IMG/VR virus record: IMGVR_UViG_3300025871_000002 | Reading direction: 5' to 3' (one strand) | DNA from: a virus | Length of the DNA: 34,702 nt | Part shown: positions 1 through 34,702 of the stretch, piece after piece | How the letters are laid out: each line of letters opens with the position of its first letter | Numbering within the stretch: position 1 is the stretch's first letter | Program-made: the position numbers and the translations under genes | The notes under the pieces: model-generated | Databases searched by the model: none | What the model saw: only the letters and a program-made list of their open reading frames with translations | What the model was told of the DNA's origin: nothing

Positions 1-127
1 CATTTATTGTTCCGCCCCAATAGGGCCACCTCTCCTGAGCCGCTCTGTTTATTTAAAACTATGCGAAGGCCAGCAGAATGTATAACAACCTGCCCATACA
101 ATCAGTCTTAGCGATATATATTCCCAA
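1..127. repeat. Left copy of an exact 127-bp terminal direct repeat (identical to 34576-34702)
   Basis: Read directly: catttattgttccgcccc...gcgatatatattcccaa is present at both contig ends. This indicates a circularly closed assembly or terminal redundancy. Unique length is 34575 bp. Confidence 0.95.
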
Positions 128-569
128 ACAGGGACTTATCCCTCAAGGGAAGTTTTGCCTTGTTGACGGCAAGCCTTCTTTTGTCGCTAATATGACCGCC
201 CGGAAGGAGTGGAAAAACTACTCCGGGTATTCTATCTCCAAGAGAATACTTGACGCGCTTCCCAGAGGCACACAAATAATCTACAAACGGGTTGATTTAA
301 ACCAATACTACATCTCCAACAAAAACAACTTTTACAAAAGAGGGGTGCTGGTGAAATACGGTTCACACAGCCAACTCGTGCTTCCACTCAAAAACTGGCT
401 TGTCAAAAGTGGTTCTTTTGATGAGCCCAGAAATTTGCCGGTTATTAACTTAGAAAATTGGCAGTCCCAAAACGAGAGTGCTAACGGAGTAGCAGTCAAC
501 CCGACTTTTACTCAATGGCAATCATCTTGGCAAAGACTGGCCCAAGAGTTTAGGAGTAAATATGCCTAA
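78..569 (+). CDS. Hypothetical protein (163 aa)
   Basis: Long + strand ORF, first gene after the largest wrap-around intergenic gap, overlapping the next gene by 8 nt. No motif recognised. Confidence 0.55.
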   Translation: MYNNLPIQSVLAIYIPKQGLIPQGKFCLVDGKPSFVANMTARKEWKNYSGYSISKRILDALPRGTQIIYKRVDLNQYYISNKNNFYKRGVLVKYGSHSQLVLPLKNWLVKSGSFDEPRNLPVINLENWQSQNESANGVAVNPTFTQWQSSWQRLAQEFRSKYA

Positions 570-1050
570 CAAGAACCACCAGAAACTTATTGCCTACCTG
601 CTCGGCTCAAGACAAGTAGCTTTTAACCCGATACTGGGAGAAATTGCAGGGTCAGCCCTTGCCGGGTTGTTACTCTCGCAACTTCTCTACTGGGATTCCA
701 AAAGACCGCAAAACGACAAGTGGTTTTACAAAACAATAAAAGAGCTTCAACAGGAGACTTGCCTTACCCGTTACGAGCAAGAAACCGCTATTAAAAAATT
801 AAAGAGTTTGAAACTTTTGGAAGTTAAATTACAAGGCGTTCCGGCAAGAAGATTTTTCCGCGTCAGTTTGGGGGAAACTTACAAACTAGTTTGTGGAAAA
901 GTAACAAACTGGTCTGTGGAAAAACAACAAACTATTACAGAGATTACTACAGAGATTACTACAGAGAAAGAAAAAATAAATAAAAGAAAAGTGGATGGGA
1001 TTGTGGATAACTACCGGGATGAGTTTTTTAGAAAACACTTAGTCGGTTAA
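562..1050 (+). CDS. Hypothetical protein, possibly a winged-helix DNA-binding or replication-organiser-like protein
   Basis: The segment AGLLLSQLLYW...WFYKTIKELQQETCLTRYEQETAIKKLKSLKLLEV resembles phage wHTH replisome-organiser N-domains (recollection only). It contains TEITTEITTE, encoded by a 12-bp tandem repeat at 937-966. Confidence 0.5.
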   Translation: MPNKNHQKLIAYLLGSRQVAFNPILGEIAGSALAGLLLSQLLYWDSKRPQNDKWFYKTIKELQQETCLTRYEQETAIKKLKSLKLLEVKLQGVPARRFFRVSLGETYKLVCGKVTNWSVEKQQTITEITTEITTEKEKINKRKVDGIVDNYRDEFFRKHLVG

Positions 1051-1057
1051 AAAACCT

Positions 1058-1249
1058 ATGTCTGATTTACAAGCACAACTGAAAAAAGCAAGGGAAAACT
1101 GGGTGAAGGCTGCTAAGAAAAACAGCGAGGCGGAAATGAAGATGTGGCAGAAATACGGCGAAATGATAAAGCGGGAAATCGCCAAGCGGATGGGAAAACC
1201 GGAAGAACTTGATTTATTAAAAATTTTTGACGGAAAGGAGATAAAATGA
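1058..1249 (+). CDS. Small K/E-rich helical protein (63 aa)
   Basis: ORF with an ATGA overlap to the next gene. Charged coiled-coil-like composition. Confidence 0.5.
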   Translation: MSDLQAQLKKARENWVKAAKKNSEAEMKMWQKYGEMIKREIAKRMGKPEELDLLKIFDGKEIK

Positions 1250-1875
1250 TAAACCGCAAAAAGTATCAAGGAAAAGGCAGGCCCCGGAAACAGGACTATT
1301 TCCCCTCCTGGCTAGGGATGGCGATCGCCATTATTATCGCCCTTATCTGCTTTCTCTTAGCGGTTTTCTTTAAGGGAGAGGAAAAGAGAAACGCCGCCTA
1401 CCAGGAATACCTGAACAGGGAAAAGAAAGACGGCTTTTTATCCCCTTTATCCGACCAACACGTCTTTCTGAACGAAAGGCTGGGGACAACCGCCAGTATT
1501 ATCAACCGAATTTTAGACCGCTACCATAGCCCGATGTACGGGATGGGCGACACTTTCGTCAACGCCGGAAGGCAATACAACATTGATCCGGTCTTGCTTT
1601 TTGCGGTAGCCGGGGTAGAGTCAACCTTCGGCCGTTTCGCCCCCCCCAATTACAACGCCTTCGGCTGGAACCACGGCAAGGTAGCCTTTAATTCTTACGG
1701 GGATGCAATCTATACGATTGCCTCAAAGATTGCCATCCTGGGCTATTACAAGGAATACCGCGCCAAAAAGACGGTGGTAAGTTTTGCCCGCGCCTATAAC
1801 AAACCATACTGGCAATCATACGTAGGCAAACTCCAGTGGTTTATTGATCTGTACCAGGAGGAGGAAATGAAATGA
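1246..1875 (+). CDS. Membrane-anchored murein hydrolase, glucosaminidase (GH73, lysozyme-fold)-like
   Basis: N-terminal basic stretch followed by a TM segment (WLGMAIAIIIALICFLLAVFF). The motif NIDPVLLFAVAGVESTFGRFAPPNYNAFGW matches the ES.(w/f)G...nN.FG pattern of mannosyl-glycoprotein endo-beta-N-acetylglucosaminidase / FlgJ-type domains. Confidence 0.65.
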   Translation: MINRKKYQGKGRPRKQDYFPSWLGMAIAIIIALICFLLAVFFKGEEKRNAAYQEYLNREKKDGFLSPLSDQHVFLNERLGTTASIINRILDRYHSPMYGMGDTFVNAGRQYNIDPVLLFAVAGVESTFGRFAPPNYNAFGWNHGKVAFNSYGDAIYTIASKIAILGYYKEYRAKKTVVSFARAYNKPYWQSYVGKLQWFIDLYQEEEMK

Positions 1876-2651
1876 AAACCTATAGATATAAATTCTTAAG
1901 AGAAGGCTTAAAAAGCGAAAATGGCAACACAAAGTGGACATTAGGCGAGTGGAAAAAGTTTAAGGGGAAATTAAAGATGTGTAAAAAAGGTTTCCATTGT
2001 TCAGTTGAACCAAGTGATGCTTTTAATTATATTAAAGGAGAATATTTAGCCTTAGTTGAAGTTAAGGGTAACAGCATAGTAGCAAAAGATAAAGAGGTTT
2101 GGTCGGAAATGAGAATAGTTAAGAAATGTAGATGGACAAAGGAAGATAATCTTCGGTTTGCTGTTTATTGTGCCGAACAGGTTTTAGATATTTATGAAGA
2201 GAAACACCCAACTGATAAAAGACCAAGACGGGCGATACAGGCCGCTAAAAGATATTTGAAAAGTCCGACCAAAAAAAATGCTGATGCGGCTTATGCGGCT
2301 TATGTAAGGGCTATTGCGGCGGCTCAGGATGCGGATACGGCGGGTTATGTGGCTTATACTGCGGATTATGCGAATTATGCGGTTCATGCATCGGATTATA
2401 CGGCTTATGCGGCTCGTGCATCGGCTTATGCGGCGGCTCAGGATGCGGATACGGCGGGTTATGTGGCTTATGTGGCGGCTTATGTGGCTCGTGCGGCTGA
2501 TGTGGATTATGCGACTCGTATGGCTTATGCGACTCATACAGCGACTCGTGCATCGTATTATGCGACTTATACATCGAATTATGCGGGTATGACTAAAAAA
2601 ATACAAACTTACTTTAGAAAGATAGCAAAAGAAAAACTAAAACTTAAATGA
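1872..2651 (+). CDS. Three-part protein: DUF7666-like N-domain, Imm5-like helical core, and a long Ala/Tyr/Asp period-3 repeat
   Basis: N-terminus: [32 protein letters not shown]...[13 protein letters not shown] (C..GFH...vev.G...dK pattern). Core: [35 protein letters not shown] (CAE.VL..fe..P.D.RPR.AI.aa pattern of Imm5-like putative immunity proteins). About 100 aa of A-A-x triplets follow. The C-terminus [15 protein letters not shown] is shared with the 3095..3376 protein. Confidence 0.7.
2281..2580 (+). repeat. Degenerate 9-bp (GCN-GCN-KAT) codon-periodic tract with an exact 42-bp internal duplication
   Basis: gcggcggctcaggatgcggatacggcgggttatgtggcttat occurs at 2316-2357 and again at 2430-2471. 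The tract is open in several frames on both strands, which generates the shadow ORFs 2184..2606(-), 2311..2574(-) and 2314..2592(+). Confidence 0.9.
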
Positions 2652-2655
2652 AAAC

Positions 2656-2680
2656 CAAAAGATTAAAAAACTGAAAGGAG
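2656..2680 (+). repeat. Gene-junction repeat copy 1 (caaaagattaaaaaactgaaaggag), an orphan gene-end remnant carrying the SD of the next gene
   Basis: 25/25 identical to 3825-3849. The 22-nt core aagattaaaaaactgaaaggag also occurs at 2841-2862. Here it lies just after the stop of 1872..2651 and supplies the GGAGG for ATG 2685. Confidence 0.85.
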
Positions 2681-2684
2681 GGAT

Positions 2685-2867
2685 ATGTTAGAAAAAGATA
2701 GATGGTATAAAAAGTTGCGGGAAATTTCTAAAACTGAAGTAAAAATTGACACTTGCGGAAGATATGCCGAGTGGTATTTTAATGACCTTTATCTTTTAAT
2801 AAACGACTTATTAAACGAGCTTGAATTTAAACTTAATTCTAAGATTAAAAAACTGAAAGGAGAATAA
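2685..2867 (+). CDS. Small hypothetical protein (60 aa) ending ...NSKIKKLKGE
   Basis: SD ggaggg lies 4 nt upstream. The C-terminus is encoded by junction repeat copy 2. The C-terminal part is paralogous to residues ...SELNQKIKKLKGE of the 3546..3947 protein. Confidence 0.55.
   Translation: MLEKDRWYKKLREISKTEVKIDTCGRYAEWYFNDLYLLINDLLNELEFKLNSKIKKLKGE
2841..2862 (+). repeat. Gene-junction repeat copy 2 (aagattaaaaaactgaaaggag)
   Basis: Exact 22-nt match to 2659-2680 and 3828-3849. It encodes KIKKLKGE and contains the SD for ATG 2871. Confidence 0.85.
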
Positions 2868-2870
2868 TAA

Positions 2871-3092
2871 ATGGAAACAAACGAATTAAATGAAAAATTG
2901 GCTAAATTGGGAGTTAAACGATTTGTGCGAAATGTAGCTCTCCAAACGATGAAGGAATACAGCGGTAAGCCAGAAAAAACGGAAGAAGCACTAAAAGAAA
3001 TAAACGTAAGACTCTTGGAGCAATTTAAACTCTTAGCCAATGAAGAAATAGATGAATTGATGGCACAAATGGCAGAGAAACTGAAAGGATAA
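2871..3092 (+). CDS. Small hypothetical helical protein (73 aa) ending ...EKLKG
   Basis: ORF with an SD. Its 3' end (aaactgaaagga, 3078-3089) is a partial fourth copy of the junction repeat. Confidence 0.5.
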   Translation: METNELNEKLAKLGVKRFVRNVALQTMKEYSGKPEKTEEALKEINVRLLEQFKLLANEEIDELMAQMAEKLKG

Positions 3093-3094
3093 AA

Positions 3095-3376
3095 ATGAAA
3101 AAGAAAGAATTGATTAAACTAGGATTTGATAAGACTTTTGCGGCTTATAAAGCTGATGTGGATTATGCGGCTCGTGCGGCGGCTCATGCGGCGGCCTATG
3201 CGGCTTATGCGGCTGATGCGGCTGATGCGGCTGATGCGGCTTATGCGGCTGATGCGGCTGATGCGGCTTATGCGGCTTATGCGGCTGATGCGGCGATGAT
3301 TAAAAAGATACAAAAATACTTTGTTAAGTTAGTCAAAGAATTAAAACCTTATCAAAAAGGAAAGTGGGTAAAATGA
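3095..3376 (+). CDS. Short Ala-Ala-(Tyr/Asp) repeat protein, paralog of the C-terminal half of the 1872..2651 protein
   Basis: Sequence [45 protein letters not shown] followed by MIKKIQKYFVKLVKE (compare [15 protein letters not shown]). Confidence 0.65.
   Translation: MKKKELIKLGFDKTFAAYKADVDYAARAAAHAAAYAAYAADAADAADAAYAADAADAAYAAYAADAAMIKKIQKYFVKLVKELKPYQKGKWVK
3200..3289 (+). repeat. Ten perfect tandem 9-bp units gcggct(t/g)at
   Basis: Counted codon by codon: units end in tat or gat in the order Y D D D Y D D Y Y D. This produces the minus-strand shadow ORF 3119..3313. Confidence 0.95.
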
Positions 3377-3549
3377 ATTTTTTATATGAGTATATTCCAA
3401 AAGTTGAGGATGTTCGTAAACATATTCAAGAGTGTGAAGGTAAGCATACTCAACAGGCGATTTATTCTACCTTCCACGATGCTCTAACGCAAGTGTGCTT
3501 TGGTTGTCAGAAAGTAAGAAGCACTATTTATTTAAAGGAGGCGAAATGA
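3373..3549 (+). CDS. Small Cys/His-containing protein (58 aa), paralog A
   Basis: ATGA overlap with the upstream stop. The segment VEDVRKHIQECEGKHTQQAIYSTFHDALTQVCFGCQKVRSTIYLKE is near-identical to the product of 3964..4140. Confidence 0.65.
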   Translation: MNFLYEYIPKVEDVRKHIQECEGKHTQQAIYSTFHDALTQVCFGCQKVRSTIYLKEAK

Positions 3550-3947
3550 AAACCCTAAAAGAATTTGAAAAGGAATTTGATAAAAAGTTTGCTGATCTTG
3601 GAGTTGATGGAAATTTGTATGTTAATGAAAGGTTACGAAATATTAAATCCTTCTTTCGTTCCTATCTTGAGAAAGCGCTGGAGGAACTAAAGATGTGGAA
3701 ATGGAAGGATATTAAAACGCCATTGGGAGTTTGTAAAAGAAAATATTTAACAATGAAAGGGATTAGGGGAGATTTAGACGAAGTTTTTGATTGCGGTTAC
3801 AACCAAGCCGTTTCCGAATTAAATCAAAAGATTAAAAAACTGAAAGGAGAAAGAAATGGCAGAACTGGTTGTGATGATAAGAAAAGAAAACCAAGAGTTG
3901 ATGTTCTATCAAGTCTAAAGCAAGTTAGTGTTACTAAAGAAAGATAG
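3546..3947 (+). CDS. Hypothetical protein (133 aa) containing an internal ...NQKIKKLKGE junction motif
   Basis: Start chosen at ATG 3546 (SD aggagg, ATGA overlap). The reading frame runs through junction repeat copy 3 without a stop and gains a basic 32-aa tail. Confidence 0.5.
   Translation: MKTLKEFEKEFDKKFADLGVDGNLYVNERLRNIKSFFRSYLEKALEELKMWKWKDIKTPLGVCKRKYLTMKGIRGDLDEVFDCGYNQAVSELNQKIKKLKGERNGRTGCDDKKRKPRVDVLSSLKQVSVTKER
3825..3849 (+). repeat. Gene-junction repeat copy 3
   Basis: 25/25 identical to 2656-2680. In this copy no stop codon follows. Confidence 0.85.
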
Positions 3948-3963
3948 TAAAGGAGAAAACAAA

Positions 3964-4140
3964 ATGGAATTTCAATACGAACATTTAAAAACAGTTGAGG
4001 AGGTTAGAAAGCATATTCAGGAGTGCGAAGGGAGACATACCCAACAAGCAATTTATTCCACCTTCCACGATGCTTTGACTCAAGTGTGTTTTGGTTGCAA
4101 GAAGATAAGAAGCACAATTTATTTGAAGGAGGAGAAATGA
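3964..4140 (+). CDS. Small Cys/His-containing protein (58 aa), paralog B
   Basis: SD aaaggag. The protein MEFQYEHLKTVEEVRKHIQECEGRHTQQAIYSTFHDALTQVCFGCKKIRSTIYLKEEK duplicates the product of 3373..3549. Confidence 0.65.
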   Translation: MEFQYEHLKTVEEVRKHIQECEGRHTQQAIYSTFHDALTQVCFGCKKIRSTIYLKEEK

Positions 4141-4361
4141 TTGGAACTACCATTGAATTACCTGATTGCCAAAAAGGACAACATCATTTTGAAGTAGAGA
4201 ATGTTTTAGTCTATGGCGGGGTATATGTTATCTGTCGGAAATGCGGTGAAGTTTTGTTTAAAGAATTAAGTAATCCCAACCGACAAAAGTTTGTTTTTGA
4301 AGGAAGTGCTGGTGGCGACCCGAATAATCCATTTCCACTTAAAAGAAAGGAGAAAAAATGA
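4137..4361 (+). CDS. Small protein with a C...H / CxxC zinc-ribbon-like motif (74 aa)
   Basis: ATG 4137 overlaps the upstream stop (ATGA) and follows SD ggagga. Motif: CQKGQHH...CRKCGE. Confidence 0.5.
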   Translation: MIGTTIELPDCQKGQHHFEVENVLVYGGVYVICRKCGEVLFKELSNPNRQKFVFEGSAGGDPNNPFPLKRKEKK

Positions 4362-4392
4362 CCTACCCTATCCGAAAATTTATTGAGAAGAT

Positions 4393-4722
4393 ATGAAGAC
4401 TTTTAAAAAATACGGAGTTAACCACACCTGTTATGGAAATATTGTAACCACAGATGGGAAGTGGCAGTGTATTGTTTGTGGACAAATTTATACAGCAAGA
4501 AATGAAGATTGGCCTAATTGTTTTATTTTAGAAGAACCGCTTTTCGAAAATGATTTATCTCTAAAGTGTCCTGTTTGTGGAGCAAAAGAGACTAACCAGT
4601 TGGGATTACCAGAATTGGCTGGGTATGTCGGGGGCTGGGTTACTTGCTCTAAATGTAAAGCAAAATTCGTAATACTGGCAAACTTAAATGAAATTAAAAA
4701 GAAAAAGAAGGTTGCGCGATAA
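4393..4722 (+). CDS. Multi-zinc-ribbon protein (109 aa)
   Basis: CxxC pairs CIVCG, CPVCG and CSKCK, plus additional single Cys residues. Confidence 0.6.
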   Translation: MKTFKKYGVNHTCYGNIVTTDGKWQCIVCGQIYTARNEDWPNCFILEEPLFENDLSLKCPVCGAKETNQLGLPELAGYVGGWVTCSKCKAKFVILANLNEIKKKKKVAR

Positions 4723-4734
4723 CTTGCAGGATAA

Positions 4735-4917
4735 TTGCGGGATATGAACCTAGAAAGATTGAGAGAAATATACAAGCCGATAAAAGCACCCGCGGCTGAT
4801 GTTTGGGGGAGGAGGACAGCGACCCCCGGAGAGATAAGCCGGGCATTAAAAAACGAGGTCAGTTATGACGACTACCCGCCGACAGAAGCAGACATCAAGG
4901 ATAAAAACGACCGATGA
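4735..4917 (+). CDS. Hypothetical protein (60 aa)
   Basis: ORF only. It overlaps the next ORF by 53 nt, so the boundaries are uncertain. Confidence 0.35.
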   Translation: MRDMNLERLREIYKPIKAPAADVWGRRTATPGEISRALKNEVSYDDYPPTEADIKDKNDR

Positions 4918-5068
4918 CGGCTCTTTTTGCTCCGGGTGCGGGAAAAAGTTGATAGAAGGGGAATGCAACGCCATTATTACCCTTCAGGGCGGGTCAATTT
5001 GTTTTGACTGCCTGATGAAAAAGAAAAAGGAAAAGAATGAGCAAGACACAACAAAGTTTAAGTTTTAA
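4865..5068 (+). CDS. Zinc-ribbon protein (67 aa)
   Basis: CSGCG...CFDC followed by a Lys-rich tail. The start is uncertain. Confidence 0.4.
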   Translation: MTTTRRQKQTSRIKTTDDGSFCSGCGKKLIEGECNAIITLQGGSICFDCLMKKKKEKNEQDTTKFKF

Positions 5069-5139
5069 TCATTTGGACTATTGTCCAATTTGTAAGAAAG
5101 GAAAAGCCAACAAAAAGTGTTGTTTTTGCAAGCCGAAGA

Positions 5140-5526
5140 ATGAGAAAGTTAACCTCAAAACAAAGAGAGTTCATTAAACAAAAATTGGAGAATCCCGGGA
5201 TAAGCAATTCGAGGGCAGCGATTGCGGCGGGGTATAGCCCAAATACTGCAAAGAACGCCTTAAAGAATATCATTGAAAATCGTGGCACGCAAAAGTTTAT
5301 TGAAAGACTAGCAAACGATGACGTGCTAGCTTTCAAACTAAACGAGGGGTTGGAGGCTTATCGGGTAGATATAACCGGGGACAAGCAGCCGGATTTTAAA
5401 ACGAGGTTGGAATATATCCGGGAGATGCTGGGGCTGAAAGGTTACAAAACCGAACCCCCCAATCTCAACCAGGTAAATGTTGATATGAATTTAGAATTTA
5501 TTGGTAAAGATGAAAGTAGTACTTAG
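5140..5526 (+). CDS. terS: Terminase small subunit
   Basis: LTSKQREFIKQKLENPGISNSRAAIAAGYSPNTAKNALKNI is the typical N-terminal HTH of small terminases. The gene lies immediately upstream of, and overlaps, the large terminase. Confidence 0.7.
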   Translation: MRKLTSKQREFIKQKLENPGISNSRAAIAAGYSPNTAKNALKNIIENRGTQKFIERLANDDVLAFKLNEGLEAYRVDITGDKQPDFKTRLEYIREMLGLKGYKTEPPNLNQVNVDMNLEFIGKDESST

Positions 5527-6811
5527 CCCATGGCAACTGGAAGTCGCAAGGGATTCCCACCGCTTCAGAATTGTTTGCTCCGGCAGACGGAGTGGCAAGT
5601 CGGTTCTAAGCCGGCTGGTGGTATTGAAGTGGGCGTTGGAGAATCCCGGTCTGTATTGGATTGTTTCACCAAGTTATCGGCAGGCCAAGATGATCCATTG
5701 GCGGGAATTGCAAAAGGAGATTCCTTATGGATGGATTAGGAGTAAAAATGAAGTTGAACTTTCTATCACCCTTAAAAACGGCAGCGTTATTAGCCTTAAA
5801 GGAGCTGAGAACCCAGATGCGCTTAGAGGCGTTAAACTGCGGGGTCTGGTTATTGACGAGATTGCTTCTATCCGCAACTGGGAATGGCTTTGGCCGGAAG
5901 TCCTACGTCCTACACTTACGGATTATGCCGCACCTGTCATGTTCATTTCTACGCCCAAGGGCTACAATCACTTCTACAATTTGTACCAGCAAGGGCAAGG
6001 TGATGACCCACAATATAAATCTTGGCGGTTTACGTCATACGATAACCCCTATGTAAGCAAGGAGGAATTAGACAATGCGAAAAAAGAACTTACGGAAGAC
6101 ACCTTCGCCCAGGAGTACCTGGCCGACTTTAGGAAGTACACAGGCCTGGTCTACAAGGAGTTCCAAAGGGAAATCCATGTTATTGAACCGTTTGATATTC
6201 CGGAAAGCTGGAGTATCTATCGGGGAATTGACTTCGGATCAACTAACCCTACGGCATGCCTGTGGGTTGCGGTTGATAATGATGAAAACTGGTTTATTTA
6301 TGACGAACATTACCAAACGGGACAAACGATTGATTACCATGCGGGAGTCATTAACTCTCGGACCAGGAGAAACGTTACAGCTACCTATGGGGACCCAAGC
6401 GGCGCCCAGTGGATTAACGAGTTCGCCCAAAGGGGAATCTACATCACCCCGGCCACCAAAGAAGTCGGTACCAGCTTCAACTCCTGGGTTAGGTTCGGTA
6501 TCGAGAAAGTCAGCGAAAAACTTAAAGCTATCCCCGGCAGAATTGTGCCAAGTGTGCCGGCAAAGCCCAAGCTGCCAAGCCTTTTTGTCTTTTCCGGCTG
6601 CGAAAACACCATTAGGGAATTTGAAACCTACCGTTGGAAAGAAAAAAGCGTCAGCCGGGCGCAGGATCTAAACGAACCGGATGTGCCGGAGAAGGCCAAC
6701 GATCATCTTATGGACTGCACAAGATATATCGCGGTCAGTTACCAGAAGAAGGGGGAGGAGATTGTCCTTCCTGATGACACCATATTATTTAAAGAAAACG
6801 GCTTTTACTAG
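5510..6811 (+). CDS. terL: Terminase large subunit
   Basis: Walker A CSGRRSGKS, Walker B LRGLVIDEIA, and nuclease acidic motifs GIDFGSTNPTA and NDHLMDCTRY. ATG 5510 is preferred over the track's TTG 5501. Confidence 0.92.
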   Translation: MKVVLSPWQLEVARDSHRFRIVCSGRRSGKSVLSRLVVLKWALENPGLYWIVSPSYRQAKMIHWRELQKEIPYGWIRSKNEVELSITLKNGSVISLKGAENPDALRGVKLRGLVIDEIASIRNWEWLWPEVLRPTLTDYAAPVMFISTPKGYNHFYNLYQQGQGDDPQYKSWRFTSYDNPYVSKEELDNAKKELTEDTFAQEYLADFRKYTGLVYKEFQREIHVIEPFDIPESWSIYRGIDFGSTNPTACLWVAVDNDENWFIYDEHYQTGQTIDYHAGVINSRTRRNVTATYGDPSGAQWINEFAQRGIYITPATKEVGTSFNSWVRFGIEKVSEKLKAIPGRIVPSVPAKPKLPSLFVFSGCENTIREFETYRWKEKSVSRAQDLNEPDVPEKANDHLMDCTRYIAVSYQKKGEEIVLPDDTILFKENGFY

Positions 6812-6840
6812 AAATCTAAAACGAAGGGAGGTGAAAAAAG

Positions 6841-7095
6841 ATGCGAGATTCACAAAAAACACAAGCCTTGTTTGACAAAGCGGTTGAGGACATGGACCAA
6901 GCGTTGTCGACTGGCGGAGTGGTTGACAAGTATCTTATGGAGATCGCCCTCAAGGCGTTTCTAGGCCACATTAAGATTAAGAACTACGAAGTCAGAGAAG
7001 ATGCCTTGAAGTTTGTCGTAAACAAGCATTTAACCGAGAACATTGAAGAATTGAAAAAGATTCTTCCGAAGACCTTGCCTGGGTATTGCAGGTAA
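6841..7095 (+). CDS. Hypothetical protein (84 aa)
   Basis: ORF preceded by SD gggaggtga. Helical composition. Confidence 0.5.
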   Translation: MRDSQKTQALFDKAVEDMDQALSTGGVVDKYLMEIALKAFLGHIKIKNYEVREDALKFVVNKHLTENIEELKKILPKTLPGYCR

Positions 7096-7131
7096 GATTT
7101 TAAATTATAAAATGAAAAGAGGTGAAGATAA

Positions 7132-7668
7132 ATGTTAAAGTTTAAATGTCATATTAGAGGAATTGCCCCGTTATTATTTAATAGATTCCCAGAAGAAGAT
7201 AACCCCGCCGACAAACCGAAAGGGAAGAAAGCGGTTCCCAGCAAAGAGGAACAAGTTGAGAAATCTCTTTATCGGGTAGATGGCAAAATCTACACACCGG
7301 CTGAGCATATTGTCGGAACAATGATTAAGGCGGCAAAAACCTTTAAATTGGAGGGAAAGAAATCTTTTAAAGATGTGGTTAAAGGGGGCGTTTTTGTAGA
7401 ACCCCTGAAGATTATTCACGAGAAACAGGCTTTCACCACGGATTGGAGATCAACGGTTGTTCCTGCTACTGGCGGGAGAGTGATGAAAGGCAGAGCGAGG
7501 ATGGATGACTGGGAATTGAAATTTGATTTAGTTTGCCTAGATGAGAGAGCAAATGCTAAAGATTTAAAGGATATTCTTACCTATTCGGGCGCCTACTGCG
7601 GAATTGGCGATTACAGGCCAAGGTATGGAAGATTTGAGGTTGTCAGTATGGATGAAGTGAAGAGTTAA
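7132..7668 (+). CDS. Hypothetical protein (178 aa), family not recognised
   Basis: ORF preceded by SD agaggtga. Globular-looking sequence (IRGIAPLLFNRF...GIGDYRPRYGRFEV). Sits between the terminase and the portal region. Confidence 0.6.
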   Translation: MLKFKCHIRGIAPLLFNRFPEEDNPADKPKGKKAVPSKEEQVEKSLYRVDGKIYTPAEHIVGTMIKAAKTFKLEGKKSFKDVVKGGVFVEPLKIIHEKQAFTTDWRSTVVPATGGRVMKGRARMDDWELKFDLVCLDERANAKDLKDILTYSGAYCGIGDYRPRYGRFEVVSMDEVKS

Positions 7669-7675
7669 TGGTTTG

Positions 7676-7818
7676 GTAAGGTGAGGTGAGGTGAGGTCAG
7701 GTGAGGTAAAGTGAGGTTGGGTGAGGTAAGGTAAGGATTTAGGGGTTCGGTGGGGTTGGGTGGGGTTTGGTTAGGTGAGGTGAGGTGATGTCAGGTACTG
7801 TATGGTAGGGTATGGTTT
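7676..7818 (+). repeat. C-depleted GGTGA/GTNAG pentamer arrays (12 and about 9 units) flanking a G4-type core
   Basis: 7676-7735 reads gtaag gtgag gtgag gtgag gtcag gtgag gtaaa gtgag gttgg gtgag gtaag gtaag. 7742-7765 reads GGGGttcggtGGGGttGGGtGGGG. 7774-7818 holds degenerate ggtga units. There are only 4 C in 7669-7820, and TGA occurs in all + frames. Confidence 0.95.
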
Positions 7819-7836
7819 TATTTTAAAAACCAGACG

Positions 7837-8151
7837 ATGAAATATGAATTGTCAATCCCAGACTGCAACCTGCAACCCCACCTGGACATCGAGAAGGACA
7901 TCCAGGCGAGGAAGAACGGGTTGTTTAACTTTATTATCCGGGTCAACAACGGAAGGATTGTTGACTATAATTTGATGGAGTACATCAGTGCCAGACAAAA
8001 ATACTTCCAACTTGAAAGAATTATTTGGACGGAACTTACCGTTGCACACCATCATGGAACTGGAAATCAAATCGATGCCGTACGGCCAGATGATCTTCAA
8101 CGTAATGATCAAGGACGGGGTGGCGAGGATCGAGACACTGGAGATTACTAA
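7837..8151 (+). CDS. DUF2292 (YezD)-like small protein; only about the first 53 codons look genuine
   Basis: KNGLFNFIIRVNNGRIVDYNLMEY fits the yG.v.i.v.dG.vv.ie pattern. After the A5 run at 7997-8001 the frame becomes low-complexity (HHHGTGNQ...RGGEDRDTGDY), while a second domain copy continues in the +1 frame. Confidence 0.4.
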   Translation: MKYELSIPDCNLQPHLDIEKDIQARKNGLFNFIIRVNNGRIVDYNLMEYISARQKYFQLERIIWTELTVAHHHGTGNQIDAVRPDDLQRNDQGRGGEDRDTGDY

Positions 8152-8173
8152 GACCAAGCGGATAAGGTATTGA
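7988..8173 (+). CDS. Second DUF2292 (YezD)-like domain, either GTG-initiated or the downstream part of a frameshifted fusion
   Basis: MPYGQMIFNVMIKDGVARIETLEITKTKRIRY matches yGsv.i.v.dG.v..ie..ek.r. No SD is seen before GTG 7988 or ATG 8054. Confidence 0.45.
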   Translation: MPDKNTSNLKELFGRNLPLHTIMELEIKSMPYGQMIFNVMIKDGVARIETLEITKTKRIRY

Positions 8174-8198
8174 CAAACTTTAGCGGTTGTGGTATTTT
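8170..8198 (+). promoter_or_regulatory. Near-consensus sigma70-type promoter (TTGACA, 17-nt spacer, TGgTATTTT)
   Basis: ttgaca at 8170-8175, a 17-nt spacer, then an extended -10 with tg at 8190-8191 and tatttt at 8193-8198. It overlaps the stop codon of the preceding small ORF. Confidence 0.55.
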
Positions 8199-8237
8199 AG
8201 CGCTAATAGTCTGAGACACCTTTTTAGGAGAGTTTAG

Positions 8238-8267
8238 GACGCCGAACGAAAGTTGGCGTCTTTTTTT
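8238..8267 (+). terminator. Intrinsic-terminator-like hairpin plus T7 directly abutting the portal ATG
   Basis: gacgcc (8238-8243) pairs with ggcgtc (8255-8260), with two possible extra inner pairs. The loop is about 7 nt, and ttttttt follows at 8261-8267. The hairpin lies about 35-60 nt downstream of the predicted transcription start. Confidence 0.6.
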
Positions 8268-10082
8268 ATGGCTAACATCCGACAACAGATATTAGAACGA
8301 AAACAAGCGGCTTCCGATTACCTTTCCACTAAGCGGGATTTGTGGGATGAGGTGGAGCAGCTGTTCCACAACCAGCTGACCGATTCTATCTCCAAGAACA
8401 CCACCAAGTCCAATGTCTTTGATCCTAAACTAACTACCCTTATCCTGGAGAGAGGCTACCGGGTGATGGCGCAACTGGCCACCGGCAAGGTCAAGCCGAT
8501 CTCGACTAACGATATTGGTTCGGGCCAACTGATGAACTTGATTTTGGACAAGTGGGTTATCCCCAACGCCAACGCCCAGTTTGACCTTTTAACCAAGTTT
8601 CGGATGACGGACATCTATTCCAACCTTTACGGCAACTTCTTTGCTTTAGTCGATATGGATGTCAAGAAAAACGGCTATGTCGGCCCGGATCTGTGGCTTT
8701 TGAACATCCGGGACGTCTTTCCGCAAGTGGGGGCGGTCTCGGTTGAGGATAGCGATTACATCATTGTCCGCACCTGGAAGCCTCTCTCTTTCTTTGAGAA
8801 CCTAAAAGGGCAACGGGGGTACAAGAACATCACCGAGATTGTTACCAGGTTAAAAGGCAAGACCGGGGACAAGGAAGCGGTTGATTCGGACAGCAAGGGC
8901 CAACGGGCCGAGGATCAGTACCCGACAGGCGAGGCGGCCAAGAACGGCGGCTTTTTCGAGGTTCTGACCCAGTATGAAGGCGACCGGTGGGTTGATTACT
9001 GCGTTGAGGCCGATATGGAGTTTAGAGATCAAGCCAATCCGCACGAGAACGGCGAACTGCCGGTGGTTTGCAAGTATTCGATACCGCTTTTGGATGATTT
9101 TATGGGGATGGGCGACTTCGAGCGGGGGAAGACGATGCAGATGGTGGTCAATTCGGTCTGGAACCTTTACTTAGATGCGGTCAAGATGTCCATCTTCCCG
9201 CCGATTCTAATTAACAAGGACAATTTAGCTTCGGAATCCTCAATCCAGTGGGGGGCGGCGGCCAAGTGGCTGGTCAGGGGCCAGATTAACAACGCCATCT
9301 CGCCGGTTCAGCTCAATCCCCAAGGAATCCAAACCTTCAATAACACTTACCAGGTCGCTTCTTCGGCGATCCTCAATATGTTCGGGACCACCGATACTTC
9401 GGTAACCCAGCAAACCGAGGTGGGCTACGGCAAGACGCCTAAGGCGCTTCAGATGCAGCAGAACCGGGAGAATACCCGGGATAACGCCGACCGCTTCTAT
9501 ATGGAGATGTTTGTCAAAAAAGTGATGAAGAAGATGGTCAACCTGCTTTCCAAGAAGCAAAGCCGGGCGATTACCATTAGGCTTTTCGGGGATGAGATTG
9601 AGCAACTAAAGAGAAACTACCCGGAGATAGAGGAGATGTACAGCCAGGAAAGCGGCAAACTATCTATTCCCAAAAGCAAAACCGGTTCGGTTCTTTACGA
9701 TTACGAGATTGTCAGCGGTTCCACTTATGCTTCGGACCAACAGGCCCAGCAGCAGAACTTAGCCATGTTGATGGAGATGTTTATGAAAGCCCAGACTCCC
9801 AACGGCAACTGGCTGATGCAGACGCTTCAGGAACAGGGGTACACTTTGAAATTTGGGGAATTGTTTAAGCGGATCGTCTCCAACTCCGGAATACAGGACT
9901 GGGACAAGATTTTAGAGGAGATGACCGACCAGGAGAAATCAGAACAGATATTAGGGGCCGACCGGATGAAATTCGAGCAGGCGTTGATGCAGGCGCAGGG
10001 GATGAACCAGATACCGGCCCAACAACCGATGCCGGAGCCGATGCCCGGGCAGATGCCGCCGGAAGGAGGGATAATTGGATAA
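8268..10082 (+). CDS. Portal protein (604 aa)
   Basis: Assigned by size, position between terminase and scaffold/capsid, and a Gln/Pro/Met-rich C-terminal tail. ATG 8268 is preferred over the track's TTG 8253, which lies inside the hairpin. Confidence 0.72.
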   Translation: MANIRQQILERKQAASDYLSTKRDLWDEVEQLFHNQLTDSISKNTTKSNVFDPKLTTLILERGYRVMAQLATGKVKPISTNDIGSGQLMNLILDKWVIPNANAQFDLLTKFRMTDIYSNLYGNFFALVDMDVKKNGYVGPDLWLLNIRDVFPQVGAVSVEDSDYIIVRTWKPLSFFENLKGQRGYKNITEIVTRLKGKTGDKEAVDSDSKGQRAEDQYPTGEAAKNGGFFEVLTQYEGDRWVDYCVEADMEFRDQANPHENGELPVVCKYSIPLLDDFMGMGDFERGKTMQMVVNSVWNLYLDAVKMSIFPPILINKDNLASESSIQWGAAAKWLVRGQINNAISPVQLNPQGIQTFNNTYQVASSAILNMFGTTDTSVTQQTEVGYGKTPKALQMQQNRENTRDNADRFYMEMFVKKVMKKMVNLLSKKQSRAITIRLFGDEIEQLKRNYPEIEEMYSQESGKLSIPKSKTGSVLYDYEIVSGSTYASDQQAQQQNLAMLMEMFMKAQTPNGNWLMQTLQEQGYTLKFGELFKRIVSNSGIQDWDKILEEMTDQEKSEQILGADRMKFEQALMQAQGMNQIPAQQPMPEPMPGQMPPEGGIIG

Positions 10083-10395
10083 ATCAGCCCTTAGACCGGA
10101 AACCTTTTTGGCCAATATGCCGTCGATGGCAGCCGAACAGGAAGCGGCCAAGAAGGGAGCAACGGAAGAAGAAGTCGCCTTAGCCAATATGGGCAAGACG
10201 CACGGTTGGCGGGTTTTGAGAGAATACATCGGGAAAGTGGAAGAGGATTTGGACAACAAGAACGCCGAGGCAATCGCCGGAGGCAAAGCACTAGAGGAAA
10301 TTGGTTTAAACACAATCGTTATTAACCTAACCAAAGAAATTATTAAAAAGGTCCTTGACAAAGTTGAGGATGCCAAGGAAGCGTGTGAAAAATGA
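10075..10395 (+). CDS. Hypothetical head-module protein (106 aa), TTG start
   Basis: Strong SD aggagg (10064-10069) lies 5 nt before TTG 10075. Acidic helical protein. Confidence 0.55.
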   Translation: MDKSALRPETFLANMPSMAAEQEAAKKGATEEEVALANMGKTHGWRVLREYIGKVEEDLDNKNAEAIAGGKALEEIGLNTIVINLTKEIIKKVLDKVEDAKEACEK

Positions 10396-10633
10396 AGAGA
10401 AAATCAAGGAAGAACTGGAGGCACCCCTTGAAGAAATCCGCGACCTTAGCCGGCCGGATTTTCGCTACGATCCGCCGCCTAATCACGACTGGCGGCAACA
10501 AGGTTATTACTTGGTTTGTCATTCGTGCGAAATCCAGCATGCGGTCTGGATTGGCCCGGAAAAGATCATGGTCGGGATTGACGAAAAAGGGGCGCCGATC
10601 CTCAAAACACGCCGGGAATTGAAGATGGCGTAA
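10385..10633 (+). CDS. Small hypothetical protein (about 82 aa)
   Basis: The frame of track ORF 10355..10633 looks protein-like (PPPNHDWRQQGYYLVCHSCEIQHAVWIGPEKIMVGIDEKG). GTG 10385 after aaggaa is proposed as the start, which is uncertain. The overlapping K/R-rich frame 10392..10622 is rejected. Confidence 0.45.
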   Translation: MKNEEKIKEELEAPLEEIRDLSRPDFRYDPPPNHDWRQQGYYLVCHSCEIQHAVWIGPEKIMVGIDEKGAPILKTRRELKMA

Positions 10634-10742
10634 ATGTTTGCTTTGGGCAAGAGTTTGGGCCACCTCCCTTCGCTTGCCCGGAGCAAGCATTTAGGCTTGG
10701 GTATTCTCACATGGCCAAATCGGTGTGATGAAAGGAGATCGT

Positions 10743-11528
10743 ATGAAAAACGATCAAGCGGCGTTAAAAGATAAGGGTGAGGCAGAAAACATCCTTGGTA
10801 CCCCGCCAGTATCAGAACCGGAATTAAAAGAACCGGAAGCGGCTGGGGAAGCAGCCGAGACCGAGATTGAAGCGACGGCCGAAGTCAAGGAGGAGGCAGC
10901 CGAAACAGCGGAGAGTCCTAAAAAAGGCGCTCAAGCCCGGATTAGGGAACTGCACGCCAAAGCCGAAAAGGCGGAGGAACGGGCAACCGAGGCGGAAACC
11001 AAAGCACAGTCTTTGGCGGAAAAGCTTGCGGATCTCACGGGTTCAGTAGAACCCCAGGTGCCACCGGCACCATATTTTCCGCAAGCAGAGCCGGGGGCAG
11101 AGATTACCAGCGAGCAGTACAAACAGGATGTTTTGCAAACAGCGGACGCTCTTGTTCAACTGCGGGTTAAGCAATCAGAAGCCGTTAACCGGATAAACAA
11201 CGAAGCCAACGAGGTGCTGAGGAAATACCCTCAGCTTGATCCGGAAAACGACGCTTTTGACAAGGAACTCTCCGACACGGTGAGTGAGGCGACGGAAGCC
11301 TACGTTAAGGCCAATCCGTATTCCGCATCAGTCAAAAAGTTTGTGGCTAAACTGATGAAACCCTACGAAAGGGCAGTCGCCAGGGAGGTCAGCCAGCAGT
11401 CGGAGAACATTGCCAAGCAGGTATCCCAAACCGCCATGAGGCCGACCCAAGTTGCCACAACAGAGAAGGAAGACAAAGATTTAACGATCGAGGAATTGGA
11501 AAAAAAGTACGGGATCGTTCATTCATAG
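10743..11528 (+). CDS. Scaffolding protein (261 aa)
   Basis: Highly acidic Ala/Glu-rich coiled-coil sequence directly upstream of the major capsid gene. SD aaaggag lies 5 nt before ATG 10743. Confidence 0.65.
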   Translation: MKNDQAALKDKGEAENILGTPPVSEPELKEPEAAGEAAETEIEATAEVKEEAAETAESPKKGAQARIRELHAKAEKAEERATEAETKAQSLAEKLADLTGSVEPQVPPAPYFPQAEPGAEITSEQYKQDVLQTADALVQLRVKQSEAVNRINNEANEVLRKYPQLDPENDAFDKELSDTVSEATEAYVKANPYSASVKKFVAKLMKPYERAVAREVSQQSENIAKQVSQTAMRPTQVATTEKEDKDLTIEELEKKYGIVHS

Positions 11529-11574
11529 GACTTGGCAAATGGACAGATTTGTCCGGAAAGGAGTGTGATATAAC

Positions 11575-12498
11575 ATGGCAACAGACAACCTAACAAGTAC
11601 TCTTACGCCGGCAATGTCGACTTACTACGAAAAGGTTTTCTTAGCAAAGGCGCAGTACAAACTGGTCCTTGAAGAAGGAGGCCAAGTAAGAACGCATCCG
11701 GCTAATGAGGGTAAGACAGTCAACTTTACCAGAATGTTACCATCGGCGATTGACGCTTCGCCCTTGACTGAATCCTGCAACCCGCCGGCTTGTATCATCA
11801 GCGCCTGTACGGTAGCGATGACGCTGGCTGAGTATGGAAAAACTTTCCGAAGCTCAAAGTTTCTTTCTTTGACTTCGATTGACTCCAAACAAAAGGAATT
11901 CATTGAAGTGGCCGGTCAATCAATGGGGGAAACTCTGAACCGTGTCGTCCGAGAGGAACTCCGCAACGGCACCGCCTTCAGACCGAATGGTCATACGGTG
12001 GCGACCATGGCGGCAGGGGATGTCCTTTCCGCTTCAGCGATCAGGGAGATGGTTAAGACTTTAGAGTTAGCTTACGCATTACCCTATCCTGACGGGACGT
12101 TCATGGGAAAGACCAATCCTTACTCCAAATTCAGTTTGCTCGGAGATTCGACTTGGATTAACGCCAAGACCTACTCCGATGTCAAAGACCTGTATATGGG
12201 GGAGATGGGAGAACTGTACCAAGTCCGATGGCTGAACAACTTGGACGAGCAGGCCGTTTGCGAGGCAACTTCAACGGCAGCTTCCACGGTGGCGGTTTAC
12301 TACACCTATGTTCATGGAGACCAATCCTTTGGTGTCTATGACCTGGCAGGTGACCAGCCGAAGTTGTACATTCTTCCCAACGTGGTGGACTCCGGTTCAC
12401 CTGCGGGCAGAATCAGCTTAATCTCTTGGGCAGGTTCTTACGTAGCTAAATTGTTGAACGACGAATGGGTATTGGCTTGCAGATTTACAGCGGCATAA
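11575..12498 (+). CDS. Major capsid protein (HK97-fold type, 307 aa)
   Basis: Positioned after the scaffold gene. The N-terminus TSTLTPAMSTYYEKVFLAKAQYKLVLEEGGQVRTHPANEGKTVNFTRM is typical of the podovirus and N4-gp56-like capsid family (recollection). A strong hairpin follows. Confidence 0.8.
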   Translation: MATDNLTSTLTPAMSTYYEKVFLAKAQYKLVLEEGGQVRTHPANEGKTVNFTRMLPSAIDASPLTESCNPPACIISACTVAMTLAEYGKTFRSSKFLSLTSIDSKQKEFIEVAGQSMGETLNRVVREELRNGTAFRPNGHTVATMAAGDVLSASAIREMVKTLELAYALPYPDGTFMGKTNPYSKFSLLGDSTWINAKTYSDVKDLYMGEMGELYQVRWLNNLDEQAVCEATSTAASTVAVYYTYVHGDQSFGVYDLAGDQPKLYILPNVVDSGSPAGRISLISWAGSYVAKLLNDEWVLACRFTAA

Positions 12499-12512
12499 CA
12501 ATTTAGTTGCTG

Positions 12513-12543
12513 GTTGGGGGAAAGCCAGATAATTTCCCCCAAC
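12513..12543 (+). terminator. Perfect 11-bp stem hairpin after the capsid gene (no U-tract)
   Basis: gttgggggaaa / 9-nt loop gccagataa / tttcccccaac. Probably a partial terminator or an mRNA-stabilising 3' hairpin. Confidence 0.45.
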
Positions 12544-12559
12544 ATATCTGGCGGTAACT

Positions 12560-12832
12560 ATGGATATTGACTACGGCAGAAAATTCGATTTAGAAGAAAT
12601 CTATTTACAAATTAAGCAGGCAAAATCCAGCGACGAAAAGAAGCATTGGGAAAAACTGTTTCAGCGGGTATTGAACGAGAGCCGGGCAACGGGAAAATTA
12701 AGGGAAAATTTAATCCGGGCCGTTCGGGGCAACGACCGGCGGGCAGTCAGGTATTATTCGCAAAAGCTGGAGAACCTGCAACAGGAGCAATATGGCGGAC
12801 ACTATTTTCAGAAGTCGCCTAGAGAAGACTGA
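12560..12832 (+). CDS. Hypothetical protein (90 aa)
   Basis: ORF in the head module. Basic and helical. Confidence 0.5.
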   Translation: MDIDYGRKFDLEEIYLQIKQAKSSDEKKHWEKLFQRVLNESRATGKLRENLIRAVRGNDRRAVRYYSQKLENLQQEQYGGHYFQKSPRED

Positions 12833-13226
12833 AACTAAACCTCCGGAAGAACCGGTGGCAAAAATTAGCCCCCTTCCGGGCGGCGGGGACAAGGTGGAAG
12901 TGCCTTACCTTGATTACGAAAGGCAACACGGCAAGCCTTACCTGGTGGAGTACTTTAAATTGGGCGAACTTTGGAATGATAAGGTCGGCGGATTTGAGGA
13001 GGAAATCGCCCAAATTGAAGGTTATATCAGGGAACAGATTGAACAGGGCGAGATTGAGAACTCCCTGGAAGCCGCCAACTACCTTTTAAAGGCGATCGAG
13101 AAGGAGTGCAACGCCGACAAAGGGGAAAGATTAATTAATAAAATCGCCAAGATGGCCGCCTATGCCGATTTTTTAAGAAAAACAAAGGAAATTGATAAGA
13201 ATTCTTTTAAGTATGGTCAAAAATGA
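12792..13226 (+). CDS. Hypothetical head-module protein (144 aa)
   Basis: ORF with an ATGA overlap to the next gene. The start is uncertain because it overlaps the previous ORF by 41 nt. Confidence 0.55.
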   Translation: MADTIFRSRLEKTETKPPEEPVAKISPLPGGGDKVEVPYLDYERQHGKPYLVEYFKLGELWNDKVGGFEEEIAQIEGYIREQIEQGEIENSLEAANYLLKAIEKECNADKGERLINKIAKMAAYADFLRKTKEIDKNSFKYGQK

Positions 13227-13915
13227 CAATTCCGGATAGAAAAAATTTACCAAGCATCCATAAAAGCGAACAGCGGAGTAATTATTTAAAATTTTTTATG
13301 GACGATCTACAAAAAAGGGTAATTGAGCTATCCTTTAAACACCAGAAACCTCATATAGGAAGTTGTCTGACCTCTGTCGGCTTAATCGACAAAATTTATT
13401 CCGTTAAGAAAAAAGACGAACCGTTTATCCTCAGTAACGGCCATGCCGGACTGGCTTTGTTCTGCGTTCTGGAGAAATACGAAAAAAAGGATGCCGAAAA
13501 GTTGTGCCTCAAATACGGCACCCATCCCCGGAGGTGCCTCAAAGATGGGATTTGGGTGACCACTGGCAGTCTGGGGCATGGTCTGCCAATCGCCGTCGGC
13601 ATGGCTTTGGCCAATCCTAAAAGGAATGTCTATGTTCTAACCTCGGACGGCGAGATGGCCGAAGGGAGTATGTGGGAAGCCTTGAGAATTGCCGCCGACC
13701 TGAGATTGGAGAATTTGAGAATTACGGTTGACGCCAACGGCCACGGCGCATATTCCCTGATCGACGCCGACCTGCTGGATTTAAGGATGAATTACTTTTA
13801 TCCGAGTTTAGTTATCAAAACCAATACTTATGACTACCCCGAATACTTGAATGGCATTAAGGGCCACTACACGGTCTTAGACGAGGCGAAATATGAGGAG
13901 GTGATGAAATGTTAG
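13223..13915 (+). CDS. Transketolase-like ThDP enzyme, N-terminal (PP-binding) subunit
   Basis: HIGSCLTS, FILSNGHAGLALF, TTGSLGHGLPIAVGMALA, and the ThDP motif LTSDGEMAEGSMWEALRIAADLRLENLRITVDANG (GDG-X-N type). Confidence 0.85.
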   Translation: MTIPDRKNLPSIHKSEQRSNYLKFFMDDLQKRVIELSFKHQKPHIGSCLTSVGLIDKIYSVKKKDEPFILSNGHAGLALFCVLEKYEKKDAEKLCLKYGTHPRRCLKDGIWVTTGSLGHGLPIAVGMALANPKRNVYVLTSDGEMAEGSMWEALRIAADLRLENLRITVDANGHGAYSLIDADLLDLRMNYFYPSLVIKTNTYDYPEYLNGIKGHYTVLDEAKYEEVMKC

Positions 13916-14082
13916 AAAAAGAACAACATTTTAAGACTGCCTGCGGGGTTTGCGGAAAAGATTTTGATAAACCGCAGTTTCCCGAACAGCAACCCCAACA
14001 GGCCAATGTTACCCAGGTGATTATTTGCGAACCGTGTCTAATGAAACACGAAAAGGGCGAAGGAGAGATAAATGGACATTAA
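13909..14082 (+). CDS. Possible 57-aa zinc-ribbon protein between the two ThDP-enzyme subunits (below the track cutoff)
   Basis: ATG 13909 overlaps the upstream stop. Translation: MLEKEQHFKTACGVCGKDFDKPQFPEQQPQQANVTQVIICEPCLMKHEKGEGEINGH (CxxC...CxxC). The stop at 14080-14082 overlaps the next gene by 11 nt. Confidence 0.4.
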   Translation: MLEKEQHFKTACGVCGKDFDKPQFPEQQPQQANVTQVIICEPCLMKHEKGEGEINGH

Positions 14083-14596
14083 AGAGAGAATTAAAAACTA
14101 CCCCAGACATCCCAGCCAGCGGGGGGAGTTCGGCTACCAACTCTATAAGCATATGGCCGAGAACAAGGATATTTGGCTTCTTACCGGGGACTTGGGATTT
14201 GGAATGTTCGACCCCCACCGGGACGATTTCCCCGATCGGTTTGTCAACTGCGGGGCGGCCGAGCAAGCGATGATGGGGATTGCCGTCGGCCTGGCCCTGG
14301 AGGGCAAGATTCCCTTTGTTTTTTCCATTACCAACTTTGTCCTTTACCGGCCTTATGAGGTAATAAGGAACTACATTAACGAGGAGCGGATTCCGGTCAA
14401 GATTGTCGCTTCCGGTCGGGGTAAAGACTACGAAGATGACGGCTTTACTCACATGTCGACTGACGCAAAGTTGGTTTTACAAGCCTTTCCCAACATCCAC
14501 CAGTATTGGCCAAAGGATAATCAGGAAGTGGGGCGGAATTTGAGGGAGATGATTCTGAATGGCGATCCCAGTTTTATTAGTTTAACCAGAAAATGA
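14072..14596 (+). CDS. Transketolase-like ThDP enzyme, pyrimidine-binding subunit (truncated, 174 aa)
   Basis: FPDRFVNCGAAEQAMMGIAVGLALEGKIPFVFSITNFVLYRPYEVIRN matches the f.n.GIAEQ.mvg.A.GlA..G..Pf motif, including the cofactor-activating Glu. It is too short to contain the usual C-terminal domain. Confidence 0.8.
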   Translation: MDIKERIKNYPRHPSQRGEFGYQLYKHMAENKDIWLLTGDLGFGMFDPHRDDFPDRFVNCGAAEQAMMGIAVGLALEGKIPFVFSITNFVLYRPYEVIRNYINEERIPVKIVASGRGKDYEDDGFTHMSTDAKLVLQAFPNIHQYWPKDNQEVGRNLREMILNGDPSFISLTRK

Positions 14597-15441
14597 AAGA
14601 GATAATCGCCGGAGCCGGGGGATTCCTCGGTTCTAATTTAAGAAGGCATTTTGGAAACAAGGGCAAAGAAGTGGTTGTCCTTCCGTCCGAGATGTTACTA
14701 GACATCGGCGGGATGCACGAACTTCTAAAGGTCAATGAACCCTACCGCTTTTATTACCTGGCCGCCTACGGCAACCTCCGGGGGCAAAACGACATCCAGG
14801 AGATTTATCGGGCAATCATTAACAAACTTCTTAATGTCCTACAAGCCACCGAGGGGACGGATTGCCGGTCTTTTATCACCGCCGGTTCAACTTCGGAATA
14901 CGGCAATAAAGATGTTCCCATGACCGAGGACATGATTTTGGAACCGGACGGCTTTTACGGAGCCGCCAAGGCGGGGGCGACCCAACTGGCTCTGGTCTGG
15001 GCGAAAAAGACCGATACGCCGACGATTGTTTTCAGACCCAGTTCCATGACCGGCGTCGGGGAACAGCCAATCCACCTGATTCCGACACTTATCAGGAGTT
15101 GTCTTTTAAAAGAACCAATCCCGTTCGTCGCCGAGGCCTACCACGACTATATTAACGTTTTAGACGTCTGCTCGGCTCTGGAGATATTGGCCGACAAAGC
15201 CAAAGAGGTTTCCGGGCAAGTCTTTAACGTCGGCATCGGCTCGCAAGTCAGCAATGAGGAGATTAAAAATATGCTGGAGAGCATTACCGGCCAAAAGGCG
15301 GTTATCAACAAAGCAGTCCGTTACAAGGCCGAATACGCCAGCGAGGTCTGGATTGCCGATTCAACCAAGATGAGGAATTTAGGCTGGAAACCGAACTGGA
15401 CGATTATGCAGACATTAAAAGAAATGGTAAGGTCGGCATGA
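14593..15441 (+). CDS. NAD(P)-dependent sugar epimerase/dehydratase (extended SDR)
   Basis: GAGGFLGS Rossmann motif, STSEYG, and catalytic YGAAK (YxxxK). Confidence 0.85.
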   Translation: MKEIIAGAGGFLGSNLRRHFGNKGKEVVVLPSEMLLDIGGMHELLKVNEPYRFYYLAAYGNLRGQNDIQEIYRAIINKLLNVLQATEGTDCRSFITAGSTSEYGNKDVPMTEDMILEPDGFYGAAKAGATQLALVWAKKTDTPTIVFRPSSMTGVGEQPIHLIPTLIRSCLLKEPIPFVAEAYHDYINVLDVCSALEILADKAKEVSGQVFNVGIGSQVSNEEIKNMLESITGQKAVINKAVRYKAEYASEVWIADSTKMRNLGWKPNWTIMQTLKEMVRSA

Positions 15442-16142
15442 GGGAGGTTTGTTTTTTTACAACTTATGACGAACGGGCGAAGGAAATGGGGCAGGGAATG
15501 GCCAACAGCGTTAAAAAGTTCTACCCCGATATTCCGATGGAGGTTACGGTGATTGGAACAAAGGACAAAGGGGGACATTTTGACTTGATGAACTTTTGTT
15601 ACAGTTATTTAAAAAAGGGATTGGAACTCTTAGACCAATACCAAAGGATAATTCATATTGATCCCGATTCGGTCATGTGTAACCTTTGCCCCGATTTATT
15701 TGGTGATTACGAATTGGGAGTAGTCAAAAATAACGTTCCTTGTGGTCCGGAATACGGCGGGATGGCGAAAGATGTTTACGTCAACGCCGGGTTGACAGTC
15801 TGCACCAGCAAAGAGGTTTGGCGGGATCGTATCAATGAGTTTAGCAAACGGAACAATACCCGCTGGGAAACCCTGAACGAGCAGAACGCGCTTAATTATA
15901 TTTACCACACCACCAGCCACAAAACCAAACTTCTGGAGTTTGACGACCGGACCTACGGGATTTCCAGCCTGGACTTTTACAAAGATATGTTTTTGAGAGA
16001 TAATGAGCTTTATCTACCCAACAACAAAAAGGTTTGTGTTTTCCACGCCGCCGGCGTTTACTGGAAAACCAACAACAAGATTAACTTTGATTTTATTGAA
16101 AACGAAGAAGCCAGAGAAAGGATTATCAGTTATACCTTATGA
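15438..16142 (+). CDS. Putative GT-A fold (GT8-like) glycosyltransferase
   Basis: RIIHIDPDSVM is a DxD motif. It shares layout with 16792..17565 (VCFFTTYDER versus VVFFTIVDDR; VFHAAG versus CYHHAKG). Confidence 0.55.
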   Translation: MREVCFFTTYDERAKEMGQGMANSVKKFYPDIPMEVTVIGTKDKGGHFDLMNFCYSYLKKGLELLDQYQRIIHIDPDSVMCNLCPDLFGDYELGVVKNNVPCGPEYGGMAKDVYVNAGLTVCTSKEVWRDRINEFSKRNNTRWETLNEQNALNYIYHTTSHKTKLLEFDDRTYGISSLDFYKDMFLRDNELYLPNNKKVCVFHAAGVYWKTNNKINFDFIENEEARERIISYTL

Positions 16143-16160
16143 AACAAGATAGGAGGACAA

Positions 16161-16802
16161 ATGCTTAAAGCGCTTTATTATCCCGATATGCCATTTGATA
16201 CCCTGTTCATACCATACATCTACAAGGAGATTTACCTTGAGGGGGTTTACATTGACATTATGAACAGCCTGAAAAACACGGAGAACAATGTCATTGTCGA
16301 CATCGGGGCAAATATCGGCTGCACGGTCCAGTATTTCCGCGATTACGCTAAGGTCTATGCGGTTGAACCGGCAAAGGAACACTTTGAAGCCTTAAAGAAA
16401 AACAAGGATTTCAATAAATGGGACAATGTTGAGGTCTTTAATTTTGCCATTGCCGGCAAAGACGGCGAGATGACCCTCCATACCCACGACGGCAACCGGA
16501 CCTGCCATTCGCTGACCAACGATTATAAACAAGGCGGATATACGGTCAAAACCAAAACCCTGGAGACGTTTTTCAAGGAAAACAATATCAAGAAGGTGGA
16601 CTTTATGAAGTTTGACGTCGAGGGGGCGGAGGAGAGTATCTTATGCGCTCCGGAATTCAGCAATGTTACCCATATTATCAAGAAGATGATGGTGGAGTTC
16701 CACTATCCCAACTTTATGGACATTGTTAATCATTTAATCGGCTTAGGGTACAAAGCAAAAAGGTATCCGTCAAGCGCGGTAATCTTTTTATTTGAACAAT
16801 GA
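16161..16802 (+). CDS. FkbM-family SAM-dependent methyltransferase
   Basis: VIVDIGANIGCTVQYF (SAM motif I) and DFMKFDVEGAEESIL (the FkbM signature lKiDvEGaE). Confidence 0.8.
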   Translation: MLKALYYPDMPFDTLFIPYIYKEIYLEGVYIDIMNSLKNTENNVIVDIGANIGCTVQYFRDYAKVYAVEPAKEHFEALKKNKDFNKWDNVEVFNFAIAGKDGEMTLHTHDGNRTCHSLTNDYKQGGYTVKTKTLETFFKENNIKKVDFMKFDVEGAEESILCAPEFSNVTHIIKKMMVEFHYPNFMDIVNHLIGLGYKAKRYPSSAVIFLFEQ

Positions 16803-17565
16803 ATATAACGATAAAGATATGAGCGAATCTGTTGTCTTTTTTACGATTGTCGATGACCGCTACTATTATCCGGTGGGAACACCGAAACTGATTTCGTCTT
16901 TTAAGAAGTTCCACCGCGAGATTGAGCTGGTTGTTTTCAGGCAGGATTTGATTGACCGGGTGTTCAAAGAAAAAGGGGTCAACTTTTACACCGCCAAGCC
17001 GACATTCGCCAAGCTACTGGCTCCCCATTATGACCTGGTGGTCAACATTGACGCCGACAGCGTTATCCTGGGGCGGTTGGAGGCGGTTTTAGCACAAGAC
17101 TACGAGGTCGGGGCGGCCTGGAACTTCAACGATTACGAGAATATGAGCGTGGAGAATGTCAGCGAGGAGATGTTTGTCCAGGCGGGGCTGGTGGCCTCCC
17201 GCAACAAGCTCTTTTGGGACATCTGGGAGCATGAAAATCTGAAGGCAATGAAATACCCGGCCAGGGAGAATAGCACCCTGAACCTTATCTGGTACAACGA
17301 CCCCGATGTTTCCAAGATGAAACGCAAGATATTCGACAAGGACAAGGACTACTACGGTTGTAAGAGCCTAAATCGGGAAAAAGAGTTCTACCTGGGAAAC
17401 GGCCGGGTGATGTGCCGAGGAGAACAGGTTTTGTGCTACCACCACGCCAAAGGGGGCCATTTGCCTAAGCTGGTTTACGAGACGATGGGTTTTCCTAACG
17501 AGGTAGTTGATTTTATGAATTTTGTTAGCAGTTATGGAACAAGCGAACGCTACGCCGCAATTTAG
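16792..17565 (+). CDS. Putative GT-A fold (GT8-like) glycosyltransferase, paralog of 15438..16142
   Basis: LVVNIDADSVILG is a DxD motif. See the paralog comparison under 15438..16142. Confidence 0.5.
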   Translation: MNNEYNDKDMSESVVFFTIVDDRYYYPVGTPKLISSFKKFHREIELVVFRQDLIDRVFKEKGVNFYTAKPTFAKLLAPHYDLVVNIDADSVILGRLEAVLAQDYEVGAAWNFNDYENMSVENVSEEMFVQAGLVASRNKLFWDIWEHENLKAMKYPARENSTLNLIWYNDPDVSKMKRKIFDKDKDYYGCKSLNREKEFYLGNGRVMCRGEQVLCYHHAKGGHLPKLVYETMGFPNEVVDFMNFVSSYGTSERYAAI

Positions 17566-18336
17566 ATGAGAGACTATTATTCTGTGATGATGCCGCCTTA
17601 CGAACCCACCAGTGGGGGGATTAAGGTGATGTGGGGACTCTACGGTGCCTTGTTGGCTAAAGGCCAGATTACTTACGCCAACGCCACCTCGGAAAACAAG
17701 AACTTCACCGCTATCTACCCGGAGATTTATCCGAATACCAACCCTGCCGGGGCGAAAACAGTTGTCAGGTATATTTTAAGGGAGCCGGGGACGATGGCTT
17801 TGTATGGAGTTCCTGGTCCAACAGCCTTTGACCCTAAAGACAAGATTTACGTTTTTAGCCGTCTTTACGATACTTTCGGGGTAGACGACGACCACATTCT
17901 TTTTTTACCGGTAATTGACACAAACTTGTTTTACGACAAAGGGCGGAAGAGAACCAAGACTTGTTTTTATGTCGGCCACGGGCAGGAAACCGAACACCCG
18001 GACGACTGGCTGGAATTGAGCCGGGAGATTATCAGCAACCAATCACTTTTAGCAGACACGCTTAACGAGTGCGAAGTAATGCACTCTTTTGATCCGGTTT
18101 CGGCGATGATGGAAGTCGCCAGGCTTTGCGGTTGCCGGGTGGTGATTTCCCCCTCGCTTTACACCAGGGAGCAGTTTGCCAAATATGAACCGGGGATGAA
18201 CGGTATCAGTTGGGGGCCGGGGGAGTCGGTGCCTTTGGACAGCCGGGAGTTCCGCCGCCACTATTTGGGACTGCGCCAGCAGTTCTGGGACAAGTTAGAT
18301 TTGTTTATTAAGGAGACAAAAAATGAAACAGATTAA
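17566..18336 (+). CDS. Hypothetical protein of the sugar cassette, possibly a GT-B-like glycosyltransferase
   Basis: PTSGGIKVMWGLYGALLAKG resembles the N-terminal GG...L...G motif of GT-B enzymes. Assigned mainly from cassette context, so this is weak. Confidence 0.4.
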   Translation: MRDYYSVMMPPYEPTSGGIKVMWGLYGALLAKGQITYANATSENKNFTAIYPEIYPNTNPAGAKTVVRYILREPGTMALYGVPGPTAFDPKDKIYVFSRLYDTFGVDDDHILFLPVIDTNLFYDKGRKRTKTCFYVGHGQETEHPDDWLELSREIISNQSLLADTLNECEVMHSFDPVSAMMEVARLCGCRVVISPSLYTREQFAKYEPGMNGISWGPGESVPLDSREFRRHYLGLRQQFWDKLDLFIKETKNETD

Positions 18337-19414
18337 AGTTTTCGCTTTCCCCAGCCACTCAGCCAAAGGCCACTCCAGCGGGGTTGACTACGCCCGGGTA
18401 AACCAGCCGATGAAGTTTTTAAACGGCTACAAAGATAAGGACACCGAGTTTAAAGTCGACCTCTGGTGCGGCGACCCGATTAGTTTGCAAGCCTGGTCCT
18501 CTTTAGTTAAAAAATACGACCTGGTTTACTTTAATTACACGGTCAACGACTGGGCGTTTGCGGCGATGGGGTCGATGGTCAGAAAAGAGGGAAAGAAAAT
18601 GATAATGGATTTGGACGACGCCCTGTGGCTGATGAATAGCGACAACGTCGTCTATGAAACCTACAAAAAGGGTTCTAAGGGCTTGAATATAGTGACGGAC
18701 ATCATCAATGAGGTTGACGCCGTCACCTGCACCAATAGTTATTTGAGGAACGTTATCGCTAATTATACCCACAAGCGCCACGACCAAATCGGGATAATGC
18801 CCAATTACATTGACCTGGAACTTTACAATTCAATCCCCAAGCCGAGGGAGTCACCCTTTATCAACATCGTTCACTACGGCAGCAGCACCCACTTCCGCGA
18901 CCTAAAGTCTTTCGGCTTTGTCGGGGGGGTGGACAGGATAATGGCCGACTACCCCAACGCCAGGTTTATCACCATCGGTTCTTTCTTTTCCGACTTTAAA
19001 ATGAAATGGGGCGAACGGTACGAGGAGGAGTTTGGCCATCTTGAATTTATTAAATGGGCGAAAGAGAGATTTCCGGAGACAATGGAGAAAACCGATATTT
19101 TTGTAGCCCCCCTGGAGGAGAATAATTATAACAAGGCCAAATCGGACATTAAAAGGCTGGAGGTGGCCACCGCCAAAAAACCGTTTATCGGCCAGGACAT
19201 CAGGCAATATCGGGAATCAATTACCGACGGGGTTGACGGGATGTTGGCCGGGAACGCGGACGACTGGTATTTGAAGATAAAAACGCTGATTGACGATCCG
19301 GAATTAAGGAAAAAAATAGGGGAGGAGGGTTACAAGCGGATGGCCAGGGACAAGCAGATGAAAGACCATATCCAGGAATACGCCGACTTTTTCAAAAAGG
19401 TCTTGACAAAATAA
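18323..19414 (+). CDS. Family 1/4-type (GT-B) glycosyltransferase
   Basis: C-terminal region FVAPLEENNYNKAKSDIKRLEVATAKKPFIG...ITDGVDGMLAGNADDWYLKIKTLIDDPELRKKIGEEGYKR matches the 'glycosyl transferases group 1' pattern. Confidence 0.8.
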   Translation: MKQIKVFAFPSHSAKGHSSGVDYARVNQPMKFLNGYKDKDTEFKVDLWCGDPISLQAWSSLVKKYDLVYFNYTVNDWAFAAMGSMVRKEGKKMIMDLDDALWLMNSDNVVYETYKKGSKGLNIVTDIINEVDAVTCTNSYLRNVIANYTHKRHDQIGIMPNYIDLELYNSIPKPRESPFINIVHYGSSTHFRDLKSFGFVGGVDRIMADYPNARFITIGSFFSDFKMKWGERYEEEFGHLEFIKWAKERFPETMEKTDIFVAPLEENNYNKAKSDIKRLEVATAKKPFIGQDIRQYRESITDGVDGMLAGNADDWYLKIKTLIDDPELRKKIGEEGYKRMARDKQMKDHIQEYADFFKKVLTK

Positions 19415-19467
19415 ATATAATTTGGTATTCTTTTCTTGTCAGTAATTCGTCCATGGCGACGAAATAT

Positions 19468-19504
19468 GACCCTAAACCCGAAAGGGAAGGGTCTTTTTTG
19501 TTTT
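19468..19504 (+). terminator. Rho-independent terminator closing the sugar cassette
   Basis: gaccct aaa ccc gaaa ggg a agggtc, followed by ttttttgtttt. Confidence 0.75.
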
Positions 19505-19517
19505 AAGGAGGTAAAAT

Positions 19518-19667
19518 ATGAGCCCTTTCGTTTCGGAAGCACAAAGGCGGTATCTTTGGGCGAAACACCCGGAACTTGCCAAAAAGTGGACCGCCGAATA
19601 CGGATCAAAAATAGTTCCCAAGAAAAAAGTTATTAAAAAGAAAAAGTTTAAAAAGACAAGGAGGTAA
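19518..19667 (+). CDS. Small basic protein (49 aa, below the track cutoff)
   Basis: Perfect SD aaggaggt lies 6-7 nt before ATG 19518. Translation: MSPFVSEAQRRYLWAKHPELAKKWTAEYGSKIVPKKKVIKKKKFKKTRR. Its stop lies within the SD of the next gene. Confidence 0.55.
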   Translation: MSPFVSEAQRRYLWAKHPELAKKWTAEYGSKIVPKKKVIKKKKFKKTRR

Positions 19668-19669
19668 AT

Positions 19670-20914
19670 ATGGCAAACCCTACACCAGTTCCGACACCAA
19701 CTTATACACCATCTTATGCGTCAAGTATTCCAAGAGGCGATGTTTTAGGCGCCCAACAAGTTGCCGATTGGAATACCCAATGGAACCAAATTTGGAACCA
19801 GGCCTGGAATGCTGGATACAATCGTTCTTCTATGCCCTCGGTTGACCCGTCTTTCCAAAGCGCGGTTAATCAGGGGTATTCAGCCGGTTTGTCGGCGGCT
19901 CCAGCCATAAAAGACACAGGAGGGGCGAAGCAAACTACATCTTACAATCTGTCATCTCAACCCTCTCAGTCTTACAACCCGTCAAATCAACCTTCTGGCC
20001 CATCGGCCGAAGACTTAGCTAGGCAACAAGCGGAAGCGGCCTTGAACCAAGGTTATAACGACTATTTTGCCCAGCTTGACAAACTTCTTAACGAAGGCCT
20101 ACCGGGACAAAAAAGCGCCCAAGAGCAAATCGCCCAGGAGCAGTACCAACAAGGCTTAAATACTTTAGGACTACAGCAAACCCAGGGATTGCAAACTTTG
20201 GGGACACAAAGAACCGAGGCACAGCAAAACCAGCAAAAAACCCTAAAAGACCTCGGCGCTAACCTAAGGAACGCTTTTATGGCAGGGAACATCTTTCTTG
20301 GCGCCAGGGGAGCAGGCGATAGTTCGGCGGCAAACCAATACGCCTATGCCCTAACCAAACTGGCTAACCAGCAAAGAGGCGACATAATGACCAAAACCCA
20401 GAACATTATGCGAGACATCCAGAACAAAGAGGACAACCTTAAAAACATTTACGATACCGAGGTTAGAAATCTGGAGTCGCAAAAGAACGCCAAAATGGCG
20501 GAGATTGCCAAGTGGTTCTATGACGCCCAGAATACCATAAGTTTGCAAAAAGGCGCGGCTCAAAAGGAAAGATCGCAGCAATTATTGAATATAGCGGTGA
20601 GCAACCTGCAAATGATTCAGCAGGAGGCGGCCAACCAAAGATCGCTTCTTGAACAATGGGTGGCAAACAAGGCGACTGACCTTCAGGGATTGTTAAGAAA
20701 TATGGCGGCGGTAACTTCGGGAACTTACAATTACCCGACGACAAACCCACTTACCGGTCCTATGACTGTCAATCCCGAAGGCGGGGTTAATATTCCGAAA
20801 TATGTGCCGTCAACGTCAACAGAGGAGAAAAAGTCGATCTTTAACCAGCCATATAGTTACATTTCAGGGGCAGCTAATCCAACCAATTATTGGACAACAT
20901 TATTAGGGAGGTAA
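19670..20914 (+). CDS. Virion structural or internal protein (414 aa) with a Pro/Thr/Ser/Asn/Gln-rich N-terminus and a Gln-rich coiled coil
   Basis: Starts MANPTPVPTPTYTPSYASS..., with SYNLSSQPSQSYNPSNQPSGPS, then long Q-rich heptad-like segments. First gene of the tail module. Confidence 0.55.
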   Translation: MANPTPVPTPTYTPSYASSIPRGDVLGAQQVADWNTQWNQIWNQAWNAGYNRSSMPSVDPSFQSAVNQGYSAGLSAAPAIKDTGGAKQTTSYNLSSQPSQSYNPSNQPSGPSAEDLARQQAEAALNQGYNDYFAQLDKLLNEGLPGQKSAQEQIAQEQYQQGLNTLGLQQTQGLQTLGTQRTEAQQNQQKTLKDLGANLRNAFMAGNIFLGARGAGDSSAANQYAYALTKLANQQRGDIMTKTQNIMRDIQNKEDNLKNIYDTEVRNLESQKNAKMAEIAKWFYDAQNTISLQKGAAQKERSQQLLNIAVSNLQMIQQEAANQRSLLEQWVANKATDLQGLLRNMAAVTSGTYNYPTTNPLTGPMTVNPEGGVNIPKYVPSTSTEEKKSIFNQPYSYISGAANPTNYWTTLLGR

Positions 20915-20917
20915 AAA

Positions 20918-23900
20918 ATGGCCTCACTTAGGGACCTGGCGGAAAGGATAAAGGCTTACTTTAACCCAACTTCAACCGTTGGACAAAATTTCTGGTCAAC
21001 ACCGGTGGCGCAGAGGTTAGGCCAGGCCCAACAAATAACCGAACCGATTTTGAAAACGGTACAGACAATCAATCAATACAACCCCTATGCCAGGATTGTA
21101 GAACCTATCGAGATGGGACTAGCCAAACAAATCGGGAGACCATTGGTAAATTACGGTAAGTTTATTGGGGCAGGTTTAATTCAACAACCTATTTTGGCAG
21201 CAACCAAAGGCAAAATAAATGTTCCCTTTTACTCGCCGCAGGAATTCGAAAAAGTAGCCACTCCTAAACAAGCGGCCCGGGAAGGAGTAAAGAACATTAC
21301 TGGAGCAGCATTATCGGCGACAAGTCTTTTCAGTCCAACAGCTATCGCTTATCGTGCTTTCCCCGCCATTTACGGAATTGGCTCGAAGCAAGGAATTGGC
21401 AAATCGATTGAAGAATTTGCTGGGCCAAGTAGGCTAATAGAAACACTTACCAAGAGTCCAGGGTTTGAAGAAACAAAAGTAGGGAAAGCGATTGACACAG
21501 CAGAGTTGTTAATTGGTCTAGTTCTTAATCGAGGGATTGATGACATGGTTATTACTGCTATCAAAAACAGGTTTGGTGCTTCTAGCAGGCTAACAAAGTT
21601 AATGGAAAAAGCACCGGCAATGGGGTTGACCGATGTTTCGCCGAATGTCTTTAAGATTCACCCGGAAGATCAGGACGTTATGGAAAGGTTCTATGATGCC
21701 GTTAAATTTAAAGGGAAAAGCAAACAACCATTGGGAGATTTAGGGAGGAGTGCTCAAGATATTGCCGAACACTATTTTGGGGCAAAGTGGCGCAATGTTT
21801 CCAATAAAAAGTTAGCCGATGCTTTTGCTTGGGCCTTGGATGTTAATCGGAATATACCCTTAGTGTCTAGGGGAAAACTCCCCAAACTTGGAATAATGGG
21901 ATTTACAGAAGGCCCCGTAGGTCGAGAAGGCCAAGCAATATCAAAGCTAGGATTAGGAGTTGGACAAGAAGTTCCCACCAAAATCGTTTCATCTGATTTT
22001 ACCAAAGTAGAAAATAAACCCCGATTAGGTATGCAATCGGAAATAGAATTACAAAAAGCCAAGGTTTTACCCGATCTTTCAGCACCGCCCAAATCATTAC
22101 CTGAATCACAAATAGGCCAAATAGAACGTAAGCCTTCATTACAAGATCAGCAAGCATTAAATGATATTATAGCACAAGGAAACAAACAAATCGGTTCGGC
22201 TACTGAGCAAGGCGGAAAATCACTTCGTCAGATGTTTAGCGACTTTTATACCCAATGGATTGACCGATATAACCCGATTGTTCAAGCCTCAAGAAAGGCG
22301 AAAGAAACCTTAAAAATTAAAGGGGCAGAGTTAAGGCCGGAATACGATCCGGAATATTTGGTAAGAAGGTTAACCGGAGCAGGGGGGATTGCCGACTATC
22401 GCTTCCAGACAGAACTTAACCCTATAATCAAGTCGATTGACCAAGCGGGGATTCCCAAGCTGGACCTAGACACTTACTTGGCTAACAAAAGGATTGCCGG
22501 GTTTGGAGAGATTGGCCGAAAGATCAAAGGAGCCGACCCGGAGCAGGCGAGACAGATTGTAACAGCGATTGAGGCAAAATATCCCCAAATCGGCCAGATT
22601 GCCCAAAGCCTCTACGACTACCAGAACAAAGGCTTTCAGGAGATGATCGACGCCGGTTTCCTTTCCGAAGATACCGCTAAACTTATTCGCCAGCAAAATC
22701 CCGACTATTCGCCGTTAAAGAGAGTCATGGACGAAGTCAACGACTATCTTGGGTTACCGACCAGAAAGACAATGCAAGGAACGCAACCGATCTTCAAGAT
22801 CAAGGGTTCGGAAAGAAAGATCGAATCTCCACTAGAATCAATTATCGGAAATACTTTTAGTCAAAGGGCGGCGATAGAGAAGAATCGGGTCGCCAGGTCG
22901 ATTGTCGGGCTTCAGAATATAGCACCAGAATTAGGTTTCAAGAAAGTCGGGTCGGCAGGATCGGACACCATCACGGTTTGGCAAAACGGGAAGAAAGAGT
23001 ATTGGCGGGTCGGGAGCGAGATTGCTGAGGTAGCTAAAGGAGTAAACGAGGAGGCGATGAATCTGGTTCTTAAAATCATCAAAGCCCCTGCTTCGATACT
23101 AAGACAGGGAGCGACCGGTCGTAACCCGGAGTTTATGATTCCTAATGTCGTTAGAGATCAACTGGACGCCGGGATTTCTTCAAAATACGGTTATATTCCT
23201 TTTGTTGATTATGTAAGCGGTCTTTGGTCTATGTTAACTAATGATGAGGTTTACCAAAAATGGCAGAAGTCGGGAGCAAAGATTGATTTAGGCGAATTAT
23301 CGGGCAAAAAGTCAATTAAGGCCATGTTTGACGAGAAAACCAGCAAAAAGAATTTGTTTAGTTGGCTTAGTTCAGGATTGAATATTCTCGGTAGGTATTC
23401 GGAACAGCCGACAAGGGTTGGATTGTTCAAAAAAGCCTACGAAAAAACCGGTAACGAGTTATTGGCGGCGGTGGAGTCGAGGGACGCTACCGTTGACTTT
23501 GCCCGCATGGGGTCAAAAATGAAAGTAGCCAACTCAATTATTCCTTTCCTTAACGTTGGCGTTCAAGGATTCGACAAACTTATCCGCGCCGTCAAAGACA
23601 ACCCCTTTAGAGTTCTAATAACGGCGGGTATTTATGGAGTATTACCCCAGATAACCTCAACCATTTACAACCTGCAAAACTTCCCGGAGGAATACAAAGA
23701 GATTCCCCAATATGAGAAAGACAGCAACTTTGTCTTGGTTAAAGGGAGAAACAGCAAGGGAACCGTCGATTACATTACTATTCCCAAAGGGAACATTGTT
23801 CCGATCGTTGCTAATCCCGTCCAATCATTTTTAGATTATCTTTACAAAACCGACAGCCAGTCTTTTTATAACATGGCTATGAACGTTATGTCCGACACGC

Positions 23901-24946
23901 TCCCAATACTGGGGCAGGGTTCAAGTCTCAAGGAAATCGGCCTCAAAACTATCGGAGGCAACCTTCCCCAAGCAATTAAACCAATTACGGAAAACCTTAT
24001 CAATAAATCTTTCTGGAAATACAACCCCAACAAAGAACAGGCAAAAGAGATTGTTCCTTCTTATTTGCAGGCCCGGCCTGCTTATTTGCAAAAATACGCT
24101 TTTACGCCCAAGATGTATCAAACAATCGGAGCAGTTCTAAACGTCTCTCCGCTTCAGGTTCAGAATTTAATGGAAGGTTACTTGGCCGGATACGTTAAAA
24201 TCCCCGCCCAGATTATTGATATGCTTTACCAATCATCGAGAAATGAACCAGTTAATCCAAACAACAAAACTATTTTAAGAAGGTTTATAAAGGAAACTTA
24301 TCCTTCAAGTGGTTACCAACCGGTTCAAAAACCGCCGGGACCAGGATTAATTGAAAGAATTACCAGTCAAGTCGAAGCGGCCGGGAAAGGGACAGCGATG
24401 AGTCCGGCGATGGAGAAATATGCGATTGAGGATAAAAAGTACGAAATGAGATCGAAAAAATTAAAAACCGCCGAGGTAAACGGCAAGGTCCTCTACACAA
24501 AAGAGAATGGCGACATAAGGGTGATCGATCCCGCGTTCCAACCAACACCACCAAAAATTACCGGCTTGACCGAGTTAGATAAGAAATCAATCTCCAGGTT
24601 TAATGGAGAAATAACCCAAAAAGCGAATGATATTTACGATCTGTACAGGGCAGGCAAAATAAGTGTTGAAGAAGCCGATAGACAACTTACCGACCTAAAG
24701 GGACTTAAGGAGAAATATGCCGCCCCCAAGAAGGCCAAGAAACCCGCGAAGATCACCATTAGGAAAGTGTCCGTTCCTAAAACCAACATCAAGATTAAGA
24801 AAGCCGGAGCTTTGAAACTTAAAAAAGCGCCGGTAACCAAAGTAACCAAGATTAAACCCAAAAGCATTAAAATCGCCACTACCAAGTATAAATTGCCCAA
24901 AGCCAAGAAAATTAAGGGCTTGACGAAAGGGATAAAAATAGTATAA
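20918..24946 (+). CDS. Giant virion-associated protein (1342 aa), probably an internal/ejection or polyvalent protein
   Basis: Largest ORF, located in the tail module of a genome with no tape-measure, tube or sheath genes. The last ~100 aa are Lys-rich (KKAKKPAKITIRK...KIKKAGALKLKK...KAKKIKGLTKGIKIV). Confidence 0.65.
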   Translation: MASLRDLAERIKAYFNPTSTVGQNFWSTPVAQRLGQAQQITEPILKTVQTINQYNPYARIVEPIEMGLAKQIGRPLVNYGKFIGAGLIQQPILAATKGKINVPFYSPQEFEKVATPKQAAREGVKNITGAALSATSLFSPTAIAYRAFPAIYGIGSKQGIGKSIEEFAGPSRLIETLTKSPGFEETKVGKAIDTAELLIGLVLNRGIDDMVITAIKNRFGASSRLTKLMEKAPAMGLTDVSPNVFKIHPEDQDVMERFYDAVKFKGKSKQPLGDLGRSAQDIAEHYFGAKWRNVSNKKLADAFAWALDVNRNIPLVSRGKLPKLGIMGFTEGPVGREGQAISKLGLGVGQEVPTKIVSSDFTKVENKPRLGMQSEIELQKAKVLPDLSAPPKSLPESQIGQIERKPSLQDQQALNDIIAQGNKQIGSATEQGGKSLRQMFSDFYTQWIDRYNPIVQASRKAKETLKIKGAELRPEYDPEYLVRRLTGAGGIADYRFQTELNPIIKSIDQAGIPKLDLDTYLANKRIAGFGEIGRKIKGADPEQARQIVTAIEAKYPQIGQIAQSLYDYQNKGFQEMIDAGFLSEDTAKLIRQQNPDYSPLKRVMDEVNDYLGLPTRKTMQGTQPIFKIKGSERKIESPLESIIGNTFSQRAAIEKNRVARSIVGLQNIAPELGFKKVGSAGSDTITVWQNGKKEYWRVGSEIAEVAKGVNEEAMNLVLKIIKAPASILRQGATGRNPEFMIPNVVRDQLDAGISSKYGYIPFVDYVSGLWSMLTNDEVYQKWQKSGAKIDLGELSGKKSIKAMFDEKTSKKNLFSWLSSGLNILGRYSEQPTRVGLFKKAYEKTGNELLAAVESRDATVDFARMGSKMKVANSIIPFLNVGVQGFDKLIRAVKDNPFRVLITAGIYGVLPQITSTIYNLQNFPEEYKEIPQYEKDSNFVLVKGRNSKGTVDYITIPKGNIVPIVANPVQSFLDYLYKTDSQSFYNMAMNVMSDTLPILGQGSSLKEIGLKTIGGNLPQAIKPITENLINKSFWKYNPNKEQAKEIVPSYLQARPAYLQKYAFTPKMYQTIGAVLNVSPLQVQNLMEGYLAGYVKIPAQIIDMLYQSSRNEPVNPNNKTILRRFIKETYPSSGYQPVQKPPGPGLIERITSQVEAAGKGTAMSPAMEKYAIEDKKYEMRSKKLKTAEVNGKVLYTKENGDIRVIDPAFQPTPPKITGLTELDKKSISRFNGEITQKANDIYDLYRAGKISVEEADRQLTDLKGLKEKYAAPKKAKKPAKITIRKVSVPKTNIKIKKAGALKLKKAPVTKVTKIKPKSIKIATTKYKLPKAKKIKGLTKGIKIV

Positions 24947-24985
24947 TTAGTAAAGGATAGCCCATACCTATTGAATGTTAGGAGA

Positions 24986-25014
24986 AGGCAGGCCTTATTG
25001 GCCTGTCTTTTTTT
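24986..25014 (+). terminator. Rho-independent terminator after the 1342-aa gene
   Basis: aggcaggcc / ttatt / ggcctgtct (one G-U pair), followed by a T7 run. Confidence 0.75.
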
Positions 25015-25034
25015 GTGGTTTAAAAGGAGGAAAT

Positions 25035-25712
25035 ATGGCAAAAGTTATTTCAACGTTGAACGATGCAATCAACTACCTCAACACTCTTTACGAGTCCGAC
25101 AGCCAGCCGCCGACCAGTGGCGACGAGGACTTTATCGTTTGGACAAACCTCTTTAATCTCGCTATCTCGCTTTGGGAAAAAGAGGAAGGTGTTTTATGGA
25201 GGGAATTATTTGTCGAGTTGGCCGACGCCGCCGATGGGGGCAAAACCACCGACGGGACCAACAGCTACCAGCTTCCTTCCGACTTCCGGTTCCCGGCTTC
25301 CGGCTATGTCTGGGTCGGAGAGGGTAACGGCAAACCCCCCCACAAAGTCATCAGGCCGCAGGACAAGCAGCTTTATGAGAACAATACCGATAACTGGTGC
25401 TACTTTTTGGCAGACAAGACGCCGACCTTGGAGTTCAACCCTAATTTAAATATGTCGACCGGCGAGACAATCAACTATATGTATTACAAAAACGCCAGCA
25501 AGGTCAGCGGCGGAACGGATACTTTCGAAATGTCCGATCCGATGTTCGTCGTTTACTACGCCCTTTCGGAGTTAAAGAAAGACGAAGGCGACGACTCGGC
25601 GGCGGCGATTGCCAGCCAGAAACTTGAAGCGATGAAAGCCTTAAATATGATGCCCGCCTGGTACCAGACCGAGGCGATAGTCAACAAAACGGAGGACGGG
25701 TTTGGCCTATGA
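25035..25712 (+). CDS. Virion structural protein (225 aa), possibly an adaptor or head-tail joining protein
   Basis: SD aaaggagg lies before ATG 25035; the track start at 24975 lies inside the terminator. ATGA overlap with the next gene. Confidence 0.5.
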   Translation: MAKVISTLNDAINYLNTLYESDSQPPTSGDEDFIVWTNLFNLAISLWEKEEGVLWRELFVELADAADGGKTTDGTNSYQLPSDFRFPASGYVWVGEGNGKPPHKVIRPQDKQLYENNTDNWCYFLADKTPTLEFNPNLNMSTGETINYMYYKNASKVSGGTDTFEMSDPMFVVYYALSELKKDEGDDSAAAIASQKLEAMKALNMMPAWYQTEAIVNKTEDGFGL

Positions 25713-27751
25713 AAATTCCTTCAAGCCGATCAAAAGCCAGGGCGATTACCCTCACGATAGACAGTTTTAAGGGGGGGACGAACACCCTGATGGATGAGGC
25801 GCGGATGCCTGCCTATTTTGCGGTGCAGAGCAATAACCTAATGCAAACCGCCGACTCGGTTTGGAAAACAAGATGGGGGACGGCCGAATACGGGGCCGAA
25901 CACGCCTCCACGATTGACGGAGCATCGGAGTACCTTAAAGCAGACGGGACAACCGAGTTAATCACCATCTCCAATGGCAAGGCTTACAAATCAGTCGACG
26001 GGGGAGCCTTGACGGAAATCTCCGGGGCAACCTTTACTCCCGGTTACCAATGCTACTTTTTACAAATGGGCGGTTATGATTCTTCCAACAACTATTGGAA
26101 CTATTTGTATATTGCCAATGGGAAAGACACCCTGGCCCGGTATGACGGGAACGATATTCATACCTATTCCGCCCTGGAAGCCCCGAAGAACCTAACCGCT
26201 TCTTTGGTGGCTTCGGGACTTTCCAGCGGAACTTTCACTTACTATGCCGAAGTCACCGCTTTAAACGATGTCGGGGAGACCATCGGCTCAAACGAGGCCT
26301 CAATTACTTGTAACAAAGAAAGGGAGAATTGGATCGCCGACACCGACAAGGGAATTTCCTGGCGTTGGGATGCGGTTGCCGGAGCCAGCCGTTATCAACT
26401 TTATCTTGACAGCGAGGCGGGGCACGAAGCCCTGTTGGTTTCGGTTCCCGGCACATCAACCGATTTTACCGACGACGGTTCATTGGATATTAACCCCTAT
26501 GTTACCCCTCCGGAGCAAAATACCACTCCCGCCCCGAAGTTTAAGTCAATGTGTGTTTCAGGGAATAGGATATGGGCGACTAACGACCCCGGTTCCCGAT
26601 ATACGGTTTACTTTTCCGGAACCGGACGCCAAATTGGCAACTTCTCTGACTTTTATGGTGGGGGTTGGATTAACTTGGAAAAGGGCGGTCGGGAAATACC
26701 CGTAGCGGTCAAACACTACCAAACCGGGGCGGGTGAAGGTAGGTTGACGGTTCTTTGCAAGACACCAGACGGCCACGGTGCTGTTTGGCAAATAGTTATT
26801 GCCGACGCGACAGTCGGCGACTCTCACTTTTCTATCCCTTCCGCCATCAAGGTTTTCGGTTCTTTCGGCACGGAATCCATCTTGGGAGTGGTGGCGACCG
26901 ACAACGACATCGCCTTCCCTAATCGCAAAGGCTGGTTCACCCTCGGCCCGGAGAGGAACTTTTACGGAATTCTAAGGACCTCAGAACGATCATCGAACAT
27001 AAGGCCGTATTGGCGCAATCTTATAAGCAAGAAAATCGGGGATATTGCCGCTTACTTTTACGACGCCAAAATCTTCATCTCCGTCCCGACTTCCACTACG
27101 GGCAACAATAGGATAATTGTTTACGACACTGAGAGGTCTAATTGGGCGGTTGACTGGACAATCGGCGCCAAGCAGTTTTTGGAATACACCGACACCGGCA
27201 ATAAGACACGCCTTCTTTGTGTGCCGCCTTCGGGCAAAAGAATGGTTGAGATTTCCGAGAATATAATGAATGACAAAGGGATTCCTTTCCACCAGTCCTA
27301 TATTTCCCCGCTTTTGCCGGTTTCCAAGACCAAGACCGACATTATGAATTTAAAAGAGGCGATTGTCGAACTTGCCAAACCCAAGGGGGCAATTAACTTT
27401 TCCGTCCTGGGGTTAAGCAAGGACAACAGCTTTGCGACTTTGGCCAGCCGGACAATTACCAGCTTTGCCGCCGATACGGGAGTCGGGGTCGACTTGCTTT
27501 CTGGCACGTTCCTGACTTCCACCTGCGACAACGCCAGCGGCGGCGAGGACCTATGGGAGGTTATTTTTACCAAGACGCCAACAACCTATGCCCAGGCGAC
27601 CACCAAGGTCGCAATAAGGAAAAGGGCGAAGGTCTACGCTCTCCAATTCAAAGTTTCTTCTTCAACCGCAAACACCGACTTTACTATTTTGAATTTACAG
27701 GCAAAGGGGACACTCGTTCCGAGAAGGTTACCCAGCGCCTGGCTAAGCTAA
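25709..27751 (+). CDS. Tail structural protein (680 aa) with an Fn3-like module
   Basis: EAPKNLTASLV...GISWRWDAVAGASRYQLYLD...VSVPGTSTDFTDDG (about 26180-26470) fits the fibronectin type III pattern. Size and position suit a tail tubular, nozzle or baseplate-like protein. Confidence 0.6.
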   Translation: MKIPSSRSKARAITLTIDSFKGGTNTLMDEARMPAYFAVQSNNLMQTADSVWKTRWGTAEYGAEHASTIDGASEYLKADGTTELITISNGKAYKSVDGGALTEISGATFTPGYQCYFLQMGGYDSSNNYWNYLYIANGKDTLARYDGNDIHTYSALEAPKNLTASLVASGLSSGTFTYYAEVTALNDVGETIGSNEASITCNKERENWIADTDKGISWRWDAVAGASRYQLYLDSEAGHEALLVSVPGTSTDFTDDGSLDINPYVTPPEQNTTPAPKFKSMCVSGNRIWATNDPGSRYTVYFSGTGRQIGNFSDFYGGGWINLEKGGREIPVAVKHYQTGAGEGRLTVLCKTPDGHGAVWQIVIADATVGDSHFSIPSAIKVFGSFGTESILGVVATDNDIAFPNRKGWFTLGPERNFYGILRTSERSSNIRPYWRNLISKKIGDIAAYFYDAKIFISVPTSTTGNNRIIVYDTERSNWAVDWTIGAKQFLEYTDTGNKTRLLCVPPSGKRMVEISENIMNDKGIPFHQSYISPLLPVSKTKTDIMNLKEAIVELAKPKGAINFSVLGLSKDNSFATLASRTITSFAADTGVGVDLLSGTFLTSTCDNASGGEDLWEVIFTKTPTTYAQATTKVAIRKRAKVYALQFKVSSSTANTDFTILNLQAKGTLVPRRLPSAWLS

Positions 27752-27767
27752 AAGGGGGTGAGCAAAT

Positions 27768-28856
27768 ATGGCAGCAGAATCAAGCGATTTATTTAAAAAA
27801 GTCTCACGGCGTTGGGTGGGGCAGATCGGAGCCGGCGGGGTTGCCGACAGTGTGGCGACAACCGTTCCTCTTTCTTCTACCACCAACCTGCCGACTGACA
27901 CCGCCGTTGCTATTGTAATCGATCGGGTTGACGCAAGCGGGACGCCAACGCCGACCCTTGAGGAAACCGTTGTCGGAGTCGTTTCGGGCAACAATTTGGT
28001 GGATTGTCTGCGGGGAGTGGAAGGAACCGCCCAGGCGCATAGCGCCGGAGCGGTGGCGGAAGTGCTTTGGACAGCAGCCAATGTTAACGATTTAGTTGAC
28101 GGGATTTTAGTTGAACATAATCAAGCAGGTGGACACACGGATATAACCGCATCTCAAGTGTCAACGGATGTAATCGCCGAAAGAACCTCGGCATCAGGAG
28201 TAACGGTAGATGGGTTGCTGATTAAAGATGGTGGGTTGACCAATTGGGACGGCTGGATGTTTGCCAATGAAACTTGGACTTATGCCTCAGCGACAACAAT
28301 TACAGTTCCAAGCGGGGCGGCTTCTAAGTATCAAAAAGGAGACAAAATTAAACTTACTCAAAGTGCCTCAGTCAAGTATTTTTATATTATTGGAGTAGCT
28401 GACACGGTTTTAACAGTTACTGGCGGAAGTGATTATACAGTGGCTGATGCAGCAATCTCGACTAATTTTTATTCTCATCAAGAAAATCCATTGGGATTTC
28501 CCGGAGTGTTCAACTGGACACCCGTCTTTACTGGTTTCTCGTCTAGTCCAACAGGAGGGGTAGCCACGTTCAGGCTTCAGGGGAAAATGTGCACGGTTAT
28601 TTTCGGCAAATGGAGCAATGAAACTTCAAATGCTACCGTTTTTCAAATAACACTACCGATTGCCGCCGAAAAAAATCTAGACGCAATCGGACAGTGTACC
28701 GTTTATGATGCAACTGTCGCCCAAGCAGGACCCGGACATATGGCAACAACTGCCGGAAGTTTGACCCTTTCTCTTTACAAGTCCTTTTATCAAACGGCTT
28801 GGACAAATTCCGGATTGAAAAGCTCTACTTTTATTTTTACTTACGAGATTGATTAG
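27768..28856 (+). CDS. Tail fibre / receptor-binding protein (362 aa)
   Basis: Last structural gene before the lysis genes. The N-terminus GVEGTAQAHSAGAVAEVLWTAANVNDLVDGILVEHNQAGGH is typical of phage fibre N-terminal domains. The C-terminus is beta-rich. Confidence 0.6.
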   Translation: MAAESSDLFKKVSRRWVGQIGAGGVADSVATTVPLSSTTNLPTDTAVAIVIDRVDASGTPTPTLEETVVGVVSGNNLVDCLRGVEGTAQAHSAGAVAEVLWTAANVNDLVDGILVEHNQAGGHTDITASQVSTDVIAERTSASGVTVDGLLIKDGGLTNWDGWMFANETWTYASATTITVPSGAASKYQKGDKIKLTQSASVKYFYIIGVADTVLTVTGGSDYTVADAAISTNFYSHQENPLGFPGVFNWTPVFTGFSSSPTGGVATFRLQGKMCTVIFGKWSNETSNATVFQITLPIAAEKNLDAIGQCTVYDATVAQAGPGHMATTAGSLTLSLYKSFYQTAWTNSGLKSSTFIFTYEID

Positions 28857-28884
28857 TCGGAAGTCAAAGAGACTAAGGAATGAG

Positions 28885-29151
28885 ATGAAAAAAAAAGAAA
28901 CACCAAAAAAATTCATTCTTCAAAACTTTGTCTGGTTGGCAGGGGTGGTCATGGCTATTCTTAATTTGTGGTTGGCTTCTCGCCTTGCTCCTCTGTCTGA
29001 AAGTATTATCGTGATTAACCAAAAGGTGGAAGCGATTGAGAATAACGCCAATACTTGTGTTACCAGAAACGAATTTGTCCTGATAGGAGAAAGGTTGGAC
29101 AGGATTCAAACTAGTCTAAATGATTTAGTCAAACTACACCTTAAACAATGA
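28885..29151 (+). CDS. Membrane-anchored coiled-coil protein (holin-like or i-spanin-like, 88 aa)
   Basis: SD aagga lies before ATG 28885. Basic N-terminus, one TM (FVWLAGVVMAILNLWLASRL), then a helical ectodomain. ATGA overlap with the endolysin gene. Confidence 0.5.
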   Translation: MKKKETPKKFILQNFVWLAGVVMAILNLWLASRLAPLSESIIVINQKVEAIENNANTCVTRNEFVLIGERLDRIQTSLNDLVKLHLKQ

Positions 29152-30134
29152 AACTACCGATTGAGTCTATTAGTCAAAGAGATCCCCGGTGGAAGGATAT
29201 TAAACTGGGAACCTCTACCACTTCAACCATCGGCGGGTATGGTTGTCTTTTGTGTTGTCACTCAATGATGCTCCGCTATTACAAGCACGACTTACTCCCC
29301 GATGCCCTGAATACACTTTATAAGAACAATGGTGTTTACCAGGATGCCAGTTTGATTAACTACTGGAAAATCCCGGCGGTCTTTTCCGACATCGCCTGCC
29401 CGCCTGACGGTTTTGTCCAATGCCCGGATACTCCGGCCCCTCTTTCGGTTATTGATACTTACCTGGAAAAGAAGATGCCGGTGATTGCTCTGGTTGATTT
29501 TGACAAAACCCAAGGGGGCCTTCAATCGCACTTTGTTTTGATAATCGGCAAAGATATTAACGACTACTTTTGCAATGATCCATGGACGGGCGAGACTTAC
29601 TATTTCTCGGCGGTCTACGGCCAACCCGCCCAGGGGATTTATGGCCTGAGACTTTACCAAGGCCCGGTAGTTATAGAGGAGGATAACTACAAGGTCGTTT
29701 ACAAAGGCCAGATATTGGCAACTTATGAAAGAAATCCGATTGACAAAATTAACGAACTCGATCAGCAACTTAAATCAGCTAAGGAAAACCTGGCTCAGGA
29801 AATTCAGAACAACGCAGCGTTACAGTCGGCTCTTACTCAACAGGAACAGACTGAAAAAGATTTGCTGGAAATTATTAGAAGGGTAGAAAAAGAAAGAGAT
29901 GATGTCATTATTGCCAAAAAAGAAGTAATTGACTGGAGCAAAGACCTCTTGGGGATAGATATATCTAGCATAGAGGCAGTCCGCGGCCTTTCTAGGGCAT
30001 TACAGAGCCTCACAGCCTCGGAATTAGAGGCCAAAAGGGAAATTGAAAGGTTAAAACAGCTTTTTGATTATGAAGTTTTGTTAAAATTCGGTTCTTTGTT
30101 TTTAGGAAAAGCAAAAGGAGGTGAGGAGAAATGA
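29148..30134 (+). CDS. Endolysin candidate: N-terminal papain-fold cysteine peptidase (C39-like) plus a C-terminal coiled coil
   Basis: ISQRDPRWKDIKLGTSTTSTIGGYGCLLCCHSMMLRYY (Q..d.rW...i...GC...s.aM pattern), with later H and D residues (SHFVLIIG, NDPW). The second half is Q/E/K-rich heptad-like sequence. Confidence 0.65.
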   Translation: MKLPIESISQRDPRWKDIKLGTSTTSTIGGYGCLLCCHSMMLRYYKHDLLPDALNTLYKNNGVYQDASLINYWKIPAVFSDIACPPDGFVQCPDTPAPLSVIDTYLEKKMPVIALVDFDKTQGGLQSHFVLIIGKDINDYFCNDPWTGETYYFSAVYGQPAQGIYGLRLYQGPVVIEEDNYKVVYKGQILATYERNPIDKINELDQQLKSAKENLAQEIQNNAALQSALTQQEQTEKDLLEIIRRVEKERDDVIIAKKEVIDWSKDLLGIDISSIEAVRGLSRALQSLTASELEAKREIERLKQLFDYEVLLKFGSLFLGKAKGGEEK

Positions 30135-30355
30135 AAAAGATAAAAAGAGAAGTTAAAAGACTTTGGGAAATTTCGCCGAAAGAGTTGAAGGTTTTGTTGT
30201 ATGTAGCAATAGCGGCGGCGTTGGAAGCGGTTGCCAAAGAATTGAACGCTGATTTTTTCAAATTTATTCCGGAGATTTACAGAGTGGCGGCTTACAACCT
30301 TGTGGTGGTGTTTTTGGTAGAAATGGCCAAAAGACTTAAAACGGCACGGAAGTAA
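30131..30355 (+). CDS. Two-TM small membrane protein (holin candidate, 74 aa)
   Basis: Hydrophobic segments VLLYVAIAAALEAVA and VAAYNLVVVFLVEMA with a basic C-terminus. ATGA overlap with the endolysin gene. Confidence 0.5.
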   Translation: MKKIKREVKRLWEISPKELKVLLYVAIAAALEAVAKELNADFFKFIPEIYRVAAYNLVVVFLVEMAKRLKTARK

Positions 30356-30461
30356 AAAAGAGCGAGGGGTGATTCACCTTAAGTGGATTTACAGTTGTAG
30401 CCTGTCCTCTCGCTTATATCTATTATAACACGGGTTAGCAAATAATTTAAAAGAGTGCTAA

Positions 30462-30932
30462 ATGAACAGAAAACTAATGTTTAGTAATATTAACAATGCT
30501 TGGTGCACTCCTCAACCCTTTTTTGATAAGTTGAATATGGAGTTTGGTTTTACACTTGACCCTTGTGCTACTGAAAAATCAGCAAAATGTGAGAAATTTT
30601 ATACAGCAAAAGAAGATGGCTTAAAACAAGATTGGCGGGGAGAAGTTGTTTTTGTTAACCCTCCTTATGGCAGACAAATTGGAAAGTGGGTAAGGAAATG
30701 TTTTGAAGAAAGTCAAAAACCAAATACGACCATTGTTATCTTGATGCCAGCAAGAACAGATACAAGATACTTCCACGATTATATCTTAGGAAAAGCAGAA
30801 ATTAGATTTATTAAAGGCAGATTGACATTTTGGGATTTAGATGGAGAGAAGTTCAAAAAGGGTAAGTTTGACGAGATGACTCCTGCACCATTTCCAAGTA
30901 TGTTGGTTATTTACAAGAATGAAAGAGGATGA
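30462..30932 (+). CDS. dam: Phage Dam-family DNA N6-adenine methyltransferase
   Basis: AWCTPQPFFDKLNMEFGFTLDPCA, VVFVNPPYGRQIGKWVRK (NPPY catalytic motif), and ILMPARTDTRYFHDY...IRFIKGRLTF. Confidence 0.9.
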   Translation: MNRKLMFSNINNAWCTPQPFFDKLNMEFGFTLDPCATEKSAKCEKFYTAKEDGLKQDWRGEVVFVNPPYGRQIGKWVRKCFEESQKPNTTIVILMPARTDTRYFHDYILGKAEIRFIKGRLTFWDLDGEKFKKGKFDEMTPAPFPSMLVIYKNERG

Positions 30933-31009
30933 AGCAATCATAGTCGGGTTTATTACCACTTTGTTTTTTACTGCTTTTATTATTAGGTTCTTTGAAGAAA
31001 GGAGTAGCA

Positions 31010-31435
31010 ATGGGAGAAAGAGAAAATAGGCTTTTTCGGCTTCAGCAACTGCCCGGGACAGAACAGGAGCAGGCCCTCACCTTTGCCGAATTAAAAGAAG
31101 AAATAGAGGCAAGGGTAGACGAAGAAAAAAAACCCGGACAGGTCAAAGAGATTGAAAGGGCGCGTTTCTTGGCCGTCTTGGACGAAAACCTTAAATATCT
31201 CTATGACGAACTTATAGGCCTTCAACTCCATATCCGACAGATGGAAAACATCAAGGCGGATTTGTTTGAGGCGGAAGCGCAAGGAATGAGGATTCAGTTT
31301 GTAGAACAGGACGGAGAAATAACTTTCCGGGCTTATCCCAAAGAGCAAATGGGCTTTGCCAAACCGCTCAAGGTTGAGGACTCGGCCAAATGGCAACAAA
31401 CGGCTCGACAACGGCAAGCCAAAAGGAATGGCTGA
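31010..31435 (+). CDS. Hypothetical coiled-coil protein (141 aa)
   Basis: SD aaggag lies before ATG 31010. Its stop overlaps the next ATG (ATGGCTGA). Confidence 0.5.
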   Translation: MGERENRLFRLQQLPGTEQEQALTFAELKEEIEARVDEEKKPGQVKEIERARFLAVLDENLKYLYDELIGLQLHIRQMENIKADLFEAEAQGMRIQFVEQDGEITFRAYPKEQMGFAKPLKVEDSAKWQQTARQRQAKRNG

Positions 31436-33536
31436 TTGGAAACAATTAGAAAACGACCTCGGTTATCAAATTTATACAAAGGAGGAAATCAGAATGATGA
31501 AAGAAATCGGAAGAATAATCACGGACTCCAAAGGAACGGAAAAACCTATTTATCCCGGAACTTCACCCAACCTGCCAATTCAAGGGGAAGGAGAGATTAA
31601 ACGCCCCACTTTTACCACTTACGAGGAGGCACTGGAATGGAACAAACAGGCCCAGAAGCACACCGAACAGGCCATCAGCTTCACCCAAGAATACGCCAAG
31701 AGAATAGTTGAACCGCAATACGGCAACCGGATCATGGTCGTAAATGTCAGCGATGTTCATTGGGGACATTTTGACGTAGATTACGATTATGTTGACCAGC
31801 TTTTTAACCTCATTGAAAAGACCCCGGACACCTATTGTATTTTCGGCTGGAACCTCTTAGACGCTGCTATTCCGGCCCAATTCCCCGATGGCGTGATGTG
31901 GTCGGGACAGACAGCCCAAGAACAGGTTTACACCTTCAGGGATAAATTAAGGCGGCTGGATGGGTTGCACAAGATTCTGGGGGCAATAGGAGATTCACGT
32001 TGCTACGATGGAGAAACGGAAGTTTTGGTTCGTAATCATGGGTTTGTCAGATTTGACGCTTTATTAAAAAATGAATTTCCCAATGAATTAGAAGTGGCAA
32101 CTTTAAATTTACAAACAGGTGAATTTGAGTGGCAAAAACCAACAAGATGGATTAAAAAATGGCATAAGGGAAAAATTTATAATTTTGTTAATCAAAAAGT
32201 GAACTTTATGGTAACCCCCGACCATAATATGCTTTATTTTGAGAGAGAAGATAAACTCAATTTTAAAAGAATAGAAGCCCGGAATTGGGAACAGGGGGGA
32301 AAGCAATTTGTAAAAGGGAGTTGGAACTGGAAAGGTGTAAATAAAAAGAAATTATTTGGGTATGATGCAATTTTATTTATGCAATTATTGGGTTGGTATA
32401 TTTCTGAGGGGTATGTTCATAATTTGAAAAAAGGAAATATAGAAATTTGTCAAAAAAAGGAAAGTAAGTATTATTTAGAAATATGCGAATTATTAAAAAA
32501 AATGGGGATACATCCCATCAAATGTAAGACAGGAGTTCAATTTACAAATAGAAATCTTGCTAAATACCTCAAGAAACTTGGTTATTCGTGGAATAAATTT
32601 ATACCAGACGAATTTAAACAGTTATCCAAGAGGCATTTGTTGGCATTTTTATATTCCTATTGGAAAGGCGACGGTTACTTTGGGGATGGAAAAAGATGGA
32701 GGAAAAAAGATTCCCCAATTTGTTGTTCTACCGCAAGTAAACGACTCGCTTCCGATTTAGTTGAAATTATAATTAAGTGCGGATGGGGAGCAATGTTTTC
32801 TGAATGGGAAAGAGAAGCTGGTAATTTATTTCCAAATGGAAAACGGGCAAAAACAAGAAGAACACAATATAATGTAAATATATGCAGGAATATATTTCCA
32901 CATTTTCGTTCTAAACCTAAAATTAGAGAATATGACGACTATGTTTATTGCTTGAGTGTTCCAAATGAAGTCATTTTAGTAAGAAGAAAAGGGAAAGTAG
33001 CCTATAATTTTCAATGTCATGAAGGTTGGATGAAGCGCACGACAGGCTGGATGATATATCGGGAGTTGTTTGAGGGGATTGACGTACCGCTTCTTCTTAA
33101 CGGCGGGTATTTAGACGTTCAGGTAAAAGACGAGAGTTATCGGATAGGGCTTTTCCATAAAATTAAATACTGGTCTCAGTTTAACAAGACTCACGGCGGC
33201 GACAGGGCGATGGATAGGCTGGTGGATGCGGAGATTGTCTTTACTTCCCACCTTCACCAAGCCGCTACCGGCCAATCGCAGAGATATAATCCTCCTTTTA
33301 CGAAAGAGACGGCGGTTGTTTCTTCAGGAACCTGCAAACTGCACGACAAGTTCGCCAGGGGCATGATGGGATCGGAAGGAGAAAAAGGCGGGCAGGCAAT
33401 TATTCTCTGGGCGGATAAGCATAAGTTTAATACCGTCTTTGATTTGGAAGTCGGAAGCGAAATGATGTTTGACATGGTAAGGGCTAAAAACCTGGAGGAA
33501 CTGGCCAAAGTGAGGGAAGCCATCAAAAACCTCTAA
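31428..33536 (+). CDS. Calcineurin-like metallophosphoesterase precursor interrupted by an intein
   Basis: Extein motifs: VVNVSDVHWGH (DxH), LGAIGDSR/CHEGW (GNHE-like motif III, split by the intein), and VFTSHLHQA (GHxH-like). The start is set at ATG 31428, overlapping the upstream stop. Confidence 0.8.
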   Translation: MADWKQLENDLGYQIYTKEEIRMMKEIGRIITDSKGTEKPIYPGTSPNLPIQGEGEIKRPTFTTYEEALEWNKQAQKHTEQAISFTQEYAKRIVEPQYGNRIMVVNVSDVHWGHFDVDYDYVDQLFNLIEKTPDTYCIFGWNLLDAAIPAQFPDGVMWSGQTAQEQVYTFRDKLRRLDGLHKILGAIGDSRCYDGETEVLVRNHGFVRFDALLKNEFPNELEVATLNLQTGEFEWQKPTRWIKKWHKGKIYNFVNQKVNFMVTPDHNMLYFEREDKLNFKRIEARNWEQGGKQFVKGSWNWKGVNKKKLFGYDAILFMQLLGWYISEGYVHNLKKGNIEICQKKESKYYLEICELLKKMGIHPIKCKTGVQFTNRNLAKYLKKLGYSWNKFIPDEFKQLSKRHLLAFLYSYWKGDGYFGDGKRWRKKDSPICCSTASKRLASDLVEIIIKCGWGAMFSEWEREAGNLFPNGKRAKTRRTQYNVNICRNIFPHFRSKPKIREYDDYVYCLSVPNEVILVRRKGKVAYNFQCHEGWMKRTTGWMIYRELFEGIDVPLLLNGGYLDVQVKDESYRIGLFHKIKYWSQFNKTHGGDRAMDRLVDAEIVFTSHLHQAATGQSQRYNPPFTKETAVVSSGTCKLHDKFARGMMGSEGEKGGQAIILWADKHKFNTVFDLEVGSEMMFDMVRAKNLEELAKVREAIKNL
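32001..33014 (+). mobile_element. Intein with a LAGLIDADG homing-endonuclease domain (about 338 aa)
   Basis: N-terminal splice block CYDGETEVLV...; TPDHNML (block B-like); LAGLIDADG motifs LLGWYISEGYV and FLYSYWKGDGYF; C-terminal blocks VYCLSVPNEVILVRRKGKVAYNFQ followed by Cys. The insert is visibly more AT-rich than its flanks. The exact C-terminal boundary is uncertain. Confidence 0.8.
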
Positions 33537-33549
33537 AACTTGAGCCTAA

Positions 33550-33804
33550 ATGGCCCTTGACAAACAAAAATCAAAGGCTTATCATCGAAGTATGAAATCG
33601 ACCGAAGTTCCATACCAAGAACGGCCAGACTACGAGAAAATCGAGAAACTCCTTAAATTATACCGCACCGGCAGCTATACACAAACCTCGCTTGCTAAAA
33701 TGTGGAAGATCACCCGGCAAAGAGTAAACCAAATTATCAAGCAATATGGAAAGGAGGTGAAAACAAATGACTCGGGATCAAAAGGAGATCGCCCGCGAGA
33801 TTGA
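33550..33804 (+). CDS. Helix-turn-helix DNA-binding protein (84 aa)
   Basis: YTQTSLAKMWKITRQRVNQIIKQYG is a classic HTH, like sigma region 4 or a transcription-regulator HTH. Confidence 0.6.
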   Translation: MALDKQKSKAYHRSMKSTEVPYQERPDYEKIEKLLKLYRTGSYTQTSLAKMWKITRQRVNQIIKQYGKEVKTNDSGSKGDRPRD

Positions 33805-33970
33805 GAAACTTATCGTCAAGCAGATAAAGAAAGACGCCGATATTCTTAAAGTTTCATACAGCAAGGGCTACAAGGATGGCTACAGATGCGGAGTTGATGA
33901 TTACAGAAAAACAATAGATAATTTAAAGGAAGCTTACGAAACCGATAGTTGGGGTCATTATGAGGGATGA
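33767..33970 (+). CDS. Hypothetical protein (67 aa)
   Basis: ORF with SD aaggaggtga upstream. Overlaps both neighbouring genes. Confidence 0.45.
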   Translation: MTRDQKEIAREIEKLIVKQIKKDADILKVSYSKGYKDGYRCGVDDYRKTIDNLKEAYETDSWGHYEG

Positions 33971-34305
33971 ACGATTTTGCTAAAAGCATTGGCTTGGAAG
34001 AAAAGAAAAGATCTTATCCGGTTTATCAATACTCAATCTTTACCAAAAACGGGCGGGATGAGCAGTTAGTTATTCGGGCCGACACCTTTGAAGAACTGAT
34101 AGAGGCGAAAAGAAACATAGACAAGATTTTAGAGAAAAGAGAAGTAGCCCCAGCTCAACCCACTAAACCGGCCAACAAGACCTTTGTTTGCGCCAAGTGC
34201 GGTCAAGTGGCCGAATACAGAGAGGGTAAAAACGACCAAGGAAAAGAGTGGAGAGGGATATTCTGCACCGATAAAGAGAACTGCAAGTTTGTGAAGTGGC
34301 TTTGA
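33967..34305 (+). CDS. Protein with a C-terminal topoisomerase-type C4 zinc finger (112 aa)
   Basis: FVCAKCGQVAEYREGKNDQGKEWRGIFCTDKENCKFVKW fits the C.kCg...g..g.f..C....C pattern. Confidence 0.55.
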   Translation: MNDFAKSIGLEEKKRSYPVYQYSIFTKNGRDEQLVIRADTFEELIEAKRNIDKILEKREVAPAQPTKPANKTFVCAKCGQVAEYREGKNDQGKEWRGIFCTDKENCKFVKWL

Positions 34306-34358
34306 GCTTTGCGAGTGTTCGTTTCCGCAAGGCAACGAGCACTAAGGAGAACTCAAAA

Positions 34359-34517
34359 ATGATTTACGAAAACAAATGTTCAGATTGTAAAAAACTGATT
34401 ACCGAAGGCGAGGCCAGTTATTCCTTCCACGCTTGGGGAAAAGAATTGTGTTTTACCTGCCAAGAGAAGGCAAGGGATGAAGTAAGAAAACAAAGGGAAC
34501 TTTTAAAAATCAATTAG
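34359..34517 (+). CDS. Small zinc-ribbon protein (52 aa)
   Basis: SD aaggag lies before ATG 34359. Motif: CSDCKK...CFTCQEK. Confidence 0.5.
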   Translation: MIYENKCSDCKKLITEGEASYSFHAWGKELCFTCQEKARDEVRKQRELLKIN

Positions 34518-34575
34518 CGATTTGGAAGCTTATAAGTTTTAAACGGACACGGCGGTTCGGGACACCGATTTTGAA

Positions 34576-34702
34576 CATTTATTGTTCCGCCCCAATAGGG
34601 CCACCTCTCCTGAGCCGCTCTGTTTATTTAAAACTATGCGAAGGCCAGCAGAATGTATAACAACCTGCCCATACAATCAGTCTTAGCGATATATATTCCC
34701 AA
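34576..34702. repeat. Right copy of the exact 127-bp terminal direct repeat
   Basis: Identical to 1-127. It re-starts the first gene (ATG at 78 corresponds to 34653). Confidence 0.95.

Follow-up and report, generated by a model that had tools for sequence, protein, structure and literature searches.

What does a bacterial podophage build with a row of sugar enzymes encoded among its head genes? We analyzed the window, the whole 34,702-nucleotide stretch of the virus record IMGVR_UViG_3300025871_000002, in which a preliminary description had recognized a sugar-modification cassette and proposed virion proteins as its target. Our best reading, to which we give an even chance, is virion glycosylation by a late-expressed cytoplasmic glycan-synthesis cassette within the head-morphogenesis operon of a virulent podophage.

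Gene organization and flanking signals

The ORF listing of the window gives nine plus-strand ORFs that form one contiguous, tightly coupled block (13223-19414, Table 1), as had been described. ATGA overlaps are found at 13223, 14593 and 15438, the other junctions are overlaps of 7–14 nt plus a single 18-nt gap, and the coupled genes share their orientation with the portal, scaffold and capsid genes. The stop codon of the preceding gene, encoding a 144-aa protein, overlaps the first cassette start codon, and in most relatives this gene adjoins the 5' side of the fibre genes or of the cassette. Just 3' of the major capsid gene stop (12498) lies a stem-loop that may be an attenuator or RNA-stability element lowering downstream expression relative to the capsid protein. 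At the distal end the hairpin and T-run described before as a strong terminator is indeed present and is predicted to close the head and cassette transcription unit; it was not picked up by a consensus scanner. Equivalents are located 3' of the GT4 gene in the relatives L004 and L006, which also have a promoter-like sequence at the position where that of our phage overlaps the GT4 gene end. Of the two genes that come next, 19670 encodes 414 aa and 20918 encodes 1342 aa with an LPD38 domain; both products resemble internal or ejection proteins, and the first recognizable tail-side gene is SU10_adaptor-like (24975-25712). Neither 19670 nor 20918 is demonstrably a tail gene, which corrects the location proposed earlier between the capsid genes and the first tail gene.

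As the highest Kyte-Doolittle 19-residue mean across the block products is 1.56, no membrane segment is predicted in any of them, in agreement with the preliminary description. PHROGs and NCBIfam profile matches were concordant with the Pfam family calls, and together with the structure models they confirmed or strengthened all enzyme assignments made earlier.

Table 1: Genes and putative signals of the cassette region (positions in the window).
Feature	Coordinates	Strand	Evidence
Perfect 11-bp stem-loop (GTTGGGGGAAA / TTTCCCCCAAC), no T-run	12513..12543	+	Seen directly in sequence
144-aa protein	12792..13226	+	No Pfam/PHROG match; counterpart in most relatives
ThDP-binding (PP) subunit	13223..13915	+	Pfam Transketolase_N 8e-12
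57-aa CxxC...CxxC ORF	13909..14082	+	No family match
Pyr subunit of split ThDP enzyme	14072..14596	+	Pfam Transket_pyr 3e-23
Extended SDR	14593..15441	+	Pfam Epimerase / GDP_Man_Dehyd 5e-26; phrog_540 6e-30
GT-A1	15438..16142	+	No Pfam match; AlphaFold and Foldseek
FkbM methyltransferase	16161..16802	+	Pfam Methyltransf_21 2e-16; TIGR01444 1e-26
GT-A2	16792..17565	+	No Pfam match; GT-A1 paralogue
Reduced GT-B-fold transferase (small GT-B), 256 aa	17566..18336	+	No Pfam match; AlphaFold and Foldseek
GT4-type GT-B glycosyltransferase, last cassette gene	18323..19414	+	Pfam Glyco_trans_1_4 1e-8; phrog_7162 4e-26
Putative sigma-70-like promoter: TTGACA, 17-nt spacer, TATTCT, TG-extended	19403..19431	+	Function inferred
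Intrinsic-terminator-like hairpin and T-run (GACCCT..AGGGTC plus TTTTTTGTTTT)	19468..19504	+	Sequence

The sugar-tailoring enzymes

With its two transketolase domains on separate ORFs, the cassette is predicted to encode a minimal split transketolase/DXS-like ThDP enzyme. The PP subunit carries the ThDP motif SDGE...N and is closest to the split-chain transketolase 6yak (3e-14) among solved structures. The Pyr subunit, which belongs to a family of at least 978 members, has the cofactor-activating Glu within GAAEQ and aligns with 6yaj (9e-19). Motif and activating Glu are thus kept as in the split-chain transketolase of Carboxydothermus hydrogenoformans (6yak/6yaj) and DXP synthase, and as in the former the PP and Pyr domains reside on separate polypeptides. 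However, the phage subunits are shorter (about 205 + 170 aa compared to 309 + 341 aa), as the Pyr subunit lacks the whole Transketolase_C domain and the PP domain is incomplete. In the substrate site an Arg (SGRG) stands in place of a His, and the genes are linked to SDR and glycan genes instead of the pentose-phosphate pathway. Residues 1-17 of the PP subunit (MTIPDRKNLPSIHKSEQ) come from a deleted head-fibre gene, a fusion shown by alignment, with the internal ATG at 13298 as the probable ancestral start. The 57-aa ORF between the two subunit genes is not kept in relatives and may be the leftover of an HNH homing endonuclease, one of which occupies the same junction in relative L011. The phage ThDP genes group together as one clade in a rough NJ tree, suggesting a single acquisition followed by vertical inheritance.

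The SDR shows the motifs GxGGFLG, STSEYG and YxxxK of an extended-SDR nucleotide-sugar 4-epimerase or 4,6-dehydratase-like enzyme, with MoeE5 (6kv9) and a dTDP-glucose 4,6-dehydratase (6bi4) as closest solved structures. Its combination with a ThDP enzyme has parallels in YerE (yersiniose) and AviB1/AviB2 (avilamycin), where a two-carbon unit is put on an NDP-4-keto sugar from an SDR dehydratase. AviB1/B2 also has two subunits, but the enzyme families differ, being acetolactate synthase for YerE, pyruvate-dehydrogenase E1 for AviB1/B2 and transketolase/DXS-like for the phage enzyme. The assignment of the FkbM-family SAM-dependent methyltransferase was confirmed by both profiles, and relatives carry one to three copies of its gene.

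In the Pyr subunit, Arg17 and Arg173 align with the presumed phosphate-binding arginines of transketolase, so a sugar phosphate might be the substrate instead of a nucleotide-sugar. Together with the fact that viral 'tktA' has already been classed as a carbon-metabolism gene in viromics papers (PMC12482060), this would fit a reading that we regard as improbable, namely that the ThDP enzyme and SDR form a sugar-phosphate metabolic module or that the cassette makes a soluble cytoplasmic product, either a methylated oligo- or polysaccharide or a glycosylated small molecule aiding infection. All cassette products appear soluble, methyltransferases have multiplied in relatives, and the methylmannose-polysaccharide mannosyltransferase 7qsg is among the matches of the small GT-B model, albeit a weak one (E 1.5e-3); the methylmannose and methylglucose polysaccharides of mycobacteria are examples of methylated soluble polysaccharides. 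However, the ThDP genes were always linked to an NDP-sugar-type SDR, transferases and methyltransferases in the neighbourhoods examined, no pentose-phosphate gene was present in those whose Pfam content was examined, and the fixed place in the head operon is hard to square with a purely metabolic role.

The glycosyltransferases

The two proteins proposed as paralogous DxD GT-A enzymes are clearly related (27% identity and E 2e-11 in BLASTP, probability 97.9% in hhalign). Their DxD motifs align (HIDPDS and NIDADS), with DADS and HHAKG of GT-A2 corresponding to DPDS and FHAAG of GT-A1, in which D75, D77 and H203 are invariant columns. GT-A1 is confined to a subclade of the relatives and GT-A2 belongs to the cassette core. 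The AlphaFold model of GT-A1 (pLDDT 93.3) matches GT8-type retaining GT-A enzymes in a Foldseek search of the PDB, with WbbM as top match (2.5e-8) and mimivirus R699, glycogenin, LgtC and PBCV-1 A64R among the others; judged from this model, GT-A1 is a GT8-like retaining glycosyltransferase.

For the possible GT-B protein the model (pLDDT 93.3) revealed matches to GT-B enzymes that are moderate only (E 1e-4, TM 0.57–0.64), including 8xsh/8xsg (1.3e-4), 7qsg and GtfC/Gtf3 in the PDB, and giant-virus glycosyltransferases in BFVD. As it also possesses a D-x6-E motif (DPVSAMME) similar to the GT4 EX7E motif, we assign it with moderate confidence as a reduced GT-B-like transferase. The fold is also akin to pyruvyltransferase-type folds. 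The small GT-B is a core cassette member with 624 metagenomic homologues and none among cultured phages. The enzyme encoded by the last gene, called a clear GT1/GT4 enzyme before, was identified as such by Pfam and PHROGs.

Low in the small GT-B match list stands T4 alpha-glucosyltransferase (1y8z, E 0.13), and hydroxymethylated bases are known targets of phage glycosyltransferases with GT-A or GT-B folds. Nevertheless, glycosylation of the phage DNA as base hypermodification against restriction, the alternative target named earlier, is very improbable, since no thymidylate-synthase-like (dCMP/dUMP) hydroxymethylase, phage DNA polymerase or other modified-base gene was found among the window ORFs scanned. 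What was found is a Dam methylase gene and one for an O-like replication initiator, and judged from its genes the phage seems to depend on the host for replication. Moreover, the cassette lies within the late head operon, and we know of no DNA glycosylation system with multiple FkbM methyltransferases or a sugar-tailoring module.

The top matches of GT-A1 also bear on the conclusion that products without membrane segments should act on a soluble acceptor. This does not follow, as WbbM and LgtC are soluble or peripheral proteins and yet use lipid-linked glycans, and it is common for soluble GT8 and GT4 enzymes to work on lipid-linked intermediates at the inner membrane face. The cassette enzymes might therefore dock at the cytoplasmic membrane face and modify lipid-linked precursors of cell-wall or surface glycans, the product being exported by host flippases and ligases, which would lead to receptor masking (superinfection exclusion, less progeny lost on cell debris) or a changed cell surface. 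We consider such host-envelope remodelling rather unlikely, although homologous loci point in this direction. The triad of SDR and split ThDP enzyme also occurs in a Roizmanbacteria (CPR) prophage and in Patescibacteria (CPR) and Omnitrophota, whose envelope-glycan loci have it in the same order (SDR, TK_N, TK_pyr) as most phage relatives, with TK_pyr being 44–59% identical. The cellular loci hold a Wzx-like flippase, GT-C (GT87/PMT-like), GT2, GT4 and other methyltransferases, in the prophage the triad adjoins an integrase, which is a typical conversion-gene position, and some JGI annotations label homologues 'O-antigen biosynthesis protein'.

In our phage, by contrast, neither an integrase or other lysogeny gene nor a Gtr, Wzx or Wzy membrane partner was found among the window ORFs scanned, which makes a serotype-converting moron unlikely, as had been argued. 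Domains of exporters (Wzx, Wzy or ABC), priming transferases and nucleotidyltransferases were likewise absent from the scanned window ORFs, including every distinct plus-strand ORF of at least 150 aa, as noted previously. Only phage-clade or short phage-like contigs yielded members of the GT-A and small GT-B families, which were not found on the scanned long cellular contigs bearing the triad. Furthermore, the cassette occupies the late head operon and not an early or moron position, and it is a core element of the clade with a fixed place, whereas conversion genes are typically patchy.

Conservation in the podophage clade

Sequence comparison suggests that the cassette is a near-universal, vertically inherited trait in a large clade of metagenomic podophages that have an SU10-like portal. 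Searching for the same gene order, as had been proposed, we found the cassette at the same place of the head operon in 21 of the 22 relatives whose sequence continues for at least 9.5 kb 3' of the capsid gene, the core order being SDR, TK_N, TK_pyr, FkbM (1–3), GT-A2, small GT-B and GT4. This clade-wide conservation is stronger support for a virion-linked role than the position in one genome. In the unrelated podovirus MW202801.1 a sugar cassette, though a different one, likewise follows the capsid gene at this position. In relatives the genes directly 5' of the cassette encode fibre-like proteins rich in plausible glycosylation motifs, such as collagen-like G-x-T repeats in L004 and repeated N-A-S in L006. 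In our phage these head-fibre genes are deleted but the cassette is kept, so the most obvious acceptors are absent. Virion proteins as acceptor are favoured by conservation and by the A64R-, R699- and glycogenin-like folds, and the loss of the fibre genes speaks against them.

Proposed pathway and comparison with known systems

For virion glycosylation, we propose that the extended SDR would convert a host nucleotide-sugar into a keto intermediate (by 4-oxidation, epimerization or dehydration), to which the two-subunit ThDP enzyme might add a two-carbon unit, or in which it might rearrange one, so that a branched or chain-extended donor would result. Assembly of a short oligosaccharide on a virion protein could then fall to the GT4, the small GT-B-like enzyme and the GT8-like retaining GT-A enzymes, of which there are one or two, and the FkbM methyltransferase would O-methylate the glycan. 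The acceptor would have to be a component present in most of the clade, for example the capsid protein or the 144-aa protein, with head fibres as possible extra acceptors where present. Substrates, ThDP chemistry, order of steps and acceptor are all inferred. The small GT-B model resembles enzymes extending protein-linked glycans, and the Foldseek neighbours include cytoplasmic capsid or protein glycosylators (A64R, R699, glycogenin, the Actinobacillus glucosyltransferase 8xsg and GtfC/Gtf3).

The precedent named earlier, mycobacteriophages, holds only as a functional analogy. Cluster O mycobacteriophages have their capsid and tail tube modified by three phage-encoded glycosyltransferases together with an O-methyltransferase (PMC11600133, citing Freeman et al. 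2023), and virion glycosylation is known for Che8, Corndog and Myrna (Freeman et al. 2023, per PMC11600133 and PMC12363180). According to these summaries, virion proteins are modified in the cytoplasm late in infection by phage-encoded tandem glycosyltransferases and a methyltransferase, and we propose the same here. However, no mycobacteriophage homologues were found for the proteins searched (GT-A1, small GT-B, GT4 and the ThDP Pyr subunit), and the capsid protein of our phage has no C-terminal extension, another difference to the mycobacteriophage system. The cassette also adds sugar tailoring by SDR and split ThDP enzyme, has as many as three FkbM methyltransferases in the clade, and belongs to the core genes of a whole podophage clade, within the head operon.

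A second parallel is the autonomous glycosylation of giant viruses, as by A64R and related enzymes in chlorovirus PBCV-1 or for the fibril glycans of mimivirus (R699), which shares soluble viral glycosyltransferases, sugar methylation and nucleotide-sugar tailoring independent of host membrane machinery. Folds are alike as well, GT-A1 resembling A64R (2p72) and R699 (9dyt) and the small GT-B the giant-virus glycosyltransferases in BFVD, but identity is only 10–14% and the cassette resides in a 35-kb bacterial podophage. To our knowledge no giant-virus system uses a ThDP enzyme. If virion glycosylation is indeed the role of the cassette, the phage particle would be decorated with a methylated glycan.

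Results and Discussion

Profile and structure searches showed that the nine ORFs between the capsid gene and the terminator (13223–19414) are arranged as the preliminary description had claimed and that the proteins are sugar enzymes, with Pfam, PHROGs and NCBIfam concurring on the ORFs that could be assigned. Four transferase genes and one FkbM methyltransferase gene are contiguous in this cassette, and, again as described, no membrane segment is predicted in any product. The hairpin and T-run of the terminator were confirmed by reading and folding the sequence and have equivalents 3' of the GT4 glycosyltransferase gene in relatives; a consensus terminator scan did not report this hairpin. 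A sigma-70-like promoter lies at the end of the GT4 gene with the terminator following within ~35 nt (19403–19504), and this pair, which stands ahead of the ejection and tail genes, recurs in two relatives (L004, about 15171–15258; L006, about 14473–14560), where the layout is kept and the sequence drifts. By analogy, a promoter running directly into a terminator resembles the antitermination control of the lambda PR'/tR' type. Between the terminator and the 414-aa gene we also observed a very basic 49-aa ORF with a strong ribosome-binding site, which is absent from the preliminary description, is called in the JGI contigs too and is partly conserved in L006. A perfect 11-bp stem-loop without T-run stands directly 3' of the capsid gene stop and may be an attenuator or mRNA-stability element separating high capsid expression from the downstream genes.

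Features of the window and of related phage loci (coordinates refer to the respective sequence)
Feature	Sequence	Coordinates	Strand
O-like replication initiator	window	562–1050	+
Glucosaminidase-like lysin	window	1246–1875	+
259-aa protein, DUF7666 and Imm5-like domains	window	1872–2651	
Terminase small subunit	window	5140–5526	+
Terminase large subunit	window	5501–6811	+
SU10-type portal	window	8253–10082	+
Major head protein, phrog_1357	window	11575–12498	+
Stem-loop 3' of capsid gene	window	12513–12543	
PP subunit (TK_N)	window	13223–13915	+
57-aa CxxC ORF	window	13909–14082	+
Pyr subunit (TK_pyr)	window	14072–14596	+
SDR	window	14593–15441	+
GT-A1	window	15438–16142	+
FkbM methyltransferase	window	16161–16802	+
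GT-A2	window	16792–17565	+
Small GT-B	window	17566–18336	+
GT4	window	18323–19414	+
Terminator	window	19468–19504	
49-aa basic ORF	window	19518–19667	
1342-aa protein with LPD38 domain	window	20918–24946	+
SU10_adaptor-like protein	window	24975–25712	+
C39-like peptidase	window	29148–30134	+
Dam methylase	window	30462–30932	+
726-aa protein, repair-exonuclease match and LAGLIDADG domain	window	31356–33536	+
Small head-fibre/anchor protein	L012	7211–7504	
Small head-fibre/anchor protein	L014	1909–2091	
Small head-fibre/anchor protein	L009	9426–9716	
Cys-rich HNH-type homing-endonuclease-like ORF	L011	9490–10023	
Cys-rich HNH-type homing-endonuclease-like ORF	L004	4136–4768	
Cys-rich HNH-type homing-endonuclease-like ORF	L009	8148–8783	
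Cys-rich HNH-type homing-endonuclease-like ORF	L016	2413–3027	

All credible genes of the window lie on the + strand. Identical genes were found on contigs of 33.7–34.7 kb with differing start points (L001–L003, from two JGI metagenomes and one Logan assembly), and because the same genome recurs with differing ends, the window probably represents the entire genome of ~34.7 kb in circularly permuted or terminally redundant form. Neither an integrase nor a membrane glycan protein (GtrA/B/C, Wzx/Wzy or acetyltransferase) was found among the window ORFs scanned. A serotype-converting or O-antigen moron is thus unlikely, as the preliminary description had argued, since lysogeny genes and membrane partners are missing and the genes sit in the late operon. 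The same description had offered phage DNA as an alternative target of glycosylation. This we regard as very improbable, because the window ORFs contain no pathway to a modifiable base: they yielded only Dam and the O-like initiator, and neither a thymidylate-synthase-like protein nor a kinase or DNA polymerase. A tRNA search of the window, made as a host clue, found none. As blastn of the cassette DNA against GenBank phages gave no cultured phage with shared DNA and 50,697 phage records searched by tblastn gave no match to GT-A1 or the small GT-B, the clade is without cultured relative and the cassette without annotated precedent. Two further proteins of the window are unusual in their domains. 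The 259-aa protein adjoining the lysin pairs DUF7666 with an Imm5-like immunity-protein domain in the phage early region, and the 726-aa protein carries LAGLIDADG in its middle (residues 428–477), which may represent an intein or a homing endonuclease fused to the protein, and the DNA-repair-exonuclease match toward its C-terminal part.

Both subunits of the split ThDP enzyme are nearest to the split-chain transketolase of C. hydrogenoformans, yet far smaller. The PP and Pyr domains are present, and the ThDP motif SDGE...N and the activating Glu (GAAEQ) are retained. The PP subunit covers only positions 57–183 of the 334 of the Pfam Transketolase_N profile, the Pyr subunit stops at residue 174 of the Transket_pyr profile with no further domain, Transketolase_C being missing, and all NCBIfam transketolase scores are well under the curated cut-offs. 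Since one domain and part of another are absent and the cut-offs failed, the sequences point to transketolase/DXS-like proteins rather than transketolases in the strict sense. In the alignment Arg17 and Arg173 of the Pyr subunit fall on the arginines that we take to be the substrate-phosphate binders of transketolase; Arg stands in place of one active-site His, and the stretch where another His would lie is missing, both presumably substrate-site positions of transketolase. The SDR, with the motifs GxGGFLG, STSEYG and YxxxK, is nearest to the UDP-GlcA 4-epimerase MoeE5 and to dTDP-glucose 4,6-dehydratases. Searching phage records with the Pyr subunit by tblastn gave only distant matches (~30% identity), namely to faecal phage contigs lacking annotation and to a small number of others. 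No relevant report emerged from a literature search for enzymes of the transketolase type in connection with glycans, O-antigen or phage capsids.

Among the glycosyltransferases, GT-A1 and GT-A2 are paralogous (27% identity, E 2e-11; hhalign 97.9%). The AlphaFold model of GT-A1 (pLDDT 93.3, built on 22 homologues) superposes on retaining GT8-type GT-A enzymes, with Foldseek matches to WbbM, glycogenin, LgtC and the GT8 protein 3tzt (probability 1.00, E 2.5e-8 to 1e-6) and also to mimivirus R699 and PBCV-1 A64R. Its residues D75, D77 and H203 are invariant among the 22 homologues and align with DADS and HHAKG of GT-A2; in GT8-type GT-A enzymes the DxD and the downstream His bind Mn2+ and the nucleotide sugar. 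At the thresholds used neither protein matched Pfam, NCBIfam or PHROG, the GT8 profile included, so that both are taken as GT8-like in fold and as a sequence family of their own. The model of the small GT-B (pLDDT 93.3) shows moderate matches to an Actinobacillus minor glucosyltransferase (8xsh/8xsg; E 1.3e-4, TM 0.57–0.64), to the methylmannose-polysaccharide mannosyltransferase, to GtfC/Gtf3 and to giant-virus glycosyltransferases, and the protein has a D-x6-E motif similar to the EX7E motif of GT4. On this basis we regard it as a putative reduced transferase of GT-B fold; a non-glycosyl transfer, e.g. of pyruvyl, is possible as well. GT4 itself matched proteins of Streptomyces, Arthrobacter and other phages in tblastn (23–28% identity).

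In order to collect relatives we used protein look-ups and capsid-anchored IMG/VR searches. Homologue counts were 30 for GT-A1, 624 for the small GT-B and at least 978 for the Pyr subunit, and among the matches listed most were unnamed metagenomic proteins, many of them on contigs of 33–46 kb. The closest homologues were found in phages and not in cell-envelope loci; exclusive occurrence in such loci would, by the preliminary description, have refuted its reading. The loci recovered in this way show one phage clade with a constant order of portal, scaffold and capsid genes and capsid identities from 55% to 88%. The cassette follows the capsid gene in 21 of the 22 loci with at least 9.5 kb of sequence 3' of it. 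Its core order in the clade is SDR, TK_N, TK_pyr, FkbM (one to three copies), GT-A2, small GT-B and GT4; GT-A1 is limited to one subclade, and in the subclade of the window the SDR gene is shifted behind the ThDP genes. When the concatenated ThDP subunits are placed in a rough neighbour-joining tree, the phage sequences cluster as a single clade, in keeping with acquisition on one occasion and vertical inheritance thereafter. The phage ThDP genes in the loci examined are always embedded in glycan cassettes; a soluble product or metabolic role of the cassette appears improbable to us. In viromics surveys viral ‘tktA (transketolase)’ is tallied among the auxiliary genes of carbon fixation or the pentose-phosphate pathway (PMC12482060); because of this constant embedding some of these calls are probably misassigned, and the setting argues for many glycan genes among them.

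Within window 13223–13297, the first 17 codons of the PP-subunit ORF (MTIPDRKNLPSIHKSEQ) match the N-terminus of the small head-fibre/anchor protein of relatives, where long fibre-like genes follow (collagen-like in L004, N-A-S repeats with CBM96 in L006) and the fibre proteins adjacent to the cassette bear collagen-like G-x-T or repeated N-A-S motifs. This match suggests that the window has apparently lost the whole fibre module through a deletion fusing the fibre gene start to the ThDP gene, whose ancestral start is probably the internal ATG at 13298. Head-fibre proteins were rejected as sole acceptor, as the window phage and several relatives without fibre genes retain the cassette; since it survives their deletion, an acceptor in the virion would have to be a component of most clade members. 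HNH-type ORFs occupy varying sites in relatives, 3' of the capsid gene or, in L011, between the ThDP subunits. The 57-aa CxxC ORF of the window lies at the same junction as the L011 insertion, likewise has the CxxCGKxF start and may be a decayed remnant of such an HNH homing endonuclease.

A scan of 185,579 species genomes for the triad of SDR, TK_N and TK_pyr found it in many cellular MAGs (TK_pyr 44–59% identical), most of them Omnitrophota and Patescibacteria (CPR), the latter including Levy-, Woese-, Davies-, Collier-, Roizman- and Gottesmanbacteria. On the Levybacteria and Collierbacteria contigs it stands among genes for GT2, GT4, methyltransferases, a Wzx-like flippase and GT-C-like membrane enzymes, and these are envelope-glycan loci. 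That the precursor module (SDR and ThDP) stems from such loci, and that soluble GT8 and GT4 enzymes commonly use lipid-linked acceptors, speaks for a remodelling of the host envelope, which we hold to be rather unlikely. Neither the GT-A nor the small GT-B family of the phages turned up on the long cellular triad contigs. GT-A2-like genes were confined to two contigs of the phage clade that had been assigned to MAGs (L083, L089), to an Omnitrophota contig with a weak match (L036) and to three short contigs of marine origin (L096, L097, L099), which are possibly viral as well. Much larger glycan islands including the triad were found on a 108.8-kb ENA scaffold (L019) and a 117.7-kb Logan contig (L020), together with multi-domain GT2/GT4/methyltransferase proteins, a small cytidylyltransferase, a radical SAM enzyme, a carbamoyltransferase and an aminotransferase. 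Weak TerL-like tblastn matches stood next to the triad in three contigs (L021, L028, L098). The single-sequence HMM supported none of the three, and Pfam Terminase_3 and an integrase were found in L098 only. This 487-kb contig of Candidatus Roizmanbacteria UBA1450 encodes integrase, SDR, TK_N, a TylF-like methyltransferase, TK_pyr, a small ORF and the Terminase_3 large subunit at 6502–12419, an apparent prophage with the same module within a CPR genome. In the rough tree its ThDP genes branch as the sister group of the podophage clade, and it serves as a lead toward a Patescibacteria host.

The best remaining reading of the cassette is virion glycosylation, which we consider about evenly balanced between right and wrong. 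It is favoured by the clade-wide retention in the head operon with a common terminator boundary, by folds resembling those of cytoplasmic enzymes for capsid or protein glycosylation, by the motif-bearing fibre proteins adjoining the cassette in relatives and by MW202801.1 (L171; Podoviridae sp. ctQWt234, Manatee Spring), an unrelated 40-kb podovirus with a different sugar-type cassette at the same site directly 3' of its capsid gene (8115–13146), annotated as Fe-S oxidoreductase, glycosyltransferase, PhyH dioxygenase, DREV methyltransferase, NodB-like deacetylase and a second glycosyltransferase. The virion glycosylation system proposed in the preliminary description stood in part: the sugar enzymes and their retention in the head operon speak for it, the loss of the fibre genes and the plausibility of lipid-linked acceptors against it. 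Mycobacteriophages provide a precedent, as described in two reports (PMC11600133, PMC12363180). In such systems MS is reported to show the glycan bound covalently to subunits of capsid and tail tube. The cassette resembles theirs functionally in its clustered glycosyltransferases and methyltransferase, and likewise the autonomous glycosylation of giant viruses, but it is a sequence member of neither system: no homology to the glycosyltransferases Che8 gp110 and Corndog gp38 was found, tblastn of GT-A1, the small GT-B and GT4 gave no mycobacteriophage, and the fold matches lie at 10–19% identity. In contrast to both systems it adds its own SDR and ThDP sugar-tailoring step, clade cassettes have multiple FkbM methyltransferases, and it is a core feature of an entire clade of small podophages.

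Conclusion

In summary, the most original element is an uncharacterised minimal split-ThDP and SDR module common to phages and to CPR/Omnitrophota glycan loci. A bolder proposal, which we put forward as speculative and unlikely as a whole, is that a large global clade of small virulent podophages, possibly infecting CPR, has a universal autonomous pathway to an undescribed ThDP-derived, O-methylated capsid sugar. If so, this sugar would be two-carbon branched or chain-extended and made by the same module as in CPR/Omnitrophota envelope glycans, the virions would be coated with host-like glycan that serves adhesion or evasion, and many ‘viral transketolase’ auxiliary metabolic genes of viromes would in fact be glycan genes. 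The triad is very common (at least 978 homologues of one subunit), and identifying what it makes would establish a new sugar pathway, one of nucleotide sugars if the bolder proposal holds; its presence in the Roizmanbacteria prophage makes the host lead for this uncultivated clade testable. Should the virion indeed carry the glycan, glycosylation of virions would reach beyond a few actinobacteriophages to a widespread environmental podophage clade, and a 35-kb phage could bring its own sugar-tailoring chemistry, like giant viruses.

Follow-up and report, generated by a model that had tools for sequence, protein, structure and literature searches.

A predicted class 1 intein ending in Gln, with a nested LAGLIDADG homing endonuclease, in motif III of a calcineurin-like phosphoesterase from a phage

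Introduction

Three residues of an intein usually help the third step of protein splicing: its terminal Asn, its penultimate His, and the His of block F. Phe is unable to serve as the +1 nucleophile that receives the N-extein. The Gln ending of inteins is rare but already documented and is a recognized functional variant. Among Gln-ending inteins known to splice, the PolII inteins of Pyrococcus abyssi (Pab) and Methanoculleus marisnigri (Mma) do so slowly and that of the Chilo iridescent virus (CIV) RNR does so efficiently (PMC4031507, PMC8175363). Splicing of the Pab PolII intein is improved by changing Gln to Asn and is gated by a disulfide between Cys1 and Cys+1 (PMC4031507, PMC8175363), whereas in the CIV RNR intein Gln supports splicing better than Asn does (PMC4031507), so a terminal Gln need not mean slow splicing. 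The penultimate His is missing in many functional inteins (PMC4031507, PMC8175363). An intein also sits in motif III of mycobacteriophage RDF/calcineurin-like phosphoesterases such as Bethlehem gp52 (Kelley et al. 2016, PMC5050341), as in the enzyme described here.

The window, by which we mean the whole stretch of virus DNA analyzed (34,702 nucleotides, IMG/VR record IMGVR_UViG_3300025871_000002), encodes a class 1 intein that ends in Gln, lies in a CHE variant of motif III, and most likely splices by cyclization of that Gln.

Results

Position and boundaries of the insert

A plus-strand ORF that starts at 31356 (TTG) or 31428 (ATG) and ends at 33536 reads ...LGAIGDSR|CYDGETEVLV...VRRKGKVAYNFQ|CHEGWM... 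and carries an in-frame insert of 338 codons at 32001 to 33014, throughout which the frame is open. The ATG at 31428 is preceded by AAAGGA, and the resulting N terminus agrees with that of a long homolog (P0011, 98% coverage). From this ATG the precursor measures 702 aa and the predicted spliced extein 364 aa. The GC content of the insert is 0.321, against 0.473 and 0.479 in its flanks and 0.452 in the full window. The AT-rich LAGLIDADG insert proposed in the sequence-only reading is thus borne out by its composition, its two motifs, its match to Pfam LAGLIDADG_3, and its intein fold. The features of the locus are as follows.

31428 to 32000, plus strand: N-extein, metallophosphoesterase, with motif I VSDVHWGH (31746-31769) and motif II GWNLLDA (31845-31865), ending ...LGAIGDSR
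32001 to 33014, plus strand: predicted intein of 338 aa, HINT splicing domain with nested LAGLIDADG homing endonuclease; GC 0.32; absent in 50 homologs
32001 to 32003, plus strand: Cys1 (TGC), putative nucleophile of splicing step 1; C9 nearly invariant in intein alignment A2
32211 to 32225, plus strand: block B VTPDH (TxxH motif); V79, T80, P81, and H83 nearly invariant in A2
32385 to 32414, plus strand: LAGLIDADG motif 1 LLGWYISEGY with the catalytic Glu; E144 and G145 nearly invariant in A2; Pfam LAGLIDADG_3 match
32649 to 32681, plus strand: LAGLIDADG motif 2 LYSYWKGDGYF with the catalytic Asp; G231, D232, and G233 nearly invariant in A2
32940 to 32969, plus strand: block F YVYCLSVPNE, with Cys at F:4 and Glu at the block-F His position; family consensus VYCVTVPNH
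32979 to 33014, plus strand: block G VRRKGKVAYNFQ, ungapped against the family ...VRRNGKxxWxGN|C/S
33015 to 33536, plus strand: C-extein, stop codon included, beginning with the +1 Cys; CHE is motif III (33015-23)
33150 to 33170 and 33240 to 33260, plus strand: C-extein motifs, the motif IV His in LFHKIKY and the motif V SHLH in FTSHLHQ

Removal of the insert gives the spliced sequence LGAIGDSRCHEGW. Fifty intein-less homologs of 313-363 aa are co-linear with it across LGAIGD(s)SCHEGW, a match far beyond chance, and since their length equals that of the window protein without the insert, the boundaries are placed at R|C...Q|C. The homologs read ...IGDxSCHEGW..., and the Cys, His, and Glu of CHE are invariant among them (extein family alignment A1). 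Two intein-less alleles (L004 and L006) are co-linear across the junction at the DNA level as well, where L004 or L006 reads ...GGAGATGCTTCA|TGCCATGAAGGATGG.... Two independent alignments, one of the exteins (A1) and one of the intein family (A2), fix the same boundaries. The search for intein-less alleles that had been suggested earlier therefore bears out motif III as the insertion site, with the 50 homologs placing the junction before CHE, and aligning the insert recovered the same Q|C boundary and no canonical HN/C.

Identity of the insert

The family of the insert comprises 5633 matches at E ≤ 1e-3, of which 113 reach E ≤ 1e-30. The insert exceeds the cutoff for Pfam LAGLIDADG_3 (PF14528; E 2e-7 to 3e-8), and its match to Pfam Intein_splicing is weak and under the cutoff (E 0.005; 17 bits vs. 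35.8). An AlphaFold (AF2) model of the insert (pLDDT 84, pTM 0.86) retrieved TliVMA, PhoVMA, PI-TkoII, PI-SceI, and PI-PfuI with Foldseek at E 5e-19 to 1e-9, and it is also similar to I-DmoI and to mini-inteins, so both the HINT and the LAGLIDADG folds are present. Nearly all intein relatives have an N-terminal junction of the form x|C(Y/F)D..T. LAGLIDADG motif 2 is identical in the window and in the nearest intein, P0051. In block F of the family, Cys occupies F:4 in 161 of 210 copies, and the His position is held by His in 91, Gly in 64, Ser in 15, and Glu in 11. The two nucleophiles of the window are Cys1 (32001-32003) and Cys+1 (33015-33017); across the family the +1 residue is Ser (111), Cys (70), or Thr (33). 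The alignments and the predicted fold identify the insert as a class 1 intein with a nested, putatively active, two-motif LAGLIDADG homing endonuclease.

Two other assignments were considered and rejected. A class 3 intein has no nucleophile at position 1 and is characterized by a WCT triplet, made up of Trp at B:12, Cys at F:4, and Thr at G:5. As read from the sequence, the window intein shares with this class only the Cys at F:4 (VYCLSV); it has Cys1, and its residues at B:12 and G:5 are Met (TPDHNM) and Asn. Assignment to the bacterial intein-like (BIL) domains is ruled out by the endonuclease, the +1 Cys, and the precise agreement with intein-less alleles.

The C-terminal junction

The last ~25 residues of the intein align without gaps to ...VPNHxIYVRRNGKxxWxGN|C/S in ~220 copies. 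The terminal Gln, encoded by CAA (33012-33014), falls in the column of the family's terminal Asn, which is Asn in 202 and Gln in 8 of 222 copies; these Gln endings are sporadic and occur in many exteins with no obvious common theme. The class 1 hallmarks that differ in the window are the C-terminal Asn (G:7), which is Gln, and the penultimate His (G:6), which is Phe. The penultimate residue is Gly in 188 of the 222 copies and His in 5, so a penultimate His does not define this intein family.

The alignments of exteins and of inteins agree with the sequence-only reading that the last residue is Gln, that the +1 residue is Cys, and that no penultimate His is present; its statement that Gln endings are rare but documented also fits the PolII and CIV RNR examples (PMC4031507). 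Its description of the whole C terminus as unusual holds in part: judged against the family, only the Gln and to a lesser degree the Phe appear unusual, and the missing penultimate His is normal here.

The extein and its phosphoesterase family

Invariant columns of A1 include D109, W141, D145, C192, H193, E194, H239, S269, H270, and H272, and every intein-less allele has the +1 Cys. The elements DVH, WNLLD, CHE, H239, and SHLH are likewise invariant and, read from the sequence only, have the order and spacing of DxH...GDxxD...GNH(D/E)...H...GHxH, with Asn for Asp in motif II and Cys for Asn in motif III as deviations. The +1 Cys appears to stand at the motif III Asn of GNH(D/E), which makes the motif CHE. 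Profile searches of PDB sequences produced no match for the extein family and, for a group of cousin phosphoesterases, nothing beyond a BirA-like wHTH at the N terminus and a marginal stretch of PolD DP1, so that CHE could not be aligned with GNH(D/E) residue by residue at the sequence level.

The structural model of an intein-less homolog (P0001; 70% identical) matches PolD DP1, Mre11, Vps29, PP5, YmdB, and LpxH, and PHROG 7339, "DNA repair exonuclease," matches the extein at E 1e-21. Neither the spliced window extein nor P0001 matched Pfam Metallophos or Metallophos_2 at gathering score; the cousins P0066 and P0079 exceed that of Metallophos. The phosphoesterase identity of the extein is supported by the predicted fold, by PHROG 7339, and by these Pfam-positive cousins. 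The earlier equation of the restored GDSR-CHE with GN(H/C)(D/E) accordingly stands as to motif III placement, with an invariant Cys in place of Asn, and finds no backing for the window extein in Pfam Metallophos.

Alleles at the same site and constraint

Only two Gln-ending alleles were found at this site. The second (P0051, locus L001), a contig fragment in which the intein's N-terminal half is missing, reads ...VRRKGRVVFNHQ|CHEGW and ends NHQ|CHEGW, and its Gln codon is CAG vs. CAA in the window. Its intein is the nearest to that of the window, at 67% protein identity. Over 171 codons the pair has a dN of 0.255 with saturated dS, so that no meaningful dN/dS ratio can be given; the low dN beside saturated dS indicates that the intein is under purifying selection. 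The window retains Cys1, TxxH, both LAGLIDADG acidic residues, and Cys+1. Among the extein columns invariant in intein-less homologs, the window keeps 45 of 45 and the C-extein of P0051 keeps 29 of 29.

The closest full-length inteins, 43-45% identical, occur at the same GD|...|CHEGW site of the cousin phosphoesterases P0066, P0067, P0079, and P0101 and end in HHN, NYN, GSN, and HSN, respectively. Because these same-site inteins end in Asn, the Gln is a lineage-specific change from Asn. A switch from Asn to Gln takes two nucleotide changes.

Searches for close copies

Phage records had no megablast match to positions 31000-34702, and a tblastn search with the spliced extein likewise matched none of 50,697 phage records. 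In PDB sequences, the only phmmer match to the intein was a marginal one, the AceL NrdHF intein. Scans of viral contigs detected no copy with the intein and two intein-less alleles only with the extein alignment; a metagenome scan with the alignment of the window and P0051 inteins returned nothing beyond two LAGLIDADG loci (L002 and L003), both distant, and genome contigs scanned with the extein alignment held no prophage copy. Recent horizontal exchange, which the sequence-only reading had drawn from the presence of a mobile intein, is therefore rejected: the nearest intein is only 67% identical, synonymous sites are saturated, and the phage, viral-contig, metagenome, and genome collections yielded no close copy.

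Discussion

Proposed splicing and homing

The boundaries, fold, and family membership of the intein, the Gln kept in two diverged alleles, and the constraint on intein and extein alike are observed, and this conservation suggests that the intein most likely splices. The intein interrupts the phage calcineurin-like phosphoesterase after Arg(-1), directly ahead of the invariant Cys that opens CHE in motif III. Splicing would begin with an N-S acyl shift at Cys1, followed by trans-thioesterification onto Cys+1; the terminal Gln would then cyclize to an aminoglutarimide and free the intein, and an S-N shift would leave ...GDSR-CHEGW... and restore the metal-binding motif of the enzyme. The putative endonuclease would cut intein-less alleles near ...GGAGAT(NNNNNN)|TG(C/T)CATGAAGG..., and in a mixed infection the intein would be copied into the cut allele.

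Alternative readings

A canonical junction, with the Asn of ...KVAYN as the last intein residue and FQ falling in the C-extein, is scarcely credible. An Asn does sit three residues ahead of the Cys, and P0067 likewise has an Asn here (WNYN|C), but the AYN|F junction is excluded on three grounds: the +1 residue would be Phe, chemically unable to act as the nucleophile; no intein-less homolog has two extra residues before CHEGW; and the column of the AYN Asn is variable (C, S, T, ...), whereas 202 of the 222 copies have their terminal Asn in the column of the Gln. The Asn of AYN is irrelevant to splicing. It is also improbable that the intein can no longer splice now that its terminal Asn, its penultimate His, and the His of block F are gone, leaving an interrupted phosphoesterase and a decaying relic, as the sequence-only reading had allowed in proposing an impaired intein and an inactive enzyme. 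All three step-3 helper positions are indeed noncanonical in the window, and the GC content of the intein (0.32) is still far from that of the host gene. Against this, the frame is intact across 338 codons, the splicing nucleophiles, TxxH, and the LAGLIDADG acidic residues are kept, and the same Gln is specified by different codons in two alleles only 67% identical, between which dN is 0.255 with saturated dS. Complete retention of the extein invariants in the window (45/45) and in P0051 (29/29) would be unexpected in an inactivated gene, and Gln-ending inteins are known to splice (PMC4031507). The intein most likely still splices because both Gln alleles keep the invariant extein residues and because the intein dN is 0.26 with dS saturated.

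Splicing by Gln cyclization could nevertheless be slow, because the window intein has Gln for the terminal Asn, Phe for the penultimate His, and Glu for the block-F His. A refinement of the preferred reading rather than an exclusive alternative to it holds that splicing is slow or conditional, for example through reduction of a Cys1-Cys+1 disulfide, and that during infection the Gln acts on the phosphoesterase as a posttranslational timer or switch. The layout of Cys1, Gln, and Cys+1 is that found in the Pab PolII intein, and Gln was kept through two diverged alleles, but Gln endings are sporadic (8/222) with no obvious common theme, so we regard this refinement as unlikely, if less so than a dead intein. 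About equally doubtful is a broader proposal, that the lineage of the window and P0051 is a natural experiment in which Asn changed to Gln within one homing-site family, the window intein lacks both His residues, and selection was kept, through either an undescribed step-3 arrangement or slow or redox-gated splicing, at a Cys that also serves as the motif III residue, that times phosphoesterase activation.

Comparison with known systems

The window intein is a well-resolved new example and no new kind of element or mechanism. Its place, ahead of the invariant Cys in a motif III of the CHE type, is a new intein site and fits the rule that catalytic motifs are intein targets; the phosphoesterase family concerned is represented only by uncultured phages. 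It adds a naturally Gln-terminated, clearly delimited intein with a homing endonuclease from a bacteriophage, and its close relatives ending in Asn at the same site offer a matched set with which to ask how the loss of the canonical Asn and His is compensated in inteins.

As in the window, Gln replaces Asn in the class 1 inteins of P. abyssi, P. horikoshii, and M. marisnigri PolII and of CIV RNR. The PolII inteins share Cys1 and Cys+1 with the window intein, and the chemistry presumed throughout is cyclization of Gln to an aminoglutarimide (PMC4031507, PMC8175363). The PolII inteins are mini-inteins that end in His-Gln and keep the block-F His, whereas the window intein has a full LAGLIDADG endonuclease, a Phe-Gln end, and Glu at the block-F His position, and its host protein is a bacteriophage enzyme, unlike those of the PolII and RNR inteins. 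No close sequence relationship to them is detectable for the window intein, which the Pab PolII intein (2lcj) matches only in the HINT fold (E 1.5e-3).

The Bethlehem gp52 intein has the junctions ...EGNHD|C...LTGN|S..., with a canonical Gly-Asn end unlike that of the window. It is inserted after GNHD, and the window intein before the equivalent of the GNHD Asn; because these points lie three residues apart, the two are not allelic. The inteins are ~20% identical (pairwise E 1e-3), and the exteins are not detectably similar, the window extein matching nothing among the 50,697 phage records searched with tblastn.

The archaeal and yeast inteins TliVMA, PhoVMA, PI-TkoII, PI-SceI, and PI-PfuI have the same architecture and fold, in which a LAGLIDADG endonuclease is nested in a HINT domain (TM 0.55-0.63); unlike the window intein they end in Asn, and they occupy other host proteins and sites at 10-17% identity. 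Nearest among full-length inteins are those that the metagenomic cousin phosphoesterases (P0066, P0067, P0079, and P0101) carry at the homologous GD|CHEGW site. Unlike the window, their exteins are Pfam Metallophos positive and their inteins end in Asn; the exteins have a BirA-like wHTH N-domain and align marginally to the window extein (E 0.027).

Results

The insert lies in a single long ORF that starts more plausibly at ATG 31428 than at TTG 31356; AAAGGA precedes the ATG, and the preceding gene's stop codon overlaps with this ATG.

31356 (TTG) or 31428 (ATG) to 33536, + strand: interrupted gene
32001-33014 exactly, + strand: insert (intein), 338 codons

The translation reads ...LGAIGDSR/CYDGETEVLV...VRRKGKVAYNFQ/CHEGWM... 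(slashes mark the insert ends). GC content is 0.321 in the insert, against 0.473 and 0.479 in the flanking gene parts and 0.452 in the whole window. Pfam LAGLIDADG_3 matched the insert above cutoff (E 2e-7 to 3e-8), and Intein_splicing matched weakly, below cutoff (E 0.005). Because frame, exact span, GC contrast and Pfam matches agree, the sequence-only reading, an AT-rich LAGLIDADG intein at 32001-33014, was correct as written, and fold matches to intein endonucleases further uphold it.

The junctions were fixed from the host protein. The spliced extein (the host protein without its insert; 364 aa) matches PHROG 7339 'DNA repair exonuclease' (E 1e-21) and has 51 relatives in a collection of 5.8 billion proteins. 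The search for intein-less alleles that the earlier reading had proposed was successful: 50 of the 51 relatives, each 313-363 aa, lack the insert. They align as ...ILGAIGD(s)SCHEGW..., equal in length to the spliced ...ILGAIGDSRCHEGW... of the window, and Cys-His-Glu is invariant across the extein-family alignment. The DNA of two intein-less alleles, loci L004 and L006, is co-linear with the window across the junction (GGAGATGCTTCA/TGCCATGAAGG and GGTGATTCCTCT/TGCCATGAAGG, compared with GGAGATTCACGT/TGTCATGAAGG). From the length of these homologues and the co-linear DNA, the excised element is therefore C1...Q338, with Cys at +1. A junction directly after the Asn of AYN was rejected: it would leave Phe-Gln, residues found in no homologue, and Phe at +1 is unable to act as the nucleophile.

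When used alone as a query, the insert found full-length relatives at 25-32% identity in unrelated host proteins, including one source-named Mcm and others with Pfam ThyX, prohead protease, tape-measure protein or LamG-type domain assignments; exhaustive phmmer against 1.84 billion representatives gave 5633 matches at E<=1e-3, of which 113 reached E<=1e-30. Family (...VYCVTVPNHxIYVRRNGKxxWxGN/(C/S/T)) and window (...VYCLSVPNEVILVRRKGKVAYNFQ/C) need no gap in the alignment of their last ~25 residues. Among 222 intein copies in 164 proteins, the terminal residue is Asn in 202 and Gln in 8, the latter recurring in various hosts; the penultimate residue is Gly in 188 and His in 5; and the +1 residue is Ser (111), Cys (70) or Thr (33). 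Given the ungapped alignment and these counts, the window's Gln occupies the catalytic-Asn column, and the Asn of AYN falls in a variable column. The proposed Gln terminus with Cys at +1 is thus borne out by intein-less exteins and intein-family alignment alike; both fix the boundaries, and a canonical Asn junction is excluded. The earlier reading rightly saw no penultimate His and counted this among the unusual features; in this family its absence is the norm. At the block-F His position, only 91 of 210 copies have His and 11 have Glu, the residue also found in the window. Cys occupies F:4 in 161 of 210.

Family proteins P0080, P0099, P0123, P0073 and P0111 carry copies apparently ending in Glu, Asp or Arg (for example ...AASHE/T, ...WTID/S, ...WTCR/S and ...IGVR/T), and the exteins behind them recur (TDWWAF, SDKE..); indels may have misaligned some of these copies, and others may be additional ends that lack Asn. 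The family includes many very large proteins (1000-3700 aa, listed among P0068-P0100, P0082, P0095, P0115 and P0122), with 2-5 copies of this intein type per polypeptide.

The window's extein family has no match to Pfam Metallophos and no sequence-level match in PDB. The model of P0001, an intein-less homologue 70% identical (pLDDT 84.7), has its structural matches among calcineurin-like phosphoesterases: PolD DP1 exonuclease (E 1e-7), Mre11, Vps29, PP5, YmdB and LpxH. In order and spacing, the invariant extein residues fit the five motifs of the superfamily, with departures in motifs II and III.

Invariant extein residues by motif (numbering of the extein-family alignment)
Motif I: D109-x-H111
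Motif II, 31845-31865: W141-N142-x-x-D145; Asn replaces the usual Asp
Motif III, 33015-33023: C192-H193-E194; Cys replaces the usual Asn of GNH(D/E)
Motif IV: H239
Motif V: S269-H270-x-H272

This order and spacing therefore place the intein within motif III, immediately before its first conserved residue, and together with the P0001 fold they sustain the original proposal of a motif III insertion in a metallophosphoesterase. The +1 nucleophile doubles as an invariant enzyme residue; the motif order suggests that this Cys corresponds to the Asn of GNH(D/E). The family departs from canonical metal ligands at two invariant positions (W-N-L-L-D, with Asn for the bridging Asp, and C-H-E); the matching stretches in two cousin phosphoesterases, P0066 and P0079, are AGNLVDGE and DCHEGW. 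With such deviations the enzyme may prefer another metal or use another chemistry.

A second intein allele inside the window's own extein family, P0051, ends ...VRRKGRVVFNHQ/CHEGW; its contig, L001 (JGI 3300045118, contig Ga0438315_0073971), is cut inside the intein. The next closest intein relatives are those of P0066, P0067, P0079 (full-length, 40-45% identical) and P0101 (a fragment). Their exteins belong to a different phosphoesterase family of more canonical type: P0066 and P0079, once spliced, reach the Pfam gathering score for Metallophos or Metallophos_2, and the N-terminal domain of these relatives resembles the BirA wHTH. Spliced P0066 aligns weakly with the window's extein (E 0.027, motifs I-III) with CHEGW in register. 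The cousin inteins occupy the homologous site (...ITGD/C...N/CHEGW...) and end in HHN, NYN, GSN and HSN, respectively. With Asn in these same-site cousins and Gln in the window and P0051, Gln is a derived state common to the latter two. By the genetic code, Asn (AAY) to Gln (CAR) would need two nucleotide changes; the Gln codons differ, CAA in the window and CAG in P0051. In P0051, the one other allele that ends in Gln, the penultimate residue is His (NHQ/C) and the block-F His is replaced by Gly; its intein and extein are closer in GC (0.40 vs 0.48) than the window's (0.32 vs 0.48).

Between window and L001, the intein (171 codons) shows 67% protein identity, dN 0.255 and saturated dS (NG86 estimate 5.15), and the C-extein (151 codons) 60% identity, dN 0.329 and saturated dS; both have been under long-acting purifying selection while carrying the Gln-ending intein. 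In the window, the spliced extein retains 45/45 columns invariant among 46 intein-less homologues, and the P0051 C-extein 29/29 of those it covers. The intein retains Cys1, block B TPDH and the acidic residue of each LAGLIDADG motif (ISEG, KGDG); Cys+1 is preserved as well. The insert's AlphaFold model, predicted from the intein-family alignment (pLDDT 84.1, pTM 0.86), matched by Foldseek TliVMA (E 5e-19), PhoVMA (E 8e-17), PI-TkoII (E 1.5e-13), PI-SceI (E 2e-12) and PI-PfuI (E 3.5e-12), with I-DmoI and many mini-inteins, among them the Gln-ending Pab PolII intein, lower. Selection, invariant columns, intact motifs and predicted fold together argue for a functional intein.

The window is phage-like, with every gene on the + strand.

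5140-5526, + strand: small terminase
5501-6811, + strand: large terminase
11575-12498, + strand: major head protein
20918-24946, + strand: 1342-aa protein (phrog_9854, E 4e-73)
30462-30932, + strand: Dam-type DNA N6-adenine methyltransferase (phrog_111, E 7e-56), two genes upstream of the intein-bearing gene

The small-terminase-like ORF runs 26 bases into the large terminase ORF; the latter, as listed, has a TTG start and covers only positions 265-595 of the 807-position PHROG 2 profile. All PHROGs matched by the 1342-aa ORF are of unknown function and consist of giant proteins themselves; the product of this ORF is probably structural or ejected. A 147-aa ORF (30992-31435) between the methyltransferase and the intein-bearing gene had no PHROG match. 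Intein-less alleles lie in phage contigs, where they adjoin CHAP or GH25 lysin, RusA and Rad52 genes. Two intein-less alleles are in IMG/VR contigs. The extein family was absent from the deposited phage genomes searched and from one-genome-per-species bacterial and archaeal assemblies.

Discussion

The initial observation holds, as does its main interpretation, and both can now be stated more exactly: a LAGLIDADG intein occupies a new insertion site in a phosphoesterase family of uncultured phages, and sequence comparison indicates that its Phe-Gln terminus is derived and maintained under selection.

Class 1 splicing would be the expected route. Cys1 would undergo an N-S acyl shift, Cys+1 would receive the chain by trans-thioesterification, Gln338 would cyclise to release the intein, and an S-N shift would restore GDSR-CHEGW. 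Gln-ending inteins splice by this route; Pab and Mma PolII do so slowly and gain from a Q->N change, CIV RNR splices with higher efficiency when it ends in Gln than when it ends in Asn, and the penultimate His is missing from many active inteins (PMC4031507; PMC8175363). A Cys1-Cys+1 disulfide gates the Pab PolII intein (PMC8175363), and because the window intein has the same two cysteines, conditional splicing is possible by analogy.

Gln-ending inteins are rare yet already documented, so this one offers a useful comparison for work on how inteins splice rather than a new system, and is of modest interest. The intein of Mycobacterium phage Bethlehem gp52 (L007 4578-6296), which reads ...EGNHD/C...LTGN/S..., is canonical and only ~20% identical to the window intein. 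Its insertion point follows GNHD and lies three residues further downstream than the corresponding position in the window; motif III was thus entered independently in the two cases.
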